Positions 1 to 64,000 of a stretch of 64,000 bases of DNA are shown here, in pieces. The DNA comes from Fistulifera solaris. Lineage: Eukaryota. The stretch covers positions 1-64,000 of the forward strand of contig AP026120.1 in assembly GCA_030295235.1 (NCBI GenBank), in the 5' to 3' direction. Position 1 is the stretch's first letter, and the number at the start of each line of letters is the position of its first letter. Made by a program: the position numbers and the translations under genes. The notes below the pieces were generated by a model that did no database searches, was not told where the DNA came from, and saw only the letters and a program-made list of their open reading frames with translations.

Positions 1-756
1 ATCACGGATAAAAACATAATATCTATTCCTTCTTTGAAAAACTTGTTTTTCTCATATTTTCTAAGTCTAACTAAATTTTTCTTTAATGCTTTTATATTTT
101 TTCGTAATTTCTTGCTTAATTTCAGCATTGATTGGTTTTATTACCAAAGAAAAGTTTATTTTTGTTTAGTAAATAAAGATAGACTTTCAAAAATTTAGTT
201 AAAAGTATTAGAATTAAAAGATGAAATATTATCGTATTTTTTAGATACATTATAATTTGCAAAATATTTTAAAATCGAGCTCTTGTAGCTGATGGTATTC
301 TTTTAAACCGAGTAATCTATTTTTAGCTATTTTCGAACTTGGTAAGATTGTACCATTTGGCTGTAATTCAGAATTATTTTCTTGATATTTTTCTAAAGCT
401 TTTCTATAAAAATTACGTTTTCTTGTATGATTTATTAATTTAACGTAGTCTGTTGAATATTTTACTTTTTAGGTAGAAACTTTATTTTTCGATCTTCATG
501 AATTACGTTTTTAATAATAGAATTAGCTTTTAACGTCGAAAATAAGATACAAAAATATAAAGTGTGCTATTAAAAACTCAATTTTAAATCATGAACACTA
601 AGACCATATGAATTAAAAATTGCTTTATAAAGTTTTCTATTTCTATATTTTGAAATTGTAGATAGGAGATTCTAAAGATTTTTTTCAATGTATTTAGCTT
701 TTGGAAGCGTATGTTTTATCTATTCTAAGTATAATAGGATTAGCTTTTCTGCCCAT
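1..756 (-). CDS. rps3: ribosomal protein S3, 5' part (truncated by window edge, homopolymer frameshifts)
   Basis: Near-identical to intact copy at 43003-44088. Confidence 0.85.
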
Positions 757-1015
757 TTTTTTATTTTTTTGATTTTTTTTTAAAAACAAATTTGGCCCGT
801 GTAGGTACAAATTCTCCAAACTTATGTCCAATCATAGAATCAGTAACTGATATATCTATATATTTTTTCCATTATACACTTGAAAGTCTAACCCAACAAA
901 TTTTGGTATTATTTCAGAGTTTTTAGACATAAAATATATATTTTTCTTTGGATTAGCTTTTTAAGTTTAAGTATTTTGGATCGATGTAAGGTCCTTTCCA
1001 TTTAGATCTACTCAT
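740..1015 (-). CDS. rps19: ribosomal protein S19 (frameshifted copy)
   Basis: [10 protein letters not shown] start; matches 44072-44350. Confidence 0.9.
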
Positions 1016-1812
1016 TTATTTTTTATTATTGCTTTATTTTTAGATTTGCTTGTTTTACCTTTCTTATTATTTTTTCCCAAGGTGTTTTATCTTTTCCAGA
1101 TTTTTTCCTTCACCACCTCCATGTGGGTGATCAATAGGATTCATTGCTACACCTCGTACGGTTGGCCTATTGTTTAGCCAACGTGACCTACCGGCTTTTC
1201 AAGTTTTGTCAAAAGGTAAGTTCATTTGAAACGATTCCGATAGTTGCATAGCACTGCGGTGATATAAATCGCGTTTCACCAGAACTAAGTTCAATCTTGG
1301 CGTATTTAAATGTTTTTCTTTTAATTTTGAAAAAGTTCCGGCAGCTCTGCTAATCTGAGCAGGTTTTGATACTGTTGGTGATATGTTATGAATATAGCTT
1401 CCAACAGGTATATTTGAAATTGGTAAAGAGTGACCGATTTTTGGCTCTGCTTTTAAGCCAGATTTTACTATATCTCCTATTTTTAAATCATTGGGAGCTA
1501 GTATATAAAAAAAATTTTTTTGTTCGGTATCGTATATTGAAGCAATGCTTGCACTTCTGTTAGGGTCGTATTCGATACTTGTGGTGATTCCTACGGAATG
1601 ATTAGTTCGATAAAAATTTATAGTTCTATATTTTCGTTTATGCCCCCACCTTTATGGTTTACGGTAATTTTACCAGAATTGTTTCTACCAAATGACCGTT
1701 TTATTGATTTTTATGTGTTTTTTTAAAAAAGGTTTCTTATCTAGATGTTTTTATCTAACTGTACTAAATGTCTTTGAGAAGAAGTTGTAAGCTTTTCAGT
1801 TTTAAAATTCAT
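1008..1812 (-). CDS. rpl2: ribosomal protein L2 (frameshifted copy)
   Basis: Matches 44343-45155; [17 protein letters not shown]. Confidence 0.9.
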
Positions 1813-1838
1813 TTACTATTTTATTTTTTAATTTTAGA

Positions 1839-2386
1839 ATGAGTGAAAAAATTATACTAAATTTTTGATTTAAACAAATTTTGCGATTTATTAATTTAAA
1901 AAAACAATATCTTAAACAGCTAAAAATAAAGAAAAATTCTTATCTCATATGAAAGAAAAGAATTACAAGTATTTAAATAGTTCTTTAACTAATAATACTA
2001 GACAGCCATTAAACTCTATGGATAATTTGATAACTTATGTTATCGATTTAAAGTTTTCAAGATCCAATACGCTTTTGCACGTCATGGACTTTTCTGGAAA
2101 ATTGAAATTCTTTTACTCAGCAGGGTCTGTTAAGTATTCAGGTAAAAATAAAAAATCTCGATACATGATTTTTAGAGATTTGTACCGTATATTAGTTTCA
2201 AAGTTAGCATTCTTAAAAGGAAAACCTGTAGCTTTACATTTAACTAATGTCGGTATAAATAAAACCTGGATAGTTAAAAAGTTAAAAACGATTTTTCATA
2301 AAATGTGTCAAAACATTTAATTTACACCCTCATAATGGGTGTAGAAAGCGAAAGATGCGACGTAAAAATTTAAGAAAAAGAAATAA
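1839..2386 (+). CDS. rps11: ribosomal protein S11 (frameshifted copy)
   Basis: SNT motif and PHNGCR; matches 45182-45736. Confidence 0.88.
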
Positions 2387-2419
2387 AGTCTACAAATTTG
2401 TGTTTAGACTTGAAATCAC

Positions 2420-2502
2420 GAAGAAATGGCTGAGCGGTTTAAAGCGGCAGACTGTAAATCTGTTGAGTTTTCTCATCGTAGGTTCGAATCCTGCTTTCTT
2501 CA
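2420..2502 (+). tRNA. trnY: tRNA-Tyr(GUA)
   Basis: Cloverleaf, CTGTAAA loop, long variable arm, GTTCGAATC. Confidence 0.95.
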
Positions 2503-2507
2503 GTTTT

Positions 2508-2579
2508 CGAAATATAACGCAGCGGTAGCGTGTCTGCTTTGGGAGCAGAAAGTCATGTGTTCGAATCACATTATTTCGA
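2508..2579 (+). tRNA. trnP: tRNA-Pro(UGG)
   Basis: Cloverleaf, TTTGGGA loop. Confidence 0.95.
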
Positions 2580-3030
2580 TAAATTATTTAAAATATGAGA
2601 TTTTATATTGGTCAACTTAAATTGATATAATAACAATTTACTTTCCCGATATTTTAATGAATTTGCATATTTAACTTGGTTTAAAGAATAAACATTTTTA
2701 TTCATCTTTAGAGCTAAAAATACAAATGATTCTAGACTTAATAATTTTTTTTTTAGATATAGTTAGGTTTTGTTATTTTTGCTGCTAGGTTTTATAAAAA
2801 CTGTAAGACCGTTTACTAATGGTTCAATGTTTTGATAAACTGAATTTTTCAAAAGATTTTTGAAGTTTTATTAAAAATTTTGGAATACGAAAGATTTAGT
2901 TTTTTAGTTCTTGTTCTGTTCTGGTCCCGTCAGTAGAATTTTGATTTATACTGTTGAAAAAAGAATAAATCACTAGTCTTTATATAATTTTTGTTTTTAG
3001 AATTTTATAATTCTTTAAAGTAAGCTCCAT
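2571..3030 (-). CDS. rpl10: conserved ~154 aa ORF, probable ribosomal protein L10 (frameshifted)
   Basis: MELTLKNYK...KIFNKT...LVNGLTVFI; position matches the conserved diatom ORF next to trnP. Confidence 0.6.
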
Positions 3031-3053
3031 AAATTTTTATATATACAAATAAT

Positions 3054-3125
3054 TAGGCTTAGTAGGATTCGAACCTACGACTAAACCGTTATGAGCGGTA
3101 CGTTCTACCACTGAACTATAAGCCT
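3054..3125 (-). tRNA. trnI: tRNA-Ile(CAU), lysidine type
   Basis: Anticodon CAT; AGGCTTA acceptor and ACCGCTCATAACGGT arm resemble organellar trnI(CAU). Confidence 0.85.
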
Positions 3126-3165
3126 TCCGTAATTTTAAATTCTACAACACAACATATAATTAAAA

Positions 3166-3313
3166 ATGAGAAATATTAGTTTTAGACAAGTTATTATTGT
3201 GATATTGGTTTTTTTCTTCTATTTGGAGATTTTTTAATTTAAAAAAAAGGTCACAGTTTATTTAAACGATTTTAAAAATTACTTAAATAAAAAAACAGGA
3301 AAAAAGGACTTGA
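3166..3313 (+). CDS. tatA: twin-arginine translocase subunit A (frameshifted copy)
   Basis: MRNISFRQVIIVILVFFLLFGD; intact at 46521-46673. Confidence 0.8.
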
Positions 3314-3367
3314 ACCTTTGTCTTTTGGTTTTGGAAACCAACGCTCTACCAACTGAACTATTCTCCT
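3296..3367 (-). tRNA. trnW: tRNA-Trp(CCA)
   Basis: Cloverleaf, TTCCAAA loop. Confidence 0.93.
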
Positions 3368-3380
3368 TTTATTAAAAAAT

Positions 3381-4078
3381 ATGAAAAAATATATAATCGA
3401 GTTAAAAATAGAGTTTTTTGTTACTTTTAACATCTTTATCCATGCTTATAGTTGGTTACACCTATAAAGAAAATTTATTATTTTTATTTTTAGAATCAGA
3501 AATTTTCACAAGAAATGAATTTCACACTGACTATTTTATTTTTACAGATGTTTCTGAAGTCTTTCTTGTTTATATTCAGCTTATCCTATTTTTAAATTTT
3601 CAAGTGACGTTAGTGTATTTTTTTACCATACTTTCGTTTTTACTAGCGGTGGGCTTTTTAAAAAGAATATTATTACTTTCGTTACATTTTGAAAGTATTA
3701 ATTTTTGTTTGGCTTCTTTCTATATGCATTTCTAAATATATTTTTATACCTATCATGAGAGATTTTTCTTTAATTTTCAAAATTTTAGTAGTATAAATTT
3801 ACATTTTGAAGCTAAATTAAATCAATATTTTGATTTTTATGTGAAATTCTACTATATGTTCATTTTTATTGTCAAATTTTTACGTTATTGTTTTTTGATG
3901 GACTATGCTAATACAAATATTAGAATGATAAAAAGTTTCGTAAACTTTATTATTATTTTTTATATTGTTTTCAACATTTATTAGTCCCCCAGATATCTTT
4001 AATCAAATTTTTATAAGTTTCTTTTTAATAATCCTTTACGAATTCTTTATATTTCGCTTCGTATTCAGATCCTTATAA
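3381..4078 (+). CDS. tatC: twin-arginine translocase subunit C (frameshifted copy)
   Basis: ELKNR and SPPD motifs; intact at 46741-47448. Confidence 0.88.
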
Positions 4079-4083
4079 CATTT

Positions 4084-5064
4084 TTAATTAGGTAACCAAT
4101 TAAAACTGATTAATATTCCCACAGTAAATAATAAATACCCCAAGGTTAAAGGTAAAAACACTTCCATCCTAAGAACATAAGTTGGTCATATCTGTATCTT
4201 GGTAAAGTTGCTCTTGTAACAATAAAGAAAGTAGCTCCAATAATAATTTTCAGACTTAACCATATAGGACCTGGAATAATGTTAAAAAAAATATATCTAA
4301 AGGCGGTAACCAACCACCTAGGAATAATATAGCTGAAAGAGTACTCATAAGAAGCATGTTAGCATATTCACCAAGAAAAAATAAAGCAAAAGTCATTGCT
4401 GAATATTCTACATTATATCCTGAAACTAGCTCTGCTTCTGCTTCTGGTAAATCAAACGGGTGTCGATTGGTTTCTGCTAACATTGAAACATAAAAAATGA
4501 TAAAAATAGGTAATAATGGAAAAATAAACCAAATTTTTTTTGTGCTAATACGATAGTGCTTAGATTAAAAGAGCCTGCACAAATAACAACACTTAAAACA
4601 GTAAACCCTATAGATATTTCATAAGATATCATTTGAGCTGCAGATCTTAACGCCCCTAAATAAGCATATTTCGAGTTACTTGACCAGCCTGCAAAAGAAT
4701 ACCATAAACGTTTAATGATGAAATAGCAAATAGGTATAATATACCTAAATTGATGTCACAAAGAACTGCACCTTCAGAAAAGGTATAACAGACCAACCTA
4801 TTAAGCTCAATATGAAAGATAAAGAAGGAGCTAATAAAAAATACCTGTATTGGCACTTGCTGGTAGTGTTGTTTCTTTTGCAAATAATTTTAGGCCATCA
4901 GCTAATGGCTGTAGTAAACCTATAAAACCTACAACGTTAGGTCCTCTACGTCTTTGGATAGAACCCATAATTTTCCGTTCTGCGATAGTAAAATAAGCAA
5001 CGGCGATTAACAATGGAACAACAATACTAAGAATTTTTAAAATAGTAATTAATATTAAGATCAT
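4084..5064 (-). CDS. nad1: NADH dehydrogenase subunit 1 (frameshifted)
   Basis: [35 protein letters not shown]. Confidence 0.95.
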
Positions 5065-5073
5065 GGATTTTTT

Positions 5074-5148
5074 AAGCTAAAACCGGATTTGAACCGATAT
5101 TTTAAGATTTGCAATCTAACACATTAACCTGATTTATGTTATTTAGCC
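5074..5148 (-). tRNA. trnC: tRNA-Cys(GCA)
   Basis: Cloverleaf, TTGCAAA loop. Confidence 0.92.
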
Positions 5149-5159
5149 TTTTTAGAGTT

Positions 5160-5245
5160 AGGATAAGGTGGGATTCGAACCCACGGTATTTGTTCAATAC
5201 AATAGTTTTCAAAACTAACGCCTTAAACCACTCGACCACTTATCC
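5160..5245 (-). tRNA. trnS: tRNA-Ser(UGA)
   Basis: TTTGAAA loop, long variable arm. Confidence 0.93.
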
Positions 5246-5252
5246 ATAAAGA

Positions 5253-5325
5253 AGCAAGTAAAGGGATTCGAACCCTTATCTTTAATCTTGGCAAGATTAC
5301 ACTCTACCAATTGAGTTATACCTGC
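5253..5325 (-). tRNA. trnG: tRNA-Gly(GCC)
   Basis: TTGCCAA loop. Confidence 0.93.
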
Positions 5326-5328
5326 TTT

Positions 5329-5868
5329 TTATTTCTTTTCAAATGGTATCTTTATTGAATTAAAAATAAATTGTAGTTCTTCTTTTTTTTTTGATGTCAT
5401 TACTATTGTTACATGTAAATTCCGTAAATTGTTAAATAAATAATAATTTTCTTCTAATTCTTGGAAACTAAATGTATCGACTAATTCGTACGAAAAAATA
5501 TTTTCTTTCATTTTTTACTAGTTTTTAATCCTTCAAAATTTTTAACTTAGGAAAAATGTCTATCAGCATTTTAGTTAGAAATGCAAAGCTTTTCTTCTTT
5601 CTCAGTGTCACTTTACAACCTACAGGATGTCCTTTTCTAATTTTCAATAAAACATTATTGTGTTTTGTTAGAGTTAGAGTACTTTTTGGTTTGTAATTAA
5701 CTCTAACGCTAACGCACTAGTTGACAAGGTTTTTAAATCACTTGTTTTACATCCAAAGTTTAAAATAATTTTTTCTATTTGTGGTATTGTTTTTGTGTTT
5801 TTGTATAAAAACTTATTAATTAAATCATATTTTAAAGTTTTAGAATAAAATTTTTCTATAAAGTTCAT
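5329..5868 (-). CDS. rpl5: ribosomal protein L5 (frameshifted copy)
   Basis: Matches 48704-49246. Confidence 0.88.
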
Positions 5869-5876
5869 TTTAGTTT

Positions 5877-6255
5877 TTAGATTAATCCAGAAGACATACT
5901 TATAAATTTTTGAAATTTTTTCTTTTTTAATAATTTGGGTAGAGGTCCAATAATTCTTGTACTAACAGGATTCTCTTGTTTATTTACTAATACTACAGAA
6001 TTTTCGCCAAACCATATTTGTGAACCATCCTTTTTTTGTGAGGAACTTTTGTTCTGATTATTAATGCTTTATAAACTTCTCCCTTTTTAACTTTTGATGT
6101 TTTTTTTGATTTATTTCTAAGTTGTTGTACTGAGACTATGATATTGTCTCCTAATTTAGCATATTTTTTCTAAATCCACCTAAGACTCTTATACATCTGA
6201 CAGTTTTAGCTCCTGAATTATCAGAAACTTTTAAAATAGTTTGCTGTTGAATCAT
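5877..6255 (-). CDS. rpl14: ribosomal protein L14 (frameshifted copy)
   Basis: [17 protein letters not shown]. Confidence 0.92.
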
Positions 6256-6267
6256 GATTGATTATTT

Positions 6268-6341
6268 GCACTTATAGCTCAATTGGATAGAGCGTTGGAT
6301 TTCGGTCCCAAAGGTTATAGGTTCAACTCCTATTAAGTGTA
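6268..6341 (+). tRNA. trnR: tRNA-Arg(UCG)
   Basis: TTTCGGT loop. Confidence 0.9.
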
Positions 6342-6361
6342 TTATTATACTTTAAAATAAA

Positions 6362-6808
6362 CTACTTCCATCTATAGTATCTGAAAAAATGTTTTTAGCT
6401 AAAACATTTTTCTGTAATTCGCTCTTGGTTTTTACACTCTCTCCTTTGTTTTTGGAGCAAATCAAGATTTCTTTTGATAGACTTTGACTTTGACTAAAAT
6501 ATTCAATATTTTTTTTTGAATTCTTTAGAATAAATTTTAGCGCCAGAGAAATTCTAGATGTTCTAGTTTTTAAAAATCCAGGTATCTCTCGAAACCTGTT
6601 ATTTTTACTTTTTTTCTTTTTTTTTAATTTAATTTTATGAAGTTTAAAAATGGGAGTTGAATGAATTAACGCTAATTGAAAAACTTTACTAAAGCGTTTT
6701 GTTGAGTTTTTTTGTAATTCCTTTACGCTTTTTAATAAATTTTTCTCACTAGTTTCTTTTTTTACCATTTAATGTTAAATGATTAATTAATTTGGTTTTT
6801 ATTTTCAT
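6362..6808 (-). CDS. rps7: ribosomal protein S7 (frameshifted)
   Basis: [17 protein letters not shown]-terminal FFRYYRWK. Confidence 0.85.
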
Positions 6809-7200
6809 TTAGTTTTATTATAAAAATCTTTTTTAGGTTTTTTTGTACCATATTTAGATCTCGATGTTTTTCGGTCTTTCAATCCTGCAAAATCTAGCTT
6901 TCCTCTCACCAAATGATATTTTACTCCAGGTAAATCTTTCACACGGCCTCCTCTCATTAATACGGTTGAGTACTCTTGAAGATTATGCCCTTCGCCTGGT
7001 ATATATGCATATACTCTTTTTTGGTTGGATAATCGTAATTTTGTTAATTTACGTAAGGCTGAATTTGGTTTTCTAGGAGTTCTGAAAACAAGTTTTGTAC
7101 AAATTCCTTTTTTTTGTGGACACCCTTCTAGTGCAGGTGTTTTATTTAATTTTTTCTAGGTTTTCTTTTTATTTTTTAAAAGTTGATTATAAGTAGGCAT
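6805..7200 (-). CDS. rps12: ribosomal protein S12 (frameshifted)
   Basis: [26 protein letters not shown] stop overlaps rps7 ATG. Confidence 0.93.
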
Positions 7201-7217
7201 ATCAATAAAATTTTATT

Positions 7218-7299
7218 TACCAAAAGGGGACTCGAACCCCTACTCTTCAGAAGAACTAGAACCTAAACCTAGCATGTCTACCAATTCCATCATTTTGGC
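7218..7299 (-). tRNA. trnL: tRNA-Leu(UAG)
   Basis: TTTAGGT loop, long variable arm. Confidence 0.92.
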
Positions 7300-7326
7300 A
7301 AAACGATTTTTTTTTTACAAAAATTT

Positions 7327-7411
7327 TACTCGTTATCGGACTTGAACCGATACTCTTTATAGAAGAATCAGATTTTAAGTCTGACGTGTCTACCAATTCC
7401 ACCAAACGAGC
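7327..7411 (-). tRNA. trnL: tRNA-Leu(UAA)
   Basis: CTTAAAA loop, long variable arm. Confidence 0.93.
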
Positions 7412-7434
7412 ATTCATATCTTTACGTAAATTTC

Positions 7435-7636
7435 ATGGCACAGCTTGATTCTTTAATTATTTTGCCTCTTCTTTGGTCTTTATTGGTTGTTTTAGTTATT
7501 TATTATAAAATATCTATTGAGAGCTTACTTCCTTCATTTTTTGGTGTTAAAAATTTCGAGAAAAAAATTAGGATCACCAAATTTTTACTCGTTTAAAAGT
7601 AGCTTGAAATTTAAAAATTCATATAATAGTTTTTAA
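7435..7636 (+). CDS. atp8: ATP synthase subunit 8 (frameshifted in A-runs)
   Basis: MAQLD N-terminus (MPQLD family motif), one TM helix, then LP..F..KKFR. Confidence 0.8.
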
Positions 7637-7663
7637 GAAAAATTATATACAAATTTAATAATA

Positions 7664-7736
7664 GGGGGTATAACTTAATTGGTAGAGTGTATGCTTTGCA
7701 AGCATAAAGTTATCGGTTCGAGTCCGATTATCTCCA
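7664..7736 (+). tRNA. trnA: tRNA-Ala(UGC)
   Basis: TTTGCAA loop, G3:U70. Confidence 0.95.
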
Positions 7737-7770
7737 TAATCTATATTAATGTATAATATTTTATTTAGTT

Positions 7771-7842
7771 CTCTTCAGGCCGGATTTGAACCAACGTCCA
7801 GGTGGTTAACAGCCACTTGCTCTACCGCTGAGCTACTGAAGA
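7771..7842 (-). tRNA. trnN: tRNA-Asn(GUU)
   Basis: CTGTTAA loop. Confidence 0.95.
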
Positions 7843-7847
7843 AAAAT

Positions 7848-8565
7848 TTATTGTTTATTTAAATCAACAAGAATTTTTCTAAATTTAAGTTAAACAGAAA
7901 TAAAGTAGAAGTATTAAGATTTTTATATCACCGAAAACGATTTGCATTGTTTTATAATTAATAATCAAATGTTTCGGTGGTATTGGCCAATGGATAGCTT
8001 TTCTAATATTTGATTCAAATTGTTTATAGTATTTCGGTTCGATTGAAATTAAATCACCTTTGTTTAAATTATAAGATTTACTCTTCACAATTTTGTTGTT
8101 TACTAAAACGCGTCCATGTGAAATAAATTGTTGCGCGTTTCTAACACTGTGACAAAATTTAGATCTATATAAAACTAGATCTAGCCGTTTTTCGAGTAGT
8201 TCTATGAAAACTTTATTAATATTTTTATTTTTTTTATTTTTAGCCTTTAAAATGCTGCCCTTTAAAATTCTTTTTTGTGTATTACCTAAAAAAAGTTTTA
8301 AAGCCTTATAAGCTTGAAGTGTGTTTTTAAAATTCTTTTTATAAGCTGTGTATCTATTAGGATGTTTTGAAACAACATACAAATCTTGGTTATTAGGTTT
8401 AAATTTTCGGTACCATTTTAATTTTCCTTTGTAAAAATGAATAAATTTACCCCATTTTTTTTTGTCAAATTTCAGGACCTTTTTTTTATTTAACACATTT
8501 TCCCTAAGATTTATAAGTTTTTTATATAAAGGCTTGAATTTTGTATTTCTTTTTTTAAAAATCAT
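7848..8565 (-). CDS. rps4: ribosomal protein S4
   Basis: LEKRLDLVLYR...AQQFISHGRVLVN. Confidence 0.93.
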
Positions 8566-8577
8566 TTTAATTAGTTG

Positions 8578-9288
8578 TTAGATCTTTTAATTATTTTCTT
8601 ATAACTTTTTTAGGTAGTTTTTTATAATTCTCTTTAATAGATTTTTTGTTAGGTTTTTTCATTACAACTTTGTAATGAGTTTTGACCATTTTGTTAGAAC
8701 CTTTTCTTAAAGTTGAAATTAGTAATGAGTAAAATAAATTATTTCTTGTTTTTTTATTCACAAATTTAAAATTACCAGGTACTTTGTAACTAGGTTTATT
8801 AAAACAGATGTTTAAATTTGTGTTTAGCATTATAACAGGAATTCTAGCAACGTAACCCTCATTTAATACGTCATTACTATTATCTGAGTTATTAATTACA
8901 ATTACTAAATCAATATTTTTTTTTAATTGAAATAAAAGTTCTGATATTTGATTTTTTGTGGTGTTTTTATTTTTTAATAAATTTGAAAAATTTGTATTCT
9001 TATTACTTATAGCTCCATTTAGCCATACCGAATTAGGAATAAAAATATGTTTAGTATTTTTAATTAATTCTTGTAGTTTTAAAGTTATATTAAAGGGTAG
9101 CCCAACAAATAAAATTCTTTTATTAAATACATTGTATTTATAAATTAAATAACAAATTTTTTTAATCGATACTCTATATCTTCAATTTTGATATTTTCTA
9201 AGTATTGCTCTTTAGTATAAATTTTAGTTTGTATCAATTTAAGTTTTACTAGTTTATTTCTACGTTGTTGTATTCTTTTTATTTTCAT
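8578..9288 (-). CDS. rps2: ribosomal protein S2 (frameshifted copy)
   Basis: ILFVG, WLNGAISN, IPVI..NTN, YKVPGN. Confidence 0.85.
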
Positions 9289-9323
9289 AGAATTGTTTTT
9301 TAGATAACTTTTTGTTTTTATAT

Positions 9324-9903
9324 TTATACTTTTTTACCTTCTTTTATATTAATTTTCTCATTCTCATATAAAATACCCTTTCCTTTATATGGTTCTGGTT
9401 TTTTATACGATCTAATTAGTGCTGCTGTTTGAGTTATATTTTGATAGGAATTTCCATATATAAATAATTTTATTCTTTTTAAACAAAAAATCTTGGCTTC
9501 TTCATTTATTTTAAAAAAGATTGGGTGACTATAGCCTAATCTAAACATCAGTAATCTATTTTCAAAATTATCTACATCAAAAGTTCTGTATCCAATACCA
9601 ACAAATTTTAGTTTTTGATATAATAAATATGAAGTTTCTAGAATGACTTGTTTAATGAGTGCTGCAGTAGTTCCTTTTAGAGCATTAATATTTTTTTTTT
9701 TGTTTGTTTGATATTTTTGAGCAAGGCTCTGAGCTTACTACAATTGTTTTTTGGTCTTCACTTACAAATACCTTCAATTCTAGTTTTAAAGATTTTCTTT
9801 TCAGAGGGCCTATGACCGTAAGTATGTTTTTATCAGACAAATATAAAATTGTAATGTGACTTGGTATTTTAATTATATATTTATTATTATGTGTTTTTTC
9901 CAT
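9324..9903 (-). CDS. rpl6: ribosomal protein L6 (frameshifted)
   Basis: LGYSHP, PEPYKGKGI. Confidence 0.92.
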
Positions 9904-9919
9904 AGATCAGTAGATTTTT

Positions 9920-10296
9920 TTACTTTATAATTATATATGGCTCACCTCCTATTTTTAATTTTTTACAATTATTAATTGATTGTAATCCTTTGTTTGTTGA
10001 AAATATAATAAAAGACTTTGTTGAATCTATTTTCCAAATTTGTTTTATTGAATAATAAACACGACGGCTAGGCTTAGATATCGATTTTATAGAATTGATA
10101 GCAGGACTGCCATTTTTATATTTTAGAAATATTTTAATTTTATTAGGGGACAAAACGTAACCAAGAATAAAACCTTCATCCCAAAGAATTTTTAAAAAAG
10201 ATTCACATATTTTTTTCCTTTCGTTATAGACAAAGTTTCTTCGAGAAAGTTGACCTTTTTGATAGTATCAAACATACAATATAGATGATTTTTCAT
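9920..10296 (-). CDS. rps8: ribosomal protein S8
   Basis: LWDEGFI, ISKPSRRVY, STNKG, IGGE. Confidence 0.92.
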
Positions 10297-10310
10297 TCTA
10301 AATTTATTTT

Positions 10311-10383
10311 TGTCTAGAGGCAGGTTTGAACTGCCGACACAAGGATTTTCAGTCCTTTGCTCTACCAACTGAGCTATCTAAAC
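10311..10383 (-). tRNA. trnF: tRNA-Phe(GAA)
   Basis: CTGAAAA loop. Confidence 0.95.
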
Positions 10384-10386
10384 TTT

Positions 10387-10905
10387 TTAAGAATTATTTA
10401 TAATTAACTCTCCATATACATCAAACACTTTTAACATATTTAATGTCTGTATTTGTTTAGTAGAAAATTGAGTTAAATTATTAGCTCGTTTTTGTTAAGT
10501 TCCACAGATTGATTTAGTTTTTTGTATAATTTCTTATTTTAAAATTATTTGGGTGAAACATCGATATTTCTAAACTTTTTTCTTTTTTTTTTATTCAAAG
10601 AAAGTTTAATTTTAAGTTTTAAATCTGATAAAATTTTTTCTTTAATGTTTTTCAAGAAAAATACATTTTTAAATTTATTAAAATTATAACTTGATAATTG
10701 TCTAGAAAACATATGACTCTCAAACTGTTCTTGAGCTTTTTTGTTTACATGTGGTGATTTTAAAATTGTTAAAATACGCCTTTTTGTTTTTTTTCTTAAA
10801 ATGCTTTTTTAGACCAGATTTTTTAAAATCATTTAATAAAAATAAAAAAGCATTGTTTAAGGAATTCTTATTTTTTGAAGAAAATGTTATATGATAAGCT
10901 TTCAT
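10387..10905 (-). CDS. rps10: ribosomal protein S10 (frameshifted)
   Basis: After a frameshift reads TILKSPHVNKKAQEQFE. Confidence 0.85.
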
Positions 10906-10928
10906 AAAAGTTTAATTATTGAAAATTA

Positions 10929-11697
10929 TTAACTTCCGTCTTGGATATAAATACAAGTTAAAATAACAAATACATAAGTTTGAATTAAAGCTACTCCCAA
11001 TTCTAAACCAAATAATATAACAACGATAACCATTGGTAAAATTAGTCCTAAAGAAGTTAAATTCTCAAGTAGTAACATACTCCAAGCAAAACCTATAATA
11101 ACTTTTAATAAGCTATGTCCAGCCATTAAATTAATAAATAATCGCATACCTAAACTAATAGGTCGAGCAATATAAGAAATAAATTCAATAGGAACTAAAA
11201 TTAAAGCTAAAAAGAAACTACTGTTTGCTGGAAGGAATAACGCAAATCCTTGCATTTTATACTTTTCAAAAGTCATAATAGTAATTCCAATGAAAATTGA
11301 AAATGATAAAGTAAAAGTAACAATTACGTGACTAGTTGCTGTAAAAGTATAAGGTATTAAACCAATCAAATTACTGAATAAAATGAAATTAAACACTACA
11401 GAGATAATTGGAACATATTTTTGGTTATCTGTAGTGATTATATCAGAAATTAATTGAGCAGATGCTTCTGAAATACCCTCAATTGTTTTTTTGCCATGCG
11501 TTTGGATTAAAATAAATTGATGTTTTTTGAAAAGAGCTGGCTTCTACTCTTGCGCTGCTTAAATAAATAAGGCTTGAAAAAATAGTTAAAGCTAATATGT
11601 TAATTAATAAAAAGTTTGTTATTGAAAAGTCTAAGTTTAAAAATTTAATATTTACTAATGATAATATTTGAAATTGTTCTAATGGAGCTTTTAGCAT
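10929..11697 (-). CDS. atp6: ATP synthase subunit a (frameshifted)
   Basis: PLEQF start; RPISLGMRLFINLMAGH. Confidence 0.95.
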
Positions 11698-11729
11698 TTA
11701 TGATAATAATTATATATGTAAAATATATA

Positions 11730-11794
11730 TTGAAATAAAAGGATTCGAACCTTTAGCATACCCTCTTATCACATCTTGTGATAAGATTATTTCA
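11730..11794 (-). ncRNA. tRNA-like element (t-element 1) between rps14 and atp6
   Basis: TGAAATA/TATTTCA acceptor, AAAGG-TTCGAAT-CCTTT T-arm, 10-bp hairpin in place of D/anticodon arms. Confidence 0.7.
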
Positions 11795-11828
11795 ATTATA
11801 CGTGTAGTTTCATAGCAAAAAAAGAAGT

Positions 11829-12126
11829 TTACCAACTAGATTTTTTCATTCCATTTATTTTACCTAGTCGAATCAATTTTAACAGAACATGTCTTGAAAA
11901 ATTAGTATTTTTATTAAATCTTTTTTGTTTATAGTTGCGACACATCGATTTGAAAATTTAGTTTTATTATTAGTTGTGGATAATAAATTCAATTTTAGAT
12001 ACGCATTCCATCGTACTAAAGTAAAAAAATTTGAGTTTTTGTAAATAGATTTTAATATTAAATATTTTTTTCTATCTCAGAAAATTGTGATCTTAATTTT
12101 TTATCTTTTGCAAATAATTTTTTCAT
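11829..12126 (-). CDS. rps14: ribosomal protein S14 (frameshifted copy)
   Basis: KDKKLR, NRCV, GMKKSSW. Confidence 0.9.
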
Positions 12127-12128
12127 GC

Positions 12129-12691
12129 TTATTTTTTATTAAAAACTTCCCATGGTGAAATAAACTCAAAAGTTCTATATTCTTGAGCTAATTCTACATT
12201 TTCGTATACAACTCGATTTTTTGTTACATTGTACCGTGCTTCAGTATATCCACTTAAAGGAAAATCTTTTCTTAACGGGTAACCTTGAAAACCATAATCA
12301 GTTAATAAACGAGTCAAACTTGAATGATTAAGAAAAAATATACCATACATGTCAAAATTTCAGATTCCCACCATCCTGCTGCTGGAAATACTTTTTGAAT
12401 AGAGTGTACTGGAGTTAATTCATCTGTTAAAATTTTTATTCTAACTCTTCCATTGTAATGAATACTTAAAAGATCGTAGACAACTTGAAATCTATATAAG
12501 TTTTCAGGATAGTCTACTCCTGAAACACAAGTTAAAACTTTAAATCGATAATTAAAATGATTTTTAAGAACTTGCATCACGTTTACTATGGAGTTAGTTG
12601 GAGTTAAAAATACTGCTTCTTCTTCATTATAAAGTTCGAATCTTACGATTGGTAATATTTTAATTATATTTTCACTTATAGATAATAGCAT
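12129..12691 (-). CDS. nad9: NADH dehydrogenase subunit 9 (one frameshift)
   Basis: [21 protein letters not shown]. Confidence 0.95.
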
Positions 12692-12701
12692 TTATATTAA
12701 T

Positions 12702-12892
12702 TTAAAATTTTAAATATTGTTTTTTATATTTAACAGACTGATAAGAAGTTTTAGTAAAATTAGTGGTTTGTTTTTTGTTTAAAAAAAGTTTTTATGATCT
12801 TTATCATATGCTTTAAATTGCTTAAAAGCTGGACTAGATAAAGTAGTTAAATTTATACTTCCATCAGATAATAACTGAATATATTTTGTCAT
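12702..12892 (-). CDS. rpl31: probable ribosomal protein L31 (~63 aa, one T-run frameshift)
   Basis: QLLSDGS...DKDHKN...KYKKQY resembles mitochondrial bL31. Confidence 0.6.
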
Positions 12893-12896
12893 TTTT

Positions 12897-14094
12897 TTAC
12901 CTATCAATTTCACCAAAAACAACGTCTAGAGTTCCAATAATAGTTACAACATCAGCTAGCATGTGGCCACGTGACATATAGTCTAAAGCTTGCAGATGAC
13001 CAAATCCTGGTGCTTTTATTTTACACCTGTAAGGTTTATTAGTATTGTCTGAAACTAAATAAACACCAAATTCACCTTTTGGTGCTTCAGTTGCTGTATA
13101 AGTTTCATTAGCTGGAATAGAAATTCCATTTGTGTAAATTTTAAAATGATGAATCATACCTTCCATAGAAGATTTCATTTCAGTTCTAGTCGGTGGGCAT
13201 AGTTTATTGTCATTTGTCTTAACTAATCCTTCTGGAATCTTATTTAAACATTGTGAAATTATATTTAATGACTCTTTCATTTCAATAATTCTAATTAAAT
13301 ATCTATCATAACAATCACCGTTTGTTCCAACTGGAATAGCAAAATCAATTTGATCATATATCTCATAAGGTTGACTTTTTCTTAAATCCCAGTTTATACC
13401 CGAACCTCTTAGCATTACTCCACTAAATCCCCAATCCATAGCGTCTTTAGAAGAAACAACTCCTACATCAATTAGTCTCTGTTTCCAAATTCGGTTTTCA
13501 GACAACATTTCCTCAATTTCTAATAATCTATTAGTAAACTGCTCTACAAAAATATAAATATCTGAAAGCAAACCTTTAGGCAGATCTACATGAACACCAC
13601 CAGGTCTAAAATAAAAAGCATGCATTCTTGCACCAGAAACTCTTTCGTAAAACTCCATCAATTTTTCACGCTCCTCGAAACCCCAAAGCATAGGAGTCAT
13701 AGCACCAACATCCATAGCATGGCAGCCGACTGCAAGCAAGTGATTTAAAATACGAGTAATTTCGGCAAATATTACACGAATATATTTCGCTCTTTCAGGA
13801 ATTTTACAATTCAATAATTTTTCAACAGCTAAGCAATATGAATGCTCTTGAGCTAGCATAGACACATAATCTAATCGATCAAAATATGGCAAAGCTTGTA
13901 AATAATTTTTATATTCTATTAATTTTTCGGTTCCTCTATGTAAAAGTCCGATATGTGGAGTTGCTTTTATCACAGTTTCACCTTTTAACTCAAGTAATAA
14001 TCTTAAAACACCGTGCGCAGCTGGATGCTGTGGTCCGAAATTTAAAGTAAAATTTTTTACTTTTTTTAATAAATCCTTTTTTTTAAAAAGTCAT
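12897..14094 (-). CDS. nad7: NADH dehydrogenase subunit 7
   Basis: [15 protein letters not shown]...DVVFGEIDR. Confidence 0.97.
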
Positions 14095-14131
14095 AAAATA
14101 TATTTAAAATACAAATTTTATTATAGACTGC

Positions 14132-14205
14132 TAAGCTTAAGTAGACTTGAACTACCGACCTTGCGCTTATCAGGCACATGCTCTAACCAACTGAGCTATA
14201 AGCTT
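14132..14205 (-). tRNA. trnI: tRNA-Ile(GAU)
   Basis: CTGATAA loop. Confidence 0.95.
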
Positions 14206-14213
14206 TTAACTTA

Positions 14214-15012
14214 TTAATTAAACTCTAAATTTGACATTATCACATAATGATACTGTACAGATGGAACTGCAAATAAAACAATAGGCATAAATCCATGGTT
14301 AACACCACAAATCTCACTACACTGTCCAAAGAAAAGTCCAAATCTCTTAATGAATAAATTAGCTTGATTCAATCTTCCTGGGCAAGCATCTACTTTTATT
14401 CCAAAAGATGGGATAGTCCAACTATGTAATACGTCTACTGCAGTAATTAACAATCGCAAGTGGGTATTTGTAGGTAAGATAACACGTTTATTTGTTTCTA
14501 AATTCCGAAAAAAACCCATTGCATTTTTTTTCTTTTAATGACTCATCAGTAAGCATATAACAAGAATATTTTAAATGCTGAGTACCTGAACAAGAGTTGA
14601 AATCAGAAATTTCGTAACTCCAATACCATTGGTGACCTAAAATCTTTAAAGTTAACTCAGGATTTGAAATTTCGTCTAAACTATACAAAAGAGAAAAAAG
14701 ACGGTGAAGCTATACTTAAAAGAATTAAAGCAGGAACAGAAGTCCAAATAATTTCTAATGCGTTATTATGAGTAAAATTACTTGGTTTACTGTTACTAAA
14801 TTCCATAAAGTTTCTTATAACTAAAAATAATAACCAAGCTACTACAGTCACAATCGCAATAATTACAAACAATAAATGAAGGTTAAATAAAAAAATACCC
14901 TCCATAACTGTAGTGGCAGGATCTTGAAATCCTAATTGATATGCTGAACTACTATCTCCGAACCAATTACTTATAATTATAAACACAGGGATAGAAGTGT
15001 TTTAAAAAACAT
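14214..15012 (-). CDS. cox2: cytochrome c oxidase subunit 2 (homopolymer frameshifts)
   Basis: [28 protein letters not shown]. Confidence 0.95.
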
Positions 15013-15051
15013 TTTTATTATTTAATATTCAATTTAACGAAAGAATATTTT

Positions 15052-15455
15052 TTAGTCCCAGTCTAACGCACGAACATACCAGACGTAAAAAAACCCAATA
15101 CCTAACTCAAATAAGAAATCAATCATAGACCAAAAACCTAATAGATCTAATTTAGCTAAAGAAACACACCAAGGGATTAAAAACATAATTTCGATATCGA
15201 AAATAATGAATAAAATAGCAATTACACAAAATCGAACGTCAAATGTATGACGAGTATCTTCGTAAGGCTCAAAGCCACACTCATAAGCCGATAATTTTTC
15301 AGGATCGGGATTTTGTCTAACTAAAAAATAAGACGCACCAATAATAACAATGGTTAATAAAACAGCAATTACTAAAAAAGTTAAAAGAACAGAATATTCT
15401 TTTTTTATTAAAGAGTCTTCGAAAAAAACATCATATTATAATCAAAATTTGCCAT
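15052..15455 (-). CDS. nad3: NADH dehydrogenase subunit 3 (not in ORF track; frameshifts near 5' end)
   Basis: PDPEKLSAYECGFEP, FIIFDIE, ALDWD*. Confidence 0.93.
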
Positions 15456-15461
15456 GAAAAT

Positions 15462-16291
15462 TTATTTATTACTCCACCAGTATACATTTATAAATAAGAA
15501 TAACCAAACAACATCTACAAAATGCCAATACCAAATGGCAGATTCAAAACCAAAATGGTGTCTATTTGTAAAATGATTTAGTACAATACGAATAAATGAA
15601 ACTAATAATGCAATAGTTCCAACGAAAACGTGAAATCCATGAAATCCAGTTGCCATGTAGAAACAAGAACCATATATACCATCACTAATAGTAAAAGGTG
15701 CATTTACATACTCGAAACCCTGTAAACAAGTAAAAATAGTAGCTAAAACTAGAGTGAAAAGTAAAGCTACTAAAGTATGCTTTTTAGCTCTTGATAATAA
15801 AGCATGATGAGCCCAAGTTACGCTAGCACCTGAAGTTAATAAAATAAAAGTATTTGTTAAAGGAACAGTGTAAGTACTAATAGTACTAATAGCTTTTGGT
15901 GGCCACACTCCACCTAAGTTATAGGTTGGAGCGATACTAGAGTGAAAAAATGCCCAAAAGAATGCAAAAAAAACATAATCTCCGAAACAATAAATAAAAT
16001 CATTCCTAATCGTAGACCTTTTTGAACAGTAACAGTATGTGTATCCTCGAATGTAGCTTCTCGAACAATATCTCGCCACCAGGTATACATTGTGTATAAA
16101 ACAATCAAAAATCCTGTAATTAAAAGATTCCACCCTCCTATAAATTTATGCATATATAAAACAACTCCGCTAGTTAACATGAAAGCACCAAAAGACGCAA
16201 AAATAGGCCAAGGGCTAGGATCTACTAGATGATAAGAATGAGTTGTTTTTAAATATTTAAATTGTTCTTTTAGTAATAAAGTATTAGACAC
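15462..16291 (-). CDS. cox3: cytochrome c oxidase subunit 3 (GTG start; frameshifted copy)
   Basis: [19 protein letters not shown]. Confidence 0.96.
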
Positions 16292-16352
16292 TTTACCGCT
16301 TTTATTTTTTTTTACTCGAGTTAATATTTATTAAATTATGTAAGATATTCAT

Positions 16353-16446
16353 TGTAAGAAATAAGATTTGAACTTATAATTAAGGAACTTTTTAACATTC
16401 TTATTAGTTGTCTCATTTGTAACATTTTTGCTACCAACTTTCTTAC
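16353..16446 (-). ncRNA. tRNA-like element (t-element 2) between rps13 and cox3
   Basis: GTAAGAA/TTCTTAC acceptor plus A, ATAAG-TTCAAAT-CTTAT T-arm, non-canonical interior hairpins. Confidence 0.65.
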
Positions 16447-16470
16447 TTTAAAAAAAATAAAATTTTTAAA

Positions 16471-16820
16471 TTATAAAAATCGCTTTTTGGAAGTGTTCGC
16501 ATTCGTATGAGTTCTTTGACCTCGTACGGGTAATCCTGCCGCAATCTTATCCCTCTATAAGATTTTATAGAAAATAAACGATTTTTATCTAAAGATTTTA
16601 TTTTTTTTAAATCACCTAAAACCATTATATTAGAAGATTCCAAAGACTGAGCAAGTTTCGAAATCTGCTCTTTAGTTAAATCTTTTATTTTTAAATTTTT
16701 TGAGAAACCTAATTTTTTACAAATTAGATTCGAATTAGATTGTCCTATACCAAAGACACGTGTCATTGCGAAAGAAACCGACTTATTTTCCGGTAACTCT
16801 GATTCAAATAAATAAACCAT
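16471..16820 (-). CDS. rps13: ribosomal protein S13 (one frameshift)
   Basis: VFGIG, YRGIR, (G)LPVRGQRTHTNA. Confidence 0.92.
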
Positions 16821-18285
16821 TTAAAAATAAAGTAATTCTACTAAATAATTTACACTCATATGAATTGAGCTTAAAAATATATTAGGATAAATACCAATAA
16901 TGAAAGTACCTAAAATTAAAGGTAAAAATAATATACTTTCTCTAAAACTTAAATCTAAAAATGTTTGAGTGTACTGAATTTTTAAATTTCCAAAAGCAAT
17001 TCTGTTAAATAGCCATAATGAATAAGCTCCACTAATAATTACTCCAGTTGCTCCTAGGAAAGTAATTGTTGTATTAACTTTAAATGAACCTACTAATATT
17101 AAAAATTCACCGACAAAACTACTTGTTCCTGGAAAAGCGATATTAGCAATGGTAAAGAACAGAAATACTGCTATATATAAAGGCATAACTGTGGCAAGTC
17201 CTCCATAGTACTGAACAATTCTAGTTCTGTATCGATCATAAACAACTCCAATTACAAGAAATAAAGCACTTGCAACAAAACCATGACTTAAGCTTTGTAA
17301 AATAGCTCCCTCAAGACCTATATTATTGAAACTAAAAATACCAATTATAACTAGATTCATGTGAGCTATGGATGTATAAGCAATAATTCGTTTAAAATCA
17401 GTTTGACGAATAGCAGTAAACGAAGTGTAAATAATTCCAACAGCAGCAATAGTATACACAAGTGGAGTAAAAAAAAACGAAGCTTTAGGAAAAGAGGAAG
17501 AGAAAAACGAATAAAACCATAGGTCCCTAATTTTAATAACACTCCAGCTAAGATAACCGAACCTGCTGTAGGGGCTTCGACATGTGCTTCAGGTAACCAT
17601 AAATGAACAGGAAGCATAGGAACTTTACTAGCGAATGCTATAAAAAAAGTTAACCACATTATTTTTTGTTCGATATCTGAAAACCCAAATGTTAATAAAG
17701 TTTCGTAATCAGTAGTTCCAACCTGGCTAAATATATAAAGTATCGATAAAAGCATAACGACTGATCCTAATAAAGTATATAAGAAAAAATAGTAAGATGC
17801 TAGTATTTTTCGTTCTCTAGAACCCCAAATACCAATAATCAAAAACATTGGAATCAGTACACTTTCAAAGAAAATATAAAAAAGTAATAAATCTAATACA
17901 CAAAAAGTTCCAATTAAAAAGAAATCTAATACTAAAAAAGCTATTAAAAATTCTTTTACATTTGTACTAACGGAATTCCAGCTAGTTAAAAGACACAAAG
18001 GTATTAATAAAGTTGTTAAAAGTAAAAAAAATAAAGAAATTCCATCTACACCTAAAATAAAATTTATATTAAAGTTAGGAAACCAAAATAGTTTAACCAC
18101 AAATTGAAAAGAACCTACAGAATTTTGAAAAAACCCCAAACTAGCAAAGAGGTAGTAAAAGATAAAGAAGCTGAAGTTAAGGCTATAAGCTTCATCAATT
18201 TCAGTTTTTTTGCAGGGGTAAATAATAATAAAACAATCCCAAAAATTGGGAATAATAAAGTATATATTAATAAATTTTTTACCAT
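16821..18285 (-). CDS. nad4: NADH dehydrogenase subunit 4 (frameshifted)
   Basis: HLWLPEAHVEAPTAGSVILAG. Confidence 0.96.
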
Positions 18286-18298
18286 AATTTTTGTTTAT

Positions 18299-18372
18299 TA
18301 CACTCTATAGGATTTGAACCTATGACCATCAGTTTAGAAAACTGTTGCTCTATCCAACTGAGCTAAGAATGC
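18299..18372 (-). tRNA. trnR: tRNA-Arg(UCU)
   Basis: TTTCTAA loop. Confidence 0.93.
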
Positions 18373-18396
18373 ATCTATTTTTAAAATATAAATCAT

Positions 18397-18470
18397 TAAT
18401 GAAAAAGGGACTCGAACCCCTGACATTTGGATCATGATTCCAACGTTCTAACCAACTGAACTATTCCATC
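18397..18470 (-). tRNA. trnM: tRNA-Met(CAU), probably elongator
   Basis: ATCATGA loop. Confidence 0.88.
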
Positions 18471-18471
18471 T

Positions 18472-20191
18472 TTATTTATTAAAAGGATAATCGATAGGAA
18501 GACTTGAATAAGTAACAGGATCCACAAATAGAGCCAAAGAAATCTTATAACAAGCTAAATATAATAAAGTTGGGTTACAAAATAAAAAAATTAGCGCAAA
18601 TATTAAAACACTTAAAATAATAGTTTTTTCTGAGTTTATAGGATAATATAATTTTCCTACTAAAATATTTTCGAAGTATAAAACCTTTATTAGTCTAATA
18701 TAATAAAAAGTAGAAACCACACTAAATACAATACTAGCTAAAGCTGGTAAATAATAAGAATTAATAATTAAAGGCAAAAATACACCCAATTTAGCTAAAA
18801 ATCCAACAAGAGGTGGAATTCCTGCAATAGAGAACATAGTTAGAGATAATGCTAAAGAAAGAGGTATATTTGATTTTCTTAGTAATGCGAGATCACCTAA
18901 TTCTTTATTGTATTTAGTCGTAATATTTTTTCTTTTTAATCTTAAAAACAATAGAATCGACCACACGCATAAACTAGAAATCATATAAATTATCATATAA
19001 ACTAATGCCATTTGAACTCCAGTAAAAGTGTCGGAACCCATTGCAATTAATATGTAACCCATGTGACTAGTAGAACTATACGCTAATAAAGTTTTTAATT
19101 TTCGTTGCTTTAATCCTCCAAACGAACCAACGAAAATACTAAAAACTCCAATAGATAAGAAATAAAAGTCCCACCATTCTTTTATCTCAAAGAAAGCCAT
19201 GTGACAAAGTCTGATTAGAACTACCAGTATACTTAATTTAGTAATTACTGCAAAGAATATCGTTGAACTAGTAGGAGATCCTTCATAAACATCTAACGAC
19301 CATAAATGAAACGGAGCTGCTGCTAATTTGATAAATAAACTAAATAAAATTAAAGTTAAACCTATTTCAACAAAATTAAAATAGTCGATGGTATAACCAA
19401 ACAATAAATCGTCAAAAGTCAAATCGTAAACTTCAATAAGTCTAGCGTAACTTGCTCTAAAGCTAAATGAAAAAAGCCACGACTCAAAGAAAAAACTTGG
19501 TAAATAGCCTATTCCAGGAAACCATTGTACCATAACATAATCATAAATAGAAGCATTATACATTCGATAAAAATCAAAAAAATTTATAGATCCAGTAAAG
19601 CCGTAAATAAATGAACTTCCTAATAAAAAAAAAGGCAGACGAAACGGCACCAGTAATAAAATATTTTATACCACTTTCAACCGAATAACTTGATGTTTTT
19701 TTGAAAGAAGCTAAAACATATAAAGCAAGACTAGATAATTCGATTGCTAAATAAGTAAGCAATAAATCATTACTACTACACATGATCAGTAAACCTAAAA
19801 CAGAAAATAAAATAATAATTAAATATTCAAATGATGTTAACTTTTGCTCTTTTAAAGAATCGGCAACAAATAGAAAATAAAGCCCTGAAAAAAAGCATAA
19901 CCAAAAGCGTGTAAAAGATGCAAGAGAGTCATAGATTACAGCGTTACTAAATGACAAAATATCCATGAAATACGATGCTGAAGTAAGATCATCGTTTAGA
20001 ATTAAATAGCATGCCATAAAAAGTGTTAAAGCCATACACTCACTAACCGCCTTTTGTAACATTAGCCCATTTGAATTATAAGTGATCAAAGTAATCACTA
20101 TTAATATATAAATAATACTAAGAGTAATAAAATACTCAGGAAATACAGTAAAAGACTGTAAAGAAACTACATTATATAAATTATTTACCAT
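18472..20191 (-). CDS. nad2: NADH dehydrogenase subunit 2 (frameshifted)
   Basis: KLAAAPFHLWSLDVYEGSP, AGIPPLVGF. Confidence 0.95.
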
Positions 20192-20796
20192 CAAATTTGT
20201 CAAAGAAGAAACTCGAATTTCGAGATAATTGTTTAGAAATAGACTGTTCTAATATTTGGCTTTTATTAAAATTATTTGTTAAATAAACAACTCCAATTAA
20301 AACAAGTAATAATGTAAAACCAGCAATTAAAAAATGTAAAACAAAGTAAGAATATAAAACGTGACCATAAACTTCGACGTCGGATACAGAATCAACCATG
20401 TCATACCAGTTTTGATATTTATTAAAGTAAAAAGAATTTGCTAAAAAATTAGTATTAAAATGATCAGAAACTAAATTTAACAAAGGAATAAGGAAGAAAA
20501 TGAAAAAAACAAAACCAATAGGAATATATTTTAAAGCATTCTTTGATAAATTGATTGATTTTGTATCTAACATCATAATAGCAAATAAAAATAAAACAGC
20601 TATTGCACCAACATAAATCACAATGAAAAGTAGAGCTAAGAACTCACATTCTAACAAAAATAGTAAGAACGATGAAAAAATAAAACACCCAACAAGGAAT
20701 AGTAAAGAAAAAACGGGATGTTTTGGAAACAATAACCATAAAAGCACAAAAAACTAAAAGAGAGGAAAATATTATAAACAATGTATTAGAATTCAT
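20181..20796 (-). CDS. nad6: NADH dehydrogenase subunit 6 (frameshift near 5' end)
   Basis: HPVFS, IYVGAIAVLFLF. Confidence 0.93.
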
Positions 20797-20899
20797 TTAA
20801 TAAAATATATAATTTATAGATTATAGAAGAAAAAAGATTGAAATTTTTTTATAAAATGTTACAAATTTTTTATTAGTATACATTTTTACGAGAATTAAA

Positions 20900-20988
20900 C
20901 AATTAAAATTTTTTAAATGATTCCCTACAAATAGTATTTGAAAAAAATTTTAATAAACACTTGAGTTCAAAACGAGTTCAGGTTAAAG
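20900..20988 (-). rRNA. rrn5: divergent 5S rRNA, possibly permuted; 3' end could extend to ~20837
   Basis: ACCTGAACTCGTTTTGAACTCAAGTG matches helix III/loop C consensus; TACTA..TAGGGAA loop E-like. Confidence 0.65.
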
Positions 20989-21037
20989 ATATGAAAATAG
21001 GGATTGAACCTATAAAATCACCTAATTGATTTTCATA
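20989..21037 (-). ncRNA. tRNA-like element (t-element 3) between rns and rrn5
   Basis: TATGAAA/TTTCATA acceptor, ATAGG-TTCAATC-CCTAT T-arm, single small hairpin. Confidence 0.65.
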
Positions 21038-21039
21038 TT

Positions 21040-22525
21040 TTTCCAGCTACACGTTCCCGTACAGCTACCTTGTTACGACTTCATCCAAATCGCTAATTTT
21101 TCAATCGGTTAGAACAAAGTCAAACCTTCAAGTAAAACTAACTTTCTGCATGTGACGGGCGGTTTGTACAAGGCTAATTGACATATTCACCGCAACATTC
21201 TGATTTGCGATTACTAGTGATTCCAACTTCATGTAAACGAGTTGCAGCTTACAATCCGAACTGGGAAAACTTTTAGGAGATTAACAAAAATTTAATTTTA
21301 GTTACTTTTTGTAATTTTCATTGTAGCACGTGTGTAGCCCAATTCATAAGGGTCACATTGACTTGGCTTAATTCTTCCTTCCTTCAACTTATAATTGACT
21401 GTAACTTTAAAGCTTTTTCTAAAATATTTTAGAAAAGTAAATAATTAAAGTCAAGAGTTGCGTTCGTTAAGGGAACTAACCAAACATCTCACGACACGAA
21501 CTGACGACAGTCGTGCAACACCTGTAATATTTCATTTTTTTAATTATCAGCAATAAATAAAAATAAAAATTTAATATTATGTCAAGAATTGGTAAGGTTT
21601 TGCGCGGATTATCGCATTAAACCACATGCTCCACCACTAGTATTAGCCCCCGTCAATTTCTTTGAGTTCCAACCTTGCGATCGTACTCCTCAGGCGGAGT
21701 GTTTATAGCGTTAGCTTAAAAATCTAAATAAATTTTAATTTTTACATTAAATTTCAACACTCATAATTTACAGGTATGGACTACCAGGGTCTCTAATCCT
21801 GTTTGCTACCCATACTTTCGTCCCTCAACGTCAGTTTTTACCAAAAAGTCGCCTTCGCTAATGGTATTCCTTTATATATTTACAGATTTTACCCTTTCGT
21901 ATAAAATTCTACTTTTCTGTATAAAACTCAAGCAAAGCAGTATTACAAGCTGTTTTAAAGTTGGGCTTTAAATTTTAACAAGTAACTTACTTTACCGTCT
22001 ACGGACTCTTTACGCCCAGTCATGATGAATAACGCTTGCCCTTCCCGTATTACCGCGACTGCTGGCACGAGTATTAGCCAGGACTAATTCTTAAGTAATG
22101 TCATTATCATTCTTAATAAAGAAGTTTACAATCAAAAAAACCGTCTTTCGTTCATTTAGTATTGCTGGATCAGACTTTCGTCCATTGTCCAATATTCCTC
22201 ACTGCTGGCCGAAAACTCAGCCTGGACCTTATTTCAGTTCCAGTGTGGTTGATCATCCTCTAAGACCAACTAAAGATCAAAGGCTTGGTAAGCTATTAAA
22301 TTTACCAACTACCTAATCTTACGCAGACCCATCTTTTAGCAGAAATACAAAATAACATCGTAAAACTTTTAAAATATTCATGATTTATGATTTTGTCATG
22401 AACTAAAAGGTAGCAGTCTGCGCTTTCCTCACCCGTTCGCCACGAAAATAATTCCGTTAGACTTGCATGTGTAAAGCATACTAGTAGCGTTCATTCTGAG
22501 CCAGAATAAAACTCATATTATAATA
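21040..22525 (-). rRNA. rns: small subunit rRNA (ends approximate)
   Basis: GTGCCAGCAGTCGCGGTAATAC, AAGTCGTAACAAGGTA. Confidence 0.97.
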
Positions 22526-22609
22526 ACATAAAATATTTATATAAAATTAAGTTAATTTGAATTTAAATCTAATTTTGAATTATGAAATAATGTATAAAAA
22601 TTTCACAAA

Positions 22610-23215
22610 GTTAAAAAATTTAAGTAATTTAATTTTAGTACTTGTCAGCTAAAAATTTTACAATTCTTACACTTCAAGCCTATCTATGTAATAGTCTTTT
22701 ACATTTATATAAAAACTGATTTTAAGGTTAATTTCTCGCTTAGATGCTTTCAGCGATTATTTATTACGAATTTAGCTACTCGACAGTGCTATTGGTATAA
22801 CAATCGATTCACCAGAGATTCGCTTTCTCCGGTCCTCTCGTACTAGGATTTAGTCCTTTCAGTTTTCAACACCTACGGTAGATAGGGACCAAACTGTCTC
22901 ACGACGTTCTAAACTCAGATCATGTACCGCTTTCATTGGCGAACAGCCAAACCCTTGGAACCACTTACAGCTCCAGGATGCGATAATCCAACATCGAGGT
23001 GCCAAACCATTCCGTCGATAGGGTCTCTAGAGAATGATTAGCCTGTTATCCCCGGCGTACCTTTTATTCATTGAGCGATAACCGTTTCCACTTAGAATTA
23101 TCGGATCACTATAACCGACTTTCGTCCCTGTTTGATTTGTCAATCTTACAGTCAAGCAAGTATATACTATTGCGCTTTAAAATTGGTATATATCAATTTA
23201 AACTTACCTTTGTAT

Positions 23216-23260
<45 letters not shown>

Positions 23261-23429
23261 ATTATACACTGTTTTAAATAAATTAGTAATAAAAAATTTT
23301 AAGAGTGGTATTTCAAAGATCGTTTAAGTAATTTGCTTGCGCAAAGACTCATTTATTCAATAGAAACTATTAAATAAATATCAACTCCCACTTATGCTGC
23401 ACATAAAAATTTTTATGACAATATATAAC

Positions 23430-23462
<33 letters not shown>

Positions 23463-25373
23463 CCGCAGGTACTCCGCATCTTCACGGAAAATTCAATTTC
23501 ACTGAGATTATGTTGGAGACAGTAGGACAGTCGTTACGCCATTCATGCAGGACACCAATTAAATGCCAAGGAATTTCGCTACCTTAGGACCGTCAGAGTT
23601 ACAGCCGCCGTTTACTGGGAGTTAGGATCGAAGCGTAATTACTTCTTTCTTTAATCTTGCAGCACTGGGCAGGCGTCAGTCTCAATACATCTTTTTACAA
23701 ATTAGCAGAGACCTGTGTTTTTAATAAACAGTCGCTGTCCTCGATTCTGTGACAACTTTACAAGGTTGCCCTAATAAAGTTACTCCTTCTTCCGAAGTTA
23801 CGGAGTCATTTTGCCGAGTTCCTTCAACATAATTATCTCAAGCGTCTTAATTTACTAAATTTGTCCACCTGTGTCGGTTTAAGTACGGTTTTTAAAATTT
23901 AAAGCTATTTCTTGAAAATAATATAAAACTTTTATTTTTACCATAAAATAAAAATAATATTTTTATTTTGTCACTATAAATTAATAAAAAAATTTCATTT
24001 TTTACCCATCGATTAGAACTTTCGTTTTTCTCTTAGAGACCGATTAACTTTTACCAAAACGGATTAGCCTTGTTTTGGAAACCTAGGACTTAAGACGACA
24101 ATGTTTCGCACATTGTTTATCGTTACTCATATCAACATTTTCACTCCTGAATTTTCTAAATTATGTTGTCCATAATTTTTCACAAACATACAGGACGTTC
24201 TGCTACCATTAAACAATTTTTTTTGTTTAATCTACGGTTTCGGTAAATAGTTTAAGTCCCTTTACATTTTCAATGCAAAAAAACTCGACCAATAAGCTGT
24301 TACGCTTTCTTTTGAGGCTGGCTGCTTCTAATCCTACCTATCGGTTGTCATCATTCTTTCACATTTTTTTCACTTAACTATTTTTAAGGACCTTAACCTT
24401 TAGTCTGGGCTGTTTTCCCTCTCGACTATAGATCTTAGCATCTATAGTCTGTCTGCTTAAAGTCTTTTAAATTGTATTCGAAGTTTTAATAAACTCAGTA
24501 AGATTTTACTCCCCATTGCTTATCAAGAGCTCTACCCCAAATTAAAGAAATTTTAAACGCTCTACTTAAATAGATTTCGCAGAAAACCAGCTATCTCTAA
24601 GTTTGATTGGCCTTTCACCCCTAACCACAAGTCATCCCAGTATTTTTCCACATACACGGGTTCGGTCCTCCAATAAGTATTACTACTTGAAATTCAACCA
24701 GCTCATGGTTAGATCACTTAGTTTCGGGTCTTATTTTAGAAACTTAAAAACATTTTAAAATTCAATTTCTTTTCGCCTACGTAGATATTTTACTTAAGCT
24801 CGCTACTAAAATAAACTTGTTGATCCATTATACAAAAGGTACGTTGTCACTTTATAAAGCTACAACTGTTTGTTTGCATTAAAATTCATTATCTTTTCAA
24901 TTTTACAAAATCTTTTTCACCTTTCCTTCACAGTACTTTTCACTATCAAACATCAAAAATTTTAGACTTTGAGGGTGGTCCCCCAATATTCAATCAATAC
25001 ACGACTTGTATCAATTTACTTTAATCAAAAGTTAAAATTAAATAGAATTTTACAGGGTTTTTACCTTCTCTGACTTTTTAAAAAATTAAATTCTAAATTA
25101 TAACTTTTTAGTCTAAGTCGCACATTCGCTCTCCACTACTAATGCTATCTCGGTTGATTTCTTTCTTAGTTACTGAGATGATTCAGTTCACTAAGTTGAA
25201 TTATGTTAATTATAAAATTAACACAAGTTTAAATTAAACAAAACTTGGTTTTCCATAATGGGAAATTGTAGTTCTCAGCAAAATATTTTACTCGCTACAA
25301 AATTTTGTTGTTAAACACCCACTTTTATTTTTTTGATGTATAGGAATTCCTTTAATGCATTATAAAACTTTTT
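22610..25373 (-). rRNA. rnl: large subunit rRNA (ends approximate), no intron evident
   Basis: Sarcin-ricin loop AGTACGAGAGGAC; PTC GGATAACAGGCT. Confidence 0.97.
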
Positions 25374-25378
25374 AACTA

Positions 25379-25452
25379 GGCGAATAATAGGATTTGAACC
25401 TATGACCTCTAGAACCACAATCTAGCACTCTAACCAACTGAGTTATACCGCC
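25379..25452 (-). tRNA. trnH: tRNA-His(GUG)
   Basis: TTGTGGT loop, encoded G-1. Confidence 0.93.
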
Positions 25453-25701
25453 AAATTGAATTTGAAAACTTTTTTCAAATTCAACTATCTTAGCTTTATT
25501 TATATTTGGTAAAACGAAATATGAACTTTTCAATGTAACTACAGACTCAAAACCCTCTAATAAAAAAAGTTCTATGAATCTTTATAAAATAAATTCGCAA
25601 AGCTGAACATTTATTTTTGGACAAAAAAAGGTTACAATTCGACAAATTATTATATTTAGCTCTTCATTTTTAGTATTTTTCAATTAATTCTAAGTTTTGT
25701 T

Positions 25702-27734
25702 TTATTTAATACTTTTTTCCTTAGGAGTTGGCTCGTATAGAATAAAAAATGCTGAAACAAAAACTAAAATAAATACTATTCGATCATTAAATAATGAAAA
25801 CTGTACGAATGCCTCTCGGAAACCTAAAAGAAAAGTTACTCCCATTAGAATTAAAAAAGTATAATGGTAAATAAATCCTGTTTGCATCTTATGTAAACTA
25901 GAACCAATTTTTAAAGCAACGCTAGATAAACCGGTAGGACCCAGAATTTCAAAAATACCTCTATCAACAAATTTATAGCTAGTTGAATAACCAAATTTAA
26001 AGAAAAACTGCGCTAAATATTCGTTATAAATTTTATCAAAATACCATTTTCGATTTAAAAAATTATAAATTTTTTTACCAACAAAAGAAGTTTTTAGTTT
26101 GAATAATAAATCTGATCTAAATGAATATAAAAAATAAGCTGATAAAACTCCTAATAAACTTAATTTTACAGGTAAAGTTTTATAAAAGGTTGGTATAAAT
26201 TCAGCGTCAAATAAATTCATATTAACAGCATTAACATAAATAGCGCTTCCAAAAAACGGAGTTCCAACACCTACGATCATATCTTTAGTATAATATCCTA
26301 CTAACATACTAGGTATTGATAAACTAGCCAATGCTATACAAATATTCAAGCCTGAATCAGCGGCATAAGAAATTACTTTTTTATAACCGTTAGGCTTCGA
26401 TAAAAAAAGTTAGATAGGCTAGTCTAGTGGAATAAAAAGCTGTAAAGAAAGCTCCAACAGTTCCTAAAAAATAACTAAAATAACCAGGCAAACTATATTT
26501 ACCATAAGCTACTTCTAAAATTAAATCTTTAGAATAAAAACCGGTTAAAAAAGGAAAACCAATTAATGCTAAAGAACCAATTGTCATCATAGCATAAGTG
26601 AAGGGTAGAAGAGATTTTAAACCACCCATTTTTCGCATATCTTGTTCATCCGCAACAGCATGGATGACTGACCCCGCTCCTAAAAAAAAGCAATGCCTTA
26701 AAAAATGCGTGATTAGATAAATGAAAAAAACCTACTGAATAATTCGATAAACCACATGCAAAAACCATGTAACCTAATTGGCTACAAGTAGAATAAGCTA
26801 TAACACGCTTTAAGTCATTTTGCAATAAACCAGTTGTAGACGCAAAAAATGCAGTAAGTGCACCAACTATAGTAATTATTTCTAAAACATTAGGAATAAA
26901 TTCATATAGAAAAGAACTTCGAACAATTAAGAACACACCTGCAGTAACCATCGTAGCAGCATGAATTAACGCAGATACAGGAGTTGGCCCTTCCATGGCA
27001 TCAGGTAACCAAGTATGTAGACCTAACTGAGCTGACTTACCAACAGCTCCTAAAAATAAGAAAACTCCAATAGCTGTTAATAAATTTACATCTAAATTTA
27101 AAAAATTAATAACTTTATCTTTAAAAAACGGAGTTAGAACAGCAACACTTGCATAATCAATCGACTTATAATTAACGAAAATCAAAAAAATTCCCATTAA
27201 CAAACTAAAATCTCCGATACGATTTATCAACATTGCTTTTATAGCAGCCTTATTCGCTTGAATTCTAGTAAACCAAAAATTAATTAATAAGTATGAGCAC
27301 AAACCAACACCTTCCCAACCAACAAACATTTGCACAAAATTATCAGCTGTTACTAAAATAAGCATAAAGAAAGTGAATAAAGATAAGTAAGACATGAAAC
27401 GAGAAATATGAGGATCATGTGACATATATTCGGTAGAATATAAATGAACCAAAAATGAGATAAAAGTAACAACTACACACATAGAGGCAGTCAAACTATC
27501 GAACATAAAACCCCAATCAATATTTAAAACTTCCGAACTAATCCAAGTAGTTAATTTTATATAAACAAAACAACCTGAAAACGCAACTTCATAAAACACA
27601 AAAAGTGATAATAAAAAAGATAAAAATAAACAACTTGTTGTTATTATAGCAGAACCCCAAGATCCTAAATATCTACCGAATAATCCAGCAAGACAAGAAC
27701 CGATAATAGATAAAAATACTAATAGTAAATACAT
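25702..27734 (-). CDS. nad5: NADH dehydrogenase subunit 5 (frameshifted)
   Basis: [22 protein letters not shown]. Confidence 0.96.
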
Positions 27735-27750
27735 TTTTAATAATTAAACT

Positions 27751-27840
27751 TAGAAAAGGTGGGATTCGAACCCACGATATAGAGAATTTCTATATAGAAA
27801 TTTAGCAGATTTCCGCTATAAACCACTCAGCCACTTTTCC
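27751..27840 (-). tRNA. trnS: tRNA-Ser(GCU)
   Basis: CTGCTAA loop, long variable arm. Confidence 0.93.
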
Positions 27841-27864
27841 GATAAAATAAACATTTCTTTAAAA

Positions 27865-29148
27865 TTAAGACTTATGCCGAACTAATGCTGCCTCAATTTT
27901 ACCAACTACTGGAATAATAACTAAGAAGAACATGAAGTAATAAACAGTAGCTACTTGAGAAACAAGTTTATAAGTATCTGTTACTGGTTTTTGACCAGCA
28001 ATAACTAAAATAACGAAATCAGCAAGGAATAACCAAAAAAAAAATTTAAAAATAGGTCGATATGTTGTATTCCGAATTTCTGATGAATTAATGAAAGGTA
28101 TTAAAAATAGCACAGCAATTGAACCAAACATAGCAATAATTCCTCCGGTTTTATGTGGAATACCTCGTAAAATTGCATAATAAGCTAAAAAATACCACTC
28201 TGGAACAACATGTCGTGGAGTTTCAAAAGGATCAGCTGGAATACAATTATCTGGATGGTTTAACACATTAGGGAAATAGAAAACAAAGGTAGCAAAAAAA
28301 ACTAAAAAACAAGATAAAGCAAATAAATCTTTAGAAGCATAATAAGGATAAAATGGAACATCATCTACTCCAGTATCAGATCCTATAGGACTATTTGAAC
28401 CTACTTTGTGAAGTAATGCTAAATGAATTAAAGTAAATCCAGCAATAAAGAATGGTAGTAAAAAATGAATAACAAAAAATCGATTCAGAGTTGGATTCTT
28501 AATAGTATAACCTCCCCATAACCATTCAACAATAGCACTACCAACAACTGGAATAACAGTAACCATACTTGTAATTACAGTTGCACCCCAAAAACTCATT
28601 TGACCCCATGGTAAAACATAACCGGTGAAAGCAGTTCCCATCATTAAAAAGAATAAAATAACTCCAGAAACCCAAAGCCATTCACGTGGCTCCATATAAG
28701 AACCATAATATAAACCTCTACAAATATGAGAATAAACAACTATAAAAAACATAGAAGCACCATTCGCATGTACGTAACGAATTAACCAACCATTTTTTAT
28801 ATCTCTCATTATATACTCAACACTACTAAACGCTAAATCAACATTTGGAGCGTAGTGCATTGATAAAAAAATACCAGAAACCATTTGAATAACTAGACAA
28901 ATACCAGCTAGAGAACCAAAACTCCAAGCATAAGTTAATGTAATTGGAGTTGGATAATGGATTATATGACTATCGATTAGTGCAAAAAAATATGCTTTAT
29001 TTAACCGTGGTAGATTAACGGGCAACAACGACTTAAGGCTAATTTGAAGTTGTAATAAAAGACTTGACAACGAAAAACTAGGTCGAACTATACCACTTGG
29101 TAGATTAATTAACGGACTTGATGTAATACGATTATGTGAACTATTCAT
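27865..29148 (-). CDS. cob: apocytochrome b with N-terminal extension
   Basis: HANGAS, PWGQMSFWGAT, PEWY. Confidence 0.97.
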   Translation of the reverse strand: MNSSHNRITSSPLINLPSGIVRPSFSLSSLLLQLQISLKSLLPVNLPRLNKAYFFALIDSHIIHYPTPITLTYAWSFGSLAGICLVIQMVSGIFLSMHYAPNVDLAFSSVEYIMRDIKNGWLIRYVHANGASMFFIVVYSHICRGLYYGSYMEPREWLWVSGVILFFLMMGTAFTGYVLPWGQMSFWGATVITSMVTVIPVVGSAIVEWLWGGYTIKNPTLNRFFVIHFLLPFFIAGFTLIHLALLHKVGSNSPIGSDTGVDDVPFYPYYASKDLFALSCFLVFFATFVFYFPNVLNHPDNCIPADPFETPRHVVPEWYFLAYYAILRGIPHKTGGIIAMFGSIAVLFLIPFINSSEIRNTTYRPIFKFFFWLFLADFVILVIAGQKPVTDTYKLVSQVATVYYFMFFLVIIPVVGKIEAALVRHKS

Positions 29149-29151
29149 AAA

Positions 29152-29222
29152 TGTAAGAGATAAGAGTTGAACTTATATTTTCAGGGCATGAGCCTGACTG
29201 GTTACCGTTACCACACCCTTAC
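29152..29222 (-). tRNA. trnM: tRNA-Met(CAU), probably initiator
   Basis: TCAGG-CTCATGC-CCTGA anticodon arm. Confidence 0.85.
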
Positions 29223-29315
29223 AAAGGAAAAAATGCATAGTGAGAATAGGATTATGCCAACAAGAAATTGAAAAAATTCCAAGTATAGCAAAACCTACAA
29301 ACTCAACTATTTAAA

Positions 29316-31007
<1,692 letters not shown>

Positions 31008-31014
31008 TTATTCG

Positions 31015-34000
31015 ATCCTTCTTTTTTTCTCTATAAGGGTTAAATTTTATTTATATTTATGTTCATATTAGTTCTAACTTTGCATTTACTAATTTATTTC
31101 ATTTTTTTAATTTTTATAAAATACTTGATTTTTCTAGATAGCTTTAACAATCTAACAAAGTTTAAGTTCCTTTTATAAATGGTAGTTAATGAAATTTATC
31201 TTTTTTTACCCCCTTTTCAATCCCTACCCTTTCTTTTTCCTCTATAAGGGTTAAATTTTATTTGTATTTTTATTCATCTTAATTTTAGCTTTGCAGAGAT
31301 TAGCTTATCTCATTTTTTTTAATTTACTAAAAGGAAAGTTTAGGTTTTGATTTTTATTAAAATTTTAATCATTTTGGAAATTTTGAATTATGTTTTTCTG
31401 TTTTGACCAATTCTTTTATTTATTTGCATTTTAGTCTATTTTAGGTATTTTCCAATTTTTTGGCCTAATGTTGATTGGTTTTTCTTTTTCTTCTATAAGA
31501 ATTGAATTTTATTTGTATTTTATTCATCTCAATTTTAGCTTTACAATTCTTAGCTTATTTTATTTTTTTAACATGGCGTAGGATAAAACCCACATTTTGA
31601 TTTTTGCCGCGATTTGAGCCTTTAATTTATTGACTCAAATCCTGTAGATTTCATAATTTTTGAATTCTTCTTTTTCCTTATTTTCATTTCCAATTTTGAT
31701 ATATTATTTAGCCAAAAAATTAAATTGAATTATGTTAACTTAATAGAAATAAGCATGAAATTGAAACATAGATGAGAATGTAATGGTTAAATAAAGATGT
31801 AAAAAATTAATACTTTATGCATTTAATATATGTATATTATATATATTTATGTTAATATCCTATGTTTTTATATTAAAGTTATTATATAACAACAGGAACA
31901 ACTTCTAAAATAAGTGTGGGTTATAAATAATTTGATCTTTTCTTCTTAAAACTTTTTTACTCAGTCGTTTCTTTTTTTATAGTATAGGAATATTAAATTT
32001 TAGTCATTTTAATTTTAACTTTACACTTATTATCCTATATAATACCCTTTTTTGTAAATGATTTTATGTATTGGGGATTCTTATGATTTAAACCTCTATA
32101 ATTGATCTAGCTCTAACTTGTTAGCTTCTTTTTGTAGTGTACTTCCCTATATTCCCCCTTTTTCAATTCCTACCCCTTCTTTTTCCTCTATAAGGGTTAA
32201 ATTTTATTTGTATTTTTATTCATCTTAATTTTAGCTTTGCAGAGATTAGCTTATCTCATTTTTTTTAATTTACTAAAAGGAAAGTTTAGATTTTGATTTT
32301 TATTAAAATTTTAATCATTTTAGAAATTTTGAATTATGTTTTTCTGTTTTGACCAATTCTTTTATTCATTTGCATTTTAGTCTATTTTAGGTATTTTCCA
32401 ATTTTTTGGCCTAATGTTGATTGGTTCTTCTTTTTCTTCTATAAGAATTGAATTTTATTTGTATTTTATTCATCTCAATTTTAGCTTTACAATTCTTAGC
32501 TTATTTTATTTTTTAACATGGCGTAGGATAAAACCCACATTTTGATTTTTGCCATGATTTGAGCCTTTAATTTACTGACTCAAATCCTGTAGATTTCATA
32601 AATTTTGAATTCTTTTTTTCCTTATTTTCATTTCCAATTTTGATATATTATTTAGCCAAAAAATTAAATTGAATTATGTTAACTTAATAGAAATAAGCAT
32701 GAAATTGAAACATAGATGAGAATGTAATAATTAAATAAAGATGTAAAAAATTAATACTTTATACATTTAATATATATATATATTTATGTTAATACCCTAT
32801 GTTTTTATATTAAAGTTATTATATAACAATTTTAGTCATTTTAATTTTAACTTTACACTTATTATTCTATATAATACCCTTTTTGGTAAATTACTTTATG
32901 TATTGGGATTCCTATGATTTAAACCTCTAGAATTGATCTAGCTCTAACTTGTTAGCTTCTTTTTGTAGTGTACTCCCTATATTCCCCCTTTTTCAATTCC
33001 TACCCCTTCTTTTTCCTCTATGAGGGTTAAATTTTATTTGTATTTTTATTCATCTTAATTTTAGCTTTGCAGAGATTAGCTTATCTCATTTTTTTTAATT
33101 TACTAAAAGGAAAGTTTAGATTTTGATTTTTATTAAAATTTTAATCATTTTGGAAATTTTGAATTATGTTTTTCTGTTTTGACCAATTCTTTTATTTATT
33201 TGTATTTTAGGCTATTTTATAGGTATTTTCCACTTTTTTTAGCCTAATGCCGATTGGTTCTTCTTTTTCTTCTATAAGGATTGGATTTTATTTGTATTTT
33301 ATTCATCTCAACTTTAGCTTTACAATTCTTAGCTTATTTTCTTTTTTAACATGGCATTTAGGATAAAACCCACATTTTGATTTTTGCCATGATTTGAGCC
33401 TTTAATTTATTGACTCAAATCCTGTAGATTTCATAATTTTTGAATTCTTTTTTTCCTTATTTTCATTTCCAATTTTGATATAGTATTTAGCCAAAAATTA
33501 AATTGAATTATGTTAACTTAATAGAAATAAGCATGAAATTGAAACATAGATGAGAATGTAATAATTAAATAAAGATGTAAAAAATTAATACTTTATGCAT
33601 TTAATATATGTATATTATATATATTTATGTTAATATCCTATGTTTTTATATTAAAGTTATTATATAACAACAGGAACAACTTCTAAAATAAGTGTGGGTT
33701 ATAAATAATTTGATCTTTTCTTCTTAAAACTTTTTTACTCAGTCGTTTCTTTTTTTATAGTATAGGAATATTAAATTTTAGTCATTTTAATTTTAACTTT
33801 ACACTTATTATCCTATATAATACCCTTTTTTGTAAATGATTTTATGTATTGGGATTCTTATGATTTAAACCTCTATAATTGATCTAGCTCTAACTTGTTA
33901 GCTTCTTTTTGTAGTGTACTTCCCTATATTCCCCCTTTTTCAATTCCTACCCCCTTCTTTTTTCCTCTATAAGGGTTAAATTTTATTTGTATTTTTATTC

Positions 34001-34538
34001 ATCTTAATTTTAGCTTTGCAGAGATTAGCTTATCTCATTTTTTAATTTACTAAAAGGAAAGTTTAGATTTTGATTTTTATTAAAATTTTAATCATTTTGG
34101 AAATTTTGAATTATGTTTTTCTGTTTTGACCAATTCTCTTATTTATTTGCGTTTTAGTCTATTTTAGGTATTTTCCACTTTTTTTGGCCTAATGTTGATT
34201 AGTTCTTCTTTTTCTTCTATAAGAATTGAATTTTATTTGTATTTTATTCATTTCAATTTTAGCTTTACAATTCTTAGCTTATCTTATTTTTTAACATGGC
34301 GTAGGATAAAACCCACATTTTGATTTTTGCCGCGATTTGAGCTTTTAATTTATTGACTCAAATCCTGTAGATTTCATAATTTTTGAATTCTTTCTTTTTC
34401 CTTATTTTCATTTCCAATTTTGATAATAGTATTTAGCCAAAAATTAAATTGAATTATGTTAACTTAATAGAAATAAGCATGAAATTGAAACATAGATGAG
34501 AATGTAATGGTTAAATAAAGATGTAGAAAATTAATACT
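31015..34538 (+). repeat. tandem array of ~830-950 bp units (left arm)
   Basis: Unit landmark CCCCTTTT..CAAT.CCTACCC recurs at ~31209, 32155, 32984, 33931. Confidence 0.93.
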
Positions 34539-34632
34539 TATAGGTTAAAATCTAGATGAACAAAGATAAAATTCAACATCTTAAAAAACATATAAAAATT
34601 GATAAATAGTTGAATTTTGAACCTTTGTACAA

Positions 34633-37070
34633 AAGGCTCAAATCATGACAAAAATCAAAATGTGGGTTTTATCCTACGCCATGTTAAAAAATAAGATAAG
34701 CTAAGAATTGTAAAGCTAAAATTGAAATGAATAAAATACAAATAAAATTCAATTCTTATAGAAGAAAAAGAAGAACTAATCAACATTAGGCTAAAAAAGT
34801 GGAAAATACCTAAAATAGACTAAAACGCAAATAAATAAGAGAATTGGTCAAAACAGAAAAACATAATTCAAAATTTCCAAAATGATTAAAATTTTAATAA
34901 AAATCAAAATCTAAACTTTCCTTTTAGTAAATTAAAAAAAATGAGATAAGCTAATCTCTGCAAAGCTAAAATTAAGATGAATAAAAATACAAATAAAATT
35001 TAACCCTTATAGAGGAAAAAGAAGGGGGTAGGAATTGAAAAAGGGGGAATATAGGGAAGTACACTACAAAAAGAAGCTAACAAGTTAGAGCTAGATCAAT
35101 TCTAGAGGTTTAAATCATAGGAATCTCAATACATAAAGTCATTTACCAAAAAGGGTATTATATAGGATAATAAGTGTAAAGTTAAAATTAAAATGACTAA
35201 AATTGTTATATAATAACTTTAATATAAAAACATAGGGTATTAACATAAATATATATATTAAATGTATAAAGTATTAATTTTTTACATCTTTATTTAACCA
35301 TTACATTCTCATCTATGTTTCAATTTCATGCTTATTTTTATTAAGTTAACATAATTCAATTTAATTTTTTGGCTAAATAATATATCAAAATTGGAAATGA
35401 AAATAAGGAAAAGAAGAATTCAAAATTTATGAAATCTACAGGATTTGAGTCAATAAATTAAAGGCTCAAATCATGGCAAAAATCAAAATGTGGGTTTTAG
35501 CCTAATGTCATGTTAAAAAAGAAAATAAGCTAAGAATTGTAAAGCTAAAGTTGAGATGAATAAAATACAAATAAAATCCAATCCTTATAGAAGAAAAAGA
35601 AGAACCAATCGGCATTAGGCCAAAAAAGTGGAAAATACCTAAAATAGACTAAAATGCAAATGAATAAAAGAATTGGTCAAAACAGAAAAACATAATTCAA
35701 AATTTCCAAAATGATTAAAATTTTAATAAAAATCAAAATCTAAACTTTCCTTTTAGTAAATTAAAAAAATGAGATAAGCTAATCTCTGCAAAGCTAAAAT
35801 TAAGATGAATAAAAATACAAATAAAATTTAACCCTTATAGAGGAAAAAGAAGGGGTAGGAATTGAAAAAGGGGGAATCTAAGGAAAAGAGTACACTACAA
35901 AAAGAAGCTAACAAGTTAGAGCTAGATCAATTATAGAGGTTTAAATCATAGGAATCTCAATACATAAAGTCATTTACCAAAAAGGGTATTATATAGGATA
36001 ATAAGTGTAAAGTTAAAATTAAAATGACTAAAATTTAATATTCTTATACTATACAAAAGAAACGACTGAGTAAAAAAGTTTTAAGAAGAAAAGATCAAAT
36101 TATTTATAATCCACACTTATTTTAGAAGTTGTTCCTGTTGTTATATAATAACTTTAATATAAAAACATAGGGTATTAACATAAATATATATATTAAATGT
36201 ATAAAGTATTAATTTTTTACATCTTTATTTAACCATTACATTCTCATCTATGTTTCAATTTCATGCTTATTTTTATTAAGTTAACATAATTCAATTTAAT
36301 TTTTTGGCTAAATAATATATCAAAATTGGAAATGAAAATAAGGAAAAGAAGAATTCAAAATTTATGAAATCTACAGGATTTGAGTCAATAAATTAAAGGC
36401 TCAAATCATGGCAAAAATCAAAATGTGGGTTTTAGCCTAATGCCATGTTAAAAAAGAAAATAAGCTAAGAATTGTAAAGCTAAAGTTGAGATGAATAAAA
36501 TTCAAATAAATAAAAGAATTGGTCAAAACAGAAAAACATAATTCAAAATTTCCAAAATGATTAAAATTTTAATAAAAATCAAAATCTAAACTTTCCTTTT
36601 AGTAAATTAAAAAAAATGAGATAAGCTAATCTCTGCAAAGCTAAAATTAAGATGAATAAAAATACAAATAAAATTTAACCCTTATAGAGGAAAAAGAAGG
36701 GGGTAGGAATTTAAAAAGGGGGAATATAGGGAGTACACTACAAAAAGAAGCTAACAAGTTAGAGCTAGATCAATTATAGAGGTTTAAATCATAGGAATCT
36801 CAATACATAAAGTCATTTACCAAAAAGGGTATTATATAGGATAATAAATGTAAAGTTAAAATTAAAATGACTAAAATTTAATATTTTTATAATATAAAAA
36901 AGAAACGACTGAGTAAAAAAAGTTTTAAGAAGAAAAGATCAAATTATTTATAGCCCACACTTATTTTAGAGTTGTTCCTGTTGTTATATAATAGCTTTAA
37001 TATAAAAACATATGGTATTAACATAAATAAAATATATATATATATATATTAAATGTATAAAGTATTAATT
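34633..37070 (-). repeat. same tandem units in inverted orientation (right arm)
   Basis: Reverse-complement landmark GGGGTAGGAATT.AAAAAGGGGG ends at ~35047, 35874, 36722. Confidence 0.93.
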
Positions 37071-37099
37071 TAGAATTTTATTTAAACAAATCTATTAAA

Positions 37100-37951
37100 A
37101 TGCCAATTAAAAATAAAGAAAGAGAACTAGTTACTTCTTCTGAAAATTTGAAAAATTTACCTGATGAGAATCTGCTTTTTTCTCCAAGTTCTAATTTACA
37201 AATTAATGAAGAAAATCCAATAGATGTCTATACTTTGTCAACTAGAAATGATCTTAATTTTAGTTCTTTGTTTAAAAGTCAGACCAATGGTACTGTCGAT
37301 TTAACTGATGCTATATTTCCAAATTCTGCGCGACAAGTACGTTACAAATCTGAAGATGTGGATATTGAAAATTTAAAGACCCACACATTTGAATTGTACC
37401 AGTTAAATTTAAAAAAAAAAGAAGGACAAAGTAACCAACTTGCTTTTCGTGATTTTACCGAAATTGAAAATTCATCTGAATTTAAGGATTCAGAACTTTT
37501 AGCCAAATATAATGCCTTAACTACAGAAGAACCTTATCGCACATCATATATTAATTCTCACATTGACGTTTCTTTAATGAGTAATGAAGCTTTTTTAACA
37601 TTAGCAGAGCAATCTAGAATGTTGATAACCAGAATTTTAGCATTTGTAAAAGTCGATGACTTATCTTTTACATCATTACTACGCTATCTTCGAGTGCTAG
37701 CAGATCCAACCTCTATTAACGAACTCGATATCTTTGTTGATTCAAAAGAGTATTTTAAAAAAGCTCTTCTTAGTTGTTATAATTTATTTTTATATAGTTC
37801 GACTTTCGTAGCTTGTACATTATTTCAAGATAATAATGTGGATCCTAACCGATTAAAATATGCGGCGATTGCAATGACTTTAATTAAAATACTTCATAAT
37901 ACTAACTTATCAGTAGGTATCGCGAAAACAGAAACTAATTACTTTTTTTAA
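37100..37951 (+). CDS. orphan ORF283 (probably joins 37956-38261 as ~386 aa)
   Basis: 283-codon open frame with ATG in AT-rich DNA; stop follows a T7 run. Confidence 0.65.
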   Translation: MPIKNKERELVTSSENLKNLPDENLLFSPSSNLQINEENPIDVYTLSTRNDLNFSSLFKSQTNGTVDLTDAIFPNSARQVRYKSEDVDIENLKTHTFELYQLNLKKKEGQSNQLAFRDFTEIENSSEFKDSELLAKYNALTTEEPYRTSYINSHIDVSLMSNEAFLTLAEQSRMLITRILAFVKVDDLSFTSLLRYLRVLADPTSINELDIFVDSKEYFKKALLSCYNLFLYSSTFVACTLFQDNNVDPNRLKYAAIAMTLIKILHNTNLSVGIAKTETNYFF

Positions 37952-37955
37952 AACT

Positions 37956-38261
37956 GTGCGAGAATCATTACAATTAAAATATTACATTCCTAAACTATCA
38001 GAGTATATGTTACCCAAGTTACCAGAGTTTTTAAAAACTAGTTTTAAAAAAATGTCGCCTTTTGTAAAACGATCTTGTTTATTTGTTATACAATCGACTA
38101 GTCTTGCGATTTGTGGTTATGTGATTAATGAAAATTCAGGCAATCTTTTAACGATTTCACAAAATAATACTCATCAGTTAAATCTAAGCTTTACTCAAAG
38201 TCGGAATGATTGGTTTGATAAATTTTTAGAAATTTTATTTTTTAGTTTTTCTAATATCTAA
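37956..38261 (+). CDS. probable C-terminal part of orphan ORF283
   Basis: One-base change in the T7 run joins the frames. Confidence 0.5.
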   Translation: MRESLQLKYYIPKLSEYMLPKLPEFLKTSFKKMSPFVKRSCLFVIQSTSLAICGYVINENSGNLLTISQNNTHQLNLSFTQSRNDWFDKFLEILFFSFSNI

Positions 38262-38299
38262 TGTTTATTTAAATTTGTTAATTCTACACAAATCATAAA

Positions 38300-39055
38300 A
38301 TGTCAACTAAAACAATTTTAAAGCCATTCTTTGAGCCAATAGAAATAATAATCAAAGAATTTTATCTACTTATACTAAATCTTACTCCTTCTTATGCAGT
38401 TATAACAAGGTTAATATTTATGAGTATTTTAGTTTCAAAAATTATTCTTGTTGTGCCAGGTTCTTCTCTAAAAATTCCTGTTCTTTATAATGCAGCGAGT
38501 CTTTATTTAAATGAAATAACAGAAATCTGGTCGGAATTTAAATCTTTCTTTTATTCTTTAATAACTTATTTTCAACAAAATTCTGCGTTATATCAAGAAA
38601 AAAGTTTGCTTGTAGTTGAAAATACTATGTATAAAGAATTATTAGATTCTTTAAAATTAGAAAATCATACACTAAATTTGGAATTGCGAACTATACAAGA
38701 AGCGAATGCGCAATACAAAGCTGAAAATTCATTGTTGTTGCAAGAATTATCTAGGTCAAAGACTATTAATCAATTCGATAACATTATAAGAATAGCGGGT
38801 TCTATTATCGGCGTTGCGAACATTTTTACAAATTGTCTAAATTTGGGTACAATGTTCTACAATTTTATAATTCCTTCAAAAAAATTAGCTGAAGTTAGCT
38901 TATCAGTTCAAGATAAAGAATTATTAAAGGACACTCATAATTATGCAATGAAATCTGTTGAGTCTAAAATATTAGATCAAGCAGCTAATACTAAACAGTA
39001 TAATATTTTTGACGGTGCAAAGAGTTTATTTGATATTAGTCGTGAAGGTGGCTAA
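38300..39055 (+). CDS. orphan ORF251, hydrophobic segments plus coiled-coil-like middle
   Basis: 251-codon ATG-TAA ORF. Confidence 0.65.
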   Translation: MSTKTILKPFFEPIEIIIKEFYLLILNLTPSYAVITRLIFMSILVSKIILVVPGSSLKIPVLYNAASLYLNEITEIWSEFKSFFYSLITYFQQNSALYQEKSLLVVENTMYKELLDSLKLENHTLNLELRTIQEANAQYKAENSLLLQELSRSKTINQFDNIIRIAGSIIGVANIFTNCLNLGTMFYNFIIPSKKLAEVSLSVQDKELLKDTHNYAMKSVESKILDQAANTKQYNIFDGAKSLFDISREGG

Positions 39056-39155
39056 TTTAATTTCAAGAATAATAGAATAAATCTCTGATAGTGTACTTAT
39101 TTTAGATATTGTACTAAAAAGATTGCAATTGTAAAGGGTACAAAACTAGTTATAT

Positions 39156-39227
39156 CATCCCTAATGGGATTTGAACCCATGTTATTGACGTGAAAGGTCA
39201 GCGTCCTAACCACTAGACGATAGGGAC
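39156..39227 (-). tRNA. trnE: tRNA-Glu(UUC)
   Basis: CTTTCAC loop. Confidence 0.94.
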
Positions 39228-39260
39228 TTTATTTATAAATAAAAATGTATTTTTGGAAAA

Positions 39261-39333
39261 TAAACAATAACGGACTCGAACCGCTAACCTTTTCGTTGTA
39301 AGCGAAACACTCTACCAATTGAGTTAATTGTTC
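39261..39333 (-). tRNA. trnV: tRNA-Val(UAC)
   Basis: CTTACAA loop. Confidence 0.93.
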
Positions 39334-39342
39334 TTAAAATTT

Positions 39343-40962
39343 TTAACTAAAAAAGTTTGTAGCTTTTGCCCTTAGGATTTTTGAGCAATTCGCTAAAACA
39401 AGTGATTTGTGACTATATTCATCTTTACCTCCACTAAAAAAGTCATCTAACCAATATTTTAACTTTGTTAATTTTATTTTTGAACGTCTCTGTTTAAAAT
39501 TAGAGTTGTTGTTCAAGATTACAAAACTTTCATTTTTAATACCTAAATAAAAGTTTAAATTTGTTAAAGTTTGAGTTGCTTGGTAGTGAAAATAAATATA
39601 ATTTTTAAAATTTAAAAGCTTTTTGGAATTAAAAATAATTAAATTATTATCTTTATTGTTTAAAAATGTAACTTGAGTTCTTAAAGATTTTAAAACTCTT
39701 CTTAAAATTTGCCAGTTACTTTTTGCTGATTTTCGAAAAATAAGTTTTGTAGTTCTTTTCACAAATCCTTCGGTATTTATAAAAGTTTCTTCATTCTCGT
39801 AAAATATAGTAGAAGGTAAATGAAGATAATGACTTAAATTTTTAGAGTTTGAAAATAATTCGTTGTATAACTCTAAGTTTTTATCGTTACTCTGATTTAA
39901 AAATAACGAGTTTTGAGTATTTGTATTTGAATATTTCAGCAGCTTTAACTCAGTTATTTTTTTTAAATTTGAAACATTATTCAGTGAAACATTTAAAAAA
40001 TAGACAGAACTAAAATTACTTAAATCTTTACTATTTAGTGCGCCAAAGTTATACATTGATTGGCTTCCTACTTCAGAAAGTGAAGGACTTAATACATTTA
40101 TTCCATTCCAAACTTTGTTAAAAACTTGAGCGTATTTTAGTAGATTTAATAAGTTTTCTGTATTATTTTTATTTCCGTTTCTTTTTAACAACTCATAGTT
40201 GTAAATTATAACTGGATTTTTTGCTGATTTAAACTCTTGGCAAGCCAAATTATTTCCTTCTAAAATTGTTTTTAATACCGATGTATTTGATCCTAATGAA
40301 GATACGGGAAATGTTAAATCAATTAATGAACCTATGATTAAACATTTAAAGTTACCTTTAAAGAATCTTTGTCTTAGGTTTAAATTTAAGTAATATCCTT
40401 CATATCTTGGGTTACAAGAGATTAACAAACATAATGAAGAGTTTGCTAATCCAGCTTTACTTGTACTTGAATTAAGCTGAAGACTAGCTTCTAAATCATT
40501 ATTGTTATTAATATTTTCAGCTCGCTTAATTTTAATGAAAGATTTTTTTTGCTCTAAAATATTTAGCAAACTTAGTACTTCAATGCTTAAATTTTCAAAA
40601 ACAATAAGAAAAAAATTATTTTTACTCTGTTGAGTTTTACAATATTCAAAGACATATAATGTTTCTACTAATTGTTTTAAAATGTTAAACCAAGACTTAT
40701 TGTTTAAATCTTGATTTTTATTTCCATCAGCTTCCCAAATTCCAAATATTCCGTCAAAAAATTGACGGCCTTTATCAGTTAGCCATGTGTTTTGAGAGTG
40801 TATATTAAAATCTGGTTCAATCTGAACAACTTGATCTTTACTTATATACGCTCTTGTATTTGATCCAAATCCGTCTGTTGGATCAATACTTTCTAACTTT
40901 TCAATATCCCATCCTCTTAGTTCAAAAGGAAAACTTTTAAGAGTTAAAGCACCGATTTGTAA
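39343..40962 (-). CDS. nad11b: NADH dehydrogenase subunit 11, C-terminal part (539 aa; probable TTA start)
   Basis: Open frame LQIGALTLKSFPFELRGWD..SIDPTDGFGSN..WLTDKGRQFFDG..FINTEG. Confidence 0.9.
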   Translation of the reverse strand, partial: LQIGALTLKSFPFELRGWDIEKLESIDPTDGFGSNTRAYISKDQVVQIEPDFNIHSQNTWLTDKGRQFFDGIFGIWEADGNKNQDLNNKSWFNILKQLVETLYVFEYCKTQQSKNNFFLIVFENLSIEVLSLLNILEQKKSFIKIKRAENINNNNDLEASLQLNSSTSKAGLANSSLCLLISCNPRYEGYYLNLNLRQRFFKGNFKCLIIGSLIDLTFPVSSLGSNTSVLKTILEGNNLACQEFKSAKNPVIIYNYELLKRNGNKNNTENLLNLLKYAQVFNKVWNGINVLSPSLSEVGSQSMYNFGALNSKDLSNFSSVYFLNVSLNNVSNLKKITELKLLKYSNTNTQNSLFLNQSNDKNLELYNELFSNSKNLSHYLHLPSTIFYENEETFINTEGFVKRTTKLIFRKSAKSNWQILRRVLKSLRTQVTFLNNKDNNLIIFNSKKLLNFKNYIYFHYQATQTLTNLNFYLGIKNESFVILNNNSNFKQRRSKIKLTKLKYWLDDFFSGGKDEYSHKSLVLANCSKILRAKATNFFS

Positions 40963-41135
40963 TTAGTTATTTTGTTCGTAATTGTTTATAAATATATATA
41001 ATATACAACATTGCCAAGCTAAATAGTATAAAAAGAAGAGTAGAAAGCTTTTTACTTTTATCTAAAACAGATACACTCATTAAAATAATAAAGATGATCC
41101 ATAATAATAACAGTTTCATGGATGTTTTTTAGTTT

Positions 41136-41735
41136 TTAATATCGTTTAGATGTTAATGATCCAACAGGACATAGATCGATAACGTTTCCTGATAATTCAG
41201 AAGATAAAACTAAATCCACGTAAGTACCAATTTCACTCTGTGTTCCACGTCTAAACATACCAAGTTCTTCAACTCCAGCTATTTCTTTAGCAAATCTTAC
41301 ACATCTAGTACAGTGAATACACCGGGTCATTACTGTTTTAACAATAGGCCCTAAATCTTTATCACTTACTATCCGTTTAAATTTATAAAATCGTCTCTTA
41401 GTAAAACCAAAGAATAAAGATTGATCTTGTAAATCACAATCTCCTCCCTGATCACAAATAGGACAATCTAATGGGTGGTTTAATAATAGAAATTCTAAAA
41501 TATTTTCTCGGGCTTTTTTAATTAAAACACTATCATGATAAACACTTGTATTATATAAAGCCGCACTAGCGTTTGTAGCACAGGATACAACAGGTTTCAT
41601 AGAATTCTTTAATTCTACTAGACAAACTCTACAATTTCCAGCTATAGATAAATCATTGTGGTAACAGTAGTGTGGTACTGAAATACCACATGCTATTAAA
41701 TAAGCAATTAATGAAGTTTTATTATTTATTTTCAT
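41136..41735 (-). CDS. nad11a: NADH dehydrogenase subunit 11, N-terminal Fe-S part
   Basis: [35 protein letters not shown]. Confidence 0.96.
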
Positions 41736-41749
41736 TTTTTATTTTTACA

Positions 41750-41822
41750 GAGAATGTAGTTTAATGGTTAAAACATCGACCTGTCACGTCGAAGACTGCG
41801 GGTTCGAGTCCCGTCTTTTTCG
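41750..41822 (+). tRNA. trnD: tRNA-Asp(GUC)
   Basis: CTGTCAC loop. Confidence 0.92.
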
Positions 41823-41831
41823 GATTTTTTA

Positions 41832-42152
41832 TTAAATTTTATTAGTTAGTTTTTTTTTTATAGGATCTAACTGAATAGAATTTTTTAATCGGTAAAAAAC
41901 TGTTATAATAGCAAGACCGATTGCCGACTCCGCAGCAGCTATTGTTAGTACAAATATAACAAAAATTTGTCCAATAATATCATCTAAATAAATAGAAAAC
42001 GCTGCAAAGTTTAAGTTTATAGCAAGTAATAAAAGTTCAATTGACATAATAGTTATTAAAATATTTTTACGATTAAAAATTATTCCTGCCAATCCAATAA
42101 CAAAAACCAAAGAAGTTGTGATTAATAAATAATTTATATTGATAGTTAACAT
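41832..42152 (-). CDS. nad4L: NADH dehydrogenase subunit 4L
   Basis: MSIELLLLA, AAAESAIGLAI. Confidence 0.95.
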   Translation of the reverse strand: MLTININYLLITTSLVFVIGLAGIIFNRKNILITIMSIELLLLAINLNFAAFSIYLDDIIGQIFVIFVLTIAAAESAIGLAIITVFYRLKNSIQLDPIKKKLTNKI

Positions 42153-42163
42153 ATTAATTTTGC

Positions 42164-42237
42164 TAGGTATACTGGGACTCGAACCCAGGACCGGTGGATT
42201 AAAAGTCCAATGCTCTACCAAACTGAGCTACATACCC
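42164..42237 (-). tRNA. trnK: tRNA-Lys(UUU)
   Basis: CTTTTAA loop. Confidence 0.94.
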
Positions 42238-42257
42238 TTTTATTTAATACAAAATTA

Positions 42258-42503
<246 letters not shown>

Positions 42504-42579
42504 TTATAAACGACATTATATTTTTAACATATTGTCAAACTTTTTATCTGTGTCTTTCGTTTTATTTCTAAGAATAGAA

Positions 42580-42985
42580 TTAAATAAAAATTTTCGTTCT
42601 AACAGGTAATTTTGCACCGCCTGCTTTTAAGGCATTAAAAACAACGTTAAAATTTAAGCCTGTCACTTCGAACAAAGTTGTTCCGCCTCGAACTCGAGCA
42701 GCCCAGTGAGAAAATTGTCCTTTACCTTTACCCATTCTTATTCCTGTTGGTTTTGATGTAATTGATATATCAGGAAAAATTTTTATCCATATTTTCCCTT
42801 TTCGTTTTATTTTTCTAACTATTGCTTTTCTTGCGGCTTCTATTTGTCGAGCGTTTATAAGGCCCGATTCTAAAGCTTTCATTCCCACATTTCCGAAGCT
42901 TAGCTTGTTAGATTTAAATTCCAATTTTTTTAGCCGTCCTTTTCTTGCTTTTTTTATATTTAGTTTGTTTTGGTCCTGTAAACAT
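42580..42985 (-). CDS. rpl16: ribosomal protein L16 (frameshift near 5' end)
   Basis: GPKQTKYKK, RMGKGKG. Confidence 0.94.
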
Positions 42986-43002
42986 TTTATAATATTAATT
43001 TG

Positions 43003-44088
43003 TTACTTTTCACATATCCAAACTTTTACACCCAATGTTCCATTAGCTGTAAATGAAGCTGCTTCAAAGTAGTCAATTTTAGAGTTTATCGTCATCGCAG
43101 GTACACCATTTTTAATTTCTAAAATTTTATGTCTTGCTCTAGGAGCTCCATTGACCCGACCTTTGATTTGAATCTTGATTCCTTTAATATATGAAAAAGC
43201 TTTTGTATGAAACTGTGTTAACGTATTTTTTAAGAATCTGATAAAAAAATTATGTCTTTTTTGTTTTTGCAACTCTTGTGCAATAAATTTAGCTAATAAT
43301 TCGGCAGAATTTTTTTGTATCACGGATAAAAACATAATATCTATTCCTTCTTTGAAAAACTTGTTTTTCTCATATTTTCTAAGTCTAACTAAATTTTTCT
43401 TTAATGCTTTTATATTTTTTTTCGTAATTTCTTGCTTAATTTCAGCATTGATTGGTTTTATTACCAAAGAAAAGTTTATTTTTTGTTTAGTAAATAAAGA
43501 TAGACTTTCAAAAAATTTAGTTAAAAAAGTATTAGAATTAAAAGATGAAATATTATCGTATTTTTTAGATACATTATAATTTGCAAAATATTTTAAAAAT
43601 CGAGCTCTTGTAGCTGATGGTATTCTTTTTAAACCGAGTAATCTATTTTTAGCTATTTTCGAACTTGGTAAGATTGTACCATTTGGCTGTAATTCAGAAT
43701 TATTTTCTTGATATTTTTCTAAAGCTTTTCTATAAAAATTACGTTTTCTTGTATGATTTATTAATTTAACGTAGTCTGTTGAATATTTTACTTTTTTAGG
43801 TAGAAACTTTATTTTTCGATCTTCATGAATTACGTTTTTAATAATAGAATTAGCTTTTAACGTCGAAAAATAAGATACAAAAATATAAAGTGTGCTATTA
43901 AAAAAACTCAATTTTAAATCATGAACACTAAGACCATATGAATTAAAAAATTGCTTTATAAAGTTTTCTATTTCTATATTTTTGAAATTGTAGATAGGAG
44001 ATTCTAAAGATTTTTTTTCAATGTATTTAGCTTTTGAAGCGTATGTTTTATCTATTCTAAGTATAATAGGATTAGCTTTTCTGCCCAT
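43003..44088 (-). CDS. rps3: ribosomal protein S3
   Basis: MGRKANPIILR, GIKIQIKGRVNG, GVKVWI. Confidence 0.93.
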   Translation of the reverse strand: MGRKANPIILRIDKTYASKAKYIEKKSLESPIYNFKNIEIENFIKQFFNSYGLSVHDLKLSFFNSTLYIFVSYFSTLKANSIIKNVIHEDRKIKFLPKKVKYSTDYVKLINHTRKRNFYRKALEKYQENNSELQPNGTILPSSKIAKNRLLGLKRIPSATRARFLKYFANYNVSKKYDNISSFNSNTFLTKFFESLSLFTKQKINFSLVIKPINAEIKQEITKKNIKALKKNLVRLRKYEKNKFFKEGIDIMFLSVIQKNSAELLAKFIAQELQKQKRHNFFIRFLKNTLTQFHTKAFSYIKGIKIQIKGRVNGAPRARHKILEIKNGVPAMTINSKIDYFEAASFTANGTLGVKVWICEK

Positions 44089-44350
44089 TTTTTATTTTTT
44101 TTGATTTTTTTTTAAAAACAAATTTGGCCCGTGTAGGTACAAATTCTCCAAACTTATGTCCAATCATAGAATCAGTAACTGATATATCTATATATTTTTT
44201 TCCATTATACACTTGAAAGTCTAACCCAACAAATTTTGGTATTATTTCAGAGTTTTTAGACATAAAATATATATTTTTCTTTGGATTAGCTTTTTTTAAG
44301 TTTAAGTATTTTGGATCGATGTAAGGTCCTTTCCATTTAGATCTACTCAT
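44072..44350 (-). CDS. rps19: ribosomal protein S19
   Basis: [17 protein letters not shown]. Confidence 0.95.
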   Translation of the reverse strand: MSRSKWKGPYIDPKYLNLKKANPKKNIYFMSKNSEIIPKFVGLDFQVYNGKKYIDISVTDSMIGHKFGEFVPTRAKFVFKKKSKKIKNGQKS

Positions 44351-45155
44351 TTATTTTTTTTATTATTGCTTTATTTTTAGATTTGCTTGTTTTACCTTTC
44401 TTATTATTTTTTCCCCAAGGTGTTTTATCTTTTCCAGATTTTTTTCCTTCACCACCTCCATGTGGGTGATCAATAGGATTCATTGCTACACCTCGTACGG
44501 TTGGCCTATTGTTTAGCCAACGTGACCTACCGGCTTTTCCAAGTTTTGTCAAAAAGGTAAGTTCATTTGAAACGATTCCGATAGTTGCATAGCACTGCGG
44601 TGATATAAATCGCGTTTCACCAGAACTAAGTTCAATCTTGGCGTATTTAAATGTTTTTTCTTTTAATTTTGAAAAAGTTCCGGCAGCTCTGCTAATCTGA
44701 GCAGGTTTTGATACTGTTGGTGATATGTTATGAATATAGCTTCCAACAGGTATATTTGAAATTGGTAAAGAGTGACCGATTTTTGGCTCTGCTTTTAAGC
44801 CAGATTTTACTATATCTCCTATTTTTAAATCATTGGGAGCTAGTATATAAAAAAAATTTTTTTGTTCGGTATCGTATATTGAAGCAATGCTTGCACTTCT
44901 GTTAGGGTCGTATTCGATACTTGTGGTGATTCCTACGGAATGATTAGTTCGATAAAAATTTATAGTTCTATATTTTCGTTTATGCCCCCCACCTTTATGG
45001 TTTACGGTAATTTTACCAGAATTGTTTCTACCAAATGACCGTTTTATTGATTTTATGTGTTTTTTAAAAAAAGGTTTCTTATCTAGATGTTTTTTATCTA
45101 ACTGTACTAAATGTCTTTGAGAAGAAGTTGTAAGCTTTTCAGTTTTAAAATTCAT
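44343..45155 (-). CDS. rpl2: ribosomal protein L2
   Basis: [23 protein letters not shown]. Confidence 0.96.
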   Translation of the reverse strand: MNFKTEKLTTSSQRHLVQLDKKHLDKKPFFKKHIKSIKRSFGRNNSGKITVNHKGGGHKRKYRTINFYRTNHSVGITTSIEYDPNRSASIASIYDTEQKNFFYILAPNDLKIGDIVKSGLKAEPKIGHSLPISNIPVGSYIHNISPTVSKPAQISRAAGTFSKLKEKTFKYAKIELSSGETRFISPQCYATIGIVSNELTFLTKLGKAGRSRWLNNRPTVRGVAMNPIDHPHGGGEGKKSGKDKTPWGKNNKKGKTSKSKNKAIIKKINE

Positions 45156-45181
45156 TTACTATTTTATTTTTTAATTTTAGA

Positions 45182-45736
45182 ATGAGTGAAAAAAATTATA
45201 CTAAATTTTTTGATTTAAACAAATTTTTGCGATTTATTAATTTAAAAAAACAATATCTTAAACAGCTAAAAAATAAAGAAAAATTCTTATCTCATATGAA
45301 AGAAAAGAATTACAAGTATTTAAATAGTTCTTTAACTAATAATACTAGACAGCCATTAAACTCTATGGATAATTTGATAACTTATGTTATCGATTTAAAG
45401 TTTTCAAGATCCAATACGCTTTTGCACGTCATGGACTTTTCTGGAAAATTGAAATTCTTTTACTCAGCAGGGTCTGTTAAGTATTCAGGTAAAAATAAAA
45501 AATCTCGATACATGATTTTTAGAGATTTGTACCGTATATTAGTTTCAAAGTTAGCATTCTTAAAAGGAAAACCTGTAGCTTTACATTTAACTAATGTCGG
45601 TATAAATAAAACCTGGATAGTTAAAAAGTTAAAAAAACGATTTTTCATAAAATGTGTCAAAACATTTAATTTACACCCTCATAATGGGTGTAGAAAGCGA
45701 AAGATGCGACGTAAAAAATTTAAGAAAAAGAAATAA
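45182..45736 (+). CDS. rps11: ribosomal protein S11
   Basis: PHNGCR. Confidence 0.9.
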   Translation: MSEKNYTKFFDLNKFLRFINLKKQYLKQLKNKEKFLSHMKEKNYKYLNSSLTNNTRQPLNSMDNLITYVIDLKFSRSNTLLHVMDFSGKLKFFYSAGSVKYSGKNKKSRYMIFRDLYRILVSKLAFLKGKPVALHLTNVGINKTWIVKKLKKRFFIKCVKTFNLHPHNGCRKRKMRRKKFKKKK

Positions 45737-45769
45737 AGTCTACAAATTTGTGTTTAGACTTGAAATCAC

Positions 45770-45852
45770 GAAGAAATGGCTGAGCGGTTTAAAGCGGCAG
45801 ACTGTAAATCTGTTGAGTTTTCTCATCGTAGGTTCGAATCCTGCTTTCTTCA
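45770..45852 (+). tRNA. trnY: tRNA-Tyr(GUA)
   Basis: Copy of 2420-2502. Confidence 0.95.
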
Positions 45853-45858
45853 GTTTTT

Positions 45859-45930
45859 CGAAATATAACGCAGCGGTAGCGTGTCTGCTTTGGGAGCAGA
45901 AAGTCATGTGTTCGAATCACATTATTTCGA
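45859..45930 (+). tRNA. trnP: tRNA-Pro(UGG)
   Basis: Copy of 2508-2579. Confidence 0.95.
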
Positions 45931-46385
45931 TAAATTATTTAAAATATGAGATTTTATATTGGTCAACTTAAATTGATATAATAACAATTTACTTTCCCGA
46001 TATTTTAATGAATTTGCATATTTAACTTGGTTTAAAGAATAAACATTTTTATTCATCTTTAGAGCTAAAAATACAAATGATTCTAGACTTAATAATTTTT
46101 TTTTAGATATAGTTAGGTTTTTGTTATTTTTGCTGCTAGGTTTTATAAAAACTGTAAGACCGTTTACTAATGGTTCAATGTTTTGATAAACTGAATTTTT
46201 CAAAAGATTTTTTGAAGTTTTATTAAAAATTTTGGAATACGAAAGATTTAGTTTTTTTAGTTCTTGTTCTGTTCTGGTCCCGTCAGTAGAATTTTGATTT
46301 ATACTGTTGAAAAAAAGAATAAATCACTAGTCTTTATATAATTTTTTGTTTTTAGAATTTTATAATTCTTTAAAGTAAGCTCCAT
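45922..46385 (-). CDS. rpl10: probable ribosomal protein L10 (one frameshift)
   Basis: ATG at 46385; frame restored by +1 T in the run near 46310. Confidence 0.6.
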
Positions 46386-46408
46386 AAATTTTTATATATA
46401 CAAATAAT

Positions 46409-46480
46409 TAGGCTTAGTAGGATTCGAACCTACGACTAAACCGTTATGAGCGGTACGTTCTACCACTGAACTATAAGCCT
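46409..46480 (-). tRNA. trnI: tRNA-Ile(CAU)
   Basis: Copy of 3054-3125. Confidence 0.85.
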
Positions 46481-46520
46481 TCCGTAATTTTAAATTCTAC
46501 AACACAACATATAATTAAAA

Positions 46521-46673
46521 ATGAGAAATATTAGTTTTAGACAAGTTATTATTGTGATATTGGTTTTTTTTCTTCTATTTGGAGATTTTTTTAATTTAAA
46601 AAAAAAGGTCACAGTTTATTTAAACGATTTTAAAAATTACTTAAATAAAAAAAACAGGAAAAAAAGGACTTGA
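46521..46673 (+). CDS. tatA: TatA, 50 aa
   Basis: Intact: TM helix ending LLFG then amphipathic basic helix; TGA stop. Confidence 0.85.
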   Translation: MRNISFRQVIIVILVFFLLFGDFFNLKKKVTVYLNDFKNYLNKKNRKKRT

Positions 46674-46727
46674 ACCTTTGTCTTTTGGTTTTGGAAACCA
46701 ACGCTCTACCAACTGAACTATTCTCCT
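46655..46727 (-). tRNA. trnW: tRNA-Trp(CCA)
   Basis: Copy of 3296-3367. Confidence 0.93.
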
Positions 46728-46740
46728 TTTATTAAAAAAT

Positions 46741-47448
46741 ATGAAAAAATATATAATCGAGTTAAAAAATAGAGTTTTTTTGTTACTTTTAACATCTTTA
46801 TCCATGCTTATAGTTGGTTACACCTATAAAGAAAATTTATTATTTTTATTTTTAGAATCAGAAATTTTCACAAGAAATGAATTTCACACTGACTATTTTA
46901 TTTTTACAGATGTTTCTGAAGTCTTTCTTGTTTATATTCAGCTTATCCTATTTTTAAATTTTCAAGTGACGTTAGTGTATTTTTTTTACCATACTTTCGT
47001 TTTTACTAGCGGTGGGCTTTTTAAAAAAGAATATTATTACTTTCGTTACATTTTGAAAGTATTAATTTTTGTTTGGCTTCTTTCTATATGCATTTCTAAA
47101 TATATTTTTATACCTATCATGAGAGATTTTTTCTTTAATTTTCAAAATTTTAGTAGTATAAATTTACATTTTGAAGCTAAATTAAATCAATATTTTGATT
47201 TTTATGTGAAATTCTACTATATGTTCATTTTTTATTGTCAAATTTTTACGTTATTGTTTTTTTTGATGGACTATGCTAATACAAATATTAGAATGATAAA
47301 AAAGTTTCGTAAACTTTATTATTATTTTTTTATATTGTTTTCAACATTTATTAGTCCCCCAGATATCTTTAATCAAATTTTTATAAGTTTCTTTTTAATA
47401 ATCCTTTACGAATTCTTTATATTTCGCTTCGTATTCAGATCCTTATAA
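46741..47448 (+). CDS. tatC: TatC
   Basis: ELKNR, FRKLYY, SPPD. Confidence 0.92.
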   Translation: MKKYIIELKNRVFLLLLTSLSMLIVGYTYKENLLFLFLESEIFTRNEFHTDYFIFTDVSEVFLVYIQLILFLNFQVTLVYFFYHTFVFTSGGLFKKEYYYFRYILKVLIFVWLLSICISKYIFIPIMRDFFFNFQNFSSINLHFEAKLNQYFDFYVKFYYMFIFYCQIFTLLFFLMDYANTNIRMIKKFRKLYYYFFILFSTFISPPDIFNQIFISFFLIILYEFFIFRFVFRSL

Positions 47449-47453
47449 CATTT

Positions 47454-48439
47454 TTAATTAGGTAACCAATTAAAACTGATTAATATTCCCACAGTAAATA
47501 ATAAATACCCCAAGGTTAAAGGTAAAAAACACTTCCATCCTAAGAACATAAGTTGGTCATATCTGTATCTTGGTAAAGTTGCTCTTGTAACAATAAAGAA
47601 AGTAGCTCCAATAATAATTTTCAGACTTAACCATATAGGACCTGGAATAATGTTAAAAAAAATATATCTAAAGGCGGTAACCAACCACCTAGGAATAATA
47701 TAGCTGAAAGAGTACTCATAAGAAGCATGTTAGCATATTCACCAAGAAAAAATAAAGCAAAAGTCATTGCTGAATATTCTACATTATATCCTGAAACTAG
47801 CTCTGCTTCTGCTTCTGGTAAATCAAACGGGTGTCGATTGGTTTCTGCTAACATTGAAACATAAAAAATGATAAAAATAGGTAATAATGGAAAAATAAAC
47901 CAAATTTTTTTTTGTGCTAATACGATAGTGCTTAGATTAAAAGAGCCTGCACAAATAACAACACTTAAAACAGTAAACCCTATAGATATTTCATAAGATA
48001 TCATTTGAGCTGCAGATCTTAACGCCCCTAAATAAGCATATTTCGAGTTACTTGACCAGCCTGCAAAAAGAATACCATAAACGTTTAATGATGAAATAGC
48101 AAATAGGTATAATATACCTAAATTGATGTCACAAAGAACTGCACCTTCAGAAAAAGGTATAACAGACCAACCTATTAAGCTCAATATGAAAGATAAAGAA
48201 GGAGCTAATAAAAAAATACCTGTATTGGCACTTGCTGGTAGTGTTGTTTCTTTTGCAAATAATTTTAGGCCATCAGCTAATGGCTGTAGTAAACCTATAA
48301 AACCTACAACGTTAGGTCCTCTACGTCTTTGGATAGAACCCATAATTTTCCGTTCTGCGATAGTAAAATAAGCAACGGCGATTAACAATGGAACAACAAT
48401 ACTAAGAATTTTTAAAATAGTAATTAATATTAAGATCAT
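47454..48439 (-). CDS. nad1: NADH dehydrogenase subunit 1
   Basis: One frameshift; PRYRYDQLM. Confidence 0.96.
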
Positions 48440-48448
48440 GGATTTTTT

Positions 48449-48523
48449 AAGCTAAAACCGGATTTGAACCGATATTTTAAGATTTGCAATCTAACACATT
48501 AACCTGATTTATGTTATTTAGCC
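48449..48523 (-). tRNA. trnC: tRNA-Cys(GCA)
   Basis: Copy of 5074-5148. Confidence 0.92.
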
Positions 48524-48534
48524 TTTTTAGAGTT

Positions 48535-48620
48535 AGGATAAGGTGGGATTCGAACCCACGGTATTTGTTCAATACAATAGTTTTCAAAACTAACGCCTTA
48601 AACCACTCGACCACTTATCC
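48535..48620 (-). tRNA. trnS: tRNA-Ser(UGA)
   Basis: Copy of 5160-5245. Confidence 0.93.
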
Positions 48621-48627
48621 ATAAAGA

Positions 48628-48700
48628 AGCAAGTAAAGGGATTCGAACCCTTATCTTTAATCTTGGCAAGATTACACTCTACCAATTGAGTTATACCTGC
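48628..48700 (-). tRNA. trnG: tRNA-Gly(GCC)
   Basis: Copy of 5253-5325. Confidence 0.93.
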
Positions 48701-48703
48701 TTT

Positions 48704-49246
48704 TTATTTCTTTTCAAATGGTATCTTTATTGAATTAAAAATAAATTGTAGTTCTTCTTTTTTTTTTGATGTCATTACTATTGTTACATGTAAATTCCGT
48801 AAATTGTTAAATAAATAATAATTTTCTTCTAATTCTTGGAAACTAAATGTATCGACTAATTCGTACGAAAAAATATTTTCTTTCATTTTTTTACTAGTTT
48901 TTAATCCTTCAAAATTTTTTAACTTAGGAAAAATGTCTATCAGCATTTTAGTTAGAAATGCAAAGCTTTTCTTCTTTCTCAGTGTCACTTTACAACCTAC
49001 AGGATGTCCTTTTCTAATTTTCAATAAAACATTATTGTGTTTTGTTAGAGTTAGAGTACTTTTTTGGTTTGTAATTAACTCTAACGCTAACGCACTAGTT
49101 GACAAGGTTTTTAAATCACTTGTTTTACATCCAAAGTTTAAAATAATTTTTTCTATTTGTGGTATTGTTTTTGTGTTTTTGTATAAAAACTTATTAATTA
49201 AATCATATTTTAAAGTTTTAGAATAAAATTTTTCTATAAAGTTCAT
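48704..49246 (-). CDS. rpl5: ribosomal protein L5
   Basis: IEKIILN, LELITNQK, GCKVTLR. Confidence 0.93.
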   Translation of the reverse strand: MNFIEKFYSKTLKYDLINKFLYKNTKTIPQIEKIILNFGCKTSDLKTLSTSALALELITNQKSTLTLTKHNNVLLKIRKGHPVGCKVTLRKKKSFAFLTKMLIDIFPKLKNFEGLKTSKKMKENIFSYELVDTFSFQELEENYYLFNNLRNLHVTIVMTSKKKEELQFIFNSIKIPFEKK

Positions 49247-49255
49247 TTTAGTTTT

Positions 49256-49636
49256 TTAGATTAATCCAGAAGACATACTTATAAATTTTTGAAATTTTTT
49301 CTTTTTTAATAATTTGGGTAGAGGTCCAATAATTCTTGTACTAACAGGATTCTCTTGTTTATTTACTAATACTACAGAATTTTCGCCAAACCATATTTGT
49401 GAACCATCCTTTTTTTTGTGAGGAACTTTTGTTCTGATTATTAATGCTTTATAAACTTCTCCCTTTTTAACTTTTGATGTTTTTTTTGATTTATTTCTAA
49501 GTTGTTGTACTGAGACTATGATATTGTCTCCTAATTTAGCATATTTTTTTCTAAATCCACCTAAGACTCTTATACATCTGACAGTTTTAGCTCCTGAATT
49601 ATCAGAAACTTTTAAAATAGTTTGCTGTTGAATCAT
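49256..49636 (-). CDS. rpl14: ribosomal protein L14
   Basis: DNSGAK, TRIIGP. Confidence 0.95.
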   Translation of the reverse strand: MIQQQTILKVSDNSGAKTVRCIRVLGGFRKKYAKLGDNIIVSVQQLRNKSKKTSKVKKGEVYKALIIRTKVPHKKKDGSQIWFGENSVVLVNKQENPVSTRIIGPLPKLLKKKKFQKFISMSSGLI

Positions 49637-49648
49637 GATTGATTATTT

Positions 49649-49722
49649 GCACTTATAGCTCAATTGGATAGAGCGTTGGATTTCGGTCCCAAAGGTTATA
49701 GGTTCAACTCCTATTAAGTGTA
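49649..49722 (+). tRNA. trnR: tRNA-Arg(UCG)
   Basis: Copy of 6268-6341. Confidence 0.9.
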
Positions 49723-49742
49723 TTATTATACTTTAAAATAAA

Positions 49743-50188
49743 CTACTTCCATCTATAGTATCTGAAAAAATGTTTTTTAGCTAAAACATTTTTCTGTAAT
49801 TCGCTCTTGGTTTTTACACTCTCTCCTTTGTTTTTGGAGCAAATCAAGATTTCTTTTGATAGACTTTGACTTTGACTAAAATATTCAATATTTTTTTTTG
49901 AATTCTTTAGAATAAATTTTAGCGCCAGAGAAATTCTAGATGTTCTAGTTTTTAAAAATCCAGGTATCTCTCGAAACCTGTTATTTTTACTTTTTTTCTT
50001 TTTTTTAATTTAATTTTATGAAGTTTAAAAATGGGAGTTGAATGAATTAACGCTAATTGAAAAACTTTACTAAAGCGTTTTGTTGAGTTTTTTTGTAATT
50101 CCTTTACGCTTTTTAATAAATTTTTCTCACTAGTTTCTTTTTTACCATTTAATGTTAAATGATTAATTAATTTGGTTTTTATTTTCAT
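49743..50188 (-). CDS. rps7: ribosomal protein S7 (frameshifted)
   Basis: Copy of 6362-6808. Confidence 0.85.
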
Positions 50189-50579
50189 TTAGTTTTATTA
50201 TAAAAATCTTTTTAGGTTTTTTGTACCATATTTAGATCTCGATGTTTTTCGGTCTTTCAATCCTGCAAAATCTAGCTTTCCTCTCACCAAATGATATTTT
50301 ACTCCAGGTAAATCTTTCACACGGCCTCCCTCTCATTAATACGGTTGAGTACTCTTGAAGATTATGCCCTTCGCCTGGTATATATGCATATACTCTTTTT
50401 TGGTTGGATAATCGTAATTTTGTTAATTTACGTAAGGCTGAATTTGGTTTTCTAGGAGTTCTGAAAACAAGTTTTGTACAAATTCCTTTTTTTTGTGGAC
50501 ACCCTTCTAGTGCAGGTGTTTTATTTAATTTTTTTCTAGGTTTTCTTTTATTTTTTAAAAGTTGATTATAAGTAGGCAT
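50185..50579 (-). CDS. rps12: ribosomal protein S12 (frameshifted)
   Basis: [20 protein letters not shown]. Confidence 0.93.
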
Positions 50580-50596
50580 ATCAATAAAATTTTATT

Positions 50597-50679
50597 TACC
50601 AAAAAGGGGACTCGAACCCCTACTCTTCAGAAGAACTAGAACCTAAACCTAGCATGTCTACCAATTCCATCATTTTGGC
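50597..50679 (-). tRNA. trnL: tRNA-Leu(UAG)
   Basis: Copy of 7218-7299. Confidence 0.92.
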
Positions 50680-50705
50680 AAAACGATTTTTTTTTACAAA
50701 AATTT

Positions 50706-50790
50706 TACTCGTTATCGGACTTGAACCGATACTCTTTATAGAAGAATCAGATTTTAAGTCTGACGTGTCTACCAATTCCACCAAACGAGC
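50706..50790 (-). tRNA. trnL: tRNA-Leu(UAA)
   Basis: Copy of 7327-7411. Confidence 0.93.
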
Positions 50791-50813
50791 ATTCATATCT
50801 TTACGTAAATTTC

Positions 50814-51016
50814 ATGGCACAGCTTGATTCTTTAATTATTTTGCCTCTTCTTTGGTCTTTATTGGTTGTTTTAGTTATTTATTATAAAATATCTATTGAG
50901 AGCTTACTTCCTTCATTTTTTGGTGTTAAAAATTTCGAGAAAAAAAATTAGGATCACCAAATTTTTACTCGTTTAAAAGTAGCTTGAAATTTAAAAATTC
51001 ATATAATAGTTTTTAA
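50814..51016 (+). CDS. atp8: ATP synthase subunit 8 (frameshifted)
   Basis: MAQLD start. Confidence 0.8.
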
Positions 51017-51043
51017 GAAAAATTATATACAAATTTAATAATA

Positions 51044-51116
51044 GGGGGTATAACTTAATTGGTAGAGTGTATGCTTTGCAAGCATAAAGTTATCGGTTCG
51101 AGTCCGATTATCTCCA
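51044..51116 (+). tRNA. trnA: tRNA-Ala(UGC)
   Basis: Copy of 7664-7736. Confidence 0.95.
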
Positions 51117-51150
51117 TAATCTATATTAATGTATAATATTTTATTTAGTT

Positions 51151-51222
51151 CTCTTCAGGCCGGATTTGAACCAACGTCCAGGTGGTTAACAGCCACTTGC
51201 TCTACCGCTGAGCTACTGAAGA
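51151..51222 (-). tRNA. trnN: tRNA-Asn(GUU)
   Basis: Copy of 7771-7842. Confidence 0.95.
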
Positions 51223-51227
51223 AAAAT

Positions 51228-51947
51228 TTATTGTTTATTTAAATCAACAAGAATTTTTTCTAAATTTAAGTTAAACAGAAATAAAGTAGAAGTATTAAGA
51301 TTTTTTATATCACCGAAAACGATTTGCATTGTTTTATAATTAATAATCAAATGTTTCGGTGGTATTGGCCAATGGATAGCTTTTCTAATATTTGATTCAA
51401 ATTGTTTATAGTATTTCGGTTCGATTGAAATTAAATCACCTTTGTTTAAATTATAAGATTTACTCTTCACAATTTTGTTGTTTACTAAAACGCGTCCATG
51501 TGAAATAAATTGTTGCGCGTTTCTAACACTGTGACAAAATTTAGATCTATATAAAACTAGATCTAGCCGTTTTTCGAGTAGTTCTATGAAAACTTTATTA
51601 ATATTTTTATTTTTTTTATTTTTAGCCTTTAAAATGCTGCCCTTTAAAATTCTTTTTTGTGTATTACCTAAAAAAAGTTTTAAAGCCTTATAAGCTTGAA
51701 GTGTGTTTTTAAAATTCTTTTTATAAGCTGTGTATCTATTAGGATGTTTTGAAACAACATACAAATCTTGGTTATTAGGTTTAAATTTTCGGTACCATTT
51801 TAATTTTCCTTTGTAAAAATGAATAAATTTACCCCATTTTTTTTTGTCAAATTTCAGGACCTTTTTTTTATTTAACACATTTTCCCTAAGATTTATAAGT
51901 TTTTTATATAAAGGCTTGAATTTTGTATTTCTTTTTTTAAAAATCAT
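51228..51947 (-). CDS. rps4: ribosomal protein S4
   Basis: S4 domain. Confidence 0.94.
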   Translation of the reverse strand: MIFKKRNTKFKPLYKKLINLRENVLNKKKVLKFDKKKWGKFIHFYKGKLKWYRKFKPNNQDLYVVSKHPNRYTAYKKNFKNTLQAYKALKLFLGNTQKRILKGSILKAKNKKNKNINKVFIELLEKRLDLVLYRSKFCHSVRNAQQFISHGRVLVNNKIVKSKSYNLNKGDLISIEPKYYKQFESNIRKAIHWPIPPKHLIINYKTMQIVFGDIKNLNTSTLFLFNLNLEKILVDLNKQ

Positions 51948-51959
51948 TTTAATTAGTTG

Positions 51960-52673
51960 TTAGATCTTTTTAATTATTTTCTTATAACTTTTTTTAGGTA
52001 GTTTTTTATAATTCTCTTTAATAGATTTTTTGTTAGGTTTTTTCATTACAACTTTGTAATGAGTTTTGACCATTTTGTTAGAACCTTTTCTTAAAGTTGA
52101 AATTAGTAATGAGTAAAATAAATTATTTCTTGTTTTTTTATTCACAAATTTAAAATTACCAGGTACTTTGTAACTAGGTTTATTAAAACAGATGTTTAAA
52201 TTTGTGTTTAGCATTATAACAGGAATTCTAGCAACGTAACCCTCATTTAATACGTCATTACTATTATCTGAGTTATTAATTACAATTACTAAATCAATAT
52301 TTTTTTTTAATTGAAATAAAAGTTCTGATATTTGATTTTTTGTGGTGTTTTTATTTTTTAATAAATTTGAAAAATTTGTATTCTTATTACTTATAGCTCC
52401 ATTTAGCCATACCGAATTAGGAATAAAAATATGTTTAGTATTTTTAATTAATTCTTGTAGTTTTAAAGTTATATTAAAGGGTAGCCCAACAAATAAAATT
52501 CTTTTATTAAATACATTGTATTTATAAATTAAATAACAAATTTTTTTTAATCGATACTCTATATCTTCAATTTTGATATTTTCTAAGTATTGCTCTTTAG
52601 TATAAATTTTAGTTTGTATCAATTTAAGTTTTACTAGTTTATTTCTACGTTGTTGTATTCTTTTTATTTTCAT
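51960..52673 (-). CDS. rps2: ribosomal protein S2
   Basis: Intact ORF with S2 motifs. Confidence 0.88.
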   Translation of the reverse strand: MKIKRIQQRRNKLVKLKLIQTKIYTKEQYLENIKIEDIEYRLKKICYLIYKYNVFNKRILFVGLPFNITLKLQELIKNTKHIFIPNSVWLNGAISNKNTNFSNLLKNKNTTKNQISELLFQLKKNIDLVIVINNSDNSNDVLNEGYVARIPVIMLNTNLNICFNKPSYKVPGNFKFVNKKTRNNLFYSLLISTLRKGSNKMVKTHYKVVMKKPNKKSIKENYKKLPKKSYKKIIKKI

Positions 52674-52708
52674 AGAATTGTTTTTTAGATAACTTTTTGT
52701 TTTTATAT

Positions 52709-53288
52709 TTATACTTTTTTACCTTCTTTTATATTAATTTTCTCATTCTCATATAAAATACCCTTTCCTTTATATGGTTCTGGTTTTTTATACGATCTAA
52801 TTAGTGCTGCTGTTTGAGTTATATTTTGATAGGAATTTCCATATATAAATAATTTTATTCTTTTTAAACAAAAAATCTTGGCTTCTTCATTTATTTTAAA
52901 AAAGATTGGGTGACTATAGCCTAATCTAAACATCAGTAATCTATTTTCAAAATTATCTACATCAAAAGTTCTGTATCCAATACCAACAAATTTTAGTTTT
53001 TGATATAATAAATATGAAGTTTCTAGAATGACTTGTTTAATGAGTGCTGCAGTAGTTCCTTTTAGAGCATTAATATTTTTTTTTTTGTTTGTTTGATATT
53101 TTTGAGCAAGGCTCTGAGCTTACTACAATTGTTTTTTGGTCTTCACTTACAAATACCTTCAATTCTAGTTTTAAAGATTTTCTTTTCAGAGGGCCTATGA
53201 CCGTAAGTATGTTTTTATCAGACAAATATAAAATTGTAATGTGACTTGGTATTTTAATTATATATTTATTATTATGTGTTTTTTCCAT
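52709..53288 (-). CDS. rpl6: ribosomal protein L6 (frameshifted)
   Basis: PEPYKGKGI. Confidence 0.92.
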
Positions 53289-53304
53289 AGATCAGTAGAT
53301 TTTT

Positions 53305-53682
53305 TTACTTTATAATTATATATGGCTCACCTCCTATTTTTAATTTTTTACAATTATTAATTGATTGTAATCCTTTGTTTGTTGAAAATATAATAAAAGA
53401 CTTTGTTGAATCTATTTTCCAAATTTGTTTTATTGAATAATAAACACGACGGCTAGGCTTAGATATCGATTTTATAGAATTGATAGCAGGACTGCCATTT
53501 TTATATTTTAGAAATATTTTAATTTTATTAGGGGACAAAACGTAACCAAGAATAAAACCTTCATCCCAAAGAATTTTTAAAAAAGATTCACATATTTTTT
53601 TCCTTTCGTTATAGACAAAGTTTCTTCGAGAAAGTTGACCTTTTTTGATAGTATCAAACATACAATATAGATGATTTTTCAT
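53305..53682 (-). CDS. rps8: ribosomal protein S8
   Basis: True ATG at 53682; the ORF track extends into trnF. Confidence 0.93.
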   Translation of the reverse strand: MKNHLYCMFDTIKKGQLSRRNFVYNERKKICESFLKILWDEGFILGYVLSPNKIKIFLKYKNGSPAINSIKSISKPSRRVYYSIKQIWKIDSTKSFIIFSTNKGLQSINNCKKLKIGGEPYIIIK

Positions 53683-53696
53683 TCTAAATTTATTTT

Positions 53697-53769
53697 TGTC
53701 TAGAGGCAGGTTTGAACTGCCGACACAAGGATTTTCAGTCCTTTGCTCTACCAACTGAGCTATCTAAAC
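53697..53769 (-). tRNA. trnF: tRNA-Phe(GAA)
   Basis: Copy of 10311-10383. Confidence 0.95.
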
Positions 53770-53772
53770 TTT

Positions 53773-54293
53773 TTAAGAATTATTTATAATTAACTCTCCA
53801 TATACATCAAACACTTTTAACATATTTAATGTCTGTATTTGTTTAGTAGAAAATTGAGTTAAATTATTAGCTCGTTTTTTGTTAAGTTCCACAGATTGAT
53901 TTAGTTTTTTTGTATAATTTCTTATTTTAAAATTATTTGGGTGAAACATCGATATTTCTAAACTTTTTTCTTTTTTTTTTATTCAAAGAAAGTTTAATTT
54001 TAAGTTTTAAATCTGATAAAATTTTTTCTTTAATGTTTTTCAAGAAAAATACATTTTTAAATTTATTAAAATTATAACTTGATAATTGTCTAGAAAACAT
54101 ATGACTCTCAAACTGTTCTTGAGCTTTTTTGTTTACATGTGGTGATTTTAAAATTGTTAAAATACGCCTTTTTGTTTTTTTTCTTAAAATGCTTTTTTAG
54201 ACCAGATTTTTTAAAATCATTTAATAAAAATAAAAAAGCATTGTTTAAGGAATTCTTATTTTTTGAAGAAAATGTTATATGATAAGCTTTCAT
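53773..54293 (-). CDS. rps10: ribosomal protein S10 (frameshifted)
   Basis: KSPHVNKKAQEQFE. Confidence 0.85.
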
Positions 54294-54316
54294 AAAAGTT
54301 TAATTATTGAAAATTA

Positions 54317-55085
54317 TTAACTTCCGTCTTGGATATAAATACAAGTTAAAATAACAAATACATAAGTTTGAATTAAAGCTACTCCCAATTCTAAACCAAA
54401 TAATATAACAACGATAACCATTGGTAAAATTAGTCCTAAAGAAGTTAAATTCTCAAGTAGTAACATACTCCAAGCAAAACCTATAATAACTTTTAATAAG
54501 CTATGTCCAGCCATTAAATTAATAAATAATCGCATACCTAAACTAATAGGTCGAGCAATATAAGAAATAAATTCAATAGGAACTAAAATTAAAGCTAAAA
54601 AGAAACTACTGTTTGCTGGAAGGAATAACGCAAATCCTTGCATTTTATACTTTTCAAAAGTCATAATAGTAATTCCAATGAAAATTGAAAATGATAAAGT
54701 AAAAGTAACAATTACGTGACTAGTTGCTGTAAAAGTATAAGGTATTAAACCAATCAAATTACTGAATAAAATGAAATTAAACACTACAGAGATAATTGGA
54801 ACATATTTTTGGTTATCTGTAGTGATTATATCAGAAATTAATTGAGCAGATGCTTCTGAAATACCCTCAATTGTTTTTTTGCCATGCGTTTGGATTAAAA
54901 TAAATTGATGTTTTTTGAAAAGAGCTGGCTTCTACTCTTGCGCTGCTTAAATAAATAAGGCTTGAAAAAATAGTTAAAGCTAATATGTTAATTAATAAAA
55001 AGTTTGTTATTGAAAAGTCTAAGTTTAAAAATTTAATATTTACTAATGATAATATTTGAAATTGTTCTAATGGAGCTTTTAGCAT
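54317..55085 (-). CDS. atp6: ATP synthase subunit a (frameshifted)
   Basis: Copy of 10929-11697. Confidence 0.95.
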
Positions 55086-55117
55086 TTATGATAATAATTA
55101 TATATGTAAAATATATA

Positions 55118-55182
55118 TTGAAATAAAAGGATTCGAACCTTTAGCATACCCTCTTATCACATCTTGTGATAAGATTATTTCA
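55118..55182 (-). ncRNA. t-element 1 (second copy)
   Basis: Identical to 11730-11794. Confidence 0.7.
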
Positions 55183-55216
55183 ATTATACGTGTAGTTTCA
55201 TAGCAAAAAAAGAAGT

Positions 55217-55516
55217 TTACCAACTAGATTTTTTCATTCCATTTATTTTACCTAGTCGAATCAATTTTAACAGAACATGTCTTGAAAAATTAGTATTTTT
55301 ATTAAATCTTTTTTTGTTTATAGTTGCGACACATCGATTTGAAAATTTAGTTTTATTATTAGTTGTGGATAATAAATTCAATTTTAGATACGCATTCCAT
55401 CGTACTAAAGTAAAAAAATTTGAGTTTTTGTAAATAGATTTTAATATTAAATATTTTTTTTCTATCTCAGAAAATTGTGATCTTAATTTTTTATCTTTTG
55501 CAAATAATTTTTTCAT
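55217..55516 (-). CDS. rps14: ribosomal protein S14
   Basis: Intact; ends KKSSW. Confidence 0.93.
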   Translation of the reverse strand: MKKLFAKDKKLRSQFSEIEKKYLILKSIYKNSNFFTLVRWNAYLKLNLLSTTNNKTKFSNRCVATINKKRFNKNTNFSRHVLLKLIRLGKINGMKKSSW

Positions 55517-55518
55517 GC

Positions 55519-56081
55519 TTATTTTTTATTAAAAACTTCCCATGGTGAAATAAACTCAAAAGTTCTATATTCTTGAGCTAATTCTACATTTTCGTATACA
55601 ACTCGATTTTTTGTTACATTGTACCGTGCTTCAGTATATCCACTTAAAGGAAAATCTTTTCTTAACGGGTAACCTTGAAAACCATAATCAGTTAATAAAC
55701 GAGTCAAACTTGAATGATTAAGAAAAAATATACCATACATGTCAAAATTTCAGATTCCCACCATCCTGCTGCTGGAAATACTTTTTGAATAGAGTGTACT
55801 GGAGTTAATTCATCTGTTAAAATTTTTATTCTAACTCTTCCATTGTAATGAATACTTAAAAGATCGTAGACAACTTGAAATCTATATAAGTTTTCAGGAT
55901 AGTCTACTCCTGAAACACAAGTTAAAACTTTAAATCGATAATTAAAATGATTTTTAAGAACTTGCATCACGTTTACTATGGAGTTAGTTGGAGTTAAAAA
56001 TACTGCTTCTTCTTCATTATAAAGTTCGAATCTTACGATTGGTAATATTTTAATTATATTTTCACTTATAGATAATAGCAT
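55519..56081 (-). CDS. nad9: NADH dehydrogenase subunit 9 (one frameshift)
   Basis: Copy of 12129-12691. Confidence 0.95.
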
Positions 56082-56091
56082 TTATATTAAT

Positions 56092-56282
56092 TTAAAATTT
56101 TAAATATTGTTTTTTATATTTAACAGACTGATAAGAAGTTTTAGTAAAATTAGTGGTTTGTTTTTTGTTTAAAAAAAGTTTTTATGATCTTTATCATATG
56201 CTTTAAATTGCTTAAAAGCTGGACTAGATAAAGTAGTTAAATTTATACTTCCATCAGATAATAACTGAATATATTTTGTCAT
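56092..56282 (-). CDS. rpl31: probable ribosomal protein L31
   Basis: Copy of 12702-12892. Confidence 0.6.
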
Positions 56283-56286
56283 TTTT

Positions 56287-57483
56287 TTACCTATCAATTT
56301 CACCAAAAACAACGTCTAGAGTTCCAATAATAGTTACAACATCAGCTAGCATGTGGCCACGTGACATATAGTCTAAAGCTTGCAGATGACCAAATCCTGG
56401 TGCTTTTATTTTACACCTGTAAGGTTTATTAGTATTGTCTGAAACTAAATAAACACCAAATTCACCTTTTGGTGCTTCAGTTGCTGTATAAGTTTCATTA
56501 GCTGGAATAGAAATTCCATTTGTGTAAATTTTAAAATGATGAATCATACCTTCCATAGAAGATTTCATTTCAGTTCTAGTCGGTGGGCATAGTTTATTGT
56601 CATTTGTCTTAACTAATCCTTCTGGAATCTTATTTAAACATTGTGAAATTATATTTAATGACTCTTTCATTTCAATAATTCTAATTAAATATCTATCATA
56701 ACAATCACCGTTTGTTCCAACTGGAATAGCAAAATCAATTTGATCATATATCTCATAAGGTTGACTTTTTCTTAAATCCCAGTTTATACCCGAACCTCTT
56801 AGCATTACTCCACTAAATCCCCAATCCATAGCGTCTTTAGAAGAAACAACTCCTACATCAATTAGTCTCTGTTTCCAAATTCGGTTTTCAGACAACATTT
56901 CCTCAATTTCTAATAATCTATTAGTAAACTGCTCTACAAAAATATAAATATCTGAAAGCAAACCTTTAGGCAGATCTACATGAACACCACCAGGTCTAAA
57001 ATAAAAAGCATGCATTCTTGCACCAGAAACTCTTTCGTAAAACTCCATCAATTTTTCACGCTCCTCGAAACCCCAAAGCATAGGAGTCATAGCACCAACA
57101 TCCATAGCATGGCAGCCGACTGCAAGCAAGTGATTTAAAATACGAGTAATTTCGGCAAATATTACACGAATATATTTCGCTCTTTCAGGAATTTTACAAT
57201 TCAATAATTTTTCAACAGCTAAGCAATATGAATGCTCTTGAGCTAGCATAGACACATAATCTAATCGATCAAAATATGGCAAAGCTTGTAAATAATTTTT
57301 ATATTCTATTAATTTTTCGGTTCCTCTATGTAAAAGTCCGATATGTGGAGTTGCTTTTATCACAGTTTCACCTTTTAACTCAAGTAATAATCTTAAAACA
57401 CCGTGCGCAGCTGGATGCTGTGGTCCGAAATTTAAAGTAAAATTTTTTACTTTTTTTAATAAATCCTTTTTTTTAAAAGTCAT
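56287..57483 (-). CDS. nad7: NADH dehydrogenase subunit 7
   Basis: Intact, 398 aa. Confidence 0.98.
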
Positions 57484-57520
57484 AAAATATATTTAAAATA
57501 CAAATTTTATTATAGACTGC

Positions 57521-57594
57521 TAAGCTTAAGTAGACTTGAACTACCGACCTTGCGCTTATCAGGCACATGCTCTAACCAACTGAGCTATAAGCTT
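57521..57594 (-). tRNA. trnI: tRNA-Ile(GAU)
   Basis: Copy of 14132-14205. Confidence 0.95.
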
Positions 57595-57602
57595 TTAACT
57601 TA

Positions 57603-58401
57603 TTAATTAAACTCTAAATTTGACATTATCACATAATGATACTGTACAGATGGAACTGCAAATAAAACAATAGGCATAAATCCATGGTTAACACCACAAA
57701 TCTCACTACACTGTCCAAAGAAAAGTCCAAATCTCTTAATGAATAAATTAGCTTGATTCAATCTTCCTGGGCAAGCATCTACTTTTATTCCAAAAGATGG
57801 GATAGTCCAACTATGTAATACGTCTACTGCAGTAATTAACAATCGCAAGTGGGTATTTGTAGGTAAGATAACACGTTTATTTGTTTCTAAATTCCGAAAA
57901 AAACCCATTGCATTTTTTTTCTTTTAATGACTCATCAGTAAGCATATAACAAGAATATTTTAAATGCTGAGTACCTGAACAAGAGTTGAAATCAGAAATT
58001 TCGTAACTCCAATACCATTGGTGACCTAAAATCTTTAAAGTTAACTCAGGATTTGAAATTTCGTCTAAACTATACAAAAGAGAAAAAAGACGGTGAAGCT
58101 ATACTTAAAAGAATTAAAGCAGGAACAGAAGTCCAAATAATTTCTAATGCGTTATTATGAGTAAAATTACTTGGTTTACTGTTACTAAATTCCATAAAGT
58201 TTCTTATAACTAAAAATAATAACCAAGCTACTACAGTCACAATCGCAATAATTACAAACAATAAATGAAGGTTAAATAAAAAAATACCCTCCATAACTGT
58301 AGTGGCAGGATCTTGAAATCCTAATTGATATGCTGAACTACTATCTCCGAACCAATTACTTATAATTATAAACACAGGGATAGAAGTGTTTTAAAAAACA
58401 T
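57603..58401 (-). CDS. cox2: cytochrome c oxidase subunit 2 (frameshifted)
   Basis: Copy of 14214-15012. Confidence 0.95.
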
Positions 58402-58440
58402 TTTTATTATTTAATATTCAATTTAACGAAAGAATATTTT

Positions 58441-58846
58441 TTAGTCCCAGTCTAACGCACGAACATACCAGACGTAAAAAAACCCAATACCTAACTCAAA
58501 TAAGAAATCAATCATAGACCAAAAACCTAATAGATCTAATTTAGCTAAAGAAACACACCAAGGGATTAAAAACATAATTTCGATATCGAAAATAATGAAT
58601 AAAATAGCAATTACACAAAATCGAACGTCAAATGTATGACGAGTATCTTCGTAAGGCTCAAAGCCACACTCATAAGCCGATAATTTTTCAGGATCGGGAT
58701 TTTGTCTAACTAAAAAATAAGACGCACCAATAATAACAATGGTTAATAAAACAGCAATTACTAAAAAAGTTAAAAGAACAGAATATTCTTTTTTTTATTA
58801 AAGAGTCTTCGAAAAAAAACATCATATTATAATCAAAATTTGCCAT
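58441..58846 (-). CDS. nad3: NADH dehydrogenase subunit 3
   Basis: Copy of 15052-15455. Confidence 0.93.
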
Positions 58847-58852
58847 GAAAAT

Positions 58853-59683
58853 TTATTTATTACTCCACCAGTATACATTTATAAATAAGAATAACCAAAC
58901 AACATCTACAAAATGCCAATACCAAATGGCAGATTCAAAACCAAAATGGTGTCTATTTGTAAAATGATTTAGTACAATACGAATAAATGAAACTAATAAT
59001 GCAATAGTTCCAACGAAAACGTGAAATCCATGAAATCCAGTTGCCATGTAGAAACAAGAACCATATATACCATCACTAATAGTAAAAGGTGCATTTACAT
59101 ACTCGAAACCCTGTAAACAAGTAAAAATAGTAGCTAAAACTAGAGTGAAAAGTAAAGCTACTAAAGTATGCTTTTTAGCTCTTGATAATAAAGCATGATG
59201 AGCCCAAGTTACGCTAGCACCTGAAGTTAATAAAATAAAAGTATTTGTTAAAGGAACAGTGTAAGTACTAATAGTACTAATAGCTTTTAGTGGCCACACT
59301 CCACCTAAGTTATAGGTTGGAGCGATACTAGAGTGAAAAAATGCCCAAAAGAATGCAAAAAAAAACATAATCTCCGAAACAATAAATAAAATCATTCCTA
59401 ATCGTAGACCTTTTTGAACAGTAACAGTATGTGTATCCTCGAATGTAGCTTCTCGAACAATATCTCGCCACCAGGTATACATTGTGTATAAAACAATCAA
59501 AAATCCTGTAATTAAAAGATTCCACCCTCCTATAAATTTATGCATATATAAAACAACTCCGCTAGTTAACATGAAAGCACCAAAAGACGCAAAAATAGGC
59601 CAAGGGCTAGGATCTACTAGATGATAAGAATGAGTTGTTTTTAAATATTTAAATTGTTCTTTTAGTAATAAAGTATTAGACAC
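58853..59683 (-). CDS. cox3: cytochrome c oxidase subunit 3 (GTG start)
   Basis: Intact, 276 aa. Confidence 0.97.
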   Translation of the reverse strand: MSNTLLLKEQFKYLKTTHSYHLVDPSPWPIFASFGAFMLTSGVVLYMHKFIGGWNLLITGFLIVLYTMYTWWRDIVREATFEDTHTVTVQKGLRLGMILFIVSEIMFFFAFFWAFFHSSIAPTYNLGGVWPLKAISTISTYTVPLTNTFILLTSGASVTWAHHALLSRAKKHTLVALLFTLVLATIFTCLQGFEYVNAPFTISDGIYGSCFYMATGFHGFHVFVGTIALLVSFIRIVLNHFTNRHHFGFESAIWYWHFVDVVWLFLFINVYWWSNK

Positions 59684-59744
59684 TTTACCGCTTTTATTTT
59701 TTTTTACTCGAGTTAATATTTATTAAATTATGTAAGATATTCAT

Positions 59745-59838
59745 TGTAAGAAATAAGATTTGAACTTATAATTAAGGAACTTTTTAACATTCTTATTAGT
59801 TGTCTCATTTGTAACATTTTTGCTACCAACTTTCTTAC
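59745..59838 (-). ncRNA. t-element 2 (second copy)
   Basis: Identical to 16353-16446. Confidence 0.65.
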
Positions 59839-59862
59839 TTTAAAAAAAATAAAATTTTTAAA

Positions 59863-60212
59863 TTATAAAAATCGCTTTTTGGAAGTGTTCGCATTCGTAT
59901 GAGTTCTTTGACCTCGTACGGGTAATCCTGCCGCAATCTTATCCCTCTATAAGATTTTATAGAAAATAAACGATTTTTATCTAAAGATTTTATTTTTTTT
60001 AAATCACCTAAAACCATTATATTAGAAGATTCCAAAGACTGAGCAAGTTTCGAAATCTGCTCTTTAGTTAAATCTTTTATTTTTAAATTTTTTGAGAAAC
60101 CTAATTTTTTACAAATTAGATTCGAATTAGATTGTCCTATACCAAAGACACGTGTCATTGCGAAAGAAACCGACTTATTTTCCGGTAACTCTGATTCAAA
60201 TAAATAAACCAT
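59863..60212 (-). CDS. rps13: ribosomal protein S13 (one frameshift)
   Basis: Copy of 16471-16820. Confidence 0.92.
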
Positions 60213-61678
60213 TTAAAAATAAAGTAATTCTACTAAATAATTTACACTCATATGAATTGAGCTTAAAAATATATTAGGATAAATACCAATAATGAAAGTA
60301 CCTAAAATTAAAGGTAAAAATAATATACTTTCTCTAAAACTTAAATCTAAAAATGTTTGAGTGTACTGAATTTTTAAATTTCCAAAAGCAATTCTGTTAA
60401 ATAGCCATAATGAATAAGCTCCACTAATAATTACTCCAGTTGCTCCTAGGAAAGTAATTGTTGTATTAACTTTAAATGAACCTACTAATATTAAAAATTC
60501 ACCGACAAAACTACTTGTTCCTGGAAAAGCGATATTAGCAATGGTAAAGAACAGAAATACTGCTATATATAAAGGCATAACTGTGGCAAGTCCTCCATAG
60601 TACTGAACAATTCTAGTTCTGTATCGATCATAAACAACTCCAATTACAAGAAATAAAGCACTTGCAACAAAACCATGACTTAAGCTTTGTAAAATAGCTC
60701 CCTCAAGACCTATATTATTGAAACTAAAAATACCAATTATAACTAGATTCATGTGAGCTATGGATGTATAAGCAATAATTCGTTTAAAATCAGTTTGACG
60801 AATAGCAGTAAACGAAGTGTAAATAATTCCAACAGCAGCAATAGTATACACAAGTGGAGTAAAAAAAAACGAAGCTTTAGGAAAAGAGGAAGAGAAAAAC
60901 GAATAAAACCATAGGTCCCTAATTTTAATAACACTCCAGCTAAGATAACCGAACCTGCTGTAGGGGCTTCGACATGTGCTTCAGGTAACCATAAATGAAC
61001 AGGAAGCATAGGAACTTTACTAGCGAATGCTATAAAAAAAGTTAACCACATTATTTTTTGTTCGATATCTGAAAACCCAAATGTTAATAAAGTTTCGTAA
61101 TCAGTAGTTCCAACCTGGCTAAATATATAAAGTATCGATAAAAGCATAACGACTGATCCTAATAAAGTATATAAGAAAAAATAGTAAGATGCTAGTATTT
61201 TTCGTTCTCTAGAACCCCAAATACCAATAATCAAAAACATTGGAATCAGTACACTTTCAAAGAAAATATAAAAAAGTAATAAATCTAATACACAAAAAGT
61301 TCCAATTAAAAAGAAATCTAATACTAAAAAAGCTATTAAAAATTCTTTTACATTTGTACTAACGGAATTCCAGCTAGTTAAAAGACACAAAGGTATTAAT
61401 AAAGTTGTTAAAAGTAAAAAAAATAAAGAAATTCCATCTACACCTAAAATAAAATTTATATTAAAGTTAGGAAACCAAAATAGTTTAACCACAAATTGAA
61501 AAGAACCTACAGAATTTTGAAAAAAACCCCAAACTAGCAAAGAGGTAGTAAAAGATAAAGAAGCTGAAGTTAAGGCTATAAGCTTCATCAATTTCAGTTT
61601 TTTTGCAGGGGTAAATAATAATAAAACAATCCCAAAAATTGGGAATAATAAAGTATATATTAATAAATTTTTTACCAT
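60213..61678 (-). CDS. nad4: NADH dehydrogenase subunit 4 (one frameshift)
   Basis: Copy of 16821-18285. Confidence 0.96.
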
Positions 61679-61691
61679 AATTTTTGTTTAT

Positions 61692-61765
61692 TACACTCTA
61701 TAGGATTTGAACCTATGACCATCAGTTTAGAAAACTGTTGCTCTATCCAACTGAGCTAAGAATGC
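61692..61765 (-). tRNA. trnR: tRNA-Arg(UCU)
   Basis: Copy of 18299-18372. Confidence 0.93.
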
Positions 61766-61789
61766 ATCTATTTTTAAAATATAAATCAT

Positions 61790-61863
61790 TAATGAAAAAG
61801 GGACTCGAACCCCTGACATTTGGATCATGATTCCAACGTTCTAACCAACTGAACTATTCCATC
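61790..61863 (-). tRNA. trnM: tRNA-Met(CAU)
   Basis: Copy of 18397-18470. Confidence 0.88.
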
Positions 61864-61864
61864 T

Positions 61865-63585
61865 TTATTTATTAAAAGGATAATCGATAGGAAGACTTGA
61901 ATAAGTAACAGGATCCACAAATAGAGCCAAAGAAATCTTATAACAAGCTAAATATAATAAAGTTGGGTTACAAAATAAAAAAATTAGCGCAAATATTAAA
62001 ACACTTAAAATAATAGTTTTTTCTGAGTTTATAGGATAATATAATTTTCCTACTAAAATATTTTCGAAGTATAAAACCTTTATTAGTCTAATATAATAAA
62101 AAGTAGAAACCACACTAAATACAATACTAGCTAAAGCTGGTAAATAATAAGAATTAATAATTAAAGGCAAAAATACACCCAATTTAGCTAAAAATCCAAC
62201 AAGAGGTGGAATTCCTGCAATAGAGAACATAGTTAGAGATAATGCTAAAGAAAGAGGTATATTTGATTTTCTTAGTAATGCGAGATCACCTAATTCTTTA
62301 TTGTATTTAGTCGTAATATTTTTTCTTTTTAATCTTAAAAACAATAGAATCGACCACACGCATAAACTAGAAATCATATAAATTATCATATAAACTAATG
62401 CCATTTGAACTCCAGTAAAAGTGTCGGAACCCATTGCAATTAATATGTAACCCATGTGACTAGTAGAACTATACGCTAATAAAGTTTTTAATTTTCGTTG
62501 CTTTAATCCTCCAAACGAACCAACGAAAATACTAAAAACTCCAATAGATAAGAAATAAAAGTCCCACCATTCTTTTATCTCAAAGAAAGCCATGTGACAA
62601 AGTCTGATTAGAACTACCAGTATACTTAATTTAGTAATTACTGCAAAGAATATCGTTGAACTAGTAGGAGATCCTTCATAAACATCTAACGACCATAAAT
62701 GAAACGGAGCTGCTGCTAATTTGATAAATAAACTAAATAAAATTAAAGTTAAACCTATTTCAACAAAATTAAAATAGTCGATGGTATAACCAAACAATAA
62801 ATCGTCAAAAGTCAAATCGTAAACTTCAATAAGTCTAGCGTAACTTGCTCTAAAGCTAAATGAAAAAAGCCACGACTCAAAGAAAAAACTTGGTAAATAG
62901 CCTATTCCAGGAAACCATTGTACCATAACATAATCATAAATAGAAGCATTATACATTCGATAAAAATCAAAAAAATTTATAGATCCAGTAAAGCCGTAAA
63001 TAAATGAACTTCCTAATAAAAAAAAAGGCAGACGAAACGGCACCAGTAATAAAATATTTTATACCACTTTCAACCGAATAACTTGATGTTTTTTTTGAAA
63101 GAAGCTAAAACATATAAAGCAAGACTAGATAATTCGATTGCTAAATAAGTAAGCAATAAATCATTACTACTACACATGATCAGTAAACCTAAAACAGAAA
63201 ATAAAATAATAATTAAATATTCAAATGATGTTAACTTTTGCTCTTTTAAAGAATCGGCAACAAATAGAAAATAAAGCCCTGAAAAAAAGCATAACCAAAA
63301 GCGTGTAAAAGATGCAAGAGAGTCATAGATTACAGCGTTACTAAATGACAAAATATCCATGAAATACGATGCTGAAGTAAGATCATCGTTTAGAATTAAA
63401 TAGCATGCCATAAAAAGTGTTAAAGCCATACACTCACTAACCGCCTTTTGTAACATTAGCCCATTTGAATTATAAGTGATCAAAGTAATCACTATTAATA
63501 TATAAATAATACTAAGAGTAATAAAATACTCAGGAAATACAGTAAAAGACTGTAAAGAAACTACATTATATAAATTATTTACCAT
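61865..63585 (-). CDS. nad2: NADH dehydrogenase subunit 2 (frameshifted)
   Basis: Copy of 18472-20191. Confidence 0.95.
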
Positions 63586-64000
63586 CAAATTTGTCAAAGA
63601 AGAAACTCGAATTTCGAGATAATTGTTTAGAAATAGACTGTTCTAATATTTGGCTTTTATTAAAATTATTTGTTAAATAAACAACTCCAATTAAAACAAG
63701 TAATAATGTAAAACCAGCAATTAAAAAATGTAAAACAAAGTAAGAATATAAAACGTGACCATAAACTTCGACGTCGGATACAGAATCAACCATGTCATAC
63801 CAGTTTTGATATTTATTAAAGTAAAAAGAATTTGCTAAAAAATTAGTATTAAAATGATCAGAAACTAAATTTAACAAAGGAATAAGGAAGAAAATGAAAA
63901 AACAAAACCAATAGGAATATATTTTAAAGCATTCTTTGATAAATTGATTGATTTTGTATCTAACATCATAATAGCAAATAAAAATAAAACAGCTATTGCA
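63575..64000 (-). CDS. nad6: NADH dehydrogenase subunit 6, 3' part
   Basis: Truncated by window edge. Confidence 0.9.
   Translation of the reverse strand, partial: CNSCFIFICYYDVRYKINQFIKECFKIYSYWFCFFIFFLIPLLNLVSDHFNTNFLANSFYFNKYQNWYDMVDSVSDVEVYGHVLYSYFVLHFLIAGFTLLLVLIGVVYLTNNFNKSQILEQSISKQLSRNSSFFFDKFDGK

What the first reader, a model, noticed from the sequence alone, without database searches (positions are those of the whole stretch)
11730..21037. Three tRNA-mimic 'punctuation' elements at tRNA-less junctions of the main transcript
Seen: three minus-strand intergenic elements (11730-11794, 16353-16446, 20989-21037). Each has a perfect 7-bp acceptor stem stacked on a perfect 5-bp T-stem with a canonical G-TTCRAnn-C loop, but the interiors are unrelated, of different length and lack a valid D-arm and anticodon arm. 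All three are co-oriented with their flanking genes and sit at junctions with no real tRNA (rps14|atp6, rps13|cox3, rns|rrn5), while many other junctions carry true tRNAs. Established: RNase P (including protein-only PRORP) and RNase Z mainly recognise the acceptor/T-arm domain; animal mtDNA uses tRNA punctuation and plant mitochondria use t-elements. Inference: these are maintained processing signals that cut the polycistronic RNA. I am not aware of this being described in diatom mitochondria. Perfect stems with three different sequences argue against simple decay.
Basis: partly seen in the sequence, partly recalled or inferred. Interest (0 to 1): 0.85.

Follow-up and report, generated by a model that had tools for sequence, protein, structure and literature searches.

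The report
tRNA-gene remnants kept as minihelices
Three short elements in this algal mitochondrial genome are leftovers of tRNA genes that lost their decoding arm but kept the part that tRNA-cutting enzymes recognise, so they probably still mark where the long transcript is cut, as known tRNA-like elements do in plant mitochondria.

Summary
All three elements sit at the stated coordinates, each with a perfect 7-bp acceptor stem stacked on a perfect 5-bp T stem and a TTCRANN loop. A strict scan finds 7 such structures per genome (4 tRNAs and these 3), against 0.01 expected from shuffles.

They are not de novo mimics. Each derives from a tRNA gene that has an intact copy elsewhere in the genome:
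- E1 comes from trnQ (30 of 32 stem and T-arm letters).
- E2 comes from an initiator-like trnM (28 of 32).
- E3 comes from the trnM that follows rns directly in 4 of 6 relatives.

The closest relative (L005) has an intact trnQ where E1 sits.

Plain decay fits poorly, though. The interiors are randomised, every stem change keeps pairing, and no other tRNA fragments exist in the genome. E2 abuts the cox3 AUG, and E3 takes the trnM's place at the rns 3' end. A related clade also carries a minihelix at cob|nad2 with covarying T stems.

Best reading (0.55): relocated tRNA genes left top-half remnants that still work as RNase P/Z cutting signals, like plant t-elements. No RNA-end data could be obtained.

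The parts
11730..11794 (-). E1: trnQ(uug)-derived minihelix, lying 34 nt after the rps14 stop and 32 nt before the atp6 ATG. The interior is a perfect hairpin unrelated to trnQ.
   Evidence: 30 of 32 stem and T-arm letters equal trnQ; next best tRNA 24; blast E 5.5e-7. A second-pass copy lies at 55118-55182.
16353..16446 (-). E2: minihelix derived from the initiator-like trnM(cau), between rps13 and cox3, with a 62-nt unrelated interior.
   Evidence: 28 of 32 letters equal the trnM at 29151-29223; next best 21; E 3.5e-5. A second-pass copy lies at 59745-59838.
20989..21037 (-). E3: 49-nt acceptor + D-like hairpin + T arm, starting 4 nt after the conserved rns 3' GCTGGA. It probably derives from the trnM(cau) that follows rns in relatives.
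   Evidence: The acceptor matches the L042 trnM in 6 of 7 pairs, with pair 1 flipped A:T to T:A.
30810..30881 (-). Intact trnQ(uug), the parent or paralogue of E1, now directly upstream of cox1.
29151..29223 (-). Intact trnM(cau), initiator-like, the parent or paralogue of E2, between cox1 and cob.
18397..18470 (-). Intact trnM(cau) of the type that follows rns in relatives; here it lies between nad2 and trnR(ucu). Likely parent lineage of E3.
16350..16352 (-). cox3 start codon ATG, directly abutting the discriminator A16353 of E2.
   Evidence: (reading frames) with the one-base correction of the A run at 16305 from X1 contigs. L005 shows the same N-terminal extension.
16471..16473 (-). Probable true rps13 stop (TAA), 24 nt before E2. 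The assembled ORF instead runs to 16443, inside E2, because of a likely one-base assembly error.
   Evidence: Ribosomal_S13 profile positions 113-128 match the other reading frame.
21031..22522 (-). rns (SSU rRNA). Its 3' end lies immediately 5' of E3.
20908..20988 (-). 5S-like stretch with a loop-C-like motif, directly 3' of E3. The identification is weak.
   Evidence: mtPerm-5S 19.5 bits, gathering score 39, E 0.48. The Rfam alignment itself runs 20908-21013 and so overlaps the E3 T arm.

Best explanation
E1, E2 and E3 are what is left of three tRNA genes: trnQ(uug), an initiator-like trnM(cau) and a second trnM(cau). Working copies of these genes now sit elsewhere in the genome. At the old junctions each gene lost or scrambled its anticodon arm, and mostly its D arm too. 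Each kept an intact 12-bp acceptor/T-arm stack with a canonical T loop and a discriminator base. That 'top half' is what RNase P, RNase Z and the CCA-adding enzyme read.

The elements are therefore most likely still excised from the long minus-strand precursor RNA. That would separate rps14 from atp6 and rps13 from cox3 (leaving cox3 mRNA starting at its AUG), and would form the 3' end of SSU rRNA. This use is probably why they have been kept.

Shown here: the structure, the tRNA origin, the synteny, the pairing-preserving changes and the exact abutments.
Inferred: cleavage by RNase P and RNase Z, and selection for it.
For: 1. Structure far beyond chance: 3 non-tRNA hits against 0.01 expected.
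2. Origin. E1 matches trnQ at 30 of 32 stem and T-arm positions and E2 matches the trnM at 29151 at 28 of 32; the next best tRNAs score 24 and 21.
3. Synteny. trnQ follows rps14 within 400 nt in L005 (87% nad7 identity, the closest relative) and in L056. A trnM follows rns and precedes nad6 in L042, L045, L048 and L049.
4. Every stem difference from the parent keeps or improves pairing. In E1, G3:C70 became A:T. In E2, G7:C66 became A:T and G6.T67 became A:T. In E3, acceptor pair 1 is flipped A:T to T:A relative to the L042 trnM.
5. The interiors show no similarity to the parents; alignment scores are at or below the shuffle mean.
6. E1 and E2 are the only significant tRNA-derived fragments outside tRNA genes in this genome, so there is no background of random tRNA debris.
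7. Boundaries. The E2 discriminator abuts the cox3 ATG. E3 starts 4 nt after the rns GCTGGA, where relatives start their trnM 2-8 nt after it.
8. Analogues in relatives. A minihelix at cob|nad2 in L008, L009, L015 and L016 has an invariant 6-bp acceptor, 44 of 44 cells paired and 3 of 5 T-stem pairs changed on both sides (5 of 500 shuffles reach this), with unalignable interiors. trnV upstream of nad7 has lost only its anticodon arm in L025 and L028. L033 has a minihelix between rps13 and cob.
9. Precedent. Plant t-elements coincide with mRNA ends and carry CCA-like tails (PMC1920247, passages seen).
Against: - No RNA-end evidence. All four runs that were laid are assembled contigs, and the RNA contigs are sparse.
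- The elements are young. L005 (87% nad7 identity) has an intact trnQ at the E1 site and no E2 counterpart. L081 (86%) goes from rps13 straight to cox2, with no E2 or cox3 there. Survival of the stems by recency is therefore possible.
- Most 'compensatory' changes are G:C to A:T. AT-biased mutation in a 27.6% GC genome would tend to give these even without selection.
- The interiors may have been replaced by one or two indel events rather than by long divergence.
- Many junctions on the same transcript have neither a tRNA nor an element: rnl|rns, nad6|nad2, nad4|rps13, cox3|cox2, nad7|nad9 and nad9|rps14. Cutting is therefore not needed at every junction.
- Detection required the minihelix, which is an ascertainment bias. 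One relic in a relative (L043, the 5' half of trnD) has no minihelix.
- The parent of the E3 T arm is ambiguous.
Confidence: 0.55

Rival explanations
1. Plain tRNA pseudogenes. The elements are neutral scars of recent gene-order rearrangement (duplication and loss). Their middles were hit by one or two indels, and their ends have not yet had time to decay. Any cutting by RNase P or RNase Z is incidental and not selected.
For: - Intact tRNAs occupy the same sites in relatives, and intact paralogues exist in the genome.
- All three elements lie at points where gene order differs from L005 or L081.
- The closest relatives lack E1 and E2, so the elements are young.
- G:C to A:T changes fit AT-biased mutation.
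- The scan can only find relics that still have the minihelix.
- A relic without a minihelix exists in L043.
Against: - In three independent relics all 12 pairs remain Watson-Crick, while the interiors are at random-level similarity to the parent.
- All 3 changed stem pairs in E1 and E2 keep or improve pairing. By my own rough combinatorial estimate, if the changed G/C sites were placed at random the chance of this is about 0.14 for E1 and 0.05 for E2.
- The flip of acceptor pair 1 in E3 is a transversion pair, which AT bias does not explain.
- No other tRNA debris exists in the genome.
- The covarying cob|nad2 minihelix in four relatives shows that such remnants can be held by selection.
Confidence: 0.3
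2. Stand-alone tRNA-like RNAs with a job other than punctuation. They would be excised, CCA-tailed small RNAs that act in regulation, priming or another pathway, like the unexplained tRNA-X loci of the eustigmatophyte Vischeria.
For: The architecture is the same as that described for Vischeria tRNA-X1 to X3: derived from a standard tRNA gene, anticodon arm variable or missing, other parts conserved, function unclear (PMC13449250, passage seen). The elements keep every feature needed for tRNA-type end processing.
Against: - The three elements share nothing beyond the generic top half, and their interiors differ in length and sequence (33, 62 and 17 nt), which argues against a shared specific function.
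- The positions fit punctuation: abutting the cox3 AUG and at the rns 3' end.
- No conservation across species could be shown for E1-E3.
Confidence: 0.1
3. Chance inverted repeats in AT-rich spacers, or aberrant but still decoding tRNAs.
For: The genome is 27.6% GC. Relaxed scans yield many spurious stem pairings. At a lowered threshold (-ps80) ARAGORN -mt calls E1 a 'Leu(aag)'.
Against: - Shuffles give 0.01 strict hits against 3 observed.
- There is clear homology to trnQ and trnM.
- No element has an anticodon arm with a 7-nt loop.
- ARAGORN in four modes, and Rfam at its gathering score, call none of them. The -ps80 run also calls spurious genes on both strands.
Confidence: 0.02

Closest known systems
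Plant mitochondrial t-elements (wheat: Hanic-Joyce, Spencer and Gray 1990, seen only as a reference in PMC1920247; Arabidopsis: Forner et al. 2007, PMC1920247, abstract and passages seen)
   Same: tRNA-like folds without a canonical cloverleaf but with a conserved T (pseudouridine) arm and an acceptor-like stem. They lie next to mRNA or rRNA ends in polycistronic precursors and are thought to be, or shown in vitro to be, cut by RNase P and RNase Z.
   Different: The lineage is a diatom-like stramenopile, not a land plant. Here the parent tRNA gene and the ancestral tRNA position can be named for each element. The elements are reduced to the bare top half (49-94 nt). Cleavage and CCA tailing are shown for the plant elements but not tested here.
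tRNA punctuation of animal mitochondrial transcripts, and tRNA pseudogenes left by tandem duplication and random loss (punctuation model as stated in the abstracts listed; the duplication-loss details are recalled)
   Same: tRNA-shaped structures between genes direct endonucleolytic release of the neighbouring RNAs. Rearrangements leave tRNA remnants at old positions. In E2 the downstream mRNA would start at its AUG.
   Different: Animal punctuation uses working tRNAs at most junctions. Here many junctions have nothing, and the three elements cannot decode.
tRNA-X1, X2 and X3 loci in Vischeria (eustigmatophyte) mitogenomes (PMC13449250, one passage seen)
   Same: The host is also an ochrophyte alga. 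These are mitochondrial paralogues of a standard tRNA gene whose anticodon arm varies or is missing while the rest is conserved. The authors infer selection but name no function.
   Different: The Vischeria loci all come from trnK(uuu) and are conserved across a genus. E1-E3 come from trnQ and two trnM genes and are so far seen in one genome only. Here the positions suggest a processing role. That paper's Note S5 and supplementary figures were not read.
Canonical tRNA genes (Rfam RF00005)
   Same: Acceptor stem, T stem, T loop and discriminator, with sequence homology to trnQ and trnM.
   Different: No anticodon arm, and no D arm in E1 and E2. Scores are below the family threshold.

Membership tests
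Canonical tRNA (RF00005 / ARAGORN) | Four-arm cloverleaf scoring above the family threshold | tested here: not met
   Rfam: E1 22.9 bits, E3 15.6 bits, E2 no hit, against a gathering score of 29. ARAGORN in standard, intron, -mt and -mtx modes calls none of them on its strand.
Canonical tRNA (RF00005 / ARAGORN) | Anticodon arm with a 7-nt loop and a usable anticodon | tested here: not met
   The interiors are 33, 62 and 17 nt and none forms a 5-bp stem with a 7-nt loop. The folds show other hairpins.
tRNA-gene remnant (pseudogene) | Sequence homology to a specific tRNA gene | tested here: met
   E1 matches trnQ at 30 of 32 positions and E2 matches the trnM at 29151 at 28 of 32. Blast E-values are 5.5e-7 and 3.5e-5. 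For E3 only the acceptor and the synteny support homology (12 of 14 acceptor letters match the L042 trnM, by eye). The source of its T arm is ambiguous.
tRNA-gene remnant (pseudogene) | An intact tRNA at the same junction in relatives | tested here: met
   E1: trnQ lies within 400 nt after rps14 in 2 of 17 loci with an rps14 hit, including the closest relative L005. E3: a trnM lies between rns and nad6 in 4 of 6 loci with an rns 3' end. E2: not met; the one relative with rps13|cox3 adjacency (L056) has no tRNA there.
t-element / tRNA-like processing signal | tRNA-like fold with an intact T arm and acceptor stem, co-transcribed with flanking genes | tested here: met
   All 12 pairs are Watson-Crick, the T loop is TTCRANN and G53:C61 is present. 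The elements are on the same strand as all flanking genes. Co-transcription itself is inferred.
t-element / tRNA-like processing signal | RNA 5' or 3' termini coincide with the element borders | not testable with these tools
   Only Logan contigs were available, and these cannot show RNA ends.
t-element / tRNA-like processing signal | Cleavage by RNase P or RNase Z, and CCA addition to the excised RNA | not testable with these tools
   This needs in vitro assays or small-RNA sequencing.
t-element / tRNA-like processing signal | Structure maintained by selection (covariation across species) | tested here: inconclusive
   No other genome with E1-E3 was found. Comparison with the parent tRNAs shows only pairing-preserving changes. 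An analogous family in relatives does covary.
Vischeria-type tRNA-X loci | A paralogue of a standard tRNA gene with a variable or missing anticodon arm, conserved across species | tested here: inconclusive
   Paralogy and loss of the anticodon arm are met. Conservation across species could not be tested for E1-E3.

The most novel reading that the evidence does not exclude
Diatom mitochondria repeatedly turn relocated tRNA genes into minimal 'top-half' minihelices (acceptor stem plus T arm, as short as 49 nt). Selection then keeps these as punctuation marks. This genome shows three independent cases at once. One of them would set the 3' end of the small-subunit rRNA, and perhaps the 5' end of a 5S-like RNA. 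Relatives show further cases, including one with covarying stems. Together they would form a natural series of minimal RNase P/Z substrates and a general rule for how gene order can change without losing transcript processing.
Probability: 0.4. Interest if true: 0.6.

Novelty: new member of a known kind. Interest (0 to 1): 0.45.

Why it matters
If these elements are cut, transcript punctuation in diatom mitochondria would partly rest on fossil tRNA genes. That would explain how tRNA genes can move without disturbing maturation of the neighbouring mRNAs and rRNAs. It would also extend the plant t-element principle to stramenopiles.

The elements are natural minimal substrates, an acceptor/T-arm stack with three different interiors. 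They could show what organellar RNase P (protein-only or RNA-based) and RNase Z need in vivo.

There is a practical point for annotation. tRNA finders miss such elements, and elsewhere they may be mis-called as odd tRNAs: ARAGORN calls the mutated trnV in L021 'Pyl(cta)'. The claim is directly testable with end-mapping RNA data from one culture.

Tried and rejected
- **RNA evidence.** The look-up of sequencing runs listed 19 runs, all kept as Logan contigs. I laid X1-X4. X1 has flat depth of about 200 and is probably DNA of the same organism; it only served to confirm the sequence and to fix homopolymer errors. The metatranscriptome contigs (X2-X4) are sparse and partly from relatives. They say nothing about RNA ends or about cover at the elements.
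- **Own genome.** Not held.
- **Rest of the L005 contig**, which might show its rns junction. The record is not held.
- **The MAG holding L081.** It contains no further mitochondrial contig.
- **Closer relatives.** An E1 3' pattern in genome contigs gave 0 matches. nad7 in viral contigs gave 0 relatives. nad6 in genome contigs gave 0 relatives.
- **A 5S-like motif in relatives.** None was found in the 84 loci, so the rrn5 label could not be checked by comparison.
- **An E2 counterpart in the L005 rps13-atp8 spacer.** There is no convincing homology.
- **Odd decoding tRNAs.** E1-E3 are not called by ARAGORN with introns allowed or in metazoan-mitochondrial modes. Calls appear only at a noise-level threshold.
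- **Relaxed stem scan of the window**. It was too noisy to use.
- **The E3 T arm derived from trnM by point changes.** This stays ambiguous, because the T arms of trnR and of the tRNA at 25379-25451 share the same stem letters.
- **Literature.** Searches found no paper describing such elements in diatom mitochondria. Most subscription-journal papers are not in that library.

Full report
**What the window is.** It is an AT-rich (27.6% GC) mitochondrial genome of about 43.3 kb that has been read past its own start. Positions 43319-64000 repeat 1-20607 at 99.5% identity, and the differences are mostly indels. Many genes are frame-broken as assembled: atp6, nad9, cox3, nad4, nad2 and rps14. Short-read contigs of run X1 correct single bases in homopolymer runs, so these breaks are assembly errors. 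None of the corrections falls inside the three elements. Gene content and 80 related metagenome contigs fit a diatom-like stramenopile mitochondrion. I did not verify the label 'diatom' against a named reference.

E1 (11730-11794), E2 (16353-16446) and E3 (20989-21037) each have a perfect 7-bp acceptor stem directly stacked on a perfect 5-bp T stem. Each also has a TTCRANN loop, a G53:C61 closing pair and a discriminator base.
- A strict scan for this architecture finds 7 sites in one genome unit: 4 true tRNAs and these 3.
- In 200 dinucleotide-preserving shuffles the mean is 0.01 sites, and 0 of 200 shuffles reach 3.
- ARAGORN finds 23 tRNA genes per genome unit and Rfam adds a 24th at 25379-25451. 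Neither accepts the elements.
- E1 and E2 are identical in the second pass of the assembly, and X1 contigs agree letter for letter.

**Where the elements come from.** I compared the acceptor strands, T arm and discriminator (32 letters) with all 24 tRNAs of the genome.
- E1 matches trnQ(uug) (30810-30881) at 30 of 32 positions; the next best tRNA scores 24.
- E2 matches the initiator-like trnM(cau) (29151-29223) at 28 of 32; the next best scores 21.
- These two are the only significant tRNA-derived fragments outside tRNA genes in the whole genome (E 5.5e-7 and 3.5e-5). Everything else is at the level reached by shuffles.
- E3 is less clear by sequence. Its acceptor is that of the trnM(cau) which follows the rns 3' end directly in relatives L042, L045, L048 and L049: 6 of 7 pairs equal the L042 gene and pair 1 is flipped A:T to T:A. 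Its short interior keeps a D-arm-like 4-bp hairpin.
- The window's intact copy of that trnM type lies at 18397-18470.

**Synteny.** I mapped genes on the 80 metagenome loci by tblastn and ARAGORN.
- Of 17 loci with an rps14 hit, 2 have trnQ within 400 nt downstream. One is L005, the closest relative at 87% nad7 identity; the other is L056.
- Of 6 loci with an rns 3' end, 4 have the order rns-trnM-nad6.
- For E2 there is no tRNA-bearing counterpart. L056 has rps13|cox3 with only an AT-rich spacer. L005 has rps13, a spacer, an atp8-like ORF, then cox3. L081 (86%) goes from rps13 straight to cox2.
- So the three elements sit where gene order differs from the nearest relatives, and two of them sit exactly where relatives have the working tRNA.

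**Why plain decay is not the whole story.**
1. The interiors have no detectable similarity to the parent tRNAs; alignment scores are at or below the mean of 500 shuffles. The 32 stem and T-arm letters are 88-94% identical in E1 and E2.
2. Every change in the stems keeps or improves pairing: G3:C70 to A:T in E1, and G7:C66 to A:T plus G6.T67 to A:T in E2. If the changed G/C sites were placed at random, I estimate chances of about 0.14 and 0.05. These are my own rough combinatorial estimates, and AT-biased mutation favours such changes anyway. The E3 pair flip is a double transversion that AT bias does not explain.
3. No other tRNA debris exists in the genome.
4. The borders are exact.
   - After the X1 correction at 16305, cox3 starts at ATG 16352-16350, directly after the E2 discriminator A16353. 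L005 has the same N-terminal extension.
   - E3 begins 4 nt after the conserved rns GCTGGA, where relatives begin their trnM 2-8 nt after it.
   - As assembled, the rps13 ORF ends inside E2. The conserved S13 C-terminus is in another frame, which stops at 16473-16471, 24 nt upstream of E2.

**The same thing in relatives.** I ran a relaxed scan, allowing at most one G.U pair or mismatch in the 12 pairs, over 84 mitochondrial-looking loci (789,881 bases).
- The 84 loci are L001-L080 plus L081, L085, L088 and L091. I left out the other 76 genome-contig loci, which are mostly alphaproteobacterial.
- The scan gives 305 hits covering 260 of 368 ARAGORN tRNAs, plus 9 non-tRNA hits. Ten block shuffles give 1-6 hits each.
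- Four of the 9 form one family between cob and nad2 in L008, L009, L015 and L016. They share an invariant 6-bp acceptor, have unalignable interiors of different length, and have T stems that differ yet always pair. All 44 of 44 cells pair, 3 of 5 T-stem pairs changed on both sides, and 5 of 500 shuffles reach the observed score.
- Two more are a trnV(uac) upstream of nad7 that has lost only its anticodon arm, in L025 and L028. It is intact in L022, L034 and L043, and has a CTA 'anticodon' in L021.
- L033 has a minihelix between rps13 and cob, whose T arm resembles that genome's initiator-like trnM at 14 of 17 positions (by eye).
- A counter-example also exists: L043 holds a 34-nt 5' half of trnD with no minihelix.
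- These cases show that top-half remnants recur in this group, and that at least one is held by selection on structure.

**Mechanism.** The acceptor/T-arm stack is the part of a tRNA that RNase P, RNase Z and the CCA-adding enzyme measure and bind. This is established knowledge that I recall; the review PMC9181182 (passage seen) states that tRNA-like sequences can mature polycistrons outside opisthokonts and lists both RNase P types for stramenopiles. All three elements lie in one long same-strand gene block: trnQ, cox1, trnM, cob, trnS, nad5, tRNA, rnl, rns, E3, a 5S-like stretch, nad6, nad2, trnM, trnR, nad4, rps13, E2, cox3, cox2, trnI, nad7, nad9, rps14, E1, atp6. I therefore think it likely (about 0.7) that they are cut out of the precursor, whether or not this is selected. 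I think it somewhat less likely (about 0.55) that they persist because that cutting is useful. The case is strongest for E3, which would form the rRNA 3' end, and for E2, which would leave a leaderless cox3 mRNA.

**Evidence against a general need for punctuation.** Several junctions on the same transcript carry neither a tRNA nor an element. The elements are also young on the scale of the available relatives.

**What is known already.**
- Plant mitochondrial t-elements are the closest system: tRNA-like folds with a conserved T arm at mRNA ends, cut by RNase P/Z, and sometimes CCA-tailed (PMC1920247, abstract and passages).
- A 2026 study of eustigmatophyte mitogenomes describes trnK-derived tRNA-like loci with missing or variable anticodon arms. 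The authors infer that these are selected, but their function is unknown (PMC13449250, one passage; its Note S5 and supplementary figures were not read).
- A 2025 survey of 70 diatom mitogenomes says tRNA genes were not analysed in depth (PMC12412971, passages).
- Three full-text searches found no description of such elements in diatom mitochondria. Subscription-journal papers are mostly outside that library.

**Verdict.** These are tRNA-gene remnants reduced to the top half. They are probably still used as RNase P/Z cutting signals, which makes them a new member of the t-element / tRNA-punctuation kind in a lineage where it has not been described. No RNA evidence could be obtained here. The decisive experiment, end mapping in one culture, is simple.

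Noticed in passing
window 43319-64000 versus 1-20607: The window runs past the start of a circular genome of about 43.3 kb. The two passes differ by about 0.5%, mostly single-base indels in homopolymer runs. Many ORFs are frame-broken (atp6, nad9, cox3, nad4, nad2, rps14, rps13). Short-read contigs of run X1 correct at least 12 listed sites.
   Followed up: partly
window 25379-25451 (-): A 24th tRNA gene found by Rfam (55.6 bits) but missed by ARAGORN, lying between nad5 and rnl. Its discriminator C and the lack of any other His gene suggest trnH. The anticodon was not read.
   Followed up: no
window about 31250-36680: A repeat region with one unit recurring about every 830-950 bases: four copies on the plus strand (near 31253, 32199, 33029, 33978) and three inverted copies (near 34872, 35701, 36547). 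Seen only through repeated hits in the relaxed scan.
   Followed up: no
window 20908-21013 (-): A weak match to the permuted mitochondrial 5S rRNA family (19.5 bits, gathering score 39), carried by a loop-C-like motif directly 3' of E3. The first hairpin of the Rfam alignment falls on the E3 T arm. No comparable motif was found in the 84 related loci.
   Followed up: partly
window 37100-39055 (+): Three consecutive plus-strand ORFs (283, 101 and 251 aa) with no Pfam match, next to the repeat region.
   Followed up: no
L008 4218-4289, L009 3950-4022, L015 4332-4383, L016 4224-4289: A conserved minihelix between cob and nad2 in four related mitogenomes. It has an invariant 6-bp acceptor, covarying T stems and unrelated interiors. 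ARAGORN does not call it as a tRNA.
   Followed up: yes
L025 353-410, L028 4465-4522, L021 9937-10009: The trnV(uac) upstream of nad7 has lost its anticodon arm in L025 and L028. In L021 it carries CTA in the anticodon position, and ARAGORN calls it 'Pyl'. It is intact in L022, L034 and L043.
   Followed up: partly
L033 7481-7542: An acceptor/T-arm minihelix between rps13 and cob. Its T arm resembles that genome's initiator-like trnM, with the first stem pair flipped.
   Followed up: partly
L081 1-5189: This contig, filed under a bacterial MAG, is a chimera. About 860 GC-rich bases are joined, inside the T arm of a trnM, to a mitochondrial stretch (trnR, nad4, rps13, cox2, trnI, nad7) 86% identical in nad7 to the window.
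   Followed up: partly
L043 2187-2220 (-): A 34-base exact copy of the 5' half of trnD lying outside any tRNA gene. It is a tRNA fragment without a minihelix.
   Followed up: no
window 39343-40569 and 41136-41735 (-): The two domains of nad11 (the molybdopterin part and the Fe-S part) lie in separate ORFs about 570 bases apart.
   Followed up: no

What the first reader, a model, noticed from the sequence alone, without database searches (positions are those of the whole stretch)
11730..11794. t-element 1: trnQ-like 3' half fused to a 10-bp hairpin upstream of atp6
Seen (minus strand): TGAAATA-A-TCTTATCACA-AGA-TGTGATAAGA-GGGTATGCT-AAAGG-TTCGAAT-CCTTT-TATTTCA-A. The last 25 nt match trnQ (30810-30834) at 24 positions. 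The single difference (C to T in the 3' acceptor strand) is matched by G to A in the 5' strand (TGGAATA to TGAAATA), a compensatory change. It is identical in both assembly copies. Inference: derived from trnQ and kept for structure; RNase Z cleavage would leave atp6 with a ~32 nt leader.
Basis: partly seen in the sequence, partly recalled or inferred. Interest (0 to 1): 0.7.

Follow-up and report, generated by a model that had tools for sequence, protein, structure and literature searches.

The report
Leftover tRNA half before diatom atp6
In a diatom's mitochondrial genome, a glutamine tRNA gene moved away but left behind just the half that tRNA-trimming enzymes recognise, right in front of an energy gene; the same remnant has appeared in several other diatoms, which suggests it is kept as a cutting mark for messenger RNA, a trick already known from plant mitochondria.

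Summary
Real feature in a raphid diatom mitogenome. 11730-11794 (-) is a 7-bp acceptor stem, a 10-bp hairpin, a linker and a canonical T arm; 24 of the last 25 nt match trnQ (next tRNA 19). The two 'copies' come from an over-assembled circle, but a separate short-read contig confirms the element. In 12 of 70 related atp6 loci, including the two nearest, an intact trnQ sits directly before atp6, so the element is the relic of that gene. Of 51 distinct loci with no tRNA there, 8 keep a trnQ remnant: 7 the T arm/acceptor end, 1 the anticodon arm, from at least three origins. A close relative keeps the 5' acceptor strand and outer hairpin, with one two-sided pair change, while the linker diverges. 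Best reading (0.6): a t-element cut by RNase Z, leaving atp6 a 32-nt leader; RNase P cleavage is less certain (no D loop). No RNA end was mapped, and 43 of 51 loci lack any remnant, so it is dispensable. t-elements are known in plants and tRNA-like loci in Vischeria; I found no diatom report, and the scan's index had none. New member of a known kind.

The parts
11788..11794 (-). 5' strand of the 7-bp acceptor-like stem (one change against trnQ, position 3)
   Evidence: a perfect 7-mer partner this near arises in 2.6% of shuffles; no difference listed in the close relative X16 record 3
11764..11786 (-). perfect 10-bp hairpin with 3-nt loop, in place of the D and anticodon arms; no G18-G19, no 7-nt anticodon loop
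   Evidence: one of 5 sites with a perfect hairpin of 10 bp or more in 43.3 kb; relative keeps the outer 6 bp and shows a two-sided change at the pair 11778/11772 (hand reading, tables 3 and 4)
11755..11763 (-). 9-nt unpaired linker
   Evidence: 4 of 9 positions differ in the close relative
11738..11754 (-). T arm, 5 bp with canonical 7-nt loop, identical to that of trnQ
11730..11737 (-). 3' acceptor strand and discriminator A (11730); predicted RNase Z cut right after it
   Evidence: the cut is inferred
11698..11729 (-). predicted 32-nt AT-only leader of atp6 mRNA
   Evidence: inferred, not mapped
11795..11828 (-). 34-nt trailer between the rps14 stop codon and the element
10929..11697 (-). 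atp6 (one extra base in a homopolymer at 11486 is an assembly error)
   Evidence: X1 lacks the base
11829..12126 (-). rps14 (two homopolymer errors in this copy; intact at 55217-55516)
   Evidence: PF00253 E 1.5e-5, 25.1 bits, just under the cut-off of 27
30810..30881 (-). the intact trnQ(UUG), now directly upstream of cox1
55118..55182 (-). second reading of the same element in the over-assembled overlap (not an independent copy)

Best explanation
The element is what remains of the trnQ gene that stood directly upstream of atp6 in the ancestor. After trnQ was duplicated or moved (an intact copy now precedes cox1), the old copy stopped decoding and lost its D and anticodon arms, but kept the stacked acceptor stem and T arm. 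That half is the part RNase Z reads, so the element most likely still punctuates the nad7-nad9-rps14-atp6 precursor: RNase Z cuts after A11730 and gives atp6 mRNA a 32-nt leader. A PRORP-type RNase P may also cut before 11794 and give rps14 a 34-nt trailer, but this is less certain as the D-loop half of the elbow is gone; if it does not cut, the element stays on rps14 mRNA as a structured 3' end. Shown: sequence, fold, origin by position, biased retention. Inferred: transcription through the element, cleavage, the enzyme.
For: Position: intact trnQ directly before atp6 in 12 of 70 related loci, among them the two nearest, L005 and L006. Biased decay here: 2 of 32 top-half positions changed against a middle no better than shuffles; simulated neutral decay keeps all 12 pairs and the T loop in 1.0% of runs at 20% divergence, 0.1% at 30%. 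Repeated elsewhere: a sequence-only test finds trnQ remnants in 8 of 51 tRNA-free upstream regions, 7 of them the 3' top half and 1 the anticodon arm; the strict structure scan finds 5 of 51 against 0 on the reverse strand and 0.12 (max 1) in 100 shuffles. L007 and L026 still show trnQ in the middle (p 0.001, 0.014), so they began as whole genes; L007, L008 and L030 hold an intact trnQ elsewhere in the locus. At least three origins sit next to lineages with intact trnQ (window; L026+L030; L007). Close relative with the same order: no change listed at 11781-11794 or 11764-11769, 8 substitutions and 3 indels in the other 20 nt of the middle, one pair changed on both sides. PRORP (90.8 bits) and RNase Z-type (41.6 bits) genes are in the genome. 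RNase Z faces acceptor stem and T arm, other parts largely dispensable (PMC3790967); plant t-elements upstream of cox1 set its 5' end (PMC1920247).
Against: No RNA end was mapped (only contigs). 43 of 51 tRNA-free loci have no trnQ remnant, including rps14-atp6 neighbours L023, L051, L054, L077 and the trnQ-cox1-atp6 loci L014 and L016: atp6 can be expressed without it. L019 kept the anticodon arm and lost the T arm. 7 vs 1 is p 0.035 if loci are independent, but 0.11 when counted as 5 lineages vs 1. The 5' acceptor partner is better than chance only in W, L008, L026, L030 (P 0.01-0.05), not in L007, L018, L029, L069 (0.15-0.58). The relative is one contig at depth 5.6 with 21 of its 36 substitutions not displayed, so its T arm and 3' acceptor strand are unresolved. 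The acceptor stem can extend by further pairs beyond position 1, which may hinder cutting. PRORP needs the D/T-loop elbow (PMC10941002), which the element lacks. The tree is a quick single-gene tree with SH-aLRT only.
Confidence: 0.6

Rival explanations
1. Neutral, decaying trnQ pseudogene. The top half looks kept because it is what we can detect, and the paired changes and the perfect hairpin come from template-switch repair of palindromes, not selection.
For: Most related loci do without it (43 of 51); L019 decayed the other way; L029 has no good 5' partner; perfect hairpins occur at 4 other sites of the genome.
Against: The sequence-only test used a longer probe for the middle (40 nt) than for the 3' end (25 nt) and still found 7 vs 1; simulation gives 1% or less; in the close relative changes avoid the stems' outer parts. 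A recent relic would not have a middle replaced beyond recognition beside a near-perfect top half.
Confidence: 0.15
2. Selected RNA structure, but not a nuclease substrate: it stays in the transcript as a 3'-end protecting fold for rps14 mRNA, a protein (PPR) binding site, or a terminator-like hairpin.
For: The new 10-bp hairpin is itself partly conserved in the relative, which RNase Z recognition does not require; L007 built a similar hairpin out of its D arm (read by eye); the hairpin plus T-run scores as terminator-like (1 found, 0.0 in shuffles).
Against: The terminator-like reading is on the + strand, opposite to the genes around it. A generic stabilising fold would not need the tRNA T-loop consensus or a 7+5-bp spacing, both kept in several lineages.
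Confidence: 0.15
3. The element is cut out at both ends and acts as a stable, CCA-tailed tRNA-like small RNA with a role of its own, like the tRNA-X loci of Vischeria.
For: Whole 65-nt unit folds stably; Vischeria mitogenomes keep trnK-derived loci with variable or missing anticodon arm and unknown role (PMC13449250); plant t-elements are released and CCA-tailed (PMC11658184 abstract).
Against: It is absent from most diatoms sampled, its sequence differs among lineages, and it always sits where the parent tRNA sat, within 8-68 nt of a start codon, which fits a cis signal; plant t-elements are not aminoacylated.
Confidence: 0.07
4. A working aberrant tRNA (for example the missing tRNA-Thr), a mitochondrial tmRNA, or the mitochondrial 5S rRNA.
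For: No trnT among the 24 tRNA genes; raphid diatom mt-5S genes are very divergent (PMC4267664).
Against: No anticodon loop (3 nt here, 4 nt in the relative); no G3-U70 pair (tmRNA/Ala identity, recalled); no tmRNA or 5S family among the 7 Rfam hits here; a better 5S candidate lies after rns.
Confidence: 0.03

Closest known systems
Plant mitochondrial t-elements (Arabidopsis cox1, rps4, ccmFN1, nad6, ccmC; Forner et al. 2007, PMC1920247; wheat, Hanic-Joyce et al. 1990, cited there)
   Same: Acceptor stem plus GGTTCRANYCC T arm outside a tRNA gene, just upstream of a protein gene on the sense strand; other arms non-canonical.
   Different: Diatom, not plant; parent gene and history are traceable by position; repeated independent origins; ends not mapped here.
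Retained trnM pseudogene before ND2 in parrotfish and lanternfish (Mabuchi et al. 2004, seen only as cited in PMC3682873 and PMC4223735)
   Same: A tRNA copy left at its old place after rearrangement and proposed to persist as punctuation mark for the next mRNA.
   Different: Animal mtDNA with strict tRNA punctuation; here D and anticodon arms are replaced by a new hairpin, and most relatives lack the relic.
tRNA-X1/X2/X3 loci of Vischeria mitogenomes (eustigmatophytes; PMC13449250)
   Same: Stramenopile mitochondrial tRNA duplicates with conserved non-anticodon parts and variable or missing anticodon arm, judged selected and non-decoding.
   Different: Derived from trnK, conserved across a genus, function left open by the authors; the passage seen does not link them to processing.
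tRNA family RF00005 / trnQ(UUG)
   Same: Acceptor stem, T arm, discriminator; 30 of 32 top-half positions as trnQ.
   Different: No D arm, no anticodon arm; 22.9 bits, below the family cut-off of 29; not called by ARAGORN.

Membership tests
t-element | tRNA-like fold with 7-bp acceptor stem and canonical T arm outside a functional tRNA gene | tested here: met
t-element | lies in sense orientation at the 5' or 3' border of an mRNA | tested here: met
   34 nt after rps14 stop, 32 nt before atp6 ATG, same strand
t-element | its 5' or 3' end coincides with a mapped transcript end | tested here: inconclusive
   only contigs available; two RNA studies have no cover at 11722-11814 but cannot show ends
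t-element | cleaved by RNase Z and/or RNase P; CCA added, not aminoacylated | not testable with these tools
   enzyme genes present; targeting to mitochondria and activity not tested
functional tRNA (RF00005) | anticodon arm with 7-nt loop; score above family cut-off | tested here: not met
   3-nt loop; 22.9 bits vs 29
functional tRNA (RF00005) | D loop with G18-G19 | tested here: not met
trnQ-derived relic at the ancestral site | closest to trnQ in sequence, and intact trnQ at the same position in relatives | tested here: met
   24/25 vs 19/25; 12 of 70 loci; nearest relatives in tree
mitochondrial tmRNA | alanine acceptor identity (G3-U70; recalled) and Rfam match | tested here: not met
   A3-U70 here; no tmRNA hit
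mitochondrial 5S rRNA (RF00001/RF02547) | beta and gamma domains matching a 5S model | tested here: not met
   no 5S hit at E up to 10 in 11500-12200

The most novel reading that the evidence does not exclude
Diatom mitochondria depend on tRNA punctuation at particular gene starts strongly enough that, whenever a tRNA gene moves, its acceptor/T-arm half is left behind as a dedicated processing signal: trnQ relics before atp6 in at least three raphid lineages, trnV-like relics before cob in other diatoms, and a trnM half before cox3 here. The relics would be a repeated natural experiment that defines the minimal substrate of stramenopile mitochondrial RNase Z/PRORP and would offer a function for the unexplained tRNA-X loci of eustigmatophytes; in the boldest form the T-arm-like hairpin after rns shows that the 5' helix of permuted mitochondrial 5S rRNA was recruited from such a relic.
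Probability: 0.3. Interest if true: 0.65.

Novelty: new member of a known kind. Interest (0 to 1): 0.45.

Why it matters
RNA processing in diatom mitochondria is, as far as my searches reach, unmapped. The element gives an exact prediction (atp6 5' end at 11729, non-encoded CCA at 11730) and the comparative series gives graded stages from intact trnQ to bare top half. If confirmed it extends t-elements from streptophytes to stramenopiles by independent origin, shows how mitogenome rearrangement is constrained by processing signals, and flags a class of elements that ARAGORN and Rfam cut-offs miss in diatom annotations. It does not define a new mechanism.

Tried and rejected
Viral contigs held no atp6 relative; of 13 loci from the prokaryote genome set only L085 was a mitochondrial-type contig and was used, the 12 bacterial ones were not. 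Eleven of the 81 mitochondrial loci were left out of the upstream counts because they lacked the atp6 start or enough upstream sequence (L015, L031-33, L035-37, L050, L053, L057, L073). No raw RNA reads existed. RNA contigs of X2 and X4 stop at 11685 and 11664-11706 and none covers 11722-11814 while X1 and X16 go on: at most a weak hint, since cover of rps14 by the same strain is also poor, so not used as evidence. The careful tree did not finish; the quick tree was used. The loose scan's L058 hit is inside cob and is treated as chance; L069 is weak (T loop altered). Gene conversion from the genome's own trnQ as the preserving force: not favoured, since the L007 and L008 relics do not track their own trnQ, but not excluded for the window. 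The scan's own index returned nothing by words and two unrelated notes by place. I first counted the hairpin after rns as a second clear t-element and withdrew that.

Full report
Setting. The window is a mitochondrial genome of about 43.3 kb read one and a half times: 1-20607 repeats at 43319-64000 with 99.5% identity. It has rnl, rns and 24 tRNA genes (23 by ARAGORN, trnH by Rfam). Its Atp6 is closest, among named hits, to Proschkinia (91% over the searched part), then Schizostauron, Gomphonema and Berkeleya, so it is a raphid pennate diatom. The flanking genes are rps14 and atp6; their frameshifts in this copy are homopolymer errors, absent from an independent contig.

11730-11794 on the minus strand reads as a 7-nt 5' acceptor strand, one A, a perfect 10-bp hairpin with a 3-nt loop, a 9-nt linker, a 5-bp T arm with the canonical loop, the 3' acceptor strand and a discriminator A. 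RNAfold returns this fold (z -3.3). The last 25 nt match trnQ at 24 positions, the best other tRNA at 19. The one change is mirrored in the 5' strand, at a position that is G in 12 of 12 intact trnQ genes. Rfam's tRNA model covers exactly these coordinates at 22.9 bits, under its cut-off, with D and anticodon arms unaligned. A model from 12 intact trnQ genes gives 26 hits at E up to 1 in the unique 43.3 kb: 23 tRNA genes, this element (E 0.0005) and two weaker elements.

Origin. I fetched 80 metagenome loci and one usable contig from the genome set with an Atp6 alignment and kept the 70 with the atp6 start and upstream DNA. Twelve have an intact trnQ directly before atp6, five another tRNA. 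The two nearest, L005 and L006, read rps14-cox1-trnQ-atp6; L007, L008, L014, L016 and L019 read rps14-trnQ-cox1-atp6; the window reads rps14-element-atp6, with trnQ-cox1 beside the repeat region. The element therefore stands where the ancestral trnQ stood. L030 shows an intermediate: intact trnQ, a broken piece of the atp6 start, a degenerate trnQ, then atp6. Duplication followed by loss is the simplest route (inference).

Is it kept by selection? In the window 2 of 32 top-half positions differ from trnQ, while the middle aligns no better than shuffles (p 0.86); simulated neutral decay leaves 12 pairs and the T loop intact in 1.0% of runs at 20% divergence and 0.1% at 30%. Among 51 distinct upstream regions without a tRNA (window included), a strict scan for T arm plus acceptor finds 5 (window, L008, L018, L026, L030) against 0 on the reverse strand and 0.12 per shuffle set; a loose scan finds 8 against 2 and 1.28. 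To avoid selecting on structure I also searched by sequence alone: 7 regions match the 3' 25 nt of trnQ (window, L007, L008, L018, L026, L029, L030) and 1 matches the 40-nt middle (L019). That is p 0.035 by locus and 0.11 by lineage. L007 and L026 retain traces of the middle, so they began as whole genes. On a quick Atp6 tree the window, L026+L030 and L007 each group with loci that have intact trnQ (SH-aLRT 99, 98, 92), giving at least three origins. The 5' acceptor partner beats chance in four loci and not in four others.

A close relative. Run X16 holds a 566-nt contig across rps14, the element and atp6, with 36 substitutions and 6 gaps. Read by hand from the tables: no difference is listed at 11781-11794 or 11764-11769 (5' acceptor strand and outer six hairpin pairs), while the remaining 20 nt of the middle carry 8 substitutions and 3 indels, among them a change on both sides of the pair 11778/11772. 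All six gaps are listed and none falls in the T arm or acceptor. But 21 substitutions are not displayed and another contig overlaps 11720-11752, so the T arm and 3' acceptor strand are unresolved; the contig's depth is 5.6.

Mechanism. RNase Z faces the stacked acceptor stem and T arm and other parts appear largely dispensable (PMC3790967, passages). In Arabidopsis a t-element upstream of cox1 is cut at its 3' end, receives non-encoded C and A, and sets the mRNA 5' end (PMC1920247, passages); such elements are CCA-tailed but not charged (PMC11658184, abstract). Stramenopiles use PRORP, which binds the D/T-loop elbow through G18 and G19-C56 (PMC10941002, passages); the element has no such D loop, so the 5' cut is less certain. 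Genes for PRORP and an RNase Z-type domain are in this genome; their targeting was not examined. The predicted products are an atp6 mRNA with a 32-nt leader and, if RNase P cuts, an rps14 mRNA with a 34-nt trailer. Intact trnQ genes in relatives end 3-24 nt before the aligned atp6 start, so the relic would preserve an old processing site. None of this was observed: only contigs were available.

Against. 43 of 51 regions have no trnQ remnant, including loci where rps14 abuts atp6 (L023, L051, L054, L077) and loci with the trnQ-cox1-atp6 order (L014, L016). The signal is thus dispensable over evolutionary time. L019 decayed the opposite way. The hairpin's partial conservation is not explained by RNase Z recognition and leaves room for an mRNA-stabilising role. 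On the plus strand the hairpin and T-run look terminator-like, but the neighbouring genes are on the minus strand.

Wider pattern. A strict scan of 82 sequences (676,009 bases, both strands) gave 13 hits outside ARAGORN tRNAs, 12 in the atp6 sense orientation. One is probably a missed trnM (L049), two lie in atp6-derived sequence (L030, L038), two were not examined (L053, L059). The rest are the window's three, L018, L026, and three before cob (L058, L062, L077); L058 and L062 carry the acceptor of the trnV that lies between cob and atp6 in L063 and L071. In the window, the element before cox3 is a copy of the 3' half of trnM 29151 with the first codons of cob. The element after rns is in the same register as the intact trnM of L058 and L063, but its hairpin is also the 5' helix of a weak permuted-5S match (19.5 bits, cut-off 39; raphid diatom 5S genes may have such a helix, PMC4267664, passages), so it is ambiguous.

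What is known. t-elements are described in plant mitochondria and proposed for Chara (PMC8003010, passages). A trnM pseudogene kept as punctuation after rearrangement was proposed for parrotfish (Mabuchi 2004, seen only as cited in PMC3682873 and PMC4223735, passages). Vischeria mitogenomes hold trnK-derived loci with variable anticodon arms and unknown function (PMC13449250, one passage; Note S5 not read). Nine literature searches listed no paper on diatom t-elements, and three comparative diatom mitogenome papers contain neither 'trnQ' nor 'tRNA-like' in their main text (PMC8987724, PMC12412971, PMC6007386; term searches). PMC5015259 and PMC5576253 (passages) gave only the general punctuation model. 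The library lacks most subscription papers, so absence from print is not proven.

Verdict. A real, traceable trnQ relic with good comparative signs of selection on its acceptor/T-arm half. It works most likely like a t-element (0.6); membership in the strict sense awaits a mapped RNA end. New for diatoms as far as I could search, not a new kind of mechanism. Interest 0.45.

Noticed in passing
window 16352-16415 (-), second reading near 59744-59800: T arm plus 6-bp acceptor upstream of cox3; a diverged copy of the 3' half of trnM 29151 together with the first codons of cob (82% over 50 nt), so cox3 may have taken its 5' end from a trnM-cob duplication. None of 10 related loci showed this relic (L014 has a different intact trnM there).
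   Followed up: partly
window 20989-21037 (-) and 20908-21013 (-): tRNA-like top half 5 nt after rns, in the register of the intact trnM of L058/L063; its T-arm-like hairpin is also the 5' helix of a weak permuted mt-5S match (RF02547, 19.5 bits). Candidate unannotated rrn5, possibly with a helix recruited from a tRNA relic.
   Followed up: partly
L058:8664-8688, L062:835-859, L077:4608-4632: T arm plus acceptor elements upstream of cob; L058 and L062 share the acceptor of trnV, which lies before atp6 in L063 and L071.
   Followed up: partly
L030:9060-10001: Apparent duplication intermediate: atp6-derived pieces, intact trnQ, a broken atp6 start, a degenerate trnQ, then atp6.
   Followed up: partly
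L007:6866-6936: trnQ relic whose D arm has become a 9-bp hairpin with a 3-nt loop, parallel to the window's hairpin (read by eye).
   Followed up: no
window 31017-37088: About 6 kb of nested direct and inverted repeats (units of about 250 and 830-950 bp) directly upstream of trnQ-cox1.
   Followed up: no
window 37100-39055 (+): Three ORFs (283, 101, 251 aa) beside the repeat region with no Pfam match at E 0.01.
   Followed up: partly
window 25379-25451 (-): trnH(GUG) missed by ARAGORN, found by Rfam; a perfect 13-bp hairpin lies just upstream at 25456-25484.
   Followed up: yes
whole window: Over-assembled circle with many one-base homopolymer errors that break reading frames; G000 also holds the region on contigs C58 and C59.
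   Followed up: yes
L085: A 41-kb mitochondrial-type contig filed inside a Gammaproteobacteria genome bin: probable bin contamination.
   Followed up: no

Follow-up and report, generated by a model that had tools for sequence, protein, structure and literature searches.

A 49-base trnM remnant between rns and a 5S-like gene is most likely a cutting mark that separates the two

We analysed a stretch of 64,000 nucleotides of mitochondrial DNA (the window) and found that the gap between rns and a 5S-like RNA gene on its minus strand is occupied by a 49-nt tRNA relic (20989..21037), which consists of an acceptor stem, a D-arm-like hairpin, a T-arm and a discriminator and has no anticodon arm. This identification is based on the sequence itself, on covariation among relatives and on a leave-one-out model. 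A sequence-only reading of the same DNA had described a 'tRNA mimic' at the rns/5S border; the tRNA-like build and place were borne out, while 'mimic' should give way to 'relic', as the element descends from trnM(CAU). We put the chance at about two in three that the element, which we named E1, is a processing signal of the t-element type, at which RNase P and RNase Z would cut the transcript.

Positions 1-20607 of the window are repeated at 43319-64000 (99.5% identity and 90 gap openings between the two copies), and the window is therefore a circular mitochondrial genome of about 43.3 kb in concatemer form, from an indel-prone assembly in which the site of the element is present as a single copy. 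Its minus strand carries nad5, a tRNA gene, rnl (25374-22619), rns (22522 to about 21038), the 49-nt element, the 5S-like gene, nad6 (20181..20796, ATG at 20796-20794; Pfam PF00499), nad2, trnM(CAU) and trnR(UCU), in this order. The intact and functional trnM(CAU) downstream of nad2 and directly upstream of trnR(UCU) (18397..18470, minus strand) was identified with ARAGORN and by sequence comparison and is a paralogue of the relic. The frames of nad6 (near 20725), nad2 and nad5 are broken, probably by indel errors of the assembly; the base at 20725 is missing from an RNA contig of a relative. Of four sets of assembled RNA contigs compared with the window, X1 gave no match, X5, X12 and X13 cover rns, and X5 alone also covers nad6; 20786-21028 is covered by none of them. 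One low-depth contig of X12 (619 nt, 14 differences) has 23 unmatched letters beyond 21041, though such contigs cannot show RNA ends. The closest named homologue of nad6 belongs to the raphid pennate diatom Proschkinia (72% identity), and Phaeodactylum has the same rns, rrn5, nad6 synteny with an rrn5 of 124 nt (Valach et al. 2014, Table S1, PMC4267664); owing to this similarity and gene order, we infer that the window itself stems from a raphid pennate diatom. At the other end of the rRNA region, Rfam detected a tRNA (25379-25451, minus strand, 55.6 bits) that is absent from the ARAGORN list and adjoins the 5' end of rnl at 25374; its anticodon loop, read by eye, gives GTG (His), and it would punctuate the rnl 5' end. 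The spacer between rnl and rns (22523-22618, minus strand) is 96 nt long, very AT-rich and without a tRNA or a convincing minihelix, its best match to a minihelix model reaching 16.1 bits (E 4).

Read on the minus strand, E1 starts with the acceptor 5' strand TATGAAA (21031..21037), which pairs 7/7 with 20990-20996 and in front of which RNase P is predicted to cut (21038/21037). It is followed by a 4-bp hairpin (ATCA at 21030-21027 with TGAT at 21020-21017, loop ATTAGG at 21026-21021), a TTT connector (21016-21014), the T-arm ATAGG/TTCAATC/CCTAT (20997..21013; stem strands 21013-21009 and 21001-20997, T-loop 21008-21002), the acceptor 3' strand TTTCATA (20996-20990) and the discriminator T20989, after which the RNase Z cut is predicted. 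The minus strand reads identically to the partition given in the sequence-only reading, and every sub-coordinate agrees. All pairs of the acceptor stem (7/7) and the T-stem (5/5) are Watson-Crick pairs, a G-C pair closes the T-loop, and the acceptor 3' strand stacks directly on the T-stem. The t-element T-arm motif GGTTCRANYCC is matched by GGTTCAATCCC at 21010-21000, and its GGTTC..A..CC columns are invariant in 18 sequences. The hairpin (21017..21030) is probably what is left of the D-arm, with the GG of the tRNA elbow retained.

Both borders of the element are tight. According to the Rfam SSU alignment, the 3' end of rns (21038..21069, minus strand) comprises helix 45 (21069-21042, ending in GCTGGA) and an AAAA tail (21041-21038), and there is no identity over positions 1524-1533, i.e. 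no anti-Shine-Dalgarno tail; the start a few nucleotides past helix 45 claimed earlier is thus confirmed, with a gap of exactly 4 nt. On the other side, the element had been said to end directly at the 5S-like sequence. The two do adjoin, but 6 nt (CTTTAA, 20988-20983) lie between the discriminator and the conserved core, which begins (A)CCTGA. A functional tRNA gene, be it a cloverleaf or an armless variant, would have a 7-nt anticodon loop, whereas the middle of the element is a 4-bp stem with a 6-nt loop. We considered a functional armless tRNA and rejected it because the anticodon loop is absent and the middle is variable.

From the window alone, the element is hardly more than chance. Its minimum free energy (MFE) has a z-score of -1.44, with 19 of 200 shuffles folding equally well, and the proposed fold (-6.2 kcal/mol) compares with an MFE structure of -8.9 kcal/mol that lacks the T-arm. 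Ensemble pairing probabilities are 0.82-0.98 for the acceptor stem and about 0.04 for the T-arm and the inner hairpin. With 15.6 bits (E 4.2 in 901 nt), the Rfam tRNA model stayed below its cut-off of 29 bits, and ARAGORN called no tRNA at 20989-21037. Scanning the window for GGTTCAATCC returned the element site and three one-mismatch matches, all three in coding sequence or its repeated copy, which is no better than chance (4 found, 2.0 expected). What decides whether the element is real is the comparison with 49 related metagenome loci.

These relatives were collected by scanning an alignment of nad6 homologues against metagenome contigs, which gave 599 matching stretches, 278 of them confirmed; the best 80 of these were used. 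In 49 of the 80 loci, the rns 3' motif was found upstream of nad6 on the same strand, whereas the other 31 were too short or had another gene order. A 19-nt word of rns had no match in viral contigs. Together with the window, the 49 loci provide 50 rns-downstream spacers. An intact tRNA-Met(CAU), beginning 2-12 nt past GCTGGA, occupies 20 of them, two contain only tRNA-Ser(GCU), and one (L068) holds a different 49-nt mini-tRNA. The reduced element is present in 19 spacers including the window (18 distinct sequences, as L001 and L002 are identical), and the minihelix is absent from eight (L013, L019, L022, L027, L029, L031, L035 and L045). Conservation downstream of rns had been named beforehand as a check, and it came out with 18 relatives carrying the reduced element and eight without a minihelix. 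In four elements, boundaries were set by hand: L008 (3/5 T-stem pairs), L017 and L064 (1-nt indels each) and L034 (mis-placed by the script). The 5S-like core motif follows rns in 27/27 spacers with the reduced element or without minihelix and in 0/23 of the others. As 8 of the 27 sequences with a 5S-like gene (26 loci and the window) lack the minihelix, it is dispensable, or replaceable, in some lineages. The mini-tRNA of L068, a more distant relative (at about 1409-1457, after rns), has an acceptor stem quite unlike that of the window (GTCTTAA/GTAAGAC) and the same build, with a 4-bp hairpin, a 6-nt loop ending in GG and then a T-arm; it may be an independent reduction of another tRNA.

Where did the element come from? 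In the distant relatives, the acceptor stem of the intact tRNA reads AATGAAA/TTTCATT, and both this stem and the T-arm are of the kind that the reduced elements still have; by sequence comparison, the trnM(CAU) of the window at 18397-18470 is of the same tRNA type as the post-rns trnM of the distant relatives. We examined 12 of the 20 loci with an intact tRNA, picked for long flanks, and in 12/12 trnM(CAU) is located solely right after rns; in nine of these 12, trnR(UCU) lies downstream of nad6-nad2 and is not preceded by a trnM. Conversely, all 10 loci examined out of the 26 with a reduced or missing minihelix, as well as the window, have trnM(CAU) directly before trnR(UCU) past nad6-nad2, and none of the 10 has a trnM(CAU) after rns. 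A quick nad6 tree (49 rows, 182 columns, LG+G4; L061 was left out due to its short match) leaves many forks open and nevertheless unites all loci with a reduced or missing minihelix in one clade of 26 (SH-aLRT 100). Within this clade, six of the minihelix-less loci form one subclade (99), and L013 and L029 are placed elsewhere. The nad6 proteins of the clade are 57-73% identical to that of the window, and the element is kept across most of it.

Since the working trnM(CAU) is relocated past nad2 and an intact trnM stands at the same spot in relatives, the comparison identifies the element as a relic of trnM(CAU) and not as a look-alike. In the simplest history, the functional trnM would have gained a copy at the nad2-trnR junction at the root of the clade, the old copy would then have been reduced, and at least two or three later losses would have removed the reduced form. 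The clade with the relocated trnM(CAU) probably corresponds to raphid pennate diatoms. Some further observations were made in the minihelix-less loci. A 10-nt fragment of the trnM D-arm is still present in L027, which also matches a group II intron domain (RF00029, positions 1232-1315, 42.2 bits) at the start of its rns match. L019, L022, L027, L031, L035 and L045 have in common a conserved hairpin (stem AAATTTATG/CATAAATTT) in the spacer from the 5S-like gene to nad6.

We aligned the 18 distinct reduced elements and scored 211 cells against the stated structure, of which 93.4% were paired. Changes on both sides were found in 6 of the 12 pairs (four in the acceptor stem, two in the T-stem), and three T-stem pairs never vary. 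None of 500 shuffles reached any of five measures, and pairing fell to 48-71% when the 3' partner was slid by 1-3 columns. The columns of the minihelix have 84% pairwise identity, and the middle is unalignable and ranges from 11 to 57 nt. Still, a GG dinucleotide occurs in the middle of 16 of the 18 elements, compared to 7.4-7.9 expected, and 0/2000 shuffles reached 16. In tRNAs, the GG of the D-loop closes the elbow against the T-loop, and the retention of GG fits the keeping of this contact. GCTGGA plus AAA precedes the acceptor stem at the same spacing in 14 of the 17 loci with a reduced element. A covariance model trained on 17 relatives, with the window excluded, returned 20989-21037 (minus strand) as its top match in 46 kb searched on both strands (33.0 bits, rough E 8.5e-4). 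The shuffle tests overstate independence because the sequences are related, but the direction is clear despite this kinship: the comparison indicates that acceptor stem and T-arm are under selection, with compensatory changes while the rest has been scrambled. The window contains a further anticodon-less tRNA-like element of 69 nt (11728-11796, minus strand), located after nad9 and 30 nt before the atp6 ATG (11697). Its acceptor stem (ATTGAAA/TTTCAAT) comprises 7 bp, its T-arm (AAAGG-TTCGAAT-CCTTT) is canonical, and its middle is formed by an 8-bp hairpin whose loop has 5 nt; it was the second-best match of both minihelix models (33.4 and 31.8 bits) and was called neither by ARAGORN nor by Rfam at gathering score.

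The 5S-like RNA gene next to E1 (minus strand, putative ends 20895..20988, conserved block 20983-20899) was recognised by conservation in 26 sequences and by synteny. It has loop C/helix III and loop E-like motifs and the order rns, rrn5, nad6, and its Rfam score is below the cut-off: the mtPerm-5S model gave 19.5 bits on 20908-21013 against a cut-off of 39 bits (E 1.1). In eight whole relatives, Rfam found no 5S family at E<=1, and the published record has no rrn5 for 52 of 68 diatom mitochondrial genomes (PMC8987724). Applied to 26 sequences, RNAalifold yielded helix III as well as a helix of 10 bp in which the stretch following helix III pairs with the 3' end. Six pairs of this second helix are doubly changed, and the Rfam mtPerm-5S alignment splits it differently. 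RNAalifold gave no conserved pairing upstream of ACCTGA. Neither in 20899-20983 nor in the alignment of relatives did we find a convincing helix I or II; for helix I, pairing of the sequence before CCTGA with that after AATTG, judged by eye, gave 5-6-bp matches in several loci, which are inconsistent and could be due to chance in AT-rich sequence.

At the other end of the 5S-like gene, the spacer from its 3' block (...AATTGT) to the nad6 ATG was compared in L001-L018, L034 and L064. In the relatives, this spacer forms a second and smaller minihelix (E2), with an acceptor-like stem stacked on an inner stem-loop. In 14 of the 17 rows with a reduced element, the distance from the end of the MFE hairpin to the nad6 ATG is 0-2 nt, and in most of them it is exactly 1 nt, as for a discriminator; exceptions from this register are the window, L017 and L064. 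With model R2, E2 scored 28.1 bits in L010 and L014. The RNA bracketed by the 3' end of E1 and the 5' end of E2 measures 95-117 nt in 15 loci and is thus 5S-sized. In the window, the place of E2 is taken by a bulged hairpin (20853..20886, minus strand), which lacks a T-loop and is separated from the nad6 ATG by 56 nt.

Based on these findings, we suggest the following course of events. Once, trnM(CAU) stood directly after rns, until the working copy moved past nad2. The old copy lost its anticodon arm and most of its D-arm and kept the coaxial minihelix of acceptor stem and T-arm together with a GG-bearing loop able to close the tRNA elbow. For RNase P, RNase Z and the CCA-adding enzyme, a minihelix of acceptor stem and T-arm is a sufficient substrate. 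On a polycistronic rnl-rns-5S-nad6 transcript, the stub could fold like the top half of a tRNA and be cut by the enzymes that process tRNAs: with an RNase P cut at 21038|21037, rns would end in ...GCUGGAAAA, and an RNase Z cut behind U20989 would give the 5S-like RNA its 5' end. E2 would play the same role in relatives for the 3' end of the 5S-like RNA and the nad6 mRNA's 5' end, and in distant relatives the intact trnM after rns would bring about the same cuts as E1. As Rfam found no RNase P RNA gene within the window, the tRNA-processing enzymes must be nuclear-encoded and imported; presumably, these include a protein-only RNase P. Among the points against this account are that the T-arm is not favoured thermodynamically and that the second hairpin of the window is without T-loop and away from the ATG.

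But, could the hairpin simply be a part of its neighbour? Alone or together with the 3' strand of the acceptor stem, the T-arm hairpin might belong to the mature 5S-like rRNA as the 5' hairpin of a 'permuted' alpha domain, in which case the element would be cut on its 5' side only or not at all. The Rfam mtPerm-5S model indeed aligns 20908-21013, assigning its first hairpin to the T-arm and helix II to the acceptor 3' strand, and in the accessible part of their study, Valach et al. (2014, PMC4267664) give raphid pennate diatoms a 5' hairpin of about 15 nt as an alternative to a short helix I. We infer that their hairpin is this T-arm. The rrn5 of Phaeodactylum (124 nt) exceeds the conserved block of 85 nt found here; the same study states that RNA-Seq did not permit end mapping in diatoms (PMC4267664). 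However, the model stays at 19.5 bits and below its cut-off of 39 bits, and the Rfam alignment marks the columns of the hairpin as non-canonical. The distance between hairpin and core varies from 6 to 22 nt among relatives, the core occurs without the hairpin in 8 of 27 sequences, and nothing upstream of ACCTGA is paired in the RNAalifold structure of 26 sequences. The partner that Rfam gives to the acceptor 3' strand sits instead in the 10-bp helix with the 3' end, in which six pairs are doubly changed. Moreover, covariation links the 3' strand of the acceptor stem to its 5' strand, which adjoins rns and is upstream of the hairpin, and a 5S hairpin alone leaves this unexplained. With the element hairpin included, the gathering score of RF02547 is not reached, and the hairpin is neither integral nor constantly placed. 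We therefore regard a 5S hairpin, the main rival reading, as unlikely, while giving it a real if limited chance.

A second way to read the element as a functional part of the 5S module carries less weight with us. The relic might stay covalently attached to the 5S-like RNA and replace its weak or missing helix I (alpha) domain, or it might join the central protuberance of the mitoribosome as a free tRNA-like RNA beside a reduced 5S. This we hold to be very unlikely; if true, it would represent an independent tRNA-derived remodelling of the 5S module, recalling mammalian mitoribosomes, in which a mitochondrial tRNA takes the place of 5S rRNA. The element might also have no function and be a decaying trnM(CAU) pseudogene that stands where it does by historical accident. 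Its origin from a tRNA is demonstrable, its T-arm is lost in some lineages (down to a D-arm fragment in L027), and its fold is thermodynamically undistinguished. Neutral decay would nonetheless hardly be so uneven, with a scrambled middle of 11-57 nt beside stems that are 84% identical, 93% paired and compensated in 6 of 12 pairs. It also sits badly with the persistence of the element across most of a clade in which nad6 is only 57-73% identical to that of the window, with the GG retained in the middle and with a second minihelix in register with the nad6 start codon, which makes mere decay distinctly improbable. The smallest chance is given to the possibility that the actual product is the excised 49-nt RNA, which would be a small, stable and tRNA-like molecule in a non-decoding role (e.g. 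regulatory or CCA-tagged), with processing of its neighbours as a side effect. The sequence indicates no partner or target for such an RNA, the element is lost in eight relatives, its position is fixed at gene borders, and its conserved parts are exactly those portions of acceptor stem and T-arm on which RNase P, RNase Z and the CCA-adding enzyme depend. On the other hand, trnK-derived tRNA-like loci of eustigmatophytes are deemed selected with function unknown (PMC13449250), and plant t-elements accumulate stably with non-templated C or CA tails (PMC1920247), as far as the accessible parts of these papers go.

If E1 is indeed a cutting mark, it would offer a traceable case in which transcript punctuation survived the move of the punctuating tRNA gene, with only the enzyme-recognition half kept. 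It would provide a testable account of the rns 3' end, both ends of the 5S-like RNA and the nad6 mRNA's 5' end, and it argues that the 5' hairpin of the raphid pennate 'permuted-5S' is a tRNA T-arm located outside the 5S RNA. The elements would further constitute natural minimal substrates for organellar RNase P and RNase Z, composed of an acceptor stem, a T-arm and a GG loop, and should aid the annotation of rrn5 in diatom mitochondrial genomes. Our literature search, outside which most subscription-journal papers lie, found no report of such tRNA relics in diatom mitochondria. The main addition to what is known is the series from intact tRNA via minihelix to loss, together with two minihelices that bracket the 5S-like gene and a proposed reinterpretation of the 'permuted' hairpin.

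How does the element relate to known systems? In classical punctuation, tRNAs mark the borders of genes within mitochondrial polycistrons. The element shares its place and its predicted cuts with the intact post-rns trnM(CAU) of 20 distant relatives and differs in that the unit no longer codes for a usable tRNA. Like the hairpin of the permuted mitochondrial 5S (RF02547; PMC4267664), it lies downstream of rns and just upstream of the 5S-like beta domain; in contrast to that hairpin, it contains a T-arm within a covarying acceptor stem, is variably spaced, is absent in eight relatives and scores below the family cut-off. The tRNA-X1/X2/X3 loci of Vischeria (PMC13449250) are likewise ochrophyte mitochondrial paralogues of a standard tRNA with a variable or missing anticodon arm and an otherwise conserved remainder; they derive from trnK(uuu), and the accessible part of that paper states their function as unknown and reports no link to an rRNA/5S border.

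The closest likeness is to the plant mitochondrial t-elements of wheat and Arabidopsis (cox1, ccmC, nad6, rps4, ccmFN1; PMC1920247), which were found by means of the motif GGTTCRANYCC (Forner et al. 2007, PMC1920247) and for which, with this T-arm motif, RNase P and RNase Z ends were mapped, according to the accessible part of that study. Our element has the same T-arm motif and a tRNA-like, non-canonical fold, and, like them, it combines this motif with an acceptor stem and is non-decoding. Both kinds of elements are found at transcript borders, with cutting by RNase P and RNase Z proposed here and in part demonstrated in plants (PMC1920247). As far as the plant cases are described there, E1 differs in belonging to a stramenopile, in its length of 49 nt without anticodon arm compared to about 74 nt for the plant cox1 element, and in separating two structural RNAs (rns and the 5S-like RNA) by ends that are predicted only, whereas plant t-elements flank mRNAs. 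Unlike for these, both the parent tRNA of E1 and its relocation can be traced.
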